Origin: Flagellimonas sp. 389
GTDB lineage: Bacteria > Bacteroidota > Bacteroidia > Flavobacteriales > Flavobacteriaceae
Assembly (NCBI RefSeq): GCF_018449435.1
Contig: NZ_JAHCMU010000001.1
Span: 247,299 to 279,298 of the forward strand
Length of the DNA: 32,000 nt
Reading direction: 5' to 3'
A model generated the notes under the pieces. That model made no database searches. It was not told the origin of the DNA and was given only the letters and a program-made list of their open reading frames with translations. Below are positions 1-32,000 of the stretch, one piece after another (the stretch's first letter is position 1; the number at the start of each line of letters is the position of its first letter). The translations under genes were made by a program, and so were the position numbers.

Positions 1-2154
1 GACCGGATTGCAAAGCTCATCCCGAATATGTCCAAACTGAACAAAATCTTTGGGGTAGCGGAATCCGACCTAAAGAAAAAGTTCCGTTCAGACGATTTGG
101 AAAAAGTAAATGAACTTCTGAATATTTCTGAAGGGGACGATTTGGAAGGGCAAACCGTAAAAATGGCTCGTGTGCTAGAGGGATCTCTGCGCAATACGGG
201 AATCCATGCCTGTGGCGTAATCATTACACCTGATGATATTACCAATTTTGTACCCGTAGCTACAGCCAAAGACTCAGATTTATATGTAACTCAGTTTGAC
301 AACTCAGTTGTGGAGAGCGCAGGCCTCTTGAAAATGGATTTCTTGGGACTAAAAACGCTGACGCTCATAAAGGACACCGTAAAAATTGTAAAAGCACGAA
401 CCGGAACAGAATTGGTTCCTGATGACTTTCCATTAGATGACGAAAAAACGTACGAGCTGTTCCAACGAGGAGATACCGTAGGGATTTTCCAGTATGAATC
501 TCCTGGGATGCAAAAGCACATGAAAAACCTGAAGCCTACGGTTTTTGATGATCTTATTGCCATGAATGCCCTATACCGTCCTGGGCCAATGGAATACATT
601 CCTAGTTTTATTGCCCGTAAACACGGGGATGAGGAAATCACCTATGATCTTCCGGACATGGAGGAATACCTAAAGGAAACTTACGGGATAACGGTATACC
701 AAGAACAGGTAATGCTACTTTCCCAAAAGTTAGCGGGTTTCTCTAAAGGTGATGCAGATGTTTTACGAAAAGCAATGGGGAAAAAGATTTTTGCATTGCT
801 ACAAAAATTAAAGCCCCAATTTTTGGATGGCGGGGAAAAGAACGGGCACCCAAGGGACGTTCTTGAAAAAATATGGAAAGACTGGGAAGCCTTTGCCTCC
901 TATGCTTTCAACAAAAGCCATTCCACGTGCTACGCATTTATTGCGTATCAAACCGCTTATTTAAAAGCCCACTACCCTGCCGAGTATATGGCGGCGGTAT
1001 TGTCCAACAACATGAACGATATAAAACAGGTTACTTTCTTTATGGAAGAGTGCAAACGTATGGGATTAGAGGTATTGGGACCAGATGTAAACGAATCTTA
1101 TTACAAGTTTGCCGTAAACCAAGACAATGCTGTTCGTTTTGGTATGGGCGCCATAAAAGGTGTTGGTCGTTCCGCAGTGGAAACCATTGTGGAAAATAGA
1201 AAAGAAGATGGTCCATACAAATCGGTCTTTGATCTGGCCAAGCGTGTAGAATTACGTTCAGCCAATAAAAAATCTTTTGAAAACCTAGCTCTTGCCGGGG
1301 GGTTCGATTCTTTCGGAGATACACATCGCGCACAATACTTTCATACCGAAGGCGACAACATTACGTTCTTGGAAAAGGTAATCAAATCAGCGGCAAAATA
1401 TCAAGAGAACAAAAACTCCAGCCAAATGGACATGTTTGGGGGCATCAGTGAAGCACAAATACCTGAACCCGATGTACCGCCCTGCGAAGAATGGGGAACC
1501 ATGGAAAAGCTTCGGCGAGAGAAAGAAGTCGTTGGTATTTATATTTCCGGACATCCTTTAGATGATTTCAAAAAAGAGATTGGTGCATTTTGCAATAGTA
1601 GCGTATCGGCCTTTACCAATTTGGAGCATTATGTGAACCGAGAATTAACGGTTGCCGGAGTGATTACAGATATACAGCATCGAATTTCAAAGAATGGAAA
1701 GGGATGGGGTCTTTTTACGCTAGAAGACTACACGGATACGCATGAGTTCCGAATTTTTGGGGAAGAGTACCTCAAATTCAGACATTTTCTCATGATCAAT
1801 TCTTTTGTTCACATGAAAGCTTTTGTACGCGAGGGATGGATAAATCGGGAAACTGGCAAAAAAGGTGACCCAAGGCTACAGTTCAATGACTTTAAACAAT
1901 TACAGGACGTAATGGATGCCTATGCCAAGAAATTGACCATTAAACTCAATATCGATGCGCTTCAGGAAAAGCGAATACAAGTTTTGAAAGATACGCTCAT
2001 TTCGCATAAGGGAGACCATCAGTTAAACTTTGTGGTATATGAAATGCAGGATGAGATAAAACTAAACCTATCCAGCAGAAAGCAAAAGGTCAATATTTCA
2101 AGTGAGCTACTAAACACACTTGAAGAGCAAGAGATCCATTATAAGTTGAATTGA
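1..2154 (+). CDS. dnaE: DNA polymerase III alpha subunit, C-terminal part (5'-partial, runs off the window start)
   Basis: Frame 1 is open from base 1 (DRIAKLIPN precedes the first Met at 28). Pol III alpha blocks are present: GLLKMDFLGLKTLT, ALYRPGPM, AFNKSHSTCYAFIAYQTAYLKAHYP. The C-terminal region is OB-fold-like (GKGWGLFTLEDYTD). Stop codon at 2152-2154. Confidence 0.95.
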   Translation, partial: DRIAKLIPNMSKLNKIFGVAESDLKKKFRSDDLEKVNELLNISEGDDLEGQTVKMARVLEGSLRNTGIHACGVIITPDDITNFVPVATAKDSDLYVTQFDNSVVESAGLLKMDFLGLKTLTLIKDTVKIVKARTGTELVPDDFPLDDEKTYELFQRGDTVGIFQYESPGMQKHMKNLKPTVFDDLIAMNALYRPGPMEYIPSFIARKHGDEEITYDLPDMEEYLKETYGITVYQEQVMLLSQKLAGFSKGDADVLRKAMGKKIFALLQKLKPQFLDGGEKNGHPRDVLEKIWKDWEAFASYAFNKSHSTCYAFIAYQTAYLKAHYPAEYMAAVLSNNMNDIKQVTFFMEECKRMGLEVLGPDVNESYYKFAVNQDNAVRFGMGAIKGVGRSAVETIVENRKEDGPYKSVFDLAKRVELRSANKKSFENLALAGGFDSFGDTHRAQYFHTEGDNITFLEKVIKSAAKYQENKNSSQMDMFGGISEAQIPEPDVPPCEEWGTMEKLRREKEVVGIYISGHPLDDFKKEIGAFCNSSVSAFTNLEHYVNRELTVAGVITDIQHRISKNGKGWGLFTLEDYTDTHEFRIFGEEYLKFRHFLMINSFVHMKAFVREGWINRETGKKGDPRLQFNDFKQLQDVMDAYAKKLTIKLNIDALQEKRIQVLKDTLISHKGDHQLNFVVYEMQDEIKLNLSSRKQKVNISSELLNTLEEQEIHYKLN

Positions 2155-2155
2155 C

Positions 2156-2674
2156 ATGGATACGTCTTTAGTTTATGATTTAATTTTTAACTGGCTTCGA
2201 TTCGAAGACAAAACAATTAAAGGACCAAACTCTAACAAGGGAATCTTTTTTATGCCTGAACTCCATTTTGTATTTGAAGTGGGTAAACTATTGAAAATAT
2301 TTGAGTTAGAAGTATTTGGAAAGCCCGTAGAGTGGCTTCGGGAACAGAGTTTTGATAATAGCGGCCCCATAGATTTACTTTTTCGGGATGAAGAAACAGA
2401 AGAATACATCATTTTTGAATTTAAGATAGCCACCACTTGGCACGCTTATTTTAAGGATATTGAAAAATTAAAGACTTTGAAGGATTTGAATATGTCTAAA
2501 ATAAAATCAAAATATTTTATTGCCTTAACAGATGTATTTTCGTCACAATTACAAAATGACCCACGAGTTCAAAAATTGAAAAAAAAAGGTATTGAAATAC
2601 ATGAATCATTAAAATCTTTTGAAATTGATAAAAAAATATCTGCCTTATTATTCTTATGTAAAGTGGTCCAATAA
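2156..2674 (+). CDS. hypothetical protein (172 aa) with a possible PD-(D/E)xK-like motif
   Basis: The ATG lies 1 nt after the dnaE stop and the ORF is uninterrupted. The stretch GPIDLLFRDEETEEYIIFEFKI resembles a PD...ExK nuclease core. No family was recognised. The gene is visibly more AT-rich than dnaE and trxA. Confidence 0.55.
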   Translation: MDTSLVYDLIFNWLRFEDKTIKGPNSNKGIFFMPELHFVFEVGKLLKIFELEVFGKPVEWLREQSFDNSGPIDLLFRDEETEEYIIFEFKIATTWHAYFKDIEKLKTLKDLNMSKIKSKYFIALTDVFSSQLQNDPRVQKLKKKGIEIHESLKSFEIDKKISALLFLCKVVQ

Positions 2675-2768
2675 GTTTTACCAATAGATCAATAATTAAT
2701 TCGTATATGGTATCCGTAAGGAAAGTGATTGATATTTGACTAAATTTGCAAACAATAAAACAAATAAA

Positions 2769-3086
2769 ATGGCACTAGAAATAACAGATGCAACTTTTGA
2801 TGAAGTAGTACTTAAAAGCGACAAACCTGTCGTTGTAGATTTTTGGGCGGCTTGGTGCGGTCCTTGTAGAATGGTAGGTCCCATTATTGATGAAGTGAGT
2901 ACTGAATATGAAGGAAAGGCGGTTGTTGGAAAAGTGGACGTAGATGCCAACCAACAATTTGCAGCTAAGTATGGTGTGCGTAACATTCCTACAGTACTTG
3001 TCTTTAAAGATGGTGAAATCGTAAACCGTCAAGTTGGTGTATCTCCAAAAAAAGTATACACAGATGCAATAGAGGCTGTATTATAA
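2769..3086 (+). CDS. trxA: thioredoxin
   Basis: The WCGPC active site is present (FWAAWCGPCRM), the length is the typical 105 aa, and the protein starts MALEITDATFDE at ATG 2769. The 11 extra N-terminal residues in the ORF track are not thioredoxin-like. Confidence 0.95.
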   Translation: MALEITDATFDEVVLKSDKPVVVDFWAAWCGPCRMVGPIIDEVSTEYEGKAVVGKVDVDANQQFAAKYGVRNIPTVLVFKDGEIVNRQVGVSPKKVYTDAIEAVL

Positions 3087-3110
3087 ATTTTAGCTTTATA
3101 AACGAGTTTT

Positions 3111-3142
3111 AAAAAAGGTTTGGCATATGCCAAACCTTTTTT
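3111..3142 (+). terminator. rho-independent terminator after trxA (perfect 32-nt palindrome)
   Basis: AAAAAAGGTTTGGCATATGCCAAACCTTTTTT forms a GC-containing stem flanked by an A-run and a T-run, 25 nt after the trxA stop. Confidence 0.75.
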
Positions 3143-3161
3143 GTTTTATATTGAACCCAGA

Positions 3162-4091
3162 ATGGATATAAGGTCTGAACTTCATAAATCCCAGCTTTTT
3201 CAAAATCTAGAACTTTTGGCAAACCAGATTGTCGAAGGTTTTATAAGTGGTATCCATAAAAGTCCGTTCCATGGATTCTCCGCCGAATTTGCAGAACATA
3301 GGATTTACAATCCAGGTGAAAGCACAAAACATATAGATTGGAAACTTTTTGCCAAAACGGATAGGCTCTATACTAAAAGGTATGAGGACGAGACGAACCT
3401 GAGATGCCATATGATTTTGGATAATTCCGCATCGATGTATTATCCTGAAATAGAGCGACTGTCCATTGAAAAACTCAATAAAATAGGTTTTGGAGTTTTG
3501 TCCATAGCCGCACTTATGCAAGTGCTCAAGAAACAGCGTGACGCAGTTGGGCTAAGCATTTATTCCAACACTTATAGCTTCTATGCCTCTGAAAAAAGTA
3601 GTGAGCGCCATTTTCAGATGTTGTATTCCAAACTGAACGAGGTTTCAAAAGACAAGAGTGTTTCCCAAACAACAAAAACATATACCTATTTACATCAAAT
3701 TGCAGAAAAAATACACCGTCGTAGTTTAATTCTTTTGTTCTCGGATATGTTCCAGACAGAAACCGAGGAAGCGCAATTATTTGAAGCACTTCGCCATTTA
3801 AAATACAATAAGCACGCTGTAGTCCTTTTTCATTTATTGGACTATACACATGAACTTCAGTTTGATTTTGAAAATACGCCCAAACGTTTTGTTGATGTAG
3901 AAACTGGTTCCCATATCAATTTATATGCGAATAACATTAAGAACGCTTATAGCGAAAAGGTAAAAAAGTACCAAGAAAATCTTAAATTAAAGTGCGCACA
4001 ATACGATATAAAGTACGTTGGCGTGGATATTGGCTCCAATTTTTCACAAGTCTTGAACGCCTTTATGATTGAACGGCAAACGTTTATATAG
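3162..4091 (+). CDS. DUF58 domain protein (vWA-like fold family)
   Basis: The DUF58 signature block is present: HGFSAEFAEHRIYNPGESTKHIDWKLFAKTDRLYTKRYEDETNL, followed by ILDNSASM. ATG 3162 is preferred because the TTG at 3120 in the ORF track lies inside the trxA terminator hairpin. Confidence 0.85.
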   Translation: MDIRSELHKSQLFQNLELLANQIVEGFISGIHKSPFHGFSAEFAEHRIYNPGESTKHIDWKLFAKTDRLYTKRYEDETNLRCHMILDNSASMYYPEIERLSIEKLNKIGFGVLSIAALMQVLKKQRDAVGLSIYSNTYSFYASEKSSERHFQMLYSKLNEVSKDKSVSQTTKTYTYLHQIAEKIHRRSLILLFSDMFQTETEEAQLFEALRHLKYNKHAVVLFHLLDYTHELQFDFENTPKRFVDVETGSHINLYANNIKNAYSEKVKKYQENLKLKCAQYDIKYVGVDIGSNFSQVLNAFMIERQTFI

Positions 4092-4226
4092 CCTTATATT
4101 TTATTTTTTAAATTTCTTTTGTTGAATCAATTTGGAGAATGTATATTTGCACTCGCTTTGCAAAAAGCAATTGTAACAAGATTTGAATCTGACTGTTGTC
4201 AGAGTCTTGAAAGGGATAAAATCATT

Positions 4227-4300
4227 GGTCTGGTAGTTCAGTTGGTTAGAATACCTGCCTGTCACGCAGGGGGTCGCGGGTTCGAGTCCCGTCCAGACCG
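4227..4300 (+). tRNA. tRNA-Asp (anticodon GTC), no encoded CCA
   Basis: A manual cloverleaf folds as follows: acceptor GGTCTGG/CCAGACC, D-arm GTTC..GAAT, anticodon stem CCTGC/GCAGG with loop CTGTCAC, T-arm GCGGG-TTCGAGT-CCCGT, discriminator G. Confidence 0.93.
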
Positions 4301-4303
4301 CTT
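4280..4303. repeat. attL core: 24-bp direct repeat GTTCGAGTCCCGTCCAGACCGCTT (3' 21 nt of tRNA-Asp plus 3 nt)
   Basis: An identical 24-mer recurs at 22061-22084. A tyrosine integrase gene follows each copy. Confidence 0.85.
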
Positions 4304-4324
4304 GGAATATTTCCAAATTTATGC

Positions 4325-4359
4325 AAAAGCCTGTAAATGAAATGTTTACAGGCTTTTTT
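4325..4359 (+). terminator. rho-independent terminator downstream of tRNA-Asp
   Basis: Stem AGCCTGTAAA / TTTACAGGCT with loop TGAAATG, followed by TTTTTT. Confidence 0.7.
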
Positions 4360-4398
4360 CATTTCCATTGGCACCAAAAAACATCAAAAAACACCATA

Positions 4399-4420
4399 TA
4401 AAAGGTGAGCAATTCGGTGC
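4399..4420 (+). repeat. 22-bp repeat TAAAAGGTGAGCAATTCGGTGC, left copy (candidate integrase arm-type site)
   Basis: An exact second copy lies at 21985-22006 near the other island end. A degenerate version (AAAAGGTCACAAATCGTCAAC, 22182-22202) sits at the same ~97-98 bp distance from the second att core. Confidence 0.5.
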
Positions 4421-4553
4421 GCATTTCATCATCAAAAAAATGCTCACCGCCATCGCTGTAATTGACTGTTTTATAATTTATTGCAAGGATTTGTTAACAT
4501 TTATTTAAGACCCCTTTTTGTACCTTCAAAGTGTTAAATCAAAACCTTTTGCC

Positions 4554-5789
4554 ATGTTCACCACAATCAATGTCATTTTTTACCCCAAAAAAAGAAAATC
4601 AAGCAACAATAAATTAGTGCCTATTTATGCCCGTATTACATTGGACAGTAAACGTGCAGAGTTCAGTACAGGCAAACAAGTCGACCCCTTAAAGTGGGAT
4701 GCCAATACCGGTAGATTACGAGGGAAAACTCCAGAAACACTGGTATTGAACCGATTCTTCGATGCCTTGAAAGCCAAGTGTGTTTCCATCTATGACGAGT
4801 TGGTTCGCAATGAAGAATACGTGGATGCCGATGCCGTGAAGAACATCTTTTTGGGCAAGGGCCAAAAACAATATATGATCTTGGAAATATTCCAAAATCA
4901 CAATGATGAAATGGAAAGTTTGGTTGGCAAGGAATATTCCGCAGGAACACTCCAACGATATAAAGCCGCTAAATCACATATCTCCGATTACATAGTACAC
5001 AAGTACCAAAAAAAGGATTTCCCTCTTAAAAAGCTCGATTATGAGTTTATAACGGGCTTTGATTACTTTTTAAAGAGCAAAAAAAACTGCTCTCACAATA
5101 CAGCGACCAAATATATCGTCAATTTCAAGAAAATTGTTCGTATCGCATATGCCAATCAATGGATTGATCGAGACCCTTTCTTCCATTGGTCTGCAAGTTG
5201 GAAACAAAAAGAGCGGGAGTTTCTAACACACGAGGAACTGGAATCGATGCTAAAGCAAGAATTTGAATTTGAAAGATTGGACACAGTACGGGATATGTTT
5301 TTATTCTGCTGTTATACCGGACTGGCTTTTGCCGATATTGAAAAATTGACAAAGGATGATCTGGTCAAGGACATCAAAGGAAACAAATGGATCAAGACCA
5401 AAAGGAAAAAGACCAAGGTTTTGAGCAGTATTCCATTGTTGAGCATTCCAGAGGCCATAATCGATAAGTACAAAGATCATCCCAGAGTGATTGAAAAAAA
5501 GACATTGCTACCTGTATACACCAATCAGCGAACCAATTCCTATCTAAAGGAAATTGCCACAGCATGTAAAATCAAAAAGACATTGACCACACATTTGGCC
5601 AGACACACATTTGCGACGACCGTGACCCTTTCCAATGGGGTGCCGATTGAATCCGTGAGCAAAATGCTGGGGCATACCTCTTTGAAGACGACCCAGATCT
5701 ATGCCAAGGTATTGGACAGCAAAATTTCGGACGACATGGAAAAATTGAAAAATGACCCAGCCCTATTGGAGTTCGCCAAGTCCATTTGA
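4554..5789 (+). CDS. tyrosine-type site-specific integrase (Bacteroidota family), island 1
   Basis: The C-terminal catalytic block is HLARHTFATTVTLSNGVPIESVSKMLGHTSLKTTQIYAKV (HxxR ... H ... Y). The gene sits 250 bp downstream of the tRNA. ATG 4554 (MFTTINVIFYPKK) is preferred over the TTG at 4518. Confidence 0.93.
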   Translation: MFTTINVIFYPKKRKSSNNKLVPIYARITLDSKRAEFSTGKQVDPLKWDANTGRLRGKTPETLVLNRFFDALKAKCVSIYDELVRNEEYVDADAVKNIFLGKGQKQYMILEIFQNHNDEMESLVGKEYSAGTLQRYKAAKSHISDYIVHKYQKKDFPLKKLDYEFITGFDYFLKSKKNCSHNTATKYIVNFKKIVRIAYANQWIDRDPFFHWSASWKQKEREFLTHEELESMLKQEFEFERLDTVRDMFLFCCYTGLAFADIEKLTKDDLVKDIKGNKWIKTKRKKTKVLSSIPLLSIPEAIIDKYKDHPRVIEKKTLLPVYTNQRTNSYLKEIATACKIKKTLTTHLARHTFATTVTLSNGVPIESVSKMLGHTSLKTTQIYAKVLDSKISDDMEKLKNDPALLEFAKSI

Positions 5790-6136
5790 AACTTTTTTAT
5801 TCGCTTGCCCACAAGTTGTTCTGATTTGGGACACTTCAATTTAATTTGATACAGTTTGGAAAAATCAAAAAGTAGAAATTTAGAACTTTCCTTGTTTAAT
5901 AATTGTTTTATCTAGTTTATATATGTTTTATATAAGGTACCAGTGCTTGTCCACAGCTTGTCTCGATTTTGGTACAGTTTCGGTACAAAGCTTGTCCCAA
6001 TTCTAAACTAGTTGACTTCATTTGTTTTGATGTGATTTGGTTGTCTTCGCCGTTCTCCCCAAGTTATCTACAAACAAATATTCTTACTACCTAACTCCTC
6101 AATAAAGACTACAAAATGAGTTTTTACCTGTTTTGG

Positions 6137-6205
6137 GCTATAAAATTGTAATTTATAGCTCAATTTTTAGTTATTTTTGAGCTATAAAAGTTAAGTATAT
6201 AGCTC
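6137..6205 (+). promoter_or_regulatory. candidate fic promoter/operator: two tandem palindromic units plus a TAnnTTTG-type -7 box
   Basis: IR1 is GCTATAAA-n7-TTTATAGC (6137-6159). IR2 is GAGCTATA-n11-TATAGCTC (6179-6205) and abuts the fic ATG. TATTTTTG at 6172-6179 fits the Bacteroidota -7 consensus, and a TTG lies in the IR1 spacer (6146-6148). Confidence 0.35.
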
Positions 6206-7315
6206 ATGACAGCATTTAAATGGAACTGGCAGCAAAAGGGTTGGCCCAATTTTACCTATGATGAGGCAGCTTTGAAGGACTTGGAATATCAGTTTGTGCA
6301 AACAAGTGGTGTTGCTCTTGGTTCCATAAAACATATTGATGCAGATGACAAGAATGAGCTTTTGATTGAGGTTTTGTCGGATGAGGCCCTTACTACCTCG
6401 GCCATAGAAGGGGAATATCTTGATCGCGGGAGCATACAGGAATCCATAAAAAAGAATCTAGGCCTTGAAACCGAAAGAAAAAAACTTCCACAAGCTGAAT
6501 ATGGTATATCTGAAATGATGGTCAACCTCTACCGAACATATGCAGAACCTTTGTCCCATGAGCACCTTTTTGAATGGCACCGAATGCTTACCTCCGGTAG
6601 AAGGGATCTATTGGGTATTGGAAAATATCGTTCCCATGATGACCCTATGCAAGTTGTTTCAGGGCGTTTGGATAAACCAACCGTCCATTATGAAGCTCCT
6701 CCCTCAGCACAAATGACAAAGGAAATGGAAACTTTTGTTTCTTGGTTCAATGAAATTCATAGTGAAAATAATTCCAAGATGCTTCCATTGGCCAAGTCCG
6801 GGATAGCACATTATTATTTTTTAGCTATTCATCCCTTTGAAGATGGCAATGGACGTATAGCCAGAGGACTTTCTGAAAAATCAGTGTCCATGGATTTGGG
6901 GAGATCAGCACTTATTTCATTGTCACAAACTATTGAGTCCAATAAAAAGGGTTACTATTCTGCTTTGGAAGCCCATAATTTCAAATTAGATCTCACCGAA
7001 TGGCTTGTGTACTTTGGAGAAACCATAATTGCCGCTCAACAACATACGGTAAGAACTATTGATTTTTTGATTCAAAAAGCAAGATTTTTTGACCGTTTCT
7101 CACCATTAATGAATGACCGTCAACTTAAAGTGGTACAACGTATGTTCAAAGCTGGATATACAGGTTTTAATGGTGGACTCAGCGCGGATAACTATATTAG
7201 TATTGCCCGTACTTCTGCATCAACAGCCACCCGTGACCTAAAGGATTTGGCAGACAAATCCATACTTATTAAAACAGGAGAACTCAAAGGCACCCGGTAT
7301 TCACTAAACTTATGA
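6206..7315 (+). CDS. Fic family protein (AMPylase-type fold) with an internal inhibitory motif and a C-terminal wHTH-like tail
   Basis: The Fic motif HPFEDGNGRIARGL is present. An N-terminal (S/T)xxxE(G/N) motif is present (TSAIEG). The N-terminus WNWQQKGWPNFTYD is typical of the Fic N-terminal extension. The C-terminus ARTSASTATRDLKDLADKSILIKTGELKGTRYSL is wHTH-like. Confidence 0.92.
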   Translation: MTAFKWNWQQKGWPNFTYDEAALKDLEYQFVQTSGVALGSIKHIDADDKNELLIEVLSDEALTTSAIEGEYLDRGSIQESIKKNLGLETERKKLPQAEYGISEMMVNLYRTYAEPLSHEHLFEWHRMLTSGRRDLLGIGKYRSHDDPMQVVSGRLDKPTVHYEAPPSAQMTKEMETFVSWFNEIHSENNSKMLPLAKSGIAHYYFLAIHPFEDGNGRIARGLSEKSVSMDLGRSALISLSQTIESNKKGYYSALEAHNFKLDLTEWLVYFGETIIAAQQHTVRTIDFLIQKARFFDRFSPLMNDRQLKVVQRMFKAGYTGFNGGLSADNYISIARTSASTATRDLKDLADKSILIKTGELKGTRYSLNL

Positions 7316-7824
7316 ATTAGGTAAGAAAGAGTCCATAAAAATATTTAAGTGGAATTGGTAGTCATGTCAAATCTTCACGATTTCCCCCTAAACCTAATGT
7401 TCTTCACGGCAAACGCAATCCTTTAAGATTAAATAGCTGATTTTAAATATTTTACACGATAAATTCAGGTCAGTTAACCGAATTCTGAACCGTTTTCAAA
7501 TCGGTACATACAGAGACAAAACTTATGGATGTTTTACACCACTAATTTAGTCAAAATATTTCAGCCATATAAAATGGGCTTCCCCAAATTATAAAATAAC
7601 TGAGTAACTGTAAAACTAAATGAACAAGGAATTCACTGCTATAGAAAAACTTGCTTCCTTCCCTTTGGCTAATCGTAACAAGATTATTTTAACTTTGTGT
7701 AAGTCTATTCTTTAAATTTAAGGTATATCTCATTACTGCAAGTCAATGACCACATACCAAATTTGTTATTGAATAATGATTAGGATTTAAGTATATTGGC
7801 AACAAAGCTTATTATATAATACAT

Positions 7825-8892
7825 ATGACCAAATTACCAAAACTAAAAGCAGTTGATTTTTTTTGTTCAGGAGGAGGCATGAGTTTTGGGATGCAAGAAG
7901 CTGGCATCAAAATTCTTGCTGGAATTGATTTTGATATTAGTTGTAAAGAGACATATGAATCTAACATAACAGGAGCTGATTTTATCCATGCTGATGTTTT
8001 TGATTTAAGTGAAGACTATTTAACACAAAGACTCTCCCTAAAAAAAAATGACGATGAGCTTGTTTTAATTGGTTGTAGTCCATGCCAATTTTGGAGTATT
8101 ATCCAAACCGATAAATCCAAATCTTCAAAATCCAAAAACTTACTCAAAGAATTTAGACGTTTTGTAGAACATCTCAATCCTGGTTATGTCGTGGTTGAAA
8201 ATGTACCTGGGGTTTTAAGAAAAAAAAGGGCAAGTGGTTTGTCTGGATTTGTAAGGTTGCTTAAAGCAAATGGATATAAAGTCCACTTTGATGTTCACGA
8301 AGTAAGTGAGTACGGTGTTCCACAGCATCGTAGAAGATTTACTCTTATTGCAAATAGAGTTACCCCAATAGAAGTTGCACCTATTCCATTAAGTGGCAAT
8401 AAAGTAACGGTTAGAGATGTTTTAGGAGAACATAATGGATTTCCTAAAGTACCCCAAGGGCATAAAGATGACACACCTTTCTTACATCGCGTTGCTGGAT
8501 TAGAAAAAATAAACTTAGAAAGACTTGCTATGACCCCTAAAGATGGAGGTACTAGATTAGCATATGTTGATAATGAGGAATTGGCACCAAAATGCCATAA
8601 AGGCAAAAAAGATAGTTTTAAAGATATATATGGAAGAATGTGGTGGGATCGTCCCGCTCCTACCATTACAACTAAATTTTTTAGTTTGTCCAACGGACGA
8701 TTTGGTCATCCCGAGGAAGATAGGGCAATTTCTTTGAGAGAAGGTGCAATCCTTCAATCCTTCCCAATAGATTATGTTTTTAAAACCAACAGCATTGCCA
8801 ATACTGCCAGAATGATTGGTAACGCTGTTCCGCCGAAGTATGCAACTGCTATAGGTAAAGCGATAATTGAAAATCATTACAATGCAGTTTAG
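7825..8892 (+). CDS. DNA (cytosine-5)-methyltransferase
   Basis: C5-MTase motifs occur in the canonical order: I DFFCSGGGMSFG, IV GCSPCQFWS, VI ENVPGV, VIII QHRRRFTLIA, X GNAVPP. Target specificity cannot be read from the sequence. Confidence 0.95.
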   Translation: MTKLPKLKAVDFFCSGGGMSFGMQEAGIKILAGIDFDISCKETYESNITGADFIHADVFDLSEDYLTQRLSLKKNDDELVLIGCSPCQFWSIIQTDKSKSSKSKNLLKEFRRFVEHLNPGYVVVENVPGVLRKKRASGLSGFVRLLKANGYKVHFDVHEVSEYGVPQHRRRFTLIANRVTPIEVAPIPLSGNKVTVRDVLGEHNGFPKVPQGHKDDTPFLHRVAGLEKINLERLAMTPKDGGTRLAYVDNEELAPKCHKGKKDSFKDIYGRMWWDRPAPTITTKFFSLSNGRFGHPEEDRAISLREGAILQSFPIDYVFKTNSIANTARMIGNAVPPKYATAIGKAIIENHYNAV

Positions 8893-11785
8893 GACAAAAG
8901 CTAGAGCAGTAGACTTATTGGGTAAGGGACAAATAGCAGATTTACCCACTGCTATTACAGAATTATGGAAGAACGGTTATGATGCTTACGCTGATAACTT
9001 AAAAGCCGAATTATTTAAAGTGGGATTTCAGGGTCTCTCCCAATCCTATTTTAAAATTTCCGATGATGGAAAAGGAATGTCAAACTCCGACATTTTAGAT
9101 AAATGGCTGGTATTAGGCACAGATTCAAAATCAAGGGCCAAAATAGAGGACGAATCAGAAGAGACTTTATGGAAGTCCCCCCGTATTAAGGCTGGAGAAA
9201 AAGGAATAGGACGTTTGTCCGTTGCTTACTTAGGGAATCCAATGTTGATGCTAACTAAGAAATTGGGGCACTCAATGCAAGCTGTATATTTTGACTGGAG
9301 ATTATTGGAAAACTATAATCTATTCTTGGATGACATAGTAATCCCATTGAAACCAGTGGAAGATTTAAATTGTTTACAGGATATTTTCAAAAGCTTAAAA
9401 AGCGACTTTTTATCAAATTTTGAAAAAGAAGTAGATTTAAACAATGAGCCAATCTGGGAAGAAGGGCAAAATGAATTAAAATCAGATATCATTTTAGATA
9501 CGGAGGAGGCAGTTTTAGAAAATCCTATCCTTAATAGTATTTCATCTTTCTATAACACAAATGATTCCCATGGTACCTTTTTTTTAATCTTTAATCCCAT
9601 TTCTCAAATTGTTGAACTTTCGGAAAGGGATGAAGATAATATGGAAGACAAGAATTTTGTCACATCCAGTTTGACTGGTTTTACCAATCCTTTTTTAGAA
9701 AAGCCGCTAAAAATTAATACTTCTTTTGATATTCATAGTGAATCAGAGACCTACGATTTACTACAATCCCGAGGTGAATTTTTTAATCATTCTGATTTTA
9801 AGTTGGCCGATGTTTATATCAAAGGAGAATTTGATGGCAAAGGAACTTTTATTGGAAAGATTAGGATATTTGATAAGACAATCGACTATTCTTACACAAA
9901 TCCAAGAAAAAAAGATAAACGTTCATTTTATGGTAAAATCCCAATTGAACTTGGCTATTCACAAGGAGAAGAAAAATCTTCTACATTATCAGATGTTCAA
10001 TTCAATAAAATTTCAAATAAGGCAAAGGAATACGGTGGGTTGTATGTATATCGAGATAATTTTAGGGTATTACCATATGGTAGAGAAAATGCAGATTTCT
10101 TAAATTTTGAATTAAGAAGATCTAAAAGAGCAGGTACGTATTATTTTTCTTATCGTCGAATGTACGGCTACTTGGATATAACCCGGGAAAGAAATCCAGA
10201 TTTAAAGGATAAATCAAGTAGAGAAGGGTTAATTAACAATACAAAATATCGTGCATTTACAAGTGATGCAATTAACATGTTTGTTGCGTTAGCACAAGAC
10301 TTTTTCGCAACTAATCCAAAACAATCTGTTTTTAGGGACAAACTAAAAGAAAATCAAGATCAAAATGAAGCTTTAAAAGCAGATAAGGCGCGAGAAAAAA
10401 GTGAAAAAATTGCTTTTACACGTTCCTTGAATGAGTATCCTGAAAAACTAAAACTGCATCAAAAAAAATACGAGGAACTTCTAAATATACTTGACAAAAA
10501 ATTAAATCAAATACATTTAGGCTATTCTGAAGTCGAAAATATTTTGGAACAGCTTCAAAAATTAGACTTGGAACTCCAAAACCTGATTCCAAAAGTACCC
10601 AAAAGATACAAGCCTACTGATACTCAAACAGAGCGATTGTACAAATTTGAAAATAAGCTCAACGGCTATATTGAAAAAGTAGCTCCGAAAAGGGATGTAT
10701 TGATAGAAAAAGCACAAGATCGTCTGGAAATCAAAGATTTGCAGATTGATTTAACAAAAAGATACAATAACTATATTTCTTCTTTGGAAGAATTGCTCCA
10801 AAAACACAGCCAAAAACTCAAAGTTAAATTTAACAGCCTATTAGAGGATTATGGCGAACGGTCTAAACTACTATTAAATGTACTTGGCGAGGGCAAGAAT
10901 ACAATAATAAATCAAATAACTTCCAAAGAACAAGTCGCCCAATGCGCAAAGGAAATTGAGAAAAAATACATCAAAGTATTAGAAAAAGCCGAGAATACAT
11001 TATTCCCGTTAACAAATCATATTGAACGTTTATCCATTGACATTGATGAAGAGTTAGTTCAAGGTGCTTATAAGGCCCAGTATGACCAAATGAAATATCA
11101 GTGGGAACAAACTAGAGATACTGCACAATTAGGAATTGCGGTGGAAATCATTGATCACGAGTTTAATCAACTTTATGCAAAAATTAATACCCAATTAAAA
11201 ATACTAAGTACAAATAATGTAGTAAAATCGATTAAAGAGTTTAATTATCTAGAAACGAATTTCAAACAATTGGAGGACAAATATGCCTTGTTATCACCAT
11301 TATATCGGATATCCGGAGCTCTAGCCAAGGATGTATCCTGTCAATCTATCTACAGCTATTTATTAGAATTTTTTGAAAATCAAATTGATGAATACAACAT
11401 CATAATTGATGTCACAGATAGTTTCAAAAAGCATCATATTACTATTAAAGAACCTATTATTTATACGGTTTTCATTAACATAATAAATAATGCAATTTAT
11501 TGGATGAGAAACAAAGATTCTCGACGAATAAAATTAGATTATTGGCCAGAAACGAATGAGATACTTTTAATAAATTCTGGTGAGAAAATACCTGAATATA
11601 AACTAAAAAGAATCTTTGAATTATTTTACTCGCAACGCCCAAATGGAAGAGGGATTGGACTTTACTTGTCGAAGCAAAGTCTAAACGAAGCAGGTTATGA
11701 TATTTATGCTACAAATGATGAAAAATTTAATTCGTTGAACGGAGCTTGTTTCGTTATTAACCAAATAAACAAAGGGGATGTATAG
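8882..11785 (+). CDS. dual Bergerat-fold ATPase: N-terminal MORC/Hsp90-like GHKL module, coiled coil, C-terminal histidine-kinase core (H-box plus CA domain)
   Basis: The N-terminal part has ELWKNGYDA (ExxxNxxDA), DDGKGM (DxGxG) and GEKGIGRLS. The centre is a long heptad-rich helical region. The C-terminal part has an H-box-like AVEIIDHEFNQL (His codon 11156-11158), N-box INIINNAIYW, a degenerate G1 NSGEKIP, F-box IFELFYS and G2 GRGIGLYLSKQ. ATG 8882 overlaps the MTase stop by 11 nt. Confidence 0.85.
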   Translation: MQFRTKARAVDLLGKGQIADLPTAITELWKNGYDAYADNLKAELFKVGFQGLSQSYFKISDDGKGMSNSDILDKWLVLGTDSKSRAKIEDESEETLWKSPRIKAGEKGIGRLSVAYLGNPMLMLTKKLGHSMQAVYFDWRLLENYNLFLDDIVIPLKPVEDLNCLQDIFKSLKSDFLSNFEKEVDLNNEPIWEEGQNELKSDIILDTEEAVLENPILNSISSFYNTNDSHGTFFLIFNPISQIVELSERDEDNMEDKNFVTSSLTGFTNPFLEKPLKINTSFDIHSESETYDLLQSRGEFFNHSDFKLADVYIKGEFDGKGTFIGKIRIFDKTIDYSYTNPRKKDKRSFYGKIPIELGYSQGEEKSSTLSDVQFNKISNKAKEYGGLYVYRDNFRVLPYGRENADFLNFELRRSKRAGTYYFSYRRMYGYLDITRERNPDLKDKSSREGLINNTKYRAFTSDAINMFVALAQDFFATNPKQSVFRDKLKENQDQNEALKADKAREKSEKIAFTRSLNEYPEKLKLHQKKYEELLNILDKKLNQIHLGYSEVENILEQLQKLDLELQNLIPKVPKRYKPTDTQTERLYKFENKLNGYIEKVAPKRDVLIEKAQDRLEIKDLQIDLTKRYNNYISSLEELLQKHSQKLKVKFNSLLEDYGERSKLLLNVLGEGKNTIINQITSKEQVAQCAKEIEKKYIKVLEKAENTLFPLTNHIERLSIDIDEELVQGAYKAQYDQMKYQWEQTRDTAQLGIAVEIIDHEFNQLYAKINTQLKILSTNNVVKSIKEFNYLETNFKQLEDKYALLSPLYRISGALAKDVSCQSIYSYLLEFFENQIDEYNIIIDVTDSFKKHHITIKEPIIYTVFINIINNAIYWMRNKDSRRIKLDYWPETNEILLINSGEKIPEYKLKRIFELFYSQRPNGRGIGLYLSKQSLNEAGYDIYATNDEKFNSLNGACFVINQINKGDV

Positions 11786-13469
11786 TCAAAAAGCATATGA
11801 CATATTGGACTCATCTATAAATTCTGCCGTATTTATTGATGAAAAAGCAAAAGATTTTTTTTCAGAAACTGCCATTGATACCAATATACCAGAAGAAAAA
11901 TTATCTGTGGATCTATTCAAAACTTTTAAAGAAAATGGTAAAAACTTAGCAATACATAAGTTCGAGGTATCTACTCTAGAGAATTCAAAAACTTTAGATT
12001 ATTTATTCAATGGAAGAGATTTAATTCTTTTGGATTGGGAACTTGCTGATGTTGCAGGGCAAGAACATTCACTGAAACTGTTGAATAAAGTTATTGGCAC
12101 ACCATGCATTAATTTTTGCTGTATTTATTCAAGCTCGGCAAATTTTAATCAAATTCCACTTTTTCTAGAAGCCTATTTTTCTGGGGTGACTAAAGCAGAA
12201 TATGATTCTATTAAGGAAACATATGGACATGTTGAAATAAAGGAAGTAGAAGAAATTTGGGGCAAGAGCATTGGAGAAATAGAAGCTTTTTTTAATGAAA
12301 ACAAGATTGAAAGACAAGGTTTCCCAATCGAAAGGCTGCGAAAAAAGCCTATAGATTTGATACTGCGCCATTTATATGTTTCTCTAGTCAGTGACAAAGT
12401 TATTATTCCCGAGCAGGCACAAAAGGAATATGAAGTATTGAATACTGGAAATGATTCTTTTATTATCAATAATACTTTTGTTCTGACCTTAAAAAAAGAT
12501 GTCTCTGAGGATTCGGATTACAAAAAATTACTTAAAAGAATTTCCGATACTATTATAAAAAATAATGGCAGTTTTTTTCAGTTGTTGGGTATGGAAATGC
12601 AGTCCGTTTTTAATTCAAACGAACGATTCATCGATGATACCATTCTGAAATCTTCCACAGAAGCTCTTTTTCAATTTAGAAATCATATTCGAGACGACAA
12701 GACATTTGGCATTATTATCAAAAAACTACTAATTGAGCAAGCAACTCTTAAACTGAGAACGGCTAAACTAAAATTATTAGAAACCGAATTCTTAGACTAC
12801 AAAAGTGGAGAACTTAATGACAAAGTACCTAACCTCGAGGATCTTTTTCAGTTAAATGTATTTTATAATTCCGTTTCTGTTAAGAGTCTGCACCCAAATG
12901 ATATACCAAACTTGAATTTTGGGGATGTTTTTAAAGATTCAAATGATGAATACTACCTATGCATAACCGCCTTATGTGATTGTTACTATCCAAATAAAAT
13001 TCAGCATAATTTTTATTTTGCCAAAGGCAACGAATTTAGGGATAAAGAATTGGCTTTAAAATTGGGGGATACTGCTTTTATAAGCTTTTTACCTAATAAC
13101 AAAGTTGTCCATTGGGGAGATATCGAATATGTTAGAAAAGAAAAGATAAAAAAAGGTGATAACGAATCAGAAGATGAATTCAAAAATCGAAAATGTAATA
13201 ATGAGCTAGAAGCTTATAAAGTATTTCTTTATAAGCCTTTTTATATAAAACCTAAAGTTTACAATGTTGAAAACAATAAGTTGGAAGATAATAAGATTAG
13301 AATTTGGGATATAACAAACAAAATCACAAAACAAGGTAACGAGCACAATTTAAACTATTTTCATGTTGAATACATAACCACTCTTAGGGAAGATTATACA
13401 CAAAGAATTGCCAATCATGCTTTTGGCCACCCCTCAAGAGTAGGCGTTGATTTTGTAAAAATCAAATAG
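11778..13469 (+). CDS. receiver (REC)-like domain protein with an uncharacterised C-terminal module (candidate effector)
   Basis: The N-terminus has REC-pattern residues at CheY-like spacing: FIDE (D21/E22), DLILLDWEL (D86, codon 12033-12035), CCIYSSS (S118) and VTK (K139). I could not assign residues ~150-563. The ATG overlaps the upstream stop by 8 nt (ATGTATAG). Confidence 0.75.
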   Translation: MYSQKAYDILDSSINSAVFIDEKAKDFFSETAIDTNIPEEKLSVDLFKTFKENGKNLAIHKFEVSTLENSKTLDYLFNGRDLILLDWELADVAGQEHSLKLLNKVIGTPCINFCCIYSSSANFNQIPLFLEAYFSGVTKAEYDSIKETYGHVEIKEVEEIWGKSIGEIEAFFNENKIERQGFPIERLRKKPIDLILRHLYVSLVSDKVIIPEQAQKEYEVLNTGNDSFIINNTFVLTLKKDVSEDSDYKKLLKRISDTIIKNNGSFFQLLGMEMQSVFNSNERFIDDTILKSSTEALFQFRNHIRDDKTFGIIIKKLLIEQATLKLRTAKLKLLETEFLDYKSGELNDKVPNLEDLFQLNVFYNSVSVKSLHPNDIPNLNFGDVFKDSNDEYYLCITALCDCYYPNKIQHNFYFAKGNEFRDKELALKLGDTAFISFLPNNKVVHWGDIEYVRKEKIKKGDNESEDEFKNRKCNNELEAYKVFLYKPFYIKPKVYNVENNKLEDNKIRIWDITNKITKQGNEHNLNYFHVEYITTLREDYTQRIANHAFGHPSRVGVDFVKIK

Positions 13470-13777
13470 CTTCTATTGCTGACAATTTCAGGAATTATTT
13501 AATTGCTAGAAAGGATTACTATTATCCTTTACAAAACTACTGAATCATTAATCTTACAGCCTCTGAAGGCTCCCCTGTTTTCCTGAACATCGTCCAAACC
13601 CAGTTCGGGGTCAAGTATACTCATAGGGAGGCATAGAAATGCACGTACCGTCAACAGCAAATCTGCATGACCGTCCACATTAAAAAAGAAGGGTCGGAGT
13701 ATGGTAGTTCCTGTGGAGTCTCAAATTCTTTATAAGCTTTTCTTCGTTCGGGTTCATGGATTCATAATTTTATAGTA

Positions 13778-14125
13778 TTACTTATCTTCAAGTTCCAATA
13801 GCCTTTCGTCCAGTTTGTCCATAAAGTACATTTGGCTATCGGGAAGGATGGACAGTACCAGTTCCAATACCTGTGTGACACTGTCCTCCTTTGATGCATT
13901 CCTGTTTGCAGGTGACATCATCATCCCCTCCCCATCAAGGGCGAACACACAGACCTCCAAAAGACTTATTATCTGTGCCAACAAATGGTTATTGTCCCTG
14001 ACCTCGAAGGATACATAGTTTCCTTTAGCATCACCGGACTTTTTGTTTCCCAAAAGTCCCGAAAGATTGTTCCTGAGCTGTTGTATATCCTCTAGGGTCC
14101 TTAGCCTTTTCCTCTTTGATTTCAT
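13778..14125 (-). CDS. hypothetical protein (115 aa), paralogous to the C-terminus of the upstream 403-aa protein
   Basis: The gene starts 9 nt after the stop of the 14135-15346 gene on the same strand. Its sequence aligns with that protein's C-terminal ~115 aa (EVCVFALDGEG...VTQVLELVLSILPDSQMYFMDKLDERLL vs KVCITALEVEN...VREVLGYVLDLVPHEEMEFLDKIGKLL). Confidence 0.7.
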   Translation of the reverse strand: MKSKRKRLRTLEDIQQLRNNLSGLLGNKKSGDAKGNYVSFEVRDNNHLLAQIISLLEVCVFALDGEGMMMSPANRNASKEDSVTQVLELVLSILPDSQMYFMDKLDERLLELEDK

Positions 14126-14134
14126 ATTGTTGTT

Positions 14135-15346
14135 TTAATCGGTTGTGCTGGTCTGTTGTTCCGATAACAGTTTCCCGATCTTGTCAAGGAATTCCATTTC
14201 CTCATGCGGCACTAAGTCCAGAACGTACCCCAGTACCTCCCGTACATTATGTTCAGGCTGTTGGACAGACCTGTTTGGGAAGTTTTCCACTTCCAGTGCT
14301 GTGATACAGACCTTGATCAGGTTGGTAATCATAAACGAGGTGTCCAGATAGCCATCGGTCAACAGATCGATACTGTAGGTTCCCCTCTCCGGGCTATAGG
14401 GCTTTAAGGTGTAAAAGTGTTCCTCCTTCAGATCCTTTAGTTTTTCCAAGAGGGATTTTCCCTGTCCGTCATTTTCATTGTTCTTTTCAGGGAGGGTTTC
14501 GTCTCTGGTATCCGGCTCCTTGCCCTCGATTCGTTCCTTACAGTAAGCAAGGTGACGTTGGAAAATGGACTGCACCTCTTGGATGAATCCTATTAGTTCT
14601 GTTTGGATAGTTTTGGCCTGATTTTTTGTAATCTCAAATTCGCTGCCGTAACGCGCCACACTGTATGCATGCTCCAAGAGGAGCAGCAGTTCGTTGTTGT
14701 CCATTTTGGAGGTTTCCGAAAAGGGATGCAACGTTGGAAAGAAAGGCATGCAATAATTGATATGGCTGATAATGCTATGGGTCACCTTGCTCTTTCCGAT
14801 GCACATCTGTTCGATGAAACGGAACGCAAGCTCAAAGGCTTGATGCATGTTGAACGTGGCTATGGCATGGTTACCTTCCCCTATCAATATGTTCGCTGTG
14901 TTCGCAAAGGCTTTTATCTTTCCCATTTCAGAATCAAAATAACGGGTGGCCCTGTAGATGAGTGTCTTGTGCACTATTTCGGAATAGTCCATGATGTTCT
15001 CCCCCTCGGGATGGGCAAAGATGTTCTCCCCGAGACAGCAATGTTCCAAGAAATACAACGACCCCCTTTCAAGGCCAATTTCGGACTGGTTCTCCGTGTA
15101 GATCCTTATCCTGAAATCGGGATGCTCCTTTCCCTTTTTGGTCACAAGGGAACGGATTTCGTTGGGAAGTGGGTCGTTGTTGACATCAACAAAGAGGGTT
15201 ATGATATGATATTCAATATCGCCCTCTTTCTGTGGTCTGGACAGAAAGACCCTATCGATGGTAATGATGTTCAGGATGCCATCGAGCAAATTAGAGAGTT
15301 CTTCCGCTCTTTCAAAGTTTTCCGGTATGTTTGTGCCATGTGTCAT
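14135..15346 (-). CDS. hypothetical protein, possibly a degenerate nucleotidyltransferase-like N-terminus plus a HEPN-like helical domain
   Basis: This is a 403-aa uninterrupted ORF. The block GNHAIATFNMHQAFELAFRFIEQMCIGKSKVTHSI resembles a HEPN helix pair, but with Kx4H instead of Rx4-6H. The N-terminal region lacks the GS...DxD NTase motifs. The coding call is solid and the functional call is weak. Confidence 0.7.
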   Translation of the reverse strand: MTHGTNIPENFERAEELSNLLDGILNIITIDRVFLSRPQKEGDIEYHIITLFVDVNNDPLPNEIRSLVTKKGKEHPDFRIRIYTENQSEIGLERGSLYFLEHCCLGENIFAHPEGENIMDYSEIVHKTLIYRATRYFDSEMGKIKAFANTANILIGEGNHAIATFNMHQAFELAFRFIEQMCIGKSKVTHSIISHINYCMPFFPTLHPFSETSKMDNNELLLLLEHAYSVARYGSEFEITKNQAKTIQTELIGFIQEVQSIFQRHLAYCKERIEGKEPDTRDETLPEKNNENDGQGKSLLEKLKDLKEEHFYTLKPYSPERGTYSIDLLTDGYLDTSFMITNLIKVCITALEVENFPNRSVQQPEHNVREVLGYVLDLVPHEEMEFLDKIGKLLSEQQTSTTD

Positions 15347-15490
15347 GAGATCGTGGTTTAAAAGGTTCGAGAATCACTGACCATATTAAGCCCACATTGC
15401 CAAGTACCCCACCATGTGCACTTGTATTTTATCGGAACTGTTTTGTATTTTACAATCGGATTATTGTGGGAAACACCCTATATTTGAAGT

Positions 15491-15877
15491 ATGCAGACAA
15501 AGACCAAGAACAACCATATAGGTAGAAAAATCGGTAGGATCAGGGAACTCCGTGGGATGAAGCAGGAGACCTTGGCCGAAGAACTGGGCATCAGCCAACA
15601 GGCCGTTTCCAATATCGAGAACAGCGAGAAGGTGGATGATGCGAAACTGGAAGAGATTGCTTCAGTTTTAGGAGTGACCAAAGAAGGTATTGAGAATTTC
15701 TCGGAAGAAGCAGTATTTAATATTATCAACAATACTTTTAAAGATAATAGCTCCAACAACAATAATTATCTCTGTACTATAAATCCAATTGAAAAAATTA
15801 TTGAATTATACGAGCGTCTTGTACAGGCAGAAAAGCAAAAGGTAGCATCCTTAGAAAAACGGTTGAGCAAAGACTAA
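15491..15877 (+). CDS. XRE-family helix-turn-helix transcriptional regulator
   Basis: IGRKIGRIRELRGMKQETLAEELGISQQAVSNIENSEK is a classic Cro/C1-type HTH. The gene is divergent from the 14135-15346 gene. Confidence 0.9.
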   Translation: MQTKTKNNHIGRKIGRIRELRGMKQETLAEELGISQQAVSNIENSEKVDDAKLEEIASVLGVTKEGIENFSEEAVFNIINNTFKDNSSNNNNYLCTINPIEKIIELYERLVQAEKQKVASLEKRLSKD

Positions 15878-15891
15878 TTTTGTCTTATAGT

Positions 15892-17499
15892 TTAATTTCG
15901 CACAAAACCTAAGGGTGTTTTTTCATCAAAGTCTCCATAAACCACTGGATTCTGACTATTATTAGTGTAAATTTTAACTTTTTCCGTGACGTATTTCACG
16001 ACTTCATCAATTGTTAAAATCTTATCAGAGTTATAATCCGCTGAACCGGACAACGCTTCTATTAGATAGTAGGAAAAAATACCCCTTCTTATTCCCTTTA
16101 TCTCCGTCGAAATCTCATCTGCTTTTGATGATAAAAACAACAAACTCCCACCCTTAGAATCTTTGAAGGCTTGATAATATGAGCCAATACCATCTATATT
16201 ACTTTTTGATTGGTTTATTATACTACCAGAATGGCATGCGTCGGCGATACAAATTTTAGTCTTGGCAAGACTTTTTTCAAAGATTTTCTTTATCTCATTA
16301 TGAGAGACTAAATATCCGTTTGAGGAATCTTTGTCATATCCAACAAAACTTCCTTTAGCCCCATGTCCAGAAAAATAAAACAAAATCAAATCATTAGAAT
16401 CGGCCTTTTCAGCAATGTAATTAAGACTTTTTAAGATCTTACTTTTGGTTGCATCTTCATCAATCAGTCTAAATATTCTGTCCTTGTGAACCGCACCCCC
16501 TTCTGGACTTCTTAAAAATGAATATAAATCTTGGGCATCATCATCAGCATAATTCAAACTCCTTTGATTTTCATATTTGGCAACTCCTATTACCACAGCA
16601 TACGTATTTATATTTTCATCAGTTGAAAAATTTGACTGTGATTGATCTAGTGACATCATTCCATCAATTTCTTGACTTTCCAATTCTTGGTCAATATCAA
16701 CACTTACAGTTAGAAAGCTTTCCCCACCATATACCACTTTTGAAATCAACTTGTTATGATCATGGGAATAGCTGAAAATATCATAAGGTGAGCTAAACAT
16801 TTCAAGTTTATACTTGGATGTTTTTACACTTCTGGGAAAACCACTTGCTATCCATGTTCCATTCTCATAAAATAAAGACTTAAGCCGTTTAATACCTCCC
16901 ACATTCTTTATTGCTTGATCAATATTAACATCCAAAGAATAAGAAAAATAAGATGCTGGGAATTCATTGGACATGACCACATACCAATATCCATCAATAA
17001 AGCAAACTGAATTAATACTCATATTTTTTAAATTGGAATCTATATTTGCTCTAGGAAATATTCTTGCGCTAAACAGCTCTTGATCATAGTCTGCTCCTTT
17101 TCTTTCAAAAAGAATTCTTATTGTTTGATAATCCCTGTCGTACTCCAAATCAATTACAAAAAAACCAAGCTGTTTATTATAATTAATTGTTCTATTTAAA
17201 GCCTCGCTTTTAACCGACATCAATTTCTGTTCCCCTCTGTTGTTGTGGATATCATTATAATGCCCAACAACCCATCCTTCAGGGCCTTGCTCTATATCCC
17301 ATACAAAATATCCAGCATCACGGACATCATTCATCAACAAATCTAAATCATATCCTATTCTATAATTAGATCTGCACAAATAAGGATCGTTGCAAAACAA
17401 GCCAATCCATGGTTTGGACTGTCCATATAAGGAGGAGAAATTGGTATACAAGAACAGAAATAAGCTAAAAAAACAAATAAGTTGATTCTTTAAATACAT
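15892..17499 (-). CDS. secreted caspase-family (peptidase C14) protein with an unknown N-terminal domain
   Basis: An N-terminal signal-peptide-like segment is present (LICFFSLFLFLYTNFSSLYG/Q). The C-terminal half has the caspase His/Cys dyad context: LILFYFSGHGAKG and KICIADACHSGS, preceded by YAVVIGVAKYENQRSLNYADDDAQDL. Confidence 0.88.
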   Translation of the reverse strand: MYLKNQLICFFSLFLFLYTNFSSLYGQSKPWIGLFCNDPYLCRSNYRIGYDLDLLMNDVRDAGYFVWDIEQGPEGWVVGHYNDIHNNRGEQKLMSVKSEALNRTINYNKQLGFFVIDLEYDRDYQTIRILFERKGADYDQELFSARIFPRANIDSNLKNMSINSVCFIDGYWYVVMSNEFPASYFSYSLDVNIDQAIKNVGGIKRLKSLFYENGTWIASGFPRSVKTSKYKLEMFSSPYDIFSYSHDHNKLISKVVYGGESFLTVSVDIDQELESQEIDGMMSLDQSQSNFSTDENINTYAVVIGVAKYENQRSLNYADDDAQDLYSFLRSPEGGAVHKDRIFRLIDEDATKSKILKSLNYIAEKADSNDLILFYFSGHGAKGSFVGYDKDSSNGYLVSHNEIKKIFEKSLAKTKICIADACHSGSIINQSKSNIDGIGSYYQAFKDSKGGSLLFLSSKADEISTEIKGIRRGIFSYYLIEALSGSADYNSDKILTIDEVVKYVTEKVKIYTNNSQNPVVYGDFDEKTPLGFVRN

Positions 17500-17773
17500 A
17501 TAGTGCTGGTTTAGTGTTCATTATAAAATTACAATATTATCATAACAAATGGTTTGTTAAATCTGACCACAATATTTTAATTTGTTGACAGTGGAAAACA
17601 ATACAACTTATGTCAATAGGCTAAGAAATATTGTCCTCGGTTATTAATTTTCATTTTTATAAGTTTAAAAAGCGAGCGAAACCATGTTTCGCGCTGCAAG
17701 CGTCCCAAAACCTTACCCTTAATCTAATACTACTGAGCGAGGCAACTTCATCTATTTATCGGCTATATTCTTC

Positions 17774-18343
17774 TCATCGTGTATGAGAATCCAAAGGTCT
17801 GTTGGTTTCATGTCTATATCTTTCCAACCGCCCTTCCGTTATCTCAAGCTTCAGGTAGCCTTTCCCAAAACTGCTCTTGACCACCTTGACATTTTCAAGG
17901 ATGCTCTTTAAATCTGCTTGAAGTGAGGCCGCCTTTTCCTCCAAACGGTCATACTTGATTCTGGGAATCATCGTTTCACCATCAAACACAGGTACTCGCT
18001 TTGGGGGATTCTTCTCGGTCATGTCCTCAATAAAATCAAATTCATCCTCTTCATTATCCAGTTCCTGATTGAACAAAGCCTGCATCATGCCAATGGTGGG
18101 AAGTGTCTGGTTCTTTTCAATGTCCCTGATAATCGCAATAACTGCATCTGTCCGTTTTCTATTCTTGCGAATCTCCTGACCGATACTTTTTTCAAACCTT
18201 TCTGAAGGTAGGAACCCATGCCACTCAAAAAAATCCATGACCATATCCAAGGTATGGGAATAACTCTTACCCATTTTTCTTGAAAAGCTCTTAAATCTGG
18301 ATAGGGTCTTTTTCTTTAACCTAACTGCTCTAAAATCATCCAT
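17774..18343 (-). CDS. BfmA/BtgA-like mobilisation protein (MobA-type DNA-binding accessory protein)
   Basis: MDDFRAVRLKKKTLSRFKSFSRKMGKSYSHTLDMVMDFFEWHGF...RTDAVIAIIRDIEKNQTLPT matches my recollection of Bacteroidota BfmA/BtgA proteins. ATG 18343 is preferred because the 33-residue N-terminal extension in the ORF track looks non-native. No relaxase gene follows. Confidence 0.65.
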   Translation of the reverse strand: MDDFRAVRLKKKTLSRFKSFSRKMGKSYSHTLDMVMDFFEWHGFLPSERFEKSIGQEIRKNRKRTDAVIAIIRDIEKNQTLPTIGMMQALFNQELDNEEDEFDFIEDMTEKNPPKRVPVFDGETMIPRIKYDRLEEKAASLQADLKSILENVKVVKSSFGKGYLKLEITEGRLERYRHETNRPLDSHTR

Positions 18344-19233
18344 AATACTTGTTTTAAGGTCACAATTGTTACAATTCTGTTCAGTGTTTACAGGTATTAA
18401 TAGCTTTATTGCAACAATCCACATTAAACTTCCTAAAATCAACCATTTCCAAAAACCCTAACAAACAGGGCTTTTCCGAAGGAAAATGCATCAGCAGCGT
18501 CGCTTTAGCGCGCTACCCTCTTGCTCTTCATTGTCCCGCAAGCGGGACAGAACAAAGACAACCTGATTTGAAAATCAGTTGCCCTCACTATTATTATTAA
18601 TCTGGTTTGTACGGACTTTGGGAAAGTCAAATCAAAAATGAAAGACCGCACTATGAATATTATTCTACAACAAATTAAAGATACAATTTTTGGTACAAGA
18701 AAGGGTTGCACTGTTCTCGAAGGAAAATGAATTTGCAATTCGAGTGAATCTAAGTAACTGCCCCTGTAAATTCTTAATGTTCTCAGTGTCTATGATATTG
18801 CACTGTCCCAGTGACTTTCTAAGAATTCCCCTTTAAAAAAATATATTCAACTGTCTATTAGACTTTAATAGAAAGAACACCGCCTTGGTGTATTGTCGTC
18901 TTGCTCAACCATTTTTCCAAAAAAATGAAAAACCGCTAAGACCTGTGTCCTTTGACCACAGTATTTAAGGTAAATAATTCATTTTTGAAATTTATAAGAG
19001 CTGCTAAATTCTAGGACATTGGGCTGTCCCATCAAATTTTGCTGAAATCCCCTAATCTTTTTTTTGTACAGCTTCTCAATTGTCCCATCGTAATCGGACA
19101 ATTAGAAAATAATCAAAAAGATTTTATTAATTCGACTTTCGGCGTTTATAAGCATTCTTCTCCTTTACCAACACCCTTTCTAAGGTTAATCGTAAATCCC
19201 TGAATTTATGAAGTTTTAAATAGAGGATTTTTA

Positions 19234-19691
19234 ATGTTCAATAAAATTGCCCATATCTCTTTGGTTGTAAAAGATTATGATAAAGCTATCGATTCTTACG
19301 CTCAAAAGCTGGATTTCGTTCATATTAAGGATACTAGAATTGATGAATCCAAAAGATGGGTGATTATTGCACCAACAGGAGCAAAAGAATGCTGCTTGCT
19401 TCTCGCTAAAGTTACCAACGAGAAACAATTTGCCAGTATTGGAAACCAAACAGGAAGTCGGTCGGGTTGGATTTTTCCTTTTCACCGATGATTTCATTAG
19501 AGACTACAACAAACTTGTGAATCGTGGGGTAACACTTGTAAGATCACCTAAAAAAGGAACCCTACGGGGTTGTGGGCGTGTTTCAAAATCTTTATAGTAA
19601 TTTGTGGAACCTATTGGAGCCTAATGAGAAAAATAAGGGGCTATCATATAATAGAAATATAAGTTCAAATGAGCGATGGGAACTAAACTGA
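19234..19691 (+). pseudogene. VOC (glyoxalase/bleomycin-resistance/dioxygenase) family gene disrupted by two frameshifts
   Basis: Frame a reads MFNKIAHISLVVKDYDKAIDSY...IGNQTG. Frame b reads GRVGFFLFTDDFIRDYNKLVNRGVTLVRSPKK. Frame c reads YGVVGVFQNLYSNLWNLLEP. Together they rebuild one VOC protein. The shifts lie near 19455-19465 and in the A-run near 19548-19556. The 3' end is uncertain. Confidence 0.75.
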
Positions 19692-19792
19692 ATGAAATAT
19701 AATAAAACTTGGGTATAGCCATCTCGAATGGAAGTACATGCCAAATCAAATTCAGCATATAAATCCCGTTGTGCACAATTTGTAGAAACTTT

Positions 19793-20593
19793 ATGCCAAC
19801 AAAAGAATTTAGGAAATCCTTCAGGGAAACAATCGATTCGCTTCACGTGTCAATATGTGAATTGACTTTGATTGAAGACACTAATTTCTATCAATTGCTT
19901 AGAGCATATTATACATTTATCCATAATCGAACCCAAACTCTATTTTTACTTGTTCAAAACGATTGTCTATGGGATGCAGATATTATTCTTAGACCTATTG
20001 CAGAATGTACTGTGAAATTTGCTTTTATTTCATCATTTGACAATCCAGAACGAAATGAAAAAGTAAGAGAATTTTGGGAAGATTTAGCTGAAATAAATAG
20101 ACTGAAACAATCCAAACAAGCTAAGCAAATAATTGAATTGACTAACATTGATTCTAAATTTTTGTCGGACATTATCTTGGAAGAAAACGAACATCGCATT
20201 TTATCTGAAAAATGGACAAAATCCAATAGACAAAGAACTGAACAACTTTGGTCTTACAACGAAATGATTAAAACTATTTCAACGAATTACGATTTTAAAG
20301 AAATACTTGGTTTAGCTAGAAATTTCACTCAATCAAGCCATCTAATTCACGCTGATGAGACAGCTTTAGGAGTGATAAATGATAGAGAACAAAGAACGGA
20401 AGAACAACGAGAAGCATTGATGAATTTTCACGAGATTAGACTGCTAAGTGATTGTGTCCAATTATATCTTTGGTTAGTAAAAGTTTGTTCTAAATTGTCT
20501 GATAAAGAATTGGACTCTGAGCTAATTAAAAAAGTAGAGGAGTTTGAAAATGGAAAAGAAATATTTAAACCTCTGAATAAAATAATTGAATAA
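19793..20593 (+). CDS. hypothetical helical protein (possibly DUF5677-like)
   Basis: An uninterrupted ORF from ATG 19793. The pattern WDADIILRPIAECTVKFAFISS...VREFWEDL...SSHLIH recalls DUF5677-type all-helical proteins, but this rests on memory only. Confidence 0.6.
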   Translation: MPTKEFRKSFRETIDSLHVSICELTLIEDTNFYQLLRAYYTFIHNRTQTLFLLVQNDCLWDADIILRPIAECTVKFAFISSFDNPERNEKVREFWEDLAEINRLKQSKQAKQIIELTNIDSKFLSDIILEENEHRILSEKWTKSNRQRTEQLWSYNEMIKTISTNYDFKEILGLARNFTQSSHLIHADETALGVINDREQRTEEQREALMNFHEIRLLSDCVQLYLWLVKVCSKLSDKELDSELIKKVEEFENGKEIFKPLNKIIE

Positions 20594-20749
20594 AAACTGA
20601 GTATAGCATATATTATAATTGATTGCACGTTCACACCTACTTAAGAAAATCCGTGCTGATTTTCAGTTTGTTGCGTACTTGCAAAGTTAATCACATAAAG
20701 ACTCACAGCCGAAACCGTTAACGGTAATTTATAACTCACAATACAAACA

Positions 20750-21445
20750 TTGAGCAGAAGTTTTGGAATAGTTGAAAATAAAGTGAATGAAACGGCTTTT
20801 TTCTTGGAGAAGATTAGAGAAGAAGAAAGTACGTATCGCTTGGACGTTCCTCAATTTTATTTAAGTGCCTTCCTATCAGCGTGCAGAAGTATAACTTTTG
20901 CGCTTCAATCTTCATTATCCGATTTGGACGGATTTATCGAATGGTATGAACTAAAGCAGAAAGAACTTAAAAGCAATAAACTCGCAAAGTTTTTTCTCAT
21001 TTCTAGAAACGAATCTCAAAAGATTGGTTTTCTTCAAATTGGAAGTGGTTCGTCATTTATAGACCTAGAAGGAAATCGTAAAATGAAGTTATACTTTCAA
21101 AGACTTGCACCAACTCAAAATGATTATATTCCAGAAGCCGACGTTGTCACTGTATGTGAAACACATTTCAAGACAATTCTAAATTTGGTGCTGGAAGTTT
21201 TTATAAAATTTGGAAATCACATTGACTCTCAACAATTCTTCACAATTGAGAATATGAAAAAATTGAATTTAACGATTGAGGATTTAGAGGAACAGGCTGG
21301 GTATCCTCGCGGTTGGCTGAATATTGGATATGGAACCTTAGAAGAAAAAGTAAATTTGCTAAGAAAATCGCAATCGCCTCCCTATATTGACAGGATTTTC
21401 ATACGGTATTTGGGTAAGAACAGATTTGGAGAAAAAATAGACTAA
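20750..21445 (+). CDS. hypothetical protein (231 aa)
   Basis: This is an uninterrupted ORF with protein-like composition. The only available start is the TTG at 20750 or a downstream GTG, because there is no early ATG. No family was recognised. Confidence 0.55.
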   Translation: MSRSFGIVENKVNETAFFLEKIREEESTYRLDVPQFYLSAFLSACRSITFALQSSLSDLDGFIEWYELKQKELKSNKLAKFFLISRNESQKIGFLQIGSGSSFIDLEGNRKMKLYFQRLAPTQNDYIPEADVVTVCETHFKTILNLVLEVFIKFGNHIDSQQFFTIENMKKLNLTIEDLEEQAGYPRGWLNIGYGTLEEKVNLLRKSQSPPYIDRIFIRYLGKNRFGEKID

Positions 21446-21984
21446 ATAAAACTATCGCTAACATCGTGTCCTACGAAAAGTATTAGGGAGTAGTCCCAAA
21501 GATAGCAAATATGTTCTTTTTCCCTTATATATAACTTACTCCGCATCCTATGTGTAATACTCCTGAATTTGGGTTCACCGGCATCTGTGTGATCGTAAGC
21601 CATAAAACCCTGCACTTGTTATAAATATGTGACCCGCTCCAAGTTGTTCTGTTATTCGGGTCTTGTATTCCTCTGTGGTTCCTTTTCTTTATTGTACCAC
21701 AACTATCTCTTAGGGAGTGTGCGTTTTTATCACTGCCAAAATCCTGCTGAAGCCTTCAAAACAAGCGGAATTACTAAAGCAGCGATAAACTGAAAATTAA
21801 CCCGTACTGACGGGTATGTTAGATAGTTAAAATTCAAATTAGCAATCAAAAAAGTCTACTACAAAAAAATAAGGTGCAAATACTTATTTATAACATTAAA
21901 CAATCCTATTAGTCAATATTAAAGTTATATATCGAAATTTGATTAAAAATCAACATTTTTTATGTTAAAAAAGTTAAATTTTGT

Positions 21985-22006
21985 TAAAAGGTGAGCAATT
22001 CGGTGC
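21985..22006 (+). repeat. 22-bp repeat TAAAAGGTGAGCAATTCGGTGC, right copy (candidate integrase arm-type site)
   Basis: This is an exact copy of 4399-4420 in the same orientation. It lies 54 bp inside the right att core. Confidence 0.5.
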
Positions 22007-22060
22007 CTCTTGATTTTGACCCTTTCGGAAACCCTAAAGAATGGGCAAAAAACACGAAAA

Positions 22061-22084
22061 GTTCGAGTCCCGTCCAGACCGCTT
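22061..22084. repeat. attR of island 1 / attL of island 2: displaced 3' fragment of tRNA-Asp
   Basis: Identical to 4280-4303. It is followed by its own terminator-like hairpin and a second integrase gene. Confidence 0.85.
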
Positions 22085-22105
22085 AAAGGGTTAACAAAAC
22101 CCCTC

Positions 22106-22147
22106 AAAACCTTGTAAATCCTATGATTTACAAGGTTTTCTTTTTTT
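22106..22147 (+). terminator. terminator-like hairpin following the displaced tRNA 3' fragment
   Basis: AAAACCTTGTAAATC-CTAT-GATTTACAAGGTTTT followed by a T-run. It is positionally and structurally equivalent to the hairpin at 4325-4359. Confidence 0.6.
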
Positions 22148-22311
22148 AGAGCAATCATATAATTTGATATCATTTGCATCTAAAAGGTCACAAATCGTCA
22201 ACATATCTTCTTTATCAAAATTATGTTGACAGAATAACGTAACTTACTCATAGTTAATATAGTTGATTTGACTTTCGTCCAGTAATGTTTAACCATTAAA
22301 AGACGACAACT

Positions 22312-23556
22312 ATGCGAACTTCATCAACATTTTCAGTACTGTTTTGGGTGTACGGTAAACGTGCTGTAAACAACAAGGCAAACATCTACGTTCGACTTAC
22401 CCAAAATGGTAAGCGCGTGAACATCAGCCTTAAAAAGAAAATTGAAATTACCACTTGGGATGAGAAAACCCAAAGGGCTAATGGAACCGGTAAAGATTCA
22501 CGTATTCTCAATCTTTATTTGAACGAGGTGCAATCAAAGATTTATCGAATATACGAGGACTTCAAAAAGGCAGAAAAACCATTTACTTCCCAAATGGTCA
22601 AGGCTAGATTTTTGGGCGAAGACAAAAAGCGCTTTTCTTTTCAAAACCTTATTGATTATTACAATGAAAAAATGCAGCATAAACTGCATAAAAATACGAT
22701 GGGTCAATATAAAACTAGCCAAAGATATATGCTAGAGTATATCTTAAAAGAGTATGAGGAAACTGATATTTTTATTTCTGAACTAGATTATAGTTTTGTT
22801 ATTGGCTTTGAGGATTTTCTGCGCTCTTATGTTCCCAAACCAGGACAAAGTAAAATCGGCAACAATACAGCTATGAAACATATAAAACGTCTTCGTAGAA
22901 TGGTAACCCTTGCCTATCGAATGGAATGGTTGGATAGAGACCCTTTTATTAATTTTAAAATGAAGATTGAAAAGAAAGAGCGTGAGTTTTTGACTAGTGA
23001 AGAGTTGCAGAGTATCGAAGACTTGAACTCTTCGATTGAGCGTCTTCTGGTTGTCAAAGATTTGTTCGTTTTTAGCTGTTATACCGGTATCTCATATAGT
23101 GATATTATAGAGTTGACTAGCGACAATATTGTAATTGGTATAGATGGTAATCCGTGGATAATGGCAGATAGGATTAAAACAGGCACACCATTTAAAATTC
23201 CATTATTAAATCAAGCACAAGTCTTAGTCGATAAGTACAAAGACCACCTTAGAACCCATAATAGTAGTAACCTTCTTCCGAAACTTTCAAACCAAAAACT
23301 AAATAGCTATTTAAAGGAAATAGCTGACCTGTGTGGCATCAAAAAGAACCTAACCTTCCATATGGCAAGACATACGTTTGCAACAACTGTTACTTTAAGT
23401 AATGGTGTTCCTATCGAAACTGTTTCAAAATTGTTAGGTCATACCAAATTATCCACTACTCAAATTTATGCAAGAGTTGTAGAAAAAAAGGTTAGTGATG
23501 ATATGGCGCTTTTAAGGGATAAAATGGGTCAGCGAAAAATGGAAAGAGCTGTTTGA
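22312..23556 (+). CDS. tyrosine-type site-specific integrase (Bacteroidota family), island 2
   Basis: The catalytic block is HMARHTFATTVTLSNGVPIETVSKLLGHTKLSTTQIYARV. The N-terminus MRTSSTFSVLFWVYGKR is typical of the family. The C-terminal block is clearly homologous to the island 1 integrase. Confidence 0.93.
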   Translation: MRTSSTFSVLFWVYGKRAVNNKANIYVRLTQNGKRVNISLKKKIEITTWDEKTQRANGTGKDSRILNLYLNEVQSKIYRIYEDFKKAEKPFTSQMVKARFLGEDKKRFSFQNLIDYYNEKMQHKLHKNTMGQYKTSQRYMLEYILKEYEETDIFISELDYSFVIGFEDFLRSYVPKPGQSKIGNNTAMKHIKRLRRMVTLAYRMEWLDRDPFINFKMKIEKKEREFLTSEELQSIEDLNSSIERLLVVKDLFVFSCYTGISYSDIIELTSDNIVIGIDGNPWIMADRIKTGTPFKIPLLNQAQVLVDKYKDHLRTHNSSNLLPKLSNQKLNSYLKEIADLCGIKKNLTFHMARHTFATTVTLSNGVPIETVSKLLGHTKLSTTQIYARVVEKKVSDDMALLRDKMGQRKMERAV

Positions 23557-23728
23557 AGAAATTTAACAATATCGTCATTGTAAACGTGCCTTATTTAGAT
23601 AAAGAATTGTTTTCTAAATACCATTAATACTTGTCCTAGAATTATGCATTTGATTTAATAGATATTGTAACATTAATTTTAACTATTTTGAACACAATTA
23701 AATTGTGTAGAAAAATGAGATTATAATT

Positions 23729-24973
23729 ATGTCAATACCTATAGTACTGGATAAATCAACATTTCAAGGCCTAAATTATGATGATATAGTTGAACTTCAT
23801 AAATATTATATTGTTAACATCACACCTCTACTGGTTTCAGAAATTCTGGGTGACCTTGCAAAAGAAGAAAAAGAAGGAAAGAAACCACCTAAAGACCAAG
23901 TTACAGATTTAGCAAAAAAAATGTTTCCATATAACGCCTATGTTAATATGGATTATAAATTGCTAGTTGAAAAATCTTTAACTGGTGAATTTACAACTGC
24001 CCATAACAGACCATTTCTAAGCGCTCAAAAATCTATAAATACTCCTACGAAAAAAGGGATGACTTTCGTTGAGACAGAAGAAGAACTATCTATAAAGCGC
24101 TGGAAAAGAGGTGAGTTCGACACTATGGATGAAATTATTGCCAATGTATGGCGAACAGAATCCAAGGATGAAGCCGTGGTGAAAACATTCAAAGAAAAAT
24201 TTGACCATCTTAAAGACATCAAAATAAGAGACCATAAACCTTCAAATGAAGAAAAGTTTTCAAGCTTGAAGGAAAGGCTGAAAGAACGCCTTTACATCGA
24301 AATTGAGCCAGTTGATACTTTAAATCTTGTGATGGAATATTTTGACATAAATCCTGATTTAAAAAATTCTATTGAATCCAGATGGAAAAATGAATCGCAT
24401 CCAGATTTACAGAGTTTGGCAGAATATGCAATCTATTGTTATGAAGTGGTCTGTCTATACTATATTGGAATTAATAATTCGTTATGCGGTGAGCGATTGA
24501 CAAATCTTTTGGATTTGAAATACTTGTTTTATGCGCCATTTGCAAGAGTGTTTAGTACCAACGACAGATTTCTAAGAAATTTGTTTTTTGCGGTAGACCC
24601 TAATGATACATTCTTTGTCACATTACCAGAATTAAAAGAAGATTTCAAAAAATTTCAAGCCTTAAATAAAGAAGGGGAAGTATTTAATGAACCACCTAAC
24701 AAAGATTCAGAAACATATCGAATTTGGGATAGTGTTTTCAATATGGAACTTACCCGAAGACTTAAACCTTCCGTAGCGGAAATAAAAAGAAAAGAAGCTG
24801 AGGTAGAAGAAATTCTCAATATTGCCGAAACCGGAAAGGAAGGTGATTTTGAGGGGGAACCAGATTTTGTTACAAAAGAAACTTTTATATCTCCAGATGA
24901 CCCTTGTCCTTGTAAAAGCGGTATTGCTTTCAAAGATTGTCACTTAGCAAAGGCTCAAAACAGGACCAACTAA
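23729..24973 (+). CDS. SEC-C metal-binding motif protein of unknown function
   Basis: The C-terminal DDPCPCKSGIAFKDCH is a SEC-C-type Cys/His knuckle. The remaining ~390 aa could not be assigned. Confidence 0.75.
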   Translation: MSIPIVLDKSTFQGLNYDDIVELHKYYIVNITPLLVSEILGDLAKEEKEGKKPPKDQVTDLAKKMFPYNAYVNMDYKLLVEKSLTGEFTTAHNRPFLSAQKSINTPTKKGMTFVETEEELSIKRWKRGEFDTMDEIIANVWRTESKDEAVVKTFKEKFDHLKDIKIRDHKPSNEEKFSSLKERLKERLYIEIEPVDTLNLVMEYFDINPDLKNSIESRWKNESHPDLQSLAEYAIYCYEVVCLYYIGINNSLCGERLTNLLDLKYLFYAPFARVFSTNDRFLRNLFFAVDPNDTFFVTLPELKEDFKKFQALNKEGEVFNEPPNKDSETYRIWDSVFNMELTRRLKPSVAEIKRKEAEVEEILNIAETGKEGDFEGEPDFVTKETFISPDDPCPCKSGIAFKDCHLAKAQNRTN

Positions 24974-25088
24974 TTGTGAATAATATTGATAGAATTATTT
25001 AGATATAAGGCTTGGAAAAGCTGTGTTTTCAAAATTAAAGTTCTGTTAATCCCAATAAAAACTGTTAAATTTTTGTAATTTTGCATTA

Positions 25089-25508
25089 ATGAAAAAGGTT
25101 TTCCATAAAATATTATCTGTTTTAATGGCTTTTGTAGTATTGTTTACTACAATGTCCTTTACGGTTAATATACACTATTGTGGGGATTCTTTGGTTGATT
25201 TTTCGGTTTTCAAAAGCGCAGAGACTTGTGGTATGGAAAAGGCACAGCCAGTCAAAAGCTGTGAAAATCCAACAATGACCGAAAAAGATTGTTGTACTGA
25301 CCAACAATTTGTAAAAGAAGGCAATCAAGACTTAAAAACGTCTTTCGATAAACTTACATTCGAGCAACAAACTTTTGTTGCAACATTTTTCTACACATAT
25401 ATCAATCGCTTTGAAGGACTTGATGAAAACATCGTTCCTTTCAAGGATTATTCGCCCCCCTTTGTCGAACGGGACATCCAGACCCTTTACGAGACATATC
25501 TAATTTGA
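25089..25508 (+). CDS. small membrane-anchored Cys/His-rich protein (HYC_CC_PP-type)
   Basis: An N-terminal TM/signal segment is present (ILSVLMAFVVLFTTMSF). The three signature motifs are IHYCG, DCCTDQ and SPPF. The gene lies directly upstream of the CusA/CzcA gene. The family name is given from memory. Confidence 0.65.
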   Translation: MKKVFHKILSVLMAFVVLFTTMSFTVNIHYCGDSLVDFSVFKSAETCGMEKAQPVKSCENPTMTEKDCCTDQQFVKEGNQDLKTSFDKLTFEQQTFVATFFYTYINRFEGLDENIVPFKDYSPPFVERDIQTLYETYLI

Positions 25509-25627
25509 TTTTTAGACAGTAACCTTTTCGCCCTGCGGTATTTCCGTTTTGGGCTTGTTTTGTTGTGGTCTTTTTTCAGAACTACATCAAGACCAACTTT
25601 TGTATAACTGTCTAATTATCATTCTAT

Positions 25628-28600
25628 ATGCTCAATAAAAGCATAAAATTTTTAATCGAGAACAAACTTGTTGCGGTACTAATGCTCGCCCTATTTGTGG
25701 GTTGGGGTATTGTAAATGCACCTTTTGGTTGGGATACTGGCATTCTGTCAAGTAATCCTGTGGCCGTGGATGCCATACCTGATATTGGCGAAAATCAGCA
25801 AATCGTCTTTACCAAATGGCAAGGACGTTCGCCACAGGATATTGAAGACCAAATTACCTATCCGCTTACCACTTCCTTATTGGGAATACCAGGGGTAAAA
25901 ACCATTAGAAGTTCCTCAATGTTCGGGTTTTCGAGCATCTATATCATTTTTGAAGAAGATATAGAATTCTACTGGTCACGAAGTCGAATTCTTGAAAAAC
26001 TCAACTCACTTCCAAGCGGTCTATTGCCAGATGGTGTTAACCCAGCTTTAGGACCAGATGCCACGGGATTGGGACAGATTTTCTGGTACACATTAGAAGG
26101 CCGTGATAAGGATGGCAATGTTACAGGTGGATGGGACTTACAGGAACTTCGTAGCATCCAAGATTATTACGTGAAATATGCTTTGTCATCTGCAAGCGGT
26201 GTTTCAGAAGTTGCCTCTATTGGTGGTTATGTTCAAGAATATCAAGTGGACGTGAATCCAGAATTGATGCGCCAGTACAACATTGGGCTATCTGATATTG
26301 TAAAAGCCGTTAAACATAGTAATCAGGATATCGGTGCTCAGACTTTGGAAATGAACCAAGCTGAATATCTGGTTCGTGGTCTAGGTTATGTAAAGTCCAT
26401 AGAAGATATAGAAAACGCGGTAGTTACCTCTAAAGAATTCACTTCTATCAGGATAAAGGATGTGGGCAAAGTCCATTTAGGTCCAGCTACAAGACGCGGT
26501 ATTCTTGACAAAGAGGGTGCTGAAGTTGTCGGCGGTGTGGTTGTGGCTCGATATGGTGCAAATCCTATGGAAGTCATTAACAACGTTAAAGACCAAATCA
26601 ACGATTTAAGTGCTGGACTACCTTCTAAAGAATTGGCCGATGGTCGCACTTCGCAAGTTACCATAGTTCCGTTTTATGACCGTACCGAACTCATTCAAGA
26701 AACATTAGGCACGCTGAATGAAGCCTTAACGCTAGAAATTTTAATTACCATTCTAGTTATCATCATAATGGTCTTTAACCTTAGAGCGTCTGTTCTGATT
26801 TCCGGACTATTACCTGTTGCGGTATTGATGGTTTTTATTGCGATGAAACTTTTCAATATAGATGCGAACATTGTAGCACTTTCTGGAATCGCCATTGCCA
26901 TAGGTACAATGGTCGATGTAGGTGTAATTCTGTCCGAAAATATTATTAGGCATTTGGATATGGAAAACACCGATTCTGAAGGAAATAAGCTGCCTATAAA
27001 TACAGTCGTTTATAATGCGACCACAGAAGTTTCAGGTGCAATTCTTACGGCTGTACTAACCACCATTATTAGCTTTGTTCCAGTCTTTACAATGGTAGGT
27101 GCTGAAGGGAAATTATTCCGCCCGTTAGCCTTTACCAAGACAATGGCACTTACAGCGTCTATTATTGTCGCTCTATTTTTAATCCCACCATTTGCAGCTT
27201 TTTTATTCCGAAAGAAAAGCCTCAAAAACCCATTCAAATACATACTTAATATTTCTTTGATAATTGCGGGGATAATCGCAATGATATATGGGTTCTGGTT
27301 AGGTCTCATATTGATTGCCTTTGGTGCTTCGGGAATCGCTGGACTACAAGGAAAGCTGACCGAAAAGAAAGCTAATTTGGTCAATATCATCATTTCATCG
27401 GTAGCCATTGTTTTCTTATTGGCTGAATACTGGCGACCATTAGGTTTTGACCGAAGTATTGCAATGAACCTCATTTTTGTAAGTATCGTGTGCTTTGGAT
27501 TGCTTGGTACATTTTGGGTCTTCCGCAAATATTATACAAGAATTTTAAGATGGGCTTTACGGAATAAATTTCTATTTCTTTCCGTACCAACGGCTATAAT
27601 CATATTCGGTGTTCTTATAATGCAGAATACAGGTAAGGAATTTATGCCTTCATTAAACGAGGGTTCGTTCCTGTTAATGCCAACATCTTTACCACACGCA
27701 GGGGTTGAAGAAAACAAACGAATTCTACAACAATTGGATATGGCAGTCGCCACTATCCCTGAAATAAAAACAGTCGTTGGTAAGTCTGGACGAACGGAAT
27801 CTGCTCTAGACCCTGCACCGCTATCGATGTATGAAAATATCATTCAGTACAAGTCTGAATATATGATGAATTCGGAAGGAAAACATCAACGTTACAAAGT
27901 CAATGATGATGGTCTTTTTGTTCTCAAAAATGGTAGGTTAATTATCAATCCAAATAATGAAATAGAGGAAGGTGAAAACTATGAAGCGTCCCAATTACAG
28001 ACAACAGTTACACGAGATGAATTGATTATTGACGATGATGGTGAGTACTATCGAAATTGGCGTCCTGAAATCAAAAGTCCAGATGATATCTGGAATGAAA
28101 TCGTTCGGGTCACAAAACTACCCGGCATTACTTCAGCACCAAAGTTACAGCCCATTGAAACTAGATTAGTGATGTTACAGACAGGAATGCGAGCGCCGAT
28201 GGGTATTAAAGTCAAAGGCCAGAATTTGAGCGAAATCGAAGATTTTGGTCTTCAGCTTGAAGCAGTTCTTAAACAGGCTGAAGGGGTCAAAGAACAAGCT
28301 GTATTTGCAGACAGAATCGTAGGTAAGCCTTATTTGCTAATTGATATTGACAGAGAGCAACTGGCCCGGTACGGTATTTCAATAATGCAGGTTCAGGAAA
28401 TTTTGCAAGTAGCCGTTGGCGGAATGCCTCTAACTCAAACCGTGGAAGGTCGGGAACGTTATGCGGTACGTGTACGCTATCCTCGGGAATTGCGAGAAAA
28501 CCCCACGGACTTGAAGAATATTTACGTACCTGTGGAAAAAGGAAATCCTGTTCCTCTGGGTGAGTTGGTAGATATTCGTTACGAACAAGGCCCACAGGTT

Positions 28601-29374
28601 ATAAAAAGTGAAGATACCTTTTTAGTGGGTTATGTCCTTTTTGATAAACTGGACGGTTTTGCCGAAGTAGATGTCGTAGAAAATGCCCAAGCGTTAATAA
28701 AAGCAAAAATCGATAATGGCGAATTAACCGTTCCAAAAGGTATCAACTACCAGTTTACGGGAACGTATGAAAATCAATTACGCGCAGAGAAAACATTATC
28801 CGTGGTTGTTCCATTGGCACTTGTCATTATCTTTTTGATTCTTTATTTCCAATTCCGTTCGGTAGCTACATCTTTAATGGTATTTACGGGAATTGCGGTT
28901 GCCTTCGCAGGTGGTTTCTTAATGATATGGTTCTATGGTCAAGACTGGTTTTTAAACTTCAATTTCTTTGGCGAAAATCTGCGGGACTTGTTTCAGATGC
29001 AAACTATAAATCTAAGTGTAGCAGTATGGGTAGGATTCATTGCGCTGTTTGGTATTGCTACTGATGATGGTGTTGTGATGGCGACCTACCTCACACAAAC
29101 GTTTGACCGAAATACACCTGAAAACAAGAATGAAATTCGTGATTCCATTGTAGAAGCTGGCGAAAAACGAATTCGTCCTTGCCTAATGACCACAGCAACG
29201 ACCATATTGGCATTGCTACCCATTTTGACATCCACTGGTCGAGGAAGCGATATAATGATACCGATGGCCATACCAAGTTTCGGTGGGATGCTTATAGCAT
29301 TGATTACGCTGTTTGTTGTTCCTGTGCTATTCAGTATGAAAAAAGAATTTCAATTAAAACGAGCGAGCAAATGA
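25628..29374 (+). CDS. CusA/CzcA-family heavy-metal efflux RND permease (1248 aa, enlarged)
   Basis: RND hallmarks run throughout the protein, including NPVAVDAIPDIGENQ, GGYVQEYQVDVNP, LSGIAIAIGTMVDVGV and GIATDDGVVMATY. There are two 6-TM bundles plus extra hydrophobic and soluble insertions. Confidence 0.95.
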   Translation: MLNKSIKFLIENKLVAVLMLALFVGWGIVNAPFGWDTGILSSNPVAVDAIPDIGENQQIVFTKWQGRSPQDIEDQITYPLTTSLLGIPGVKTIRSSSMFGFSSIYIIFEEDIEFYWSRSRILEKLNSLPSGLLPDGVNPALGPDATGLGQIFWYTLEGRDKDGNVTGGWDLQELRSIQDYYVKYALSSASGVSEVASIGGYVQEYQVDVNPELMRQYNIGLSDIVKAVKHSNQDIGAQTLEMNQAEYLVRGLGYVKSIEDIENAVVTSKEFTSIRIKDVGKVHLGPATRRGILDKEGAEVVGGVVVARYGANPMEVINNVKDQINDLSAGLPSKELADGRTSQVTIVPFYDRTELIQETLGTLNEALTLEILITILVIIIMVFNLRASVLISGLLPVAVLMVFIAMKLFNIDANIVALSGIAIAIGTMVDVGVILSENIIRHLDMENTDSEGNKLPINTVVYNATTEVSGAILTAVLTTIISFVPVFTMVGAEGKLFRPLAFTKTMALTASIIVALFLIPPFAAFLFRKKSLKNPFKYILNISLIIAGIIAMIYGFWLGLILIAFGASGIAGLQGKLTEKKANLVNIIISSVAIVFLLAEYWRPLGFDRSIAMNLIFVSIVCFGLLGTFWVFRKYYTRILRWALRNKFLFLSVPTAIIIFGVLIMQNTGKEFMPSLNEGSFLLMPTSLPHAGVEENKRILQQLDMAVATIPEIKTVVGKSGRTESALDPAPLSMYENIIQYKSEYMMNSEGKHQRYKVNDDGLFVLKNGRLIINPNNEIEEGENYEASQLQTTVTRDELIIDDDGEYYRNWRPEIKSPDDIWNEIVRVTKLPGITSAPKLQPIETRLVMLQTGMRAPMGIKVKGQNLSEIEDFGLQLEAVLKQAEGVKEQAVFADRIVGKPYLLIDIDREQLARYGISIMQVQEILQVAVGGMPLTQTVEGRERYAVRVRYPRELRENPTDLKNIYVPVEKGNPVPLGELVDIRYEQGPQVIKSEDTFLVGYVLFDKLDGFAEVDVVENAQALIKAKIDNGELTVPKGINYQFTGTYENQLRAEKTLSVVVPLALVIIFLILYFQFRSVATSLMVFTGIAVAFAGGFLMIWFYGQDWFLNFNFFGENLRDLFQMQTINLSVAVWVGFIALFGIATDDGVVMATYLTQTFDRNTPENKNEIRDSIVEAGEKRIRPCLMTTATTILALLPILTSTGRGSDIMIPMAIPSFGGMLIALITLFVVPVLFSMKKEFQLKRASK

Positions 29375-30591
29375 AAAATATAATAATCATAGTATGTCTT
29401 TTGCTTGTTTCCTCTTTCGCGAAAGCACAAGAATTACAGTCTTACATTCAGGAAGCAGAGGCGAACAATCCAGAGATTCAAGCCTATGAATTGCGGTATA
29501 ATATTGCCCAAGAAAGGATAAATGAGGTTAACACATTGCCAAACACTACCGTTAGTGCAGGCTACTTTGTGAGCGAACCAGAAACGAGAACAGGTGCTCA
29601 GCGTGCACGATTTTCAATATCTCAAATGTTGCCTTGGTTCGGAACAATTACAGCAAGGGAAAATTATGCCAGTTCAATGGCTGAAACCGAATTTGTGGAA
29701 ATTGCTATTGCCAAACGAAAATTGGCGCTTTCCGTCGCCCAATCGTATTACACTTTGTATTCCAACAAGAAAAAACAAAATGTGCTGGACGATAATATTC
29801 AATTATTGCAGACATACGAGCGTTTGGCATTAACATCAGTCGAAGTCGGGAAAGCCTCAGCCGTAGATGTATTGCGTTTGCAAATTCGACAAAACGAACT
29901 GCAACAACAAAAGGAAGTTTTGCAAGAAGAATATATCGCAGAACAAACCGTGTTCAATAATCTGCTGAATCGTGAGGAAGATATTGTCGTTGATGTTGTT
30001 CCAGAAATGATGATTCCATCGGAAGACCCTGTTTTTAGCGATGAAGGATTGTCCCTCAATCCTGAACTGCTTAAATACGACAAGCTCTACAAATCCGTAG
30101 AGCAATCAGAACTTTTAAATCAAAAAGAAAGTGCGCCAAATCTAGGATTTGGGCTAGACTATGTTCCCGTGGCAGAGCGACCAGCGATGAACTTTAACGA
30201 TAACGGAAAGGATATAGTGATGCCAATGGTTACACTTTCCATACCCATTTTCAACAATAAGTATAATTCTGTTTCCAAGCAAAACAAGTTGCGACAACAG
30301 GAAATAGAATCTCAAAAAAATGAGCGATTAAATTCGTTGGAAACGGCTTTCGCAAAAGCAAAATCACAACGTAATCAAGCACGGATAAAATTCAATACTC
30401 AGGAAAAAAATCTTAACCAAGCCAAGAATGCTGAAGAAATTCTGATAAAGAATTACGAAACGGGGACAATAGATTTTAACGATGTACTAGACATTCAAGA
30501 ATTACAACTAAAATTTCAAATTAATCAAATCGTGTCGGTGCAAATGTACTATGTGCAATCTGCCGTCATCAATTATTTAATAAATCAATAA
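29371..30591 (+). CDS. TolC-family outer-membrane efflux protein
   Basis: The protein starts MKNIIIIVCLLLVSSFAKAQ (signal peptide). The ATG overlaps the cusA stop (ATGA). Its coiled-coil-rich repeat architecture is typical of outer-membrane factors. The ORF-track start at 29179 lies inside cusA and is rejected. Confidence 0.88.
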   Translation: MKNIIIIVCLLLVSSFAKAQELQSYIQEAEANNPEIQAYELRYNIAQERINEVNTLPNTTVSAGYFVSEPETRTGAQRARFSISQMLPWFGTITARENYASSMAETEFVEIAIAKRKLALSVAQSYYTLYSNKKKQNVLDDNIQLLQTYERLALTSVEVGKASAVDVLRLQIRQNELQQQKEVLQEEYIAEQTVFNNLLNREEDIVVDVVPEMMIPSEDPVFSDEGLSLNPELLKYDKLYKSVEQSELLNQKESAPNLGFGLDYVPVAERPAMNFNDNGKDIVMPMVTLSIPIFNNKYNSVSKQNKLRQQEIESQKNERLNSLETAFAKAKSQRNQARIKFNTQEKNLNQAKNAEEILIKNYETGTIDFNDVLDIQELQLKFQINQIVSVQMYYVQSAVINYLINQ

Positions 30592-30606
30592 TCTAAAATT
30601 ATAACA

Positions 30607-31122
30607 ATGAAAACACTATTTAAGACAACAGTATTAATGCTTGCTATCGCAAGTTTGGTTTCGTGTAAAAATGAAACAAAAAATGACAACAAAAATTCAG
30701 ATTCCGTTACTGAGACTGCCAAGACAGCTGGATTAACCTTTAATGATGATAAGGTTGGAAAACAATTTCAACACTACATTCATTTAAAGACCGCATTGGT
30801 AAAATCAGATTTCAATGAGGCTCAATCTGGGGCAAAAATGTTAATGGAAAACACGGATGATGCAGATTTAAAAGGTATGCTCTCTAAAATTTCAGAAACA
30901 ACTGATATTGAAGTACAACGTACTATATTTTCCGATGTTACGGAAAAGATGACTGATGTGGTAGCTGCATCACTTTCTAGTGGTGAGGTCTATAAACAAT
31001 TTTGCCCAATGGCCTTTAACAATAAAGGCGGTTACTGGCTATCTAAAGATGAAGAAATTCGTAATCCCTATTATGGGAATAAGATGCTAAAATGTGGTCG
31101 CATTTCTGAAACTATTAATTAG
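30607..31122 (+). CDS. DUF3347-like lipoprotein (metal-island associated)
   Basis: A lipobox is present (LASLVSC). The C-terminal FCPMAFNNKGGYWLSKDEEIRNPYYGNKMLKCG matches the DUF3347 pattern as I recall it. Confidence 0.7.
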   Translation: MKTLFKTTVLMLAIASLVSCKNETKNDNKNSDSVTETAKTAGLTFNDDKVGKQFQHYIHLKTALVKSDFNEAQSGAKMLMENTDDADLKGMLSKISETTDIEVQRTIFSDVTEKMTDVVAASLSSGEVYKQFCPMAFNNKGGYWLSKDEEIRNPYYGNKMLKCGRISETIN

Positions 31123-31129
31123 ATAGCAA

Positions 31130-32000
31130 ATGAAACACACCTATCACATCCACGGAATGACCTGCAACGGTTGCAAAACTCACGTCGATAAAACACTTTC
31201 CAATGTGGAAGGTGTGACTAACGTATCCGTAGATTTGGAAAAAGCTGAAGCGGTCATCGAAATGGAATCCCATATTCCCATCGAGAAGTTTCAGGAAGCT
31301 TTGAAGCAAGATGGTGGTTCGTACAGTATTCACACTCTAGGCGAACATCATAAGGTTGTAGATAAAAAAGAGAAAGCAGCAAAAGGGCAAGGAACGGGAA
31401 CGTTCTATTGCCCGATGCATTGCGAGGGTGACAAAACCTATGACAAGCCAGGTGATTGCCCTGTCTGCGGAATGGATTTAGTCGAAGAACAAAATTTGTC
31501 AACTTCTTCCGTAACGCAATATACGTGTCCCATGCATCCAAAAATCGTAAAGGATGAAGCTGGAAGCTGCCCAATTTGCGGGATGGATTTAGTACCAATG
31601 GAACCCGATATGTCCGCAGAGGAAAAGACCTATAGAAAACTACTTAAAAAGTTTTGGGTTGCCGTGGCATTTACATTGCCCATCTTTTTAATAGCAATGT
31701 CGGAAATGCTGACCAATAATCCATTATATGATATTCTGGAATTGAAGTATTGGAATTGGATTCAGTTTGTGCTTTCCATTCCAGTCGTGTTTTATGCTAC
31801 TTGGATGTTCTTTGAACGTGCCTACCGCAGTATTAAAACTTGGAATCTCAATATGTTTACACTCATTGGAATCGGTGCTGGTGTAGCTTGGTTATTTAGT
31901 GTAATAGGTATGCTTATACCTGACTTTTTCCCAGACCAATTTAAGACCGAAGCAGGTACGGTTCACGTCTATTTTGAAGCTGCTACTGTAATCCTCACTT
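31130..32000 (+). CDS. heavy-metal translocating P-type ATPase, N-terminal part (3'-partial)
   Basis: I translated this manually because it is absent from the ORF track (no stop in the window). It reads MKHTYHIHGMTCNGCKTHV (HMA domain, GMTCxxC). Two CPMH...CPxCGMDL modules follow, and then the first TM helices (FWVAVAFTLPIFLIAM...). Confidence 0.93.
   Translation, partial: MKHTYHIHGMTCNGCKTHVDKTLSNVEGVTNVSVDLEKAEAVIEMESHIPIEKFQEALKQDGGSYSIHTLGEHHKVVDKKEKAAKGQGTGTFYCPMHCEGDKTYDKPGDCPVCGMDLVEEQNLSTSSVTQYTCPMHPKIVKDEAGSCPICGMDLVPMEPDMSAEEKTYRKLLKKFWVAVAFTLPIFLIAMSEMLTNNPLYDILELKYWNWIQFVLSIPVVFYATWMFFERAYRSIKTWNLNMFTLIGIGAGVAWLFSVIGMLIPDFFPDQFKTEAGTVHVYFEAATVILT

Follow-up and report, generated by a model that had tools for sequence, protein, structure and literature searches.

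The closest described relatives of the locus studied here are the HEF_HK/Response_reg_2 elements, pairs of HK-like and RR-like genes described by comparative genomics (Bellieny-Rabelo, Pretorius & Moleleki 2021, Genome Biol Evol, PMC8011034). That survey counted the two genes as linked when they lay within three genes of each other and found 91.6% linkage in 644 regions. It also reported an upstream C5-MTase, frequent Vsr neighbours, an enrichment of R-M domains around the RR-like gene and a paraMORC origin of the HK-like protein. The Pfam families PF19191 (HEF_HK) and PF19192 (Response_reg_2) came from the same work, whose scope was domain definition and neighbourhood statistics; a regulatory role was suggested, and an effector was not assigned.

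Two further groups share a GHKL head with these elements. MORC and paraMORC ATPases, defined by their S5 transducer domain, have an N-terminal GHKL domain with intact ATP motifs beside a cytosine methylase, often with Vsr and on mobile DNA. The partners of paraMORC1-5 are SF-II helicases or fused nucleases; the text that describes them makes no mention of a receiver domain or a two-component system (Iyer, Abhiman & Aravind 2008, PMC2292703). For GHKL-Shedu (VcSduA/paraMORC3), the proposal is that a C-terminal effector is gated by a GHKL head during phage defence. There, head and DUF4263 PD-(D/E)xK nuclease form a single protein, with neither a kinase core nor a receiver, and without an MTase (PMC12137116).

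We analysed a window of 32,000 nucleotides from Flagellimonas sp. 389 in which a C5-cytosine DNA methyltransferase (gene 1), an HK-like protein (gene 2) and an RR-like protein (gene 3) are encoded in succession; all features below lie on the plus strand. Judged by its sequence, the block is a member of the HEF_HK/Response_reg_2 family, a self-contained mobile three-gene cassette with a C5-MTase, because its PF19191 and PF19192 matches exceed the gathering thresholds and its architecture and gene order match the published ones (PMC8011034). It has the same soluble 'group 1' gene 2, the same Response_reg_2 domain followed by an unannotated C-terminus, the same adjacency (the pair overlaps by 8 nt) and the same upstream C5-MTase, and Bacteroidota are among the reported host phyla; the window copy is not different in kind. 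The first-pass annotation had called the system a candidate undescribed one, a claim to be given up if the triad matched a described system. That novelty claim fails because such a match exists: the HK-RR pair, the upstream C5-MTase and the paraMORC ancestry were all published in 2021 (PMC8011034). PADLOC calls the MTase alone, with no model match for genes 2 and 3, whole or split; PADLOC-DB v2 (2023) holds no model for either. The locus is thus real and well delimited, and it is not a new system. New here are a triad collinear in 18 of 18 loci, its co-evolution, the conservation of its residues, a count of nucleases (5 of 18 loci) and a model of the C-terminal module of gene 3.

Gene 2 resembles MORC and paraMORC proteins in its GHKL head with intact ATP motifs and in its place beside a cytosine methylase on mobile DNA; unlike theirs, this head continues into a full DHp+CA core and has a receiver protein as its partner. 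In GHKL-Shedu head and effector are one protein, whereas the link in the cassette would run through a His-Asp relay to a module without a fold match. Like classical Type II R-M operons with a Dcm-type methylase, some of which have a C-protein controller, the family has a C5-MTase translationally coupled to what lies downstream, is island-borne, keeps company with Vsr and has an HTH_3 gene in two loci. Unlike them, it carries two large signalling proteins in place of a recognisable restriction endonuclease: Pfam, PADLOC, PDB profile and Foldseek searches found no PD-(D/E)xK, HNH, GIY-YIG or other nuclease in genes 2 and 3. Detocs, an anti-phage system, combines a TPR sensor (DtcA) with a buffer REC protein (DtcB) and an effector of purine-phosphorylase type (DtcC) and, to our knowledge, includes no methyltransferase. 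The cassette would share its cytoplasmic sensor kinase to receiver-effector logic, with phosphate transfer and effector both predicted. The difference from Detocs that had been claimed is real, in that the cassette lacks a TPR (Pfam), a second receiver gene, a purine-phosphorylase-type effector and any PADLOC match for genes 2 and 3.

Three overlapping genes on a tRNA-Asp island

The three open reading frames span 7825-8892 (355 aa), 8882-11785 (967 aa from ATG) and 11778-13469 (563 aa). Direct reading of the sequence bore out both stop/start overlaps noted at first pass. The first is of 11 nt, with the gene 2 ATG (8882-8884) inside the MTase gene, whose TAG stop is at 8890-8892; the second is of 8 nt, ATGTATAG at 11778-11785. 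An upstream TTG at 8867 was ruled out as the start of gene 2 because orthologues align from M1-Q2-F3-R4, all four residues being invariant. Ten other loci also keep close junctions, the gaps ranging from -56 to +18 nt.

Upstream lies a 509-bp intergenic region (7316-7824), presumed to bear the promoter, with no ORF longer than 31 aa. The first-pass annotation had described a non-coding leader of about 500 bp. The gap exists, but a structured leader is rejected, since the region shows no conservation between loci and nothing in Rfam matches it above threshold; this is a junction or promoter region. Downstream of gene 3 lie two weak hairpins (13510-13581) that may be terminators. The one already noted at 13510-13530 has a 7-bp stem that appears in the MFE fold (region z = -2.07); the other, at 13558-13571, is a terminator-like stem with a T-rich tail.

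The cassette sits on an island integrated at a tRNA gene, as the first reading of the sequence had held. ARAGORN places a tRNA-Asp (GTC) at 4227-4301, whose last 23 nt at the 3' end (4279-4301) serve as the island's left attachment repeat, and a tyrosine integrase with Arm-DNA-bind_5, SAM-like and Phage_integrase domains (Pfam) follows at 4518-5789. A repeat search found the tRNA-Asp 3' end again at 22060-22082, matching 22/23 nt (one mismatch; chance expectation 0). This repeat is the right boundary, giving an island of about 17.8 kb, and a second integrase gene comes after it. GC content is 0.30-0.33 over 9000-13500 versus 0.38 upstream and 0.43-0.45 downstream, so that the cassette is AT-richer than its immediate flanks, as claimed, but not than the stretch at 16000-25000, which is equally AT-rich. 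The genes next to the cassette are 300 nt off, convergent and different in GC content. Pfam also identifies Fic, HEPN and caspase-domain genes on the island. This setting, together with Vsr and nuclease neighbours in other loci and the published R-M enrichment (PMC8011034), argues for a defence or R-M context.

Domain architecture and conserved residues

Gene 1 (7825-8892) matches PF00145 (E 3.5e-48), TIGR00675 and PADLOC MTase_II (E 6e-88), and 14 orthologues all share its catalytic motifs, PCQ (P86-C87-Q88) and ENV (E125-N126-V127), without change. Its first-pass identification as a C5-MTase is upheld. Methylase activity is accordingly predicted, and the frequency of Vsr neighbours (8 of 18 loci) argues for real 5mC in vivo.

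Gene 2 (8882-11785) has the 'group 1' order HATPase_c_3, HEF_HK, HATPase_c, and the GHKL head and histidine-kinase core assigned to it at first pass are both upheld by Pfam. The protein is predicted to be soluble: no transmembrane segment was found, the maximum Kyte-Doolittle 19-residue mean being 1.01 where about 1.6 is usual for a TM helix. The N-terminal head, of MORC/paraMORC type (PF13589; aa 23-144, 8948-9313; 43.3 bits, E 4.7e-11), keeps its Bergerat motifs E27/N31/D34, D61-D62-G63-x-G65 and G105-x-x-G108-x-G110 invariant in 14 orthologues of 41-73% identity. Behind it, the middle region (aa 145-748, 9314-11125) includes a conserved globular part at aa ~380-450 with an invariant R391-D-x-F-R-V-L-P-Y-G-R401, and a linker at aa ~480-745, with many charged residues and Leu but little Pro or Gly, that is likely a coiled coil. 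Sequence searches with aa 1-480 and 151-743 returned no family match. The DHp/H-box domain (PF19191; aa 749-811, 11126-11314) scores 71.3 bits against a cut-off of 24.1 (E 9.7e-20) and contains the predicted phospho-acceptor His759 (codon 11156-11158) in an invariant E-I-I-D-H followed by an acidic residue (E-I-I-D-H-E). In the CA domain (PF02518; aa 858-959, 11453-11758; 49.1 bits, E 9e-13), N-box N866/N869/N870, F-box F912/F915 and G2 box G922-x-G924-x-G926-L are invariant in the same 14 orthologues, as are N31, D34 and H759, three of the residues singled out at first pass.

Gene 3 (11778-13469) begins with a receiver domain (aa 13-240, 11814-12497). PF19192 matches aa 13-155 above its cut-off of 27 bits (score 80.8, E 1.8e-22), the AF2 model matches REC domains in Foldseek with probabilities up to 1.00, and a helical insert of about 100 aa separates strand 4 from strand 5. 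The phospho-acceptor pocket is intact, as the first-pass annotation had read it: across 116 family representatives, conservation is 100% for D21, 96% for D81, 100% for D86 (codon 12033-12035), 91% Thr at S/T118 and 99% for K240.

These residues bear on whether a phosphorelay operates at all. The kinase and receiver domains could instead be scaffolds in a complex driven by ATP binding and hydrolysis, as in MORC and MutL clamps. The family has diverged from HisKA and Response_reg far enough to need separate Pfam models, its receiver carries the ~100-aa insert, and its G1 box is a non-canonical N-S-G variant; yet the same variant occurs in the solved histidine kinases 3a0t and 8dx0. H759, D21, D86, S/T118 and K240 are conserved at 91-100% down to about 25% identity, which is hard to explain without catalysis. 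We regard a complex independent of phosphotransfer as improbable.

After the receiver, a helical linker region of low model confidence (aa 241-365, 12498-12872) leads to the C-terminal module (aa 366-563, 12873-13466), the candidate effector. Its AF2 model is confident (pLDDT 92.1, pTM 0.85). Conserved motifs are F381-G-D383, C395-x-T397-x-x-C400-D401-C402, W446, Y540-x-Q542-R543-x-x-N546 and R554-V-G556; D383, C395, C400, D401, C402, Q542, R543, N546 and R554 are its invariant polar residues, and aa 447-490 form a variable insert. The first-pass annotation could not assign this part and looked to fold searches for an effector identity. It did indeed resist assignment, and no nuclease or other enzyme identity emerged: Foldseek found no match in PDB and BFVD, and Pfam, PADLOC and the PDB sequence profile gave none either. 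Nor does the module conserve a His, Lys or Glu such as common nuclease sites usually have.

The triad and its neighbours across loci

Homologues of genes 1-3 occur together wherever we looked: the triad is collinear in 18 of 18 loci, the window included, with the C5-MTase present and the HK-like and RR-like genes adjacent in every one. The set runs from close Bacteroidota relatives to members 24-30% identical, one Sulfurimonas among them, and the flanks vary from locus to locus. The matrices of pairwise identity for the three proteins correlate with one another (Mantel r 0.84, 0.75 and 0.94; p = 2e-4). The three genes thus co-evolve as one unit, although shared host phylogeny could be a partial source of the correlation.

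Vsr is the commonest neighbour of the triad. E. coli MutL stimulates Vsr, and among GHKL proteins the gene 2 head falls in the MutL/MORC branch, so a system for surveillance of 5mC damage can be imagined in which the head aids Vsr-type T:G repair at deaminated 5mC while kinase and receiver signal or recruit repair. Vsr neighbours have been recorded in 20 genera (PMC8011034). Against this, Vsr is absent from 10 of our 18 loci, the window among them, and goes with C5-MTases generally, whatever their partner; such a role would also leave island mobility and a strictly conserved receiver-output protein unexplained. We consider it very unlikely.

Other neighbours elsewhere include HNH_2, McrB-N-like, PD-(D/E)xK and AAA_15 genes, and in two loci a small HTH_3 (C-protein-like) gene upstream of the MTase. 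A recognisable separate nuclease (HNH, HNH_2 or NOV_C) adjoins the triad in only 5 of 18 loci, often a few nt from the gene 3 stop. Several other loci have closely spaced, co-directional downstream genes without a characterised family, and many nuclease domains were reported in the neighbourhoods (PMC8011034). A variable fourth gene, encoding one of a set of interchangeable accessory nucleases (HNH_2, HNH, NOV_C, PD-(D/E)xK and others), could therefore be the real effector, with the triad as a sensing and licensing core and the window copy incomplete or served by an unlinked partner. However, of ten loci in which genes were called, L010, L013 and L018 have no recognisable accessory gene. Nor does the window, whose copy is a minimal version without Vsr or accessory nuclease; the next genes there, as described above, lie 300 nt off, are convergent and differ in GC content. 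Accessory genes are heterogeneous where present, whereas the C-terminal module of gene 3 is universal and has invariant polar residues. An effector in the fourth gene is, in our judgement, unlikely.

A candidate phosphorelay-gated restriction module

We propose that the cassette tells self from non-self in the manner of restriction-modification, with a phosphorelay gating the restriction arm, a reading to which we give a probability of about 0.45. The MTase would methylate host DNA and so mark self. The paraMORC-type head of gene 2, with its coiled-coil middle, would engage DNA in an ATP-dependent manner and report unmethylated or foreign DNA; that the head binds DNA is suggested by analogy with MORC and MutL. 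Its signal would lead the C-terminal CA domain to autophosphorylate His759, the phosphoryl group would pass to Asp86 of the gene 3 receiver, and the C-terminal module with its Asp/Cys-rich motif would thereby be freed to act on the invader or the cell. Translational coupling would set the order and stoichiometry of expression, MTase first. Self-marking, non-self sensing, transfer to D86 and the effector role are all inferences from sequence. The last is suggested because the gene 3 C-terminus is the sole constant part without a role, has invariant polar residues and a confident fold, and is accompanied by a separate nuclease in only 5 of 18 loci.

The proposal of PMC8011034 was that the HK-like/RR-like pair is a regulatory two-component system, here one that would control how the linked MTase and neighbouring R-M genes are expressed or act, through a DNA- or protein-binding output in the gene 3 C-terminus in place of a killing or cleaving effector. 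All phosphorelay residues are conserved, as such a system would need, the C-terminal module has no nuclease signature, the separate nucleases of some loci are possible regulated targets, and Pectobacterium homologues are reported to be induced during infection and stress (PMC8011034). Yet Pfam and PDB profile searches detected neither an HTH nor any other known output domain for DNA binding in gene 3, 13 of 18 loci offer no recognisable nuclease as a target of regulation, and in two loci the HTH_3 gene already fills the regulator slot upstream of the MTase. An apparatus of some 1,500 aa with a MORC-type ATPase would be uneconomical for one MTase, and the cassette is mobile and island-borne, as defence modules are. 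A purely regulatory role is thus rather unlikely in our view.

Should phosphorelay-gated restriction prove correct, it would add a control principle to R-M, signal transduction between DNA sensing and effector, and would offer a biochemical read-out for bacterial MORC-type ATPases and a new effector fold. More tentatively, licensing of the restriction arm by a His-Asp phosphorelay may be a first among restriction-like immune modules, and the effector fold may be absent from solved structures, a reading that fits everything observed here and goes beyond the regulatory link to R-M systems proposed in 2021 (PMC8011034).

An E. coli remnant of the family, seen in 560 genomes, lacks the MTase and GHKL head but has kept its kinase core and RR-like gene intact; about 10% of complete E. 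coli genomes carry a degraded copy. Its composition is consistent with a toxic arm that fires only when the head is present, although its persistence may reflect recency rather than tolerance because it is near-clonal (at least 99% identity). The family is widespread, with 268 clusters at 50% identity in several phyla, and has had Pfam models since 2021; what we add is a candidate function. Within it, the window copy is compact, with its three genes and no accessory ones, and suits experimental testing.

Gene content and catalytic residues of the cassette

The cassette comprises three ORFs on the + strand, each lying exactly where the first-pass annotation, a model's reading of the sequence alone, had placed it: an MTase of 355 aa (gene 1, 7825-8892), an HK-like protein of 967 aa counted from its ATG (gene 2, 8882-11785) and an RR-like protein of 563 aa (gene 3, 11778-13469). 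Both claimed stop/start overlaps can be read from the DNA. Gene 2 begins with an ATG at 8882 and so overlaps the last 11 nt of the MTase gene, whose TAG occupies 8890-8892, and the gene 3 start and gene 2 stop both fall within ATGTATAG (11778-11785). The true start of gene 2 is ATG 8882 and not an upstream TTG: alignments with orthologues begin at residue 1, and over the first 40 residues mean column identity is 97%, even with orthologues as low as 41% in overall identity included. This stretch (aa 1-40, 8882-9001), which includes Bergerat motif I, is the most conserved of the entire cassette, and its DNA overlaps the end of the MTase gene.

Domain matches bear out the architecture proposed for the three proteins. 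Gene 1 encodes a C5-cytosine methyltransferase (Pfam PF00145, E 3.5e-48) whose PCQ and ENV motifs show no variation among orthologues. For gene 2, Pfam places HATPase_c_3 at the N terminus (aa 23-144), HEF_HK (PF19191, E 1e-19) at aa 749-811 and a C-terminal HATPase_c at aa 858-959; a long middle region with no assigned family separates the first two, and a search for transmembrane segments found none. Gene 3 contains Response_reg_2 (PF19192, E 2e-22) and, outside it, no other domain recognisable by Pfam; its product is 100% identical to the NCBI entry 'response regulator receiver domain' of Flagellimonas sp. 389. PADLOC, run on all three proteins with genes 2 and 3 scanned whole and split, recognised the MTase alone. 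MADS, an eight-gene system, differs from the triad.

Catalytic residues are intact in both putative relay partners. Across 14 HK-like orthologues (41-73% identity) all catalytic motifs are invariant: E27, N31, D34, D61-D62-G63-x-G65 and G105-x-x-G108-x-G110 in the GHKL head, and H759 within E-I-I-D-H, N866, N869, N870 and G922-x-G924-x-G926-L in the kinase core. The G1 box of gene 2 is N-S-G instead of the canonical D-x-G. A dead kinase, suspected for this reason, was rejected after alignment to solved histidine kinases with the same Asn-for-Asp variant at the equivalent position (3a0t, 'NSGPPIPE'; 8dx0, 'NRGKTIPE'). For gene 3, an exhaustive search of 1.84 billion proteins gave 268 clusters, and among 116 full-length representatives the receiver pocket is conserved at D21 (100%), D81 (96%), D86 (100%), S/T118 (91%) and K240 (99%). 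The family conservation of H759 and D86, the residues on which the proposed relay turns, thus holds. An AF2 model places some 100 residues of helical insert between strand 4 and strand 5 of the receiver, which Foldseek matches to response-regulator receiver domains at a probability of up to 1.00. Together, the conserved His/Asp-relay residues and the REC fold give a putative phosphorelay between gene 2 and gene 3 all the support that sequence can offer. An ATPase complex independent of phosphorelay sits poorly with the conserved H759 and D86; we consider it improbable.

A cassette inherited as a unit, and its published family

We compared the window with 17 further loci: 7 from close Bacteroidota relatives found by genome scan (gene 3 identity 58-69%) and 10 from divergent family members (24-47% identity to the search-profile reference), including Sulfurimonas, a TARA ocean contig and a root metagenome. 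The order MTase, HK-like, RR-like recurs in all 17, making the triad collinear in 18/18 loci with the window; junction gaps range from -56 to +18 nt, and flanks are unrelated between loci. Matrices of pairwise identity correlate strongly (Mantel r: MTase with HK 0.84, MTase with RR 0.75, HK with RR 0.94; p = 2e-4), and the cassette has therefore been inherited and transferred as one unit. Its fastest-diverging member is the RR-like protein (pairwise identity 25-69%, against 40-82% for HK-like and 44-94% for MTase).

The window copy is the minimal three-gene form. A Vsr gene adjoins the cassette in 8/18 loci and a recognisable nuclease (HNH_2, HNH or NOV_C) in 5/18, the remaining loci having no recognisable nuclease. 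That the true effector is a variable fourth gene would suit the nuclease-bearing loci but not those with no recognisable nuclease, and we give it only a small chance. Signalling of 5mC-deamination repair with Vsr, which would fit the loci that carry this gene and not the rest, is highly improbable. Two divergent loci, L009 (2810-3061) and L019 (1831-2031), have a small HTH_3 gene that directly precedes or overlaps the start of the MTase gene, a position recalling that of C-protein controllers in classical R-M operons; the 509-bp gap upstream of the window cassette contains no HTH_3-like small ORF.

Two loci show further peculiarities. In L003 (5036-6475), from a Sphingobacterium thalpophilum MAG, the N-terminal half of the HK-like gene contains an in-frame stop, the mark of a pseudogene or of a misassembly, and an additional C5-MTase lies upstream (1774-3048). 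On the root-metagenome contig L008 (12772-15671), an unrelated HATPase_c_3 protein of 655 aa adjoins an SMC_N/AAA_23 ATPase about 4 kb from the cassette, so that two different GHKL-based modules share one neighbourhood.

A decayed copy is present in E. coli. Searching phage records with tblastn, we found a 'histidine kinase-like protein' next to prophage CP-1639, in a stretch annotated as a 'remnant integrative element'. A phage origin, suspected from phrog_8137, was rejected because the phage-record matches are such annotated elements beside E. coli prophages. The 3.6-kb remnant encodes a head-less HK-like protein (HEF_HK and HATPase_c) and an intact 582-aa Response_reg_2 protein, and has no MTase. 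Of 5,426 complete E. coli genomes, 560 carry it with an identity of at least 99%. Its site is the ssrA island, where it is cut off next to an IS3 or the island edge; two copies are L014 (2738-6332) and L016 (9122-12590; WFL_RS14640 and WFL_RS14635 of E. coli W), and PGAP names the genes 'ATP-binding protein' and 'response regulator receiver domain'. This two-gene form is not a designed, MTase-independent variant: the HK-like gene is truncated at the island edge, beside an IS3, and the copies are near-clonal. The kinase core and RR-like protein can thus persist without an MTase where the GHKL head has been lost too, in keeping with a head required to trigger output. A search for plasmid copies of gene 3 found none.

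Systems of this kind have been on record since 2021 through comparative genomics. PF19191 and PF19192 were created from the work of Bellieny-Rabelo, Pretorius & Moleleki 2021 (PMC8011034), a comparative study without experiments. It reported RR-like/HK-like linkage of 91.6% (644 regions in 628 strains), soluble HK-like proteins, a 'group 1' architecture of HATPase_c_3+HEF_HK+HATPase_c in 174/222 sequences, 'striking conservation' of an upstream methyltransferase gene, frequent Vsr and an enrichment of R-M domains in the neighbourhood. Its authors proposed descent from paraMORC ATPases and suggested a cytoplasmic two-component system regulating R-M systems, and they gave the RR-like C-terminus no function. 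The first-pass annotation therefore described a real finding accurately, but its claim of an undescribed system fails: the HK-like/RR-like pair, the upstream methyltransferase and the paraMORC origin were all published, and the triad belongs to this described family. The founding paraMORC paper makes no mention of a receiver domain or two-component system, and literature searches found no later functional papers on the HEF_HK/Response_reg_2 family. The HATPase/REC system of the DefensePredictor paper, an unvalidated prediction, was rejected as a match to the triad; it is listed with a purine phosphorylase domain and looks like Detocs, a defensive two-component system.

The gene 3 output module and a possible mechanism

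The C-terminus of gene 3 (aa 366-563) is the candidate effector. Its family-wide conserved motifs concentrate in aa 381-446 and 540-556, separated by a variable insert, and comprise F-G-D383, C395-x-T-x-x-C400-D401-C402, W446, Y540-x-Q-R-x-x-N546 and R554-V-G. The conserved Asp/Cys cluster, together with the Gln/Arg/Asn helix, suggests an active site that binds metal or phosphate; that the module is a nuclease is a guess. The alpha-beta-beta-beta-alpha-beta order around D383 prompted a PD-(D/E)xK reading, which we rejected, as the third strand lacks a conserved (D/E)xK and Foldseek matches none of the many solved PD-(D/E)xK enzymes. An HNH reading was likewise rejected, since H547 and H551 are conserved in close relatives only, not family-wide.

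The full-length gene 3 model (pLDDT 76.5) gave Foldseek matches to REC only. Modelled from a diverse alignment of 108 sequences, aa 350-563 fold confidently (pLDDT 92.1, pTM 0.85), and Foldseek found no match for this model in the PDB (best E 0.58, query-normalised TM below 0.3) or among the viral predicted structures of BFVD. Pfam returned no family for the isolated C-terminus at E up to 10 and no recurring C-terminal family among 56 divergent members; PDB profile searches were empty, and PADLOC on the split halves gave no match.

With a probability of roughly 0.45, we read the cassette as an R-M-like self/non-self unit that couples marking, sensing, relay and output. The MTase would mark host DNA. 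Gene 2 would engage DNA through its paraMORC-type head and coiled-coil body and switch on autophosphorylation of H759, the phosphate would be handed to D86 of gene 3, and the C-terminal module would be set free to act. A fuller proposition is more tentative: a restriction arm licensed by a His-Asp relay, running from a paraMORC ATPase/kinase to a receiver, and ending in an effector fold absent among solved structures, all jointly. The published alternative, a regulatory two-component system, we judge unlikely. What remains of interest is the possibility of phosphorelay-gated restriction, together with an output domain that Foldseek matches to no solved structure.

Island setting and neighbouring genes

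The cassette sits, as annotated, on a tRNA island. A tRNA-Asp gene (4227-4301) is followed by a tyrosine integrase, and a repeat search found the last 23 nt of the tRNA again at 22060-22082 with one mismatch (chance expectation, none); this repeat delimits an island of about 17.8 kb, beyond which a second integrase starts. That second tyrosine integrase (22312-23556), a paralogue of the first, directly follows the attR-like repeat and precedes a 414-aa ORF (23729-24973), an arrangement suggestive of tandem integration of two or more islands at one tRNA-Asp. One copy of a perfect 22-nt direct repeat, TAAAAGGTGAGCAATTCGGTGC, stands at 4399-4420, past the left att repeat by about 100 nt, and the other at 21985-22006, about 55 nt before the right att repeat. 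This sequence could represent an integrase arm site or a duplication of the att flank.

The AT-richness attributed to the cassette (GC 0.30-0.33) is real when set against the DNA on either side (0.38 and 0.43-0.45); it does not stand out from the remaining island. The reported leader of ~500 bp corresponds to a gap of 509 bp, which is unconserved between related loci and shows neither an Rfam match above threshold nor an ORF of more than 31 aa; the downstream hairpin is present and weak.

A Fic-domain gene adjoins the cassette in 3/18 loci: upstream in the window (6206-7315) and downstream in L006 (9783-10742) and L011 (9502-10650). The three proteins are only about 25% identical, and the adjacency could be chance within defence islands or a loose association. 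Convergent to the cassette, a two-gene module on the - strand (13778-15346; GC 0.44, much above the cassette) codes for a HEPN-domain protein of 403 aa (PF05168, E 3e-7) and a partner of 115 aa that belongs to no family, and resembles a separate module of toxin-antitoxin or defence-like type. Further along the same island, an XRE-type HTH gene (+) is divergent from the gene for a 535-aa caspase-domain protein (-; Peptidase_C14, E 1e-23; 15491-17499), and a DUF5677 gene lies at 19769-20593.

Follow-up and report, generated by a model that had tools for sequence, protein, structure and literature searches.

A single polypeptide encoded by Flagellimonas sp. 389 carries a MORC/Hsp90-type ATPase at its N-terminus and a histidine-kinase core at its C-terminus. 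In the window analyzed, a stretch of 32,000 nt, the open reading frame extends from an ATG at 8882 to a stop codon at 11785 and encodes 967 amino acids that are 100% identical to the NCBI entry 'ATP-binding protein' of Flagellimonas sp. 389 (Table 1). An upstream TTG at 8867 was rejected as the start codon because the residues M1-Q2-F3-R4 are invariant in 52 homologues, which favors ATG 8882. A Pfam scan, suggested in an earlier sequence-only reading of this DNA, found HATPase_c_3, HEF_HK and HATPase_c, all above their thresholds and far beyond chance. The two Bergerat modules which that reading had placed in one polypeptide are thus present, and its motif positions were right to within a few nucleotides when re-read in translation. 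Across homologues of 25-57% identity, E27, N31, D34, D61-D62-G63, G65 and G105/K107-G108-x-G110-R111 are invariant in the N-terminal part and K444, R447, H759, N866/N869/N870, G900, F912/F915 and G922-x-G924-x-G926 in the rest. No transmembrane segment was found (maximum Kyte-Doolittle 19-residue average 1.0) and the product is predicted to be soluble. Folds were assigned by Foldseek comparison of an AlphaFold monomer model of moderate confidence (mean pLDDT 71).

Table 1. Features of the methylase-kinase-partner cassette and of the island that carries it. Residue numbers refer to the respective protein.
Feature	Position (nt)	Strand	Residues (aa)	Basis or remarks
tRNA-Asp gene	4227-4301	+		ARAGORN
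Left attachment-site repeat	4280-4303	+		24-nt exact repeat GTTCGAGTCCCGTCCAGACCGCTT
Tyrosine integrase of island	4518..5789	+		Pfam Arm-DNA-bind_5, Phage_int_SAM_5, Phage_integrase
C5 cytosine DNA methyltransferase (Dcm type)	7825..8892	+		First gene of operon
Hybrid GHKL protein gene	8882..11785	+		HATPase_c_3 + transducer + helical linker + HEF_HK (DHp) + HATPase_c
N-terminal Bergerat ATP-binding fold	8948..9313	+	23-144	Pfam HATPase_c_3
ELWKNGYD	8960-8983	+	27-34	Motif I, E27/N31/D34
DDGKG	9062-9076	+	61-65	Motif II, D61-D62-G63-x-G65
GEKGIGRLS	9194-9220	+	105-113	Motif III, G105-x-K107-G108-I-G110-R111
Alpha/beta transducer-like region	9317..10315	+	146-478	AlphaFold secondary structure
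Long-helix linker	10325..11029	+	482-716	Helices 482-541, 548-568, 580-669, 682-716 (AlphaFold model)
DHp helical hairpin	11048..11314	+	723-811	Pfam HEF_HK; helices 723-776, 785-811
DHEFNQL		+	758-764	Predicted phospho-acceptor His759 (codon 11156-11158), motif D-H-E-F
CA domain	11324..11764	+	815-961	Pfam HATPase_c, PDB profile, Foldseek
N box NIINNAIYW	11477-11503	+	866-874	N866/N869/N870
G1 variant NSGEKIP		+	898-904	N898-S-G900
F box IFELFYS		+	911-917	F912/F915
G2 GRGIGLYLSKQ	11645-11677	+	922-932	G922-R-G-x-G926
Response_reg_2 partner	11778..13469	+	563 aa in all	Pfam PF19192, E 1.8e-22
Partner receiver fold	11814..12557	+	13-260	Invariant residues, model secondary structure, weak Foldseek matches
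Partner C-terminal domain	12873..13466	+	366-563	Conservation among partner relatives
Right attachment-site repeat	22061-22084	+		Exact second copy of 24-nt GTTCGAGTCCCGTCCAGACCGCTT

The kinase gene is the middle gene of an overlapping dcm-HK-RR operon. The end of dcm overlaps the kinase start by 11 nt, as in most related loci, while the kinase stop overlaps the start of the Response_reg_2 gene by 8 nt, an arrangement typical of related loci including those on proteobacterial plasmids. The methylase covers the whole Pfam DNA_methylase profile (E 3.5e-48), is assigned to NCBIfam dcm and to the PADLOC model MTase_II (E 5.9e-88), and has intact Dcm catalytic motifs (FCSGGG, SPCQ, ENV, QHRRR and GNAVPP). 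A Vsr gene present in 13 related loci suggests that the methylase is active in vivo. In 39 related loci, whose flanks are unrelated, nothing but Dcm, HK and RR is conserved, and the triad is also found on plasmids of Pseudoalteromonas, Pantoea and Rhizobium (n = 3) at 25-30% identity. The cassette belongs to the restriction-modification-associated 'two-component-like' HEF_HK/Response_reg_2 family.

We consider it reasonably probable that the open reading frame encodes the sensor-kinase subunit of a mobile cassette of C5 methylase, hybrid GHKL kinase and Response_reg_2 protein that works as follows. The kinase would be a soluble homodimer held together by a DHp four-helix bundle, with the N-terminal MORC/Hsp90-type ATPase standing in for a sensor domain. 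ATP would drive the N-terminal gate shut, perhaps in response to foreign DNA or with such DNA enclosed, and this closure would be relayed along the long helical linker to the DHp domain, so that the C-terminal CA domain autophosphorylates His759. The phosphoryl group would then pass to Asp86 of the translationally coupled partner and switch its conserved C-terminal output domain, while the methylase would mark host DNA as self.

The N-terminal part folds as a MORC/Hsp90-type GHKL ATPase followed by a transducer region. HATPase_c_3 matches aa 23-144 (E 4.7e-11, 43.3 bits against a cut-off of 25), and the residues of motifs I, II and III are unchanged down to 25% identity. The low model confidence at aa 77-112 is as expected of a mobile ATP lid. 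The N-terminal half has no PDB match at the sequence level, and its best structural matches are the solved ATPase modules of MORC2 (9cdh_B, E 2.6e-10, 546 columns), SMCHD1, MORC3 and Hsp90/HtpG, in keeping with the MORC-like character read earlier from the motifs. Since these alignments extend over 475-600 columns, they imply a match not only to the GHKL fold but also to the domain behind it. The structure prediction that had been suggested to look for a transducer after the first GHKL module accordingly places an alpha/beta transducer-like region there, with R391, a PYGR401 motif and D443-K444-x-x-R447-E448-G449 as invariants. The strictly conserved ATP-binding residues and the lack of a dedicated DNA-binding domain in the Pfam scan of the kinase are also compatible with a module that reports the ATP/NTP state (depletion or surge during infection) instead of DNA, as speculated by the family-defining authors (PMC8011034). 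Such nucleotide-pool sensing is improbable: the fold likeness takes in a transducer of the kind seen in GHKL ATPases that clamp DNA or clients (MORC2 with DNA, SMCHD1, Hsp90), a DNA methylase and Vsr are tightly linked, which argues for DNA, and conservation of the general base Glu27 implies hydrolysis cycles, not mere binding.

The two Bergerat folds lie ~700 aa apart and are separated by ~330 aa of alpha/beta transducer and then ~240 aa of long helices in the AlphaFold model. The ~400-aa coiled coil of the sequence-only reading does not hold, because aa 146-478 are mixed alpha/beta and only aa 482-716 form long helices, although the coordinates given for the helical region (10320-11090, aa 480-737) were about right. 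In a crude heptad scan, heptad-like patches were confined to aa 521-571, 616-653 and 683-710. The linker is the least conserved part of the kinase, with a region identity of 32-64% compared to 78-89% for the GHKL fold among the relatives compared.

Pfam and Foldseek agree in supporting a DHp+CA kinase core in the C-terminal ~240 aa, as had been proposed from the motifs. HEF_HK matches aa 749-811 (E 9.7e-20, 71.3 bits against a cut-off of 24.1) and HATPase_c aa 858-959 (E 9.2e-13, 49.1 bits against 26.4). Foldseek aligns this part with the DHp+CA cores of CpxA, HK853, ZraS, WalK and YF1 over 215-260 columns, with target-normalized TM-scores of up to 0.67, and the best PDB sequence match is the CA domain of the histidine kinase ThkA (3a0t, profile E 1.1e-8). 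His759 sits on the long helix aa 723-776 of the model and is invariant among homologues, even across phyla; of the ATP-lid elements, F box and G2 are both present and likewise do not vary. The G1 box had been called degenerate. It does lack the canonical DxGxG, N898 replacing the adenine-contacting Asp in the Bacteroidota clade, but represents a clade-specific variant: proteobacterial orthologues have DNGPG or DSGPG, and ThkA carries the same NSG at this position. Because the G1 Asp is missing, ATP binding by the CA domain is not certain, and the C-terminal part could be a mere dimerization and partner-docking scaffold that transfers no phosphate, with the paraMORC ATPase itself acting on DNA by clamping, compaction or recruitment. 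The absence of both the canonical Asp and the second Gly from NSGEK, the 11 of 222 HEF_HK family members without a C-terminal HATPase_c (group 3; PMC8011034) and the established action of MORC-type ATPases on DNA without phosphotransfer would fit such a pseudo-kinase. We nevertheless regard it as very unlikely: the invariance of His759, N box, F box and G2 across phyla, together with that of the receiver Asp, Ser/Thr and Lys, is hard to explain without phosphotransfer, DxGxG is retained in proteobacterial orthologues, ThkA is a solved histidine kinase with the same variant, and Ambrosia, a related system, depends on its receiver aspartate (bioRxiv 10.1101/2025.09.30.679545).

The partner protein combines a putative receiver with a conserved C-terminal domain. 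In the receiver, D21/E22, the putative phospho-acceptor D86 (nt 12033-12035), S118 and K240 stand out; D21, D86 and K240 never vary among 68 diverse partner proteins, S/T118 is 90% conserved (Ser here, Thr in 90% of the family), and the receiver's catalytic residues, like those of both ATPase modules, hold to ~25% identity. A ~95-aa helical insertion lies between helix 4 and strand 5. Foldseek matches of the predicted monomer model (pLDDT 76, moderate confidence) to receiver domains are weak but specific. The C-terminal domain is modeled with a pLDDT of mostly 80-90 and conserves F-G382-D383, C395-x-T397-x-x-C400-D401-C402, W446, Y540-x-Q542-R543-x-x-N546 and R554. It has no match in Pfam or PDB sequences, by Foldseek against PDB or BFVD, or by hhalign against the accessory nucleases of related cassettes, and no enzymatic or DNA-binding fold was recognizable in these searches.

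In about half of the related cassettes the partner gene is followed by an additional nuclease gene (HNH_2, NOV_C/PDC-S36, HNH-DUF3427 or McrBC-like), whereas no linked nuclease gene follows it in the window. A nuclease apart from the partner may therefore be the actual effector, and the window copy may be incomplete. In 8 related loci an HNH_2, NOV_C or HNH-DUF3427 gene begins 2-11 nt downstream of the partner gene, and an XRE-type regulator gene lies near the cassette in three loci, the window (15491-15877) among them. Both arrangements would suit transcriptional control as in the Ambrosia model. In this reading the kinase responds to infection, and the partner, once phosphorylated, binds DNA and turns on expression of the methylase and of a nuclease, whose gene may lie alongside or at another site; the C-terminal domain would serve for DNA binding and not as an effector. 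Expression of the Ambrosia cluster is reported to be infection-induced, and the receiver substitution D60A in AbrC abolishes defense (bioRxiv 10.1101/2025.09.30.679545). We find transcriptional control unlikely here, however, as neither a helix-turn-helix nor any other DNA-binding family was detected among 68 partner proteins, BLAST finds no relationship between AbrC (209 aa) and the 563-aa partner, and the window and about half of the loci lack a linked nuclease to control.

The cassette is carried by a mobile defense-type island integrated at tRNA-Asp. The attachment-site repeats bound ~17.8 kb (4304-22084), and SoFic, a HEPN protein and an EACC1-type caspase are neighbors. The cassette may defend against phage or plasmids. 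Neither the kinase nor its partner is covered by a PADLOC model, and PADLOC gave no Detocs match for either. Detocs offers a likeness of logic only and a precedent for kinase-to-receiver-effector defense: the receiver that its cytoplasmic kinase phosphorylates is joined to an effector which does not act through transcription, and defense requires both His and Asp (bioRxiv 10.1101/2023.01.24.525353). Its sensor is a TPR where the window kinase has a GHKL ATPase, and it further differs from the window cassette in its buffer receiver DtcB, its PNP ATP-nucleosidase effector and its lack of a methylase.

Ambrosia (AbrR, AbrA, AbrB, AbrC, AbrD), a phage defense system of Pseudomonas aeruginosa, provides the experimental parallel (bioRxiv 10.1101/2025.09.30.679545, preprint). 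AbrB (747 aa) also has HATPase_c_3 and a C-terminal HATPase_c, and its gene is flanked by those for a methylase and a receiver protein. It is a homologue of the window kinase, with 30% identity over aa 3-190 (GHKL fold) and 38% over aa 386-450, the transducer-like region closest to AbrB. The N-terminal motif I substitution N40A in AbrB likewise abolishes defense, phage methylated by AbrA is not protected, and the two-component pair is proposed to act by controlling transcription and not by activating an effector directly. In contrast to the window cassette, Ambrosia has an N6-adenine methylase instead of a C5 methylase, an AbrB 220 aa shorter than the window kinase, and an essential HNH nuclease and XRE regulator; the window cassette lacks both a linked nuclease and an adjacent regulator. 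The MORC/paraMORC proteins of restriction-modification systems share the N-terminal Bergerat fold followed by a transducer and gene neighborhoods with cytosine methylases, Vsr and nucleases (Iyer, Abhiman and Aravind 2008, PMC2292703), and the paraMORC3-type VcSduA is a validated GHKL-nuclease defense protein. Unlike the window kinase, none of paraMORC1-5 as described has a DHp+CA core.

The fusion is not a new kind of protein because it has already been described as the Pfam HEF_HK family. Bellieny-Rabelo et al. (2021) created HEF_HK (PF19191) and Response_reg_2 (PF19192) for this fusion and its partner, a response regulator of unusual kind, linked the family to restriction-modification with adjoining Response_reg_2 and C5 methylase genes, assigned 174 of 222 members to group 1 (HATPase_c_3 + HEF_HK + HATPase_c) and included the Bacteroidetes genera Flavobacterium and Chryseobacterium (PMC8011034). 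The earlier statement that no characterized example was known is out of date, given these definitions and the requirement of AbrB for defense; the papers searched contain no biochemical demonstration of DNA sensing or phosphotransfer for any HEF_HK family member. Group 1 has the same domain order, is likewise soluble, carries the conserved His with an acidic residue right after it, and shares the adjacent Response_reg_2 gene, the upstream C5 methylase and occasional Vsr and HNH_2 neighbors. With no essential difference, the Flagellimonas kinase is an additional member of the family and not a new architecture. What the present analysis adds is the MORC/Hsp90-like transducer fold, the anatomy of the helical linker and the clade-specific G1 variant, together with the receiver insertion with K240, the orphan C-terminal domain of the partner, the mosaic replacement of its gene and the tRNA-Asp island context.

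The kinase of the window (HK) carries two different ATPase modules in one polypeptide of 967 aa. Its start is ATG 8882 and not the alternative TTG 8867, which would lengthen the protein by five codons, because M1-Q2-F3-R4 is invariant in 52 homologues. An 'ATP-binding protein' recorded for Flagellimonas sp. 389 matches HK at 100% identity. Judged against curated thresholds (gathering scores), three Pfam domains exceed them: HATPase_c_3, HEF_HK and HATPase_c. The motifs from which the sequence-only reading had concluded that two Bergerat-type modules are fused are each present where it placed them or a few nucleotides off. A scan of the HK sequence found no hydrophobic segment, in line with a soluble protein, and NCBIfam returned generic sensor kinases only, below threshold and over the catalytic ATP-binding (CA) domain. 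The closest 120 relatives (67-76% identity) all possess the three domains, and those with a source name come from several orders of Bacteroidota. Together with the Foldseek matches of both classes described below, the Pfam domains bear out the two-module reading, an observation that is real and far beyond chance.

Features of the window, of HK and its partner protein, and of the slot after the partner gene in related loci (L numbers)
Feature	Position	Strand	Evidence or remark
tRNA-Asp with left repeat	4227-4303		
24-nt exact repeat of tRNA-Asp 3' end	4280-4303 and 22061-22084		island ends
22-nt perfect repeat	4399-4420 and 21985-22006		
Island integrase	4518-5789		
Fic/DUF4172 protein, SoFic	6206-7315	+	PADLOC defence model, E 4.7e-41
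Dcm, C5 cytosine methylase, complete	7825-8892	+	Pfam E 3.5e-48; FCSGGG, SPCQ, ENV, QHRRR, GNAVPP
HK	8882-11785	+	ATG to stop
HK Bergerat fold	aa 20-145		AlphaFold2 model; lid aa 77-112 low confidence
HK HATPase_c_3	aa 23-144		Pfam E 4.7e-11, 43.3 bits (cut-off 25)
HK mixed alpha/beta region	aa 146-478		AlphaFold2 model
HK long helices	aa 482-541, 548-568, 580-669, 682-716		AlphaFold2 model
HK helical hairpin with His759	aa 723-776 and 785-811		AlphaFold2 model
HK HEF_HK	aa 749-811		Pfam E 9.7e-20, 71.3 bits (cut-off 24.1)
HK alpha/beta domain	aa 815-961		AlphaFold2 model
HK HATPase_c	aa 858-959		Pfam E 9.2e-13, 49.1 bits (cut-off 26.4)
HK G1 box, N898-S-G-E-K	11573-11593 (aa 898-904)		
Partner, Response_reg_2, 563 aa	11778-13469	+	Pfam E 1.8e-22, 80.8 bits (cut-off 27)
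Partner insertion	12183-12473 (aa 136-232)		
Orphan ORF, 115 aa	13778-14125	-	
HEPN-domain protein	14135-15346	-	downstream of cassette
XRE-type HTH regulator	15491-15877	+	downstream of cassette
EACC1-associated-type caspase	15892-17499	-	downstream of cassette
231-aa protein	20750-21445	+	no family match
Second integrase, type as first	22312-23556		directly after right-hand repeat
NOV_C, L005, L016, L020	2-6 nt after partner stop		PADLOC PDC-S36, E 3.8e-97
HNH_2, L021, L023, L031, L032	3-4 nt after partner stop		PADLOC HNH, E 3.9e-90
HNH-DUF3427, L002	after partner gene		
HNH_2, L009, L033	after partner gene	convergent	
McrBC-like pair, L008, L018, L029	after partner gene		AAA_5 + DUF2357/PDDEXK_7

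An AlphaFold2 model of HK, built on 52 homologues (mean pLDDT 71), yields two classes of match to PDB structures in Foldseek. MORC2, SMCHD1 (6mw7), MORC3 (5ix1, 5ix2) and Hsp90/HtpG align over 475-600 columns with E values of 2.6e-10 to 1e-7, MORC2 9cdh_B being the best (E 2.6e-10, 546 columns). These alignments span the N-terminal GHKL fold and the subsequent transducer-type region, where pLDDT is mostly 70-90 (aa 150-400), and far exceed the ~145-aa GHKL fold; the likeness to an S5-like transducer holds at the level of the fold only. The second class consists of the cores of YF1, HK853, CpxA, ZraS, WalK and CusS, each formed by a dimerisation and His-phosphotransfer domain (DHp) and a CA domain, which match over 215-260 columns with target-normalised TM-scores of up to 0.67 and a Foldseek probability of 1.0 for CpxA, HK853, ZraS and WalK. 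A PDB sequence-profile search with HK returned kinase CA domains only (best ThkA 3a0t, E 1.1e-8) and gave no match for the N-terminal half. The Foldseek and profile results show the two-module reading to be correct. The first GHKL module is followed by a transducer-like domain, a point which had been left to structure prediction. The C-terminal DHp+CA assignment is likewise favoured by the model, in which His759 lies on a helical hairpin. The segment between the modules had been taken for a coiled coil of about 400 aa; it consists instead of a globular transducer of ~330 aa and a stretch of long helices of ~240 aa. In a crude heptad scan, signal is confined to patches at aa 521-571, 616-653 and 683-710.

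The active-site motifs of both modules are invariant in an alignment that extends to orthologues of only 25-30% identity, from plasmids of Pseudoalteromonas, Pantoea and Rhizobium. In the N-terminal module these are E27, N31, D34, D61-D62-G63-x-G65 and G105-x-K107-G108-I-G110-R111, which make up Bergerat motifs I-III, catalytic Glu and Mg-binding Asn included, as in MORC/paraMORC ATPases. The transducer region contains an invariant block of R391, PYGR401 and D443-K444-x-x-R447-E448-G449. Its invariant S-R-E-G-L loop may resemble the catalytic loop of the Hsp90 middle domain (…SREMLQ…), in which the Arg touches the gamma-phosphate of ATP. Invariant residues of the C-terminal module are H759, N866, N869, N870, G900, F912, F915 and G922-R-G-x-G926, corresponding to the H, N, F and G2 boxes of a HisKA-type transmitter on a DHp+CA fold; H759 is followed by the acidic E760 on model helix 723-776, as is characteristic of HEF_HK. 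The G1 box had been called degenerate and does depart from DxGxG. It is a clade-specific variant: NSGxK, without the adenine-contacting Asp, is found throughout the Bacteroidota clade of the alignment, and proteobacterial orthologues have DNGPG or DSGPG. NSG also occupies the corresponding position of ThkA (3a0t), a kinase of solved structure. Weighing this variant G1 box together with the invariance of the other four boxes, we consider it quite unlikely that the C-terminal part of HK is a pseudo-kinase scaffold.

HK is embedded in an overlapping three-gene cassette, with 11 nt shared by the methylase gene (Dcm) and HK and 8 nt by HK and the partner gene. A sigma-70 promoter scan performed no better than on shuffled sequence. 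In the partner, D21, D86 and K240 are invariant across 68 diverse relatives, with Thr or Ser at position 118 (S/T118 90% conserved); D86 is the predicted phospho-acceptor. Since K240 comes after strand aa 233-239 in the partner model, the receiver fold contains a helical insertion of ~95 aa, which separates helix 4 from strand 5. This insertion is poorly conserved, with 11-49% identity between loci. [quoted passage not shown] It has no match in Pfam (68 members, E up to 1) or among PDB sequences (profile search, E up to 10), and Foldseek against the PDB and the BFVD viral models gave weak receiver-domain matches and nothing else. Comparison by hhalign with the NOV_C, HNH_2, HNH and Vsr families of sister loci resulted in probabilities of at most 0.3%. 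Judged by inspection only, the conserved residues do not fit PD-(D/E)xK, HNH or GIY-YIG, as the required positions are without a conserved Lys, His or Tyr/Arg, and these readings were dropped.

Among 39 related genomic loci the cassette is conserved while its surroundings are not. The only recurrent gene families are Dcm (37 loci), HK and the partner (36 each), with Vsr as a fourth in 13; the flanking genes all differ, and the 11-nt and 8-nt overlaps are seen again in related loci. The triad also occurs on proteobacterial plasmids at 25-30% identity, once in the order HK-RR-Dcm-Vsr (RR, the partner). Where a locus includes downstream sequence, a nuclease gene comes after the partner gene in roughly one case out of two, and this slot is a variable 'fourth gene' encoding different nucleases by locus. 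In the window no nuclease gene follows the partner gene and the operon has no HNH gene; instead, the orphan ORF and the HEPN-domain gene come next. In several loci, the window among them, the partner gene is closely followed by a small minus-strand ORF; these ORFs have no similarity to each other.

Comparison of close relatives indicates that the partner gene is either replaced or evolving very fast. In six loci (L001, L002, L018, L019, L023, L030) HK is 67-75% identical to the window HK, and its DHp 84-88% identical wherever the C-terminus is intact (five loci; L023 is truncated), while the partner is just 33-42% identical in all regions. The similarity rankings of Dcm and partner across loci also conflict. 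Decayed cassettes occur as well: HK is truncated in L023 and L031, the partner is split in L026, the last 134 aa of HK are all that remains in L037, and the cassette is heavily fragmented on two Niabella hibiscisoli contigs (L034, L035).

The cassette is located on a 17.8-kb island with its own integrase, delimited by two identical 24-nt copies of the tRNA-Asp 3' end. A second integrase right after the right-hand repeat suggests two islands in tandem at this tRNA. An additional perfect repeat of 22 nt lies inside the island ends. Further cargo of the island includes SoFic, a HEPN protein and an EACC1-type caspase. The SoFic gene precedes the cassette, and a homologue is also found after the cassette in L012. 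The HEPN, XRE and EACC1-type caspase genes downstream may form a defence module of their own; members of the XRE family adjoin the cassette in L011 and L013 as well. The 231-aa protein has a homologue (cluster c15) whose gene immediately follows NOV_C in the L005 cassette, and for this reason it may travel with these cassettes.

The HK fusion, for which the sequence-only reading knew no characterised example, is not new: its family has been described and has Pfam models of its own, and a relative has been validated genetically. PF19191 and PF19192 were made for the HK/partner pair, and the three HK domains co-occur in 174 of 222 proteins, with HEF_HK linked to a Response_reg_2 gene in 91.6% and C5 methylases, Vsr and HNH_2 over-represented nearby (Bellieny-Rabelo et al., 2021; PMC8011034). 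That study, which is without experiments, proposed that the family descends from the paraMORC ATPases described by Iyer et al. (2008). The window locus corresponds to group 1 in having HATPase_c_3 and HATPase_c within HK and an adjoining Response_reg_2 (PF19192) gene, and Dcm directly upstream is a neighbour of the C5 methylase/restriction-modification type. Its architecture adds nothing new.

The validated relative is Ambrosia of Pseudomonas aeruginosa, which comprises an XRE regulator, an N6 methylase, AbrB (HATPase_c_3 and HATPase_c), the small receiver AbrC and an HNH nuclease (2025 preprint, 10.1101/2025.09.30.679545). Defence is lost with AbrB N40A, which replaces the Asn of N-terminal motif I, and with AbrC D60A (10.1101/2025.09.30.679545). 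AbrB is homologous to HK in the GHKL fold and transducer region (BLASTP of HK against the first 399 aa of AbrB, E 2e-16 and 5e-11). In contrast, AbrA is an N6-adenine methylase and the window methylase a C5 enzyme, AbrC is unrelated to the window partner, the nuclease AbrD is without an HNH counterpart in the operon, and for the regulator AbrR the nearest window XRE gene is 2 kb off, beyond the convergent HEPN gene. That the two-component pair of the cassette serves transcription alone, the role put forward for Ambrosia, seems rather unlikely. Detocs demonstrates that a relay from kinase to receiver-effector can be a defence system. PADLOC 2.0 includes Detocs models, and PADLOC gives no match for HK or the partner at E up to 0.01, setting the pair apart from DtcA/DtcB/DtcC. 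VcSduA, a paraMORC3-type GHKL-nuclease fusion, defends against phage. The MADS defence system is unrelated, as its paper has a histidine-kinase gene at the boundary only, and the BREX-related and DefensePredictor papers mention kinase or HATPase-REC proteins in passing only.

We consider it fairly probable that HK acts as a gated kinase passing a phosphoryl group from His759 to Asp86 of the partner and so to the output domain, with Dcm marking self. HK would be a soluble dimer in which the DHp bundle is probably the constitutive contact and the ATP-bound N-terminal gate a transient one. This general geometry is that of MORC and Hsp90, with the DHp as the C-terminal dimerisation element in HK. 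The gate would close, plausibly on foreign DNA or in reaction to it, and the change would travel along the helical linker into the DHp and switch the kinase; the CA domain would then phosphorylate His759, and transfer to Asp86 would switch the output domain. The Dcm methylase would provide the self-DNA mark, and the frequent Vsr gene fits real 5-methylcytosine production. The folds, residues, coupling and context used here are observed; the signal, phosphotransfer, output and defence phenotype of this subfamily are inferred. Autophosphorylation of His759 and transfer to the receiver Asp draw indirect support from the invariance of H759 in HK and of D21, D86 and K240 in the partner, together with the 90% conservation of S/T118. 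HK as a nucleotide-pool sensor is improbable. More specifically, the MORC/Hsp90-like clamp might sense DNA directly, possibly its methylation state, its ATP-driven closure gating the His-to-Asp relay onto a receiver with a new-fold output domain; this we put forward only tentatively.

The window cassette is a compact, nuclease-free and highly conserved three-gene form of the HEF_HK/Response_reg_2 system, and this form, the orphan output domain of the partner and the putative coupling of a MORC-type ATPase to a phosphorelay are where its interest lies. The orphan domain and the swapping of the partner gene between near-identical cassettes make it a reasonable choice for biochemical study. If the clamp-gated relay is true, the nuclease-free triad would be a self-sufficient 'phospho-licensed' restriction or silencing system and would connect, in prokaryotes, DNA clamping of the MORC type with two-component signalling. 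If the coupling is real, an ATP-gated ATPase of the DNA-clamp type would serve as phosphorelay input, unlike ligand-binding sensor domains, and would tie bacterial relatives of eukaryotic MORC silencers to immunity.

Follow-up and report, generated by a model that had tools for sequence, protein, structure and literature searches.

Flagellimonas sp. 389 encodes, downstream of a C5 methylase and a kinase, a 563-residue protein in which a receiver domain is joined to a C-terminal module. The best explanation for it, which we hold at about even strength, is a phosphorelay-gated, restriction-like effector against foreign DNA, possibly a metal-dependent nuclease. The protein is almost certainly a member of the published Response_reg_2/HEF_HK cassette. 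Its receiver family is already known; the candidate effector module is uncharacterised.

The gene lies at 11778-13469 (+ strand) of the window, the whole stretch of 32,000 nucleotides that was analysed. As the original prediction had it, this open reading frame of 563 codons is a real gene. It is not a chance frame because it has 404 homologues at E<=1e-5, one of them matching at 100% in Flagellimonas sp. 389, and because Pfam places PF19192 (Response_reg_2) on residues 13-155 with 80.8 bits, the gathering threshold being 27. PF19192 is present in 120 of 120 homologues among the matches listed. No transmembrane segment is predicted in the protein, and tblastn against plasmid and phage collections returned no match to it. 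The protein is not the orphan it was first taken for. PF19192 and the upstream gene's HEF_HK domain were defined in 2021 by Bellieny-Rabelo, Pretorius and Moleleki (PMC8011034) in the sole publication about this family, whose sections on domain architectures and R-M association, and whose discussion, already pair the two, link them to a C5 methylase and propose a regulatory role towards neighbouring R-M genes. The C-terminal module of about 300 residues is not discussed in those sections. Compared with the pair as described there, the genes in the window show no family-level difference: both Pfam matches (80.8 bits for PF19192, 71.3 bits for PF19191), the adjacency, the upstream C5 methylase and the occasional Vsr or HNH_2 neighbours are shared.

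The first gene of the cassette (7825-8892, + strand) codes for a C-5 cytosine DNA methyltransferase (PF00145, E 3.5e-48). Its motifs I (FxGxG), IV (PCQ), VI (ENV), VIII (QxRxR) and X (GNAVPP) are complete and its PDB relatives include DNMT1 and M.HaeIII. The product of the second gene (8867-11785, + strand) joins a MORC-like GHKL ATPase to a histidine-kinase core. It comprises HATPase_c_3 (Pfam PF13589, aa 28-149), a coiled coil, the HEF_HK DHp domain with H764 (PF19191, aa 754-816) and HATPase_c (PF02518, aa 863-964), the CA domain matching solved histidine kinases. In 55 cassettes H764, which lies in the string DHEF, never varies, nor do the two sets of ATP-binding motifs. By their ORF coordinates the cassette genes overlap at both junctions, the kinase stop codon overlapping the start of the receiver gene by 8 nt, suggesting that the three are translationally coupled. 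No restriction endonuclease model in Pfam or PADLOC matched the kinase or the receiver protein.

Judged by sequence and models, the N-terminus is, as had been proposed, a genuine receiver domain, and its phospho-acceptor pocket is complete (D21, D/E22, D86, T/S118 and K240). Its first part, beta1 to alpha4 (aa 13-136; 11814-12185, + strand), was placed by AlphaFold strands, conservation and hhalign and carries D21/E22, D81, D86 (codon 12033-12035) and S118. The second part, beta5 to alpha5 (aa 226-262; 12453-12563, + strand), was placed by a strand at 233-239, a helix at 248-261 and conservation, and holds the pocket lysine K240 (codon 12495-12497). Among the five strands of the AlphaFold secondary structure (16-21, 56-61, 82-86, 113-118 and 233-239), every pocket residue stands at the end of its own. 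We measured conservation in 108 sequences, the window's protein and 107 representatives of 50%-identity clusters. D21, D86 and T/S118 are each conserved in 100% of them, K240 in 99% and D/E22 in 94%.

An hhalign comparison of the family profile with a canonical receiver profile, made from six sequences that may contain small errors, gave a probability of 94% (E 1e-7) and set D86 on CheY D57 and S118 on T87. Like the CheY/PhoB-type receivers (PF00072), the domain follows the (beta-alpha)5 order and has the same five pocket residues. Its beta3 string DLILLDW is identical to that of the PhoB sequence used in the profile. Unlike those receivers, it has no match to the PF00072 model in Pfam, its beta1-alpha1 loop is long, a helical insertion of about 90 residues separates alpha4 from beta5, and its output domain is unrelated to those of OmpR, NarL, LytTR and NtrC. 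Foldseek matches to receiver structures were weak (E 0.24-0.39, probability 0.8-0.9). The phospho-acceptor is predicted with good confidence to be functional, and the invariance of both H764 in the kinase and D86 suggests that D86 would be phosphorylated by the partner kinase.

The strings quoted in the original prediction sit where it put them: FIDE (D21/E22), DLILLDWEL (D86), IYSSS (S118) and VTK (K139), and towards the C-terminus NFGDVF...CDCYYP at 380-405 and EDYTQRIANHAF...VGVDF at 538-559. Four of its five pocket assignments (D21, E22, D86 and S118) stand, with D86 and T/S118 bearing out the conservation expected of them; the lysine had to be moved. K139 is kept in just 26% of the 108 sequences, K, E, I and other residues occurring at that position, versus 99% for K240, and was rejected as the pocket lysine. 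K240 directly follows the predicted beta5 strand and aligns to CheY K109 in hhalign when residues 137-225 are excised.

Those excised residues form a variable insertion (12186-12452, + strand) between alpha4 and beta5 that contains K139 and was recognised by its predicted helices and low identity. Its helices at 139-203 are predicted by AlphaFold with high pLDDT, and its mean pairwise identity across the 55 cassettes is only 20%. In the model the insertion breaks the receiver on its alpha4-beta5 face. It had been overlooked, and the stretch of about 420 residues once counted as a single unassigned part resolves into the insertion (137-225), beta5 and alpha5 (226-262) and the module proper. Since the receiver extends past the insertion to the K240 region, the unassigned module covers about residues 263-563.

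According to the AlphaFold model of residues 262-563 (pLDDT 88.3, pTM 0.84), the C-terminal 300 or so residues form a family-specific module of two parts, a helical bundle and a beta-rich domain. The helical part (aa 263-372; 12564-12893, + strand), defined by model and conservation, has helices at 263-279, 294-304, 307-328, 336-345 and 353-364 and includes an LLGLEM motif and N360. The beta-rich part (aa 373-563; 12894-13466, + strand), defined in the same way, bears a conserved polar constellation and a variable loop or helix at 448-490. This constellation consists of D383, C395, C400-D401-C402 (codons 12975-12983), D/E431, S436, W446, Q542-R543-x2-N546 (codons 13401-13415) and R554, all conserved in 94-100% of the 108 sequences. 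Among them D383, D401, D/E431 and the three cysteines (94-98%) are close in sequence and, by model and conservation, lie around one beta-hairpin. The conserved residues are unchanged in 55 of 55 cassettes, save S436 (N in two), despite a mean identity of 40%. Of the acidic, His and Cys clusters that the original prediction suggested looking for, those of Asp and Cys are conserved and the histidines are not: H547 and H551, part of the C-terminal motif, are kept in only 40% and 42% and were rejected as catalytic residues, and neither a conserved His nor a canonical (D/E)xK motif occurs in the module across the sample. In every sequence inspected, shorter ones included, the module is collinear with a Response_reg_2 receiver. 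We saw no module behind a different N-terminus; a dozen shorter matches are N-terminal truncations of the same architecture.

Searches of Pfam, NCBIfam, PADLOC and PHROGs assigned the module to no family, in keeping with the earlier reading that nuclease, TIR, PNP and transmembrane families are lacking there. The OmpR, NarL and LytTR output domains said to be absent were likewise not found by Pfam, and a Pfam scan of about 40 diverse members detected neither a shared family for the module nor a helix-turn-helix or other DNA-binding family. Sequence-profile searches of the PDB with the full family and with the module alone gave nothing below E 0.5. The structure search that had been called for, run with the confident model, returned no Foldseek match at E<=1e-3 in the PDB or BFVD. 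The hhalign probability of the module was at most 1.3% against profiles of Vsr, HNH_2, PDDEXK_7, NOV_C and MazF/Kid and a single CcdB sequence. Kinship to the nucleases found beside related cassettes (Vsr, HNH_2, PDDEXK_7, NOV_C) was rejected on this score.

To place the cassette in context we used 68 related loci from different species, found by a locus search seeded with a 12-sequence alignment. The order C5 methylase, GHKL/kinase, receiver gene on one strand is kept in about 60 of the 68, with varying flanks. A HEF_HK kinase gene adjoins the receiver gene in 65 loci and a C5 methylase is close by in 64. Neighbouring nucleases are more scattered: Vsr occurs in 18 of the 68 loci, HNH_2 in 13, a McrBC-like pair in nine and NOV_C in eight, and none is conserved across them. 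About 80% of the cassettes lack a neighbouring HNH gene or any other conserved nuclease. The related cassettes sit within defence islands. PADLOC defence genes abound among the 150 genes next to them, HNH_2 being the commonest PADLOC match. In the window the left edge of the island is marked by a tRNA-Asp and a tyrosine integrase (4227-5789, + strand; ARAGORN; Pfam Phage_integrase, Phage_int_SAM_5 and Arm-DNA-bind_5). G+C drops to 30-36% over the island, which also holds Fic, HEPN and caspase-like genes. Given the defence-island context and the lack of another conserved nuclease, the module is the most plausible effector, and the original choice of it for that role is therefore supported. We lean, by a little, towards the module being the effector of a methylation-linked defence.

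How such a defence might work can be outlined. The methylase would mark host DNA, and the MORC-like ATPase module, which occupies the usual sensor place of the kinase, would engage unmodified incoming DNA. The coiled coil could relay this engagement to the DHp/CA core, H764 would become phosphorylated and the phosphate would pass to D86. Phosphorylation of D86 would then free or assemble the C-terminal module as a restriction-like effector, most likely a metal-dependent nuclease that might bind metal through its Asp and Cys residues and contact DNA through the Q-R-x2-N helix. That the module is a nuclease is a tentative step: the searches assigned it no nuclease family or fold, it has neither a conserved His nor a canonical (D/E)xK motif, and its beta-rich part, with a pI of 7.4, is not basic. 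The fullest version of the idea we find rather doubtful. In it the module would be a hitherto unrecognised enzyme fold, most likely that of a nuclease, whose metal centre is built from Asp and Cys residues (D383, C395, C400-D401-C402, D/E431) and which is activated when the receiver Asp is phosphorylated. The cassette would be the first R-M-type system in which a His-Asp phosphorelay, starting from a MORC-like ATPase that senses DNA, controls restriction, and cassettes would trade the effector gene as a unit in an arms race with phage. The conserved Cys triad could instead have a structural or redox-related role. The literature reports no experiment on any member of the Response_reg_2/HEF_HK family. 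The module offers a compact target: its model is confident, the residues to mutate are few, and neither the PDB nor Pfam has so far shown a relative. It could therefore enrich the catalogue with a new effector or nuclease domain.

The closest precedent is Detocs, which defends against phage by a kinase-to-receiver relay that activates a toxic effector, as shown experimentally, and which needs its His, its Asp and its effector site (10.1101/2023.01.24.525353). The two share their logic: a cytoplasmic histidine kinase would pass phosphate to a receiver on which a toxic effector domain replaces the DNA-binding output. Detocs consists of the kinase DtcA, the buffer receiver DtcB and the receiver-PNP effector DtcC, whereas the cassette has neither a stand-alone buffer receiver nor a PNP domain. 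Its kinase has a MORC-like GHKL ATPase where that of Detocs has TPR repeats, and its obligatory DNA methylase is absent from the Detocs operon as described. No model of PADLOC 2.0.0, which may not include Detocs models, matches the cassette kinase or receiver protein. MADS was rejected as a parent system; its preprint describes neither a kinase nor a receiver component. Should the cassette prove to be a defence system, it would unite methylation self-marking with His-Asp phosphorelay control of a toxic effector, ideas studied apart until now, the latter shown so far only for Detocs. A bacterial MORC-like ATPase would in that case gain a biochemical role, that of sensing the state of DNA. Type II R-M systems with a Dcm-type methylase and Vsr share with the cassette a complete C5 methylase, Vsr (in the 18 loci noted above), a mobile island and the self-marking logic. 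They differ in that the cassette has no recognisable restriction endonuclease and two large phosphorelay proteins in its place.

Another possibility is that the module is a non-catalytic DNA-recognition or adaptor domain which, when phosphorylated, loads or directs the MORC-like ATPase to clamp or compact unmodified DNA, or brings in a nuclease from another gene, such as the HNH_2 protein next to some cassettes. According to a proposal by Iyer, Abhiman and Aravind (2008, PMC2292703), MORC/paraMORC GHKL ATPases act on the superstructure of DNA as parts of R-M systems. Like them, the partner kinase has a MORC-type N-terminal HATPase_c_3, and cytosine methylase, Vsr and HNH neighbours are also common to both. 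The paraMORC systems of that paper work with helicases, or with RE-fold, TIR and other domains fused at the C-terminus; none has a His-Asp relay, and a receiver is not mentioned. In the cassette the ATPase instead shares one polypeptide with a DHp/CA kinase core, and the candidate effector belongs to a second protein, that of the receiver. A V. cholerae WASA paper that names paraMORC concerns a GHKL-Shedu fusion and is unrelated. An adaptor would suit the absence of a nuclease signature by Pfam and hhalign, the HNH_2 genes adjoining some cassettes, and Q542-R543-x2-N546, which with R554 are typical base- or phosphate-contacting residues and lie on a predicted helix. We consider it unlikely. 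Most cassettes have no adjacent nuclease to recruit, the beta-rich domain is, as noted, not basic, and D383, D401, D/E431 and the three cysteines look more like a metal or active site.

The module might also be an abortive-infection effector acting on RNA, nucleotides or protein, with the methylase serving only the DNA sensing of the MORC-like kinase. Receiver-fused Detocs effectors can deplete ATP instead of cutting DNA, the module has no canonical DNA-nuclease motif, and its best Foldseek matches in the PDB and BFVD are MazF/PemK endoribonuclease toxins. These matches are non-significant (E 0.27-0.3) with low TM-scores, and the MazF/Kid profile reached an hhalign probability of 0.1%; a MazF/PemK or CcdB fold, to which the module also bears a superficial GD(V/I)(F/Y) likeness, was rejected on that basis. 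That a DNA methylase is so strictly linked is most simply understood if DNA is sensed as well as attacked, and we judge an effector on other targets improbable.

Of the three cassette genes, the receiver gene evolves fastest and is exchanged most often, moving as a unit. By mean pairwise identity the 55 cassettes differ least in the methylase (67%), more in the kinase (59%) and most in the receiver gene (40%). In 15 of 27 locus pairs whose kinases are at least 80% identical, the receiver genes are at most 50% identical. A sharp recombination break falls at the junction of the two genes, and the receiver gene has been exchanged between cassettes whose methylase and upstream region are about 95% identical. 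Such a pattern could be expected of a sensor no less than of an effector. Together with the surface insertion in the receiver as its most variable segment, it favours a receiver protein that is a sensor or decoy touched by phage proteins, the MORC-like kinase being the executing enzyme and phosphotransfer a brake or timer. Effectors targeted by phage inhibitors evolve fast too, the kinase has no recognisable effector domain besides its ATPase modules, and the catalytic-looking constellation is in the C-terminal module; a sensor or decoy is accordingly very unlikely in our view. The chance is just as slim that kinase and receiver are a regulatory two-component system for the adjacent methylase or neighbouring R-M genes, with the module an unusual DNA-binding transcription-factor domain. 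In favour are the signalling control of R-M systems suggested in the cited sections of PMC8011034 and the usual role of receiver proteins in regulating transcription. Against it, the search of 41 diverse members found neither a helix-turn-helix nor any further DNA-binding family, and the module spans 300 residues in which Asp and Cys form conserved clusters. The flanking R-M and defence genes also vary by locus around a constant three-gene core, the kinase's "sensor" is a MORC-type ATPase acting on DNA, and the receiver gene is swapped beside a nearly unchanged methylase. Whole-gene swapping among near-identical cassettes is also a natural experiment on the specificity of two-component partners.

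The receiver protein encoded at 11778..13469 (+; 563 residues) is clearly real, judging from its sequence relatives. It has 404 homologues at E<=1e-5. The top one is a 100% match, the "hypothetical protein KIM67_01165" of Flagellimonas sp. 389, and further homologues from many Bacteroidota share 60-74% identity along their whole length. All the sequence strings quoted in the original prediction were found in the protein at the positions it gave. The public annotation of KIM67_01165 is 554 residues long and starts nine codons after the first ATG (11778-11805). Because the N-terminal MYSQKAF is kept among homologues, and because this ATG overlaps the TAG of the upstream kinase gene (8867..11785, +) by 8 nt (ATGTATAG), the longer form is probably right and ATG 11778 the true start. 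The 972-residue kinase ORF overlaps the 3' end of the 355-residue methylase ORF (7825..8892, +). Given the overlaps at both junctions, the three genes of the cassette look translationally coupled.

Residues 13-155 of the receiver protein match the Pfam family PF19192 (Response_reg_2) with 80.8 bits against a cut-off of 27, and Pfam found no other family in the protein. In the kinase, Pfam places HATPase_c_3 at residues 28-149, HEF_HK (PF19191) at 754-816 and HATPase_c at 863-964. The methylase matches PF00145 (E 3.5e-48) as a C5 cytosine methyltransferase, and its motifs I, IV (PCQ), VI (ENV), VIII and X are all intact. No model in NCBIfam or PADLOC matched the kinase or the receiver protein. 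According to the text available to us of the comparative-genomics paper of Bellieny-Rabelo et al. 2021 (PMC8011034), from which both PF19191 and PF19192 stem, the kinase and receiver genes are adjacent in 91.6% of 644 regions, C5 methylases are often upstream, and Vsr and HNH_2 are among the neighbours. The same text finds the receiver's Asp, acidic pair, Thr and Lys conserved, as well as the kinase His, regards the HEF_HK kinase as kin of paraMORC ATPases, and proposes a regulatory role; it leaves the receiver protein's C-terminal portion undiscussed. Our literature search found no later experimental work on the Response_reg_2/HEF_HK family. The receiver protein adds one more member to a known Pfam family whose kinase partner and methylase association have also been described, and what the original prediction took for an orphan discovery had already been published.

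To assess the phospho-acceptor pocket we aligned the receiver protein with 107 representatives of 50%-identity clusters (108 sequences; 21-61% identity to the query). D21, D86 and W87 are conserved in 100%, D81 in 99% and D/E22 in 94%; position 118 is always T or S (T in 98, S in 10). A profile of the family was compared by hhalign with a canonical receiver profile built from CheY, Spo0F, PhoB, OmpR, NarL and NtrC, whose sequences were entered by hand, so that small errors are possible; the match had a probability of 94% (E 1e-7) and aligned D86 with CheY D57 and S118 with T87. A full-length AlphaFold model (pLDDT 75) has beta1 at 16-21, alpha1 at 38-52, beta2 at 56-61, beta3 at 82-86, alpha3 at 94-107, beta4 at 113-118 and alpha4 at 120-134, followed by a helical insertion (139-203) and a small hairpin, then beta5 (233-239), K240 directly after it, and alpha5 (248-261). 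With the insertion excised, K240 aligned with CheY K109. The receiver domain and its pocket are confirmed by the Pfam match, the hhalign comparison and the conserved pocket residues. K139, originally read as the pocket Lys, is conserved in only 26% of the sequences compared with 99% for K240, which is the pocket Lys. With a mean identity of 20%, the insertion of ~90 residues, which breaks the receiver on its alpha4-beta5-alpha5 face, varies more than any other stretch of the protein. Since insertion, beta5 and alpha5 belong to the receiver, the C-terminal module is not the ~420 residues first proposed and comprises residues 263-563.

We also examined the kinase partner. H764 of its DHEF motif is kept in all 55 complete cassettes, as are the ATP-binding motifs of both GHKL modules. 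The simplest reading of these sequences is a functional His-Asp relay from the kinase to the receiver protein.

Residues 263-563 were modelled from a diverse alignment of 40 sequences, and the model is confident (pLDDT 88.3, pTM 0.84). It predicts five main helices (263-364), then a beta-rich domain with strands at 383-386, 392-395, 411-419, 435-438, 442-446, 492-496, 506-517 and 520-536 and helices at 423-433 and 538-548; a further helix (465-484) is variable. Among the 108 sequences W446, Q542 and N546 are conserved in 100%, G556 in 99%, D383, C400, D/E431 and R543 in 98%, D401 and S/T436 in 97%, C402 in 96%, C395 and R554 in 94%, T397 in 93% and N360 in 91%. None of the His residues is conserved in these sequences (H547 40%, H551 42%). 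D383, C395, C400-D401-C402, D/E431, W446, Q542, R543, N546 and R554 are kept in 55 of 55 complete cassettes with a mean protein identity of only 40%, and S436 is kept in all of these except two with N. In the model D383 starts one strand of a hairpin and C400-D401-C402 come after the other, so the two are probably close in space.

A Pfam scan of 40 module members found no family common to them. PHROG and PADLOC searches gave no family, a sequence search of the PDB no relative, and Foldseek with the model no match in PDB or BFVD at E<=1e-3. The best Foldseek matches, non-significant ones in PDB and BFVD, suggested a MazF/PemK fold; this lead was dropped as hhalign against a MazF/Kid profile gave a probability of 0.1%. 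Kinship with Vsr, HNH_2, PDDEXK_7 or NOV_C was rejected by hhalign, using alignments made from cassette-neighbour genes. In a representative library of 1.84 billion proteins the module is matched by only 214 clusters. Full-length matches (about 510-610 residues) align from about residue 220-260 on, and the dozen shorter matches inspected are collinear N-terminal truncations. All inspected sequences are collinear with the Response_reg_2 receiver and none has a different N-terminus on the module. The original prediction is partly supported: it stands for the receiver and for a candidate effector module of ~300 residues without assignment in PDB, BFVD, Pfam, PADLOC or PHROGs, and falls for the Lys, the domain boundary and the orphan status.

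A scan of one genome per species gave 68 loci, in which we called and clustered the ORFs. The methylase (~357 residues), kinase (~967 residues) and receiver gene (~550 residues) follow each other on one strand in about 60 of the 68; when length and order were judged strictly, 55 loci were complete. The flanks vary between loci. All recurrent neighbours are in a minority: Vsr in 18 of 68, HNH_2 endonuclease in 13, a pair of McrBC-like AAA and DUF2357/PDDEXK_7 in nine, and NOV_C in eight. Among 150 genes lying no more than two places from a cassette, PADLOC gave many matches, including HNH (12), Vsr (9), PDC-S36 (5), PD-T4-1 (5) and TmtA (5), together with REase_II, PDC-M26A/M33, mad3/mad8, NucC and AriA. 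In most cases the HNH_2 gene (257-330 residues; L004:9694-10677, L022:9708-10481 and 11 others) comes immediately 3' of the receiver gene, on one strand or the other. This endonuclease may be an accessory fourth member of the cassette or no more than a defence-island neighbour. Niabella hibiscisoli has two or three cassette copies (L020 and L047 on two contigs; also L064) with kinase and receiver genes split into several short ORFs, either pseudogenes or frameshift errors of long-read assembly.

When the 55 complete cassettes are compared pairwise, their components differ in mean identity. It is 67% for the methylase (59.5% in the target-recognition region, minimum 40%), 59% for the whole kinase and 81% for its N-terminal GHKL module, and 40% for the whole receiver protein, with 46% in the receiver core, 20% in the insertion and ~50% in the beta-rich domain. 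Kinase residues 151-300 (46%) and the coiled coil (481-750; 48%) are variable compared with the GHKL module; Pfam finds no domain at 150-750. In 15 of the 27 locus pairs with kinases at least 80% identical, the receiver proteins are at most 50% identical. The clearest swap among these 15 is between loci L024 (6833-8560) and L041 (7986-9599). For Vsr, methylase and kinase these two loci share 90-100% identity, and about 90-95% in the DNA; the similarity is lost exactly at the junction of the kinase and receiver genes, and the receiver proteins are 33-35% identical over their whole length, receiver domain included. These pairs and the sharp break indicate, at the level of sequence, that the receiver gene moves as a whole between cassettes that are nearly identical elsewhere. 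This evolutionary pattern, both the identity contrast and the exchange, is new in the present analysis. A single kinase type apparently works with very divergent receiver alleles, and the conserved alpha1 residues S43, L46 and F50 may form a common docking surface. Swapping and divergence are expected for a component in direct conflict with phage factors, be it a sensor or an effector that inhibitors target. A rival reading takes the fast-evolving receiver protein for a sensor or decoy.

With the methylase obligatory and no other conserved nuclease in the three-gene core, DNA-directed activity should be located in one of the two large proteins. The methylase would mark self DNA. The MORC-like ATPase module, in the position of a kinase sensor and connected with the DHp through a long stretch that is probably a coiled coil (residues ~480-750), would report contact with unmodified DNA; phosphate would pass from H764 to D86, and the phosphorylated receiver would release or assemble the C-terminal module, which would then attack DNA. 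We infer a nuclease not from homology but from the three conserved acidic positions and Cys triad, read as a metal site, the conserved Q-R-x2-N helix and R554, read as nucleic-acid contacts, and the absence of another nuclease in the cassette. Alternatively, the module may be a non-catalytic DNA reader or adaptor serving the MORC ATPase or a nuclease in trans, or an abortive-infection effector whose target is RNA or nucleotides. The receiver protein could also be a transcriptional regulator of R-M genes. The cassette shares its kinase > receiver-effector logic with Detocs, where such signalling in phage defence is experimentally validated (10.1101/2023.01.24.525353). However, Detocs has a buffer receiver and a PNP domain, both lacking here, and a different sensor, while the methylase is obligatory in our cassette, which is not a Detocs member. 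Nor is it, on present evidence, a new kind of system. The receiver protein and its module would lend themselves well to experiments at low cost.

In the window the cassette lies within a low-G+C island of about 20 kb beside a tRNA-Asp (4227-4301), spanning 4227-25508, a setting typical of a mobile defence island. A first tyrosine integrase (4518-5789) and a Fic/DUF4172 gene (6206-7315) precede the cassette. After it come genes for a HEPN protein (14135-15346, -), an HTH_3 protein (15491-15877), a caspase-like Peptidase_C14 protein (15892-17499, -), a DUF5677 protein (19769-20593), a second tyrosine integrase (22312-23556) and a SEC-C-motif protein (23729-24973), and core genes resume with an AcrB pump at 25628. 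G+C is 45% over the HEPN gene and a small downstream ORF (13778-15346, -) compared with 30-36% in the cassette. This jump points to a module acquired independently, which may consist of a HEPN toxin and a partner unmatched in Pfam. In the ORF list the AcrB-type pump (25628-29374; 1248 residues) runs about 200 nt into an outer-membrane factor ORF (29179-30591), whose start is probably an over-extended TTG call.
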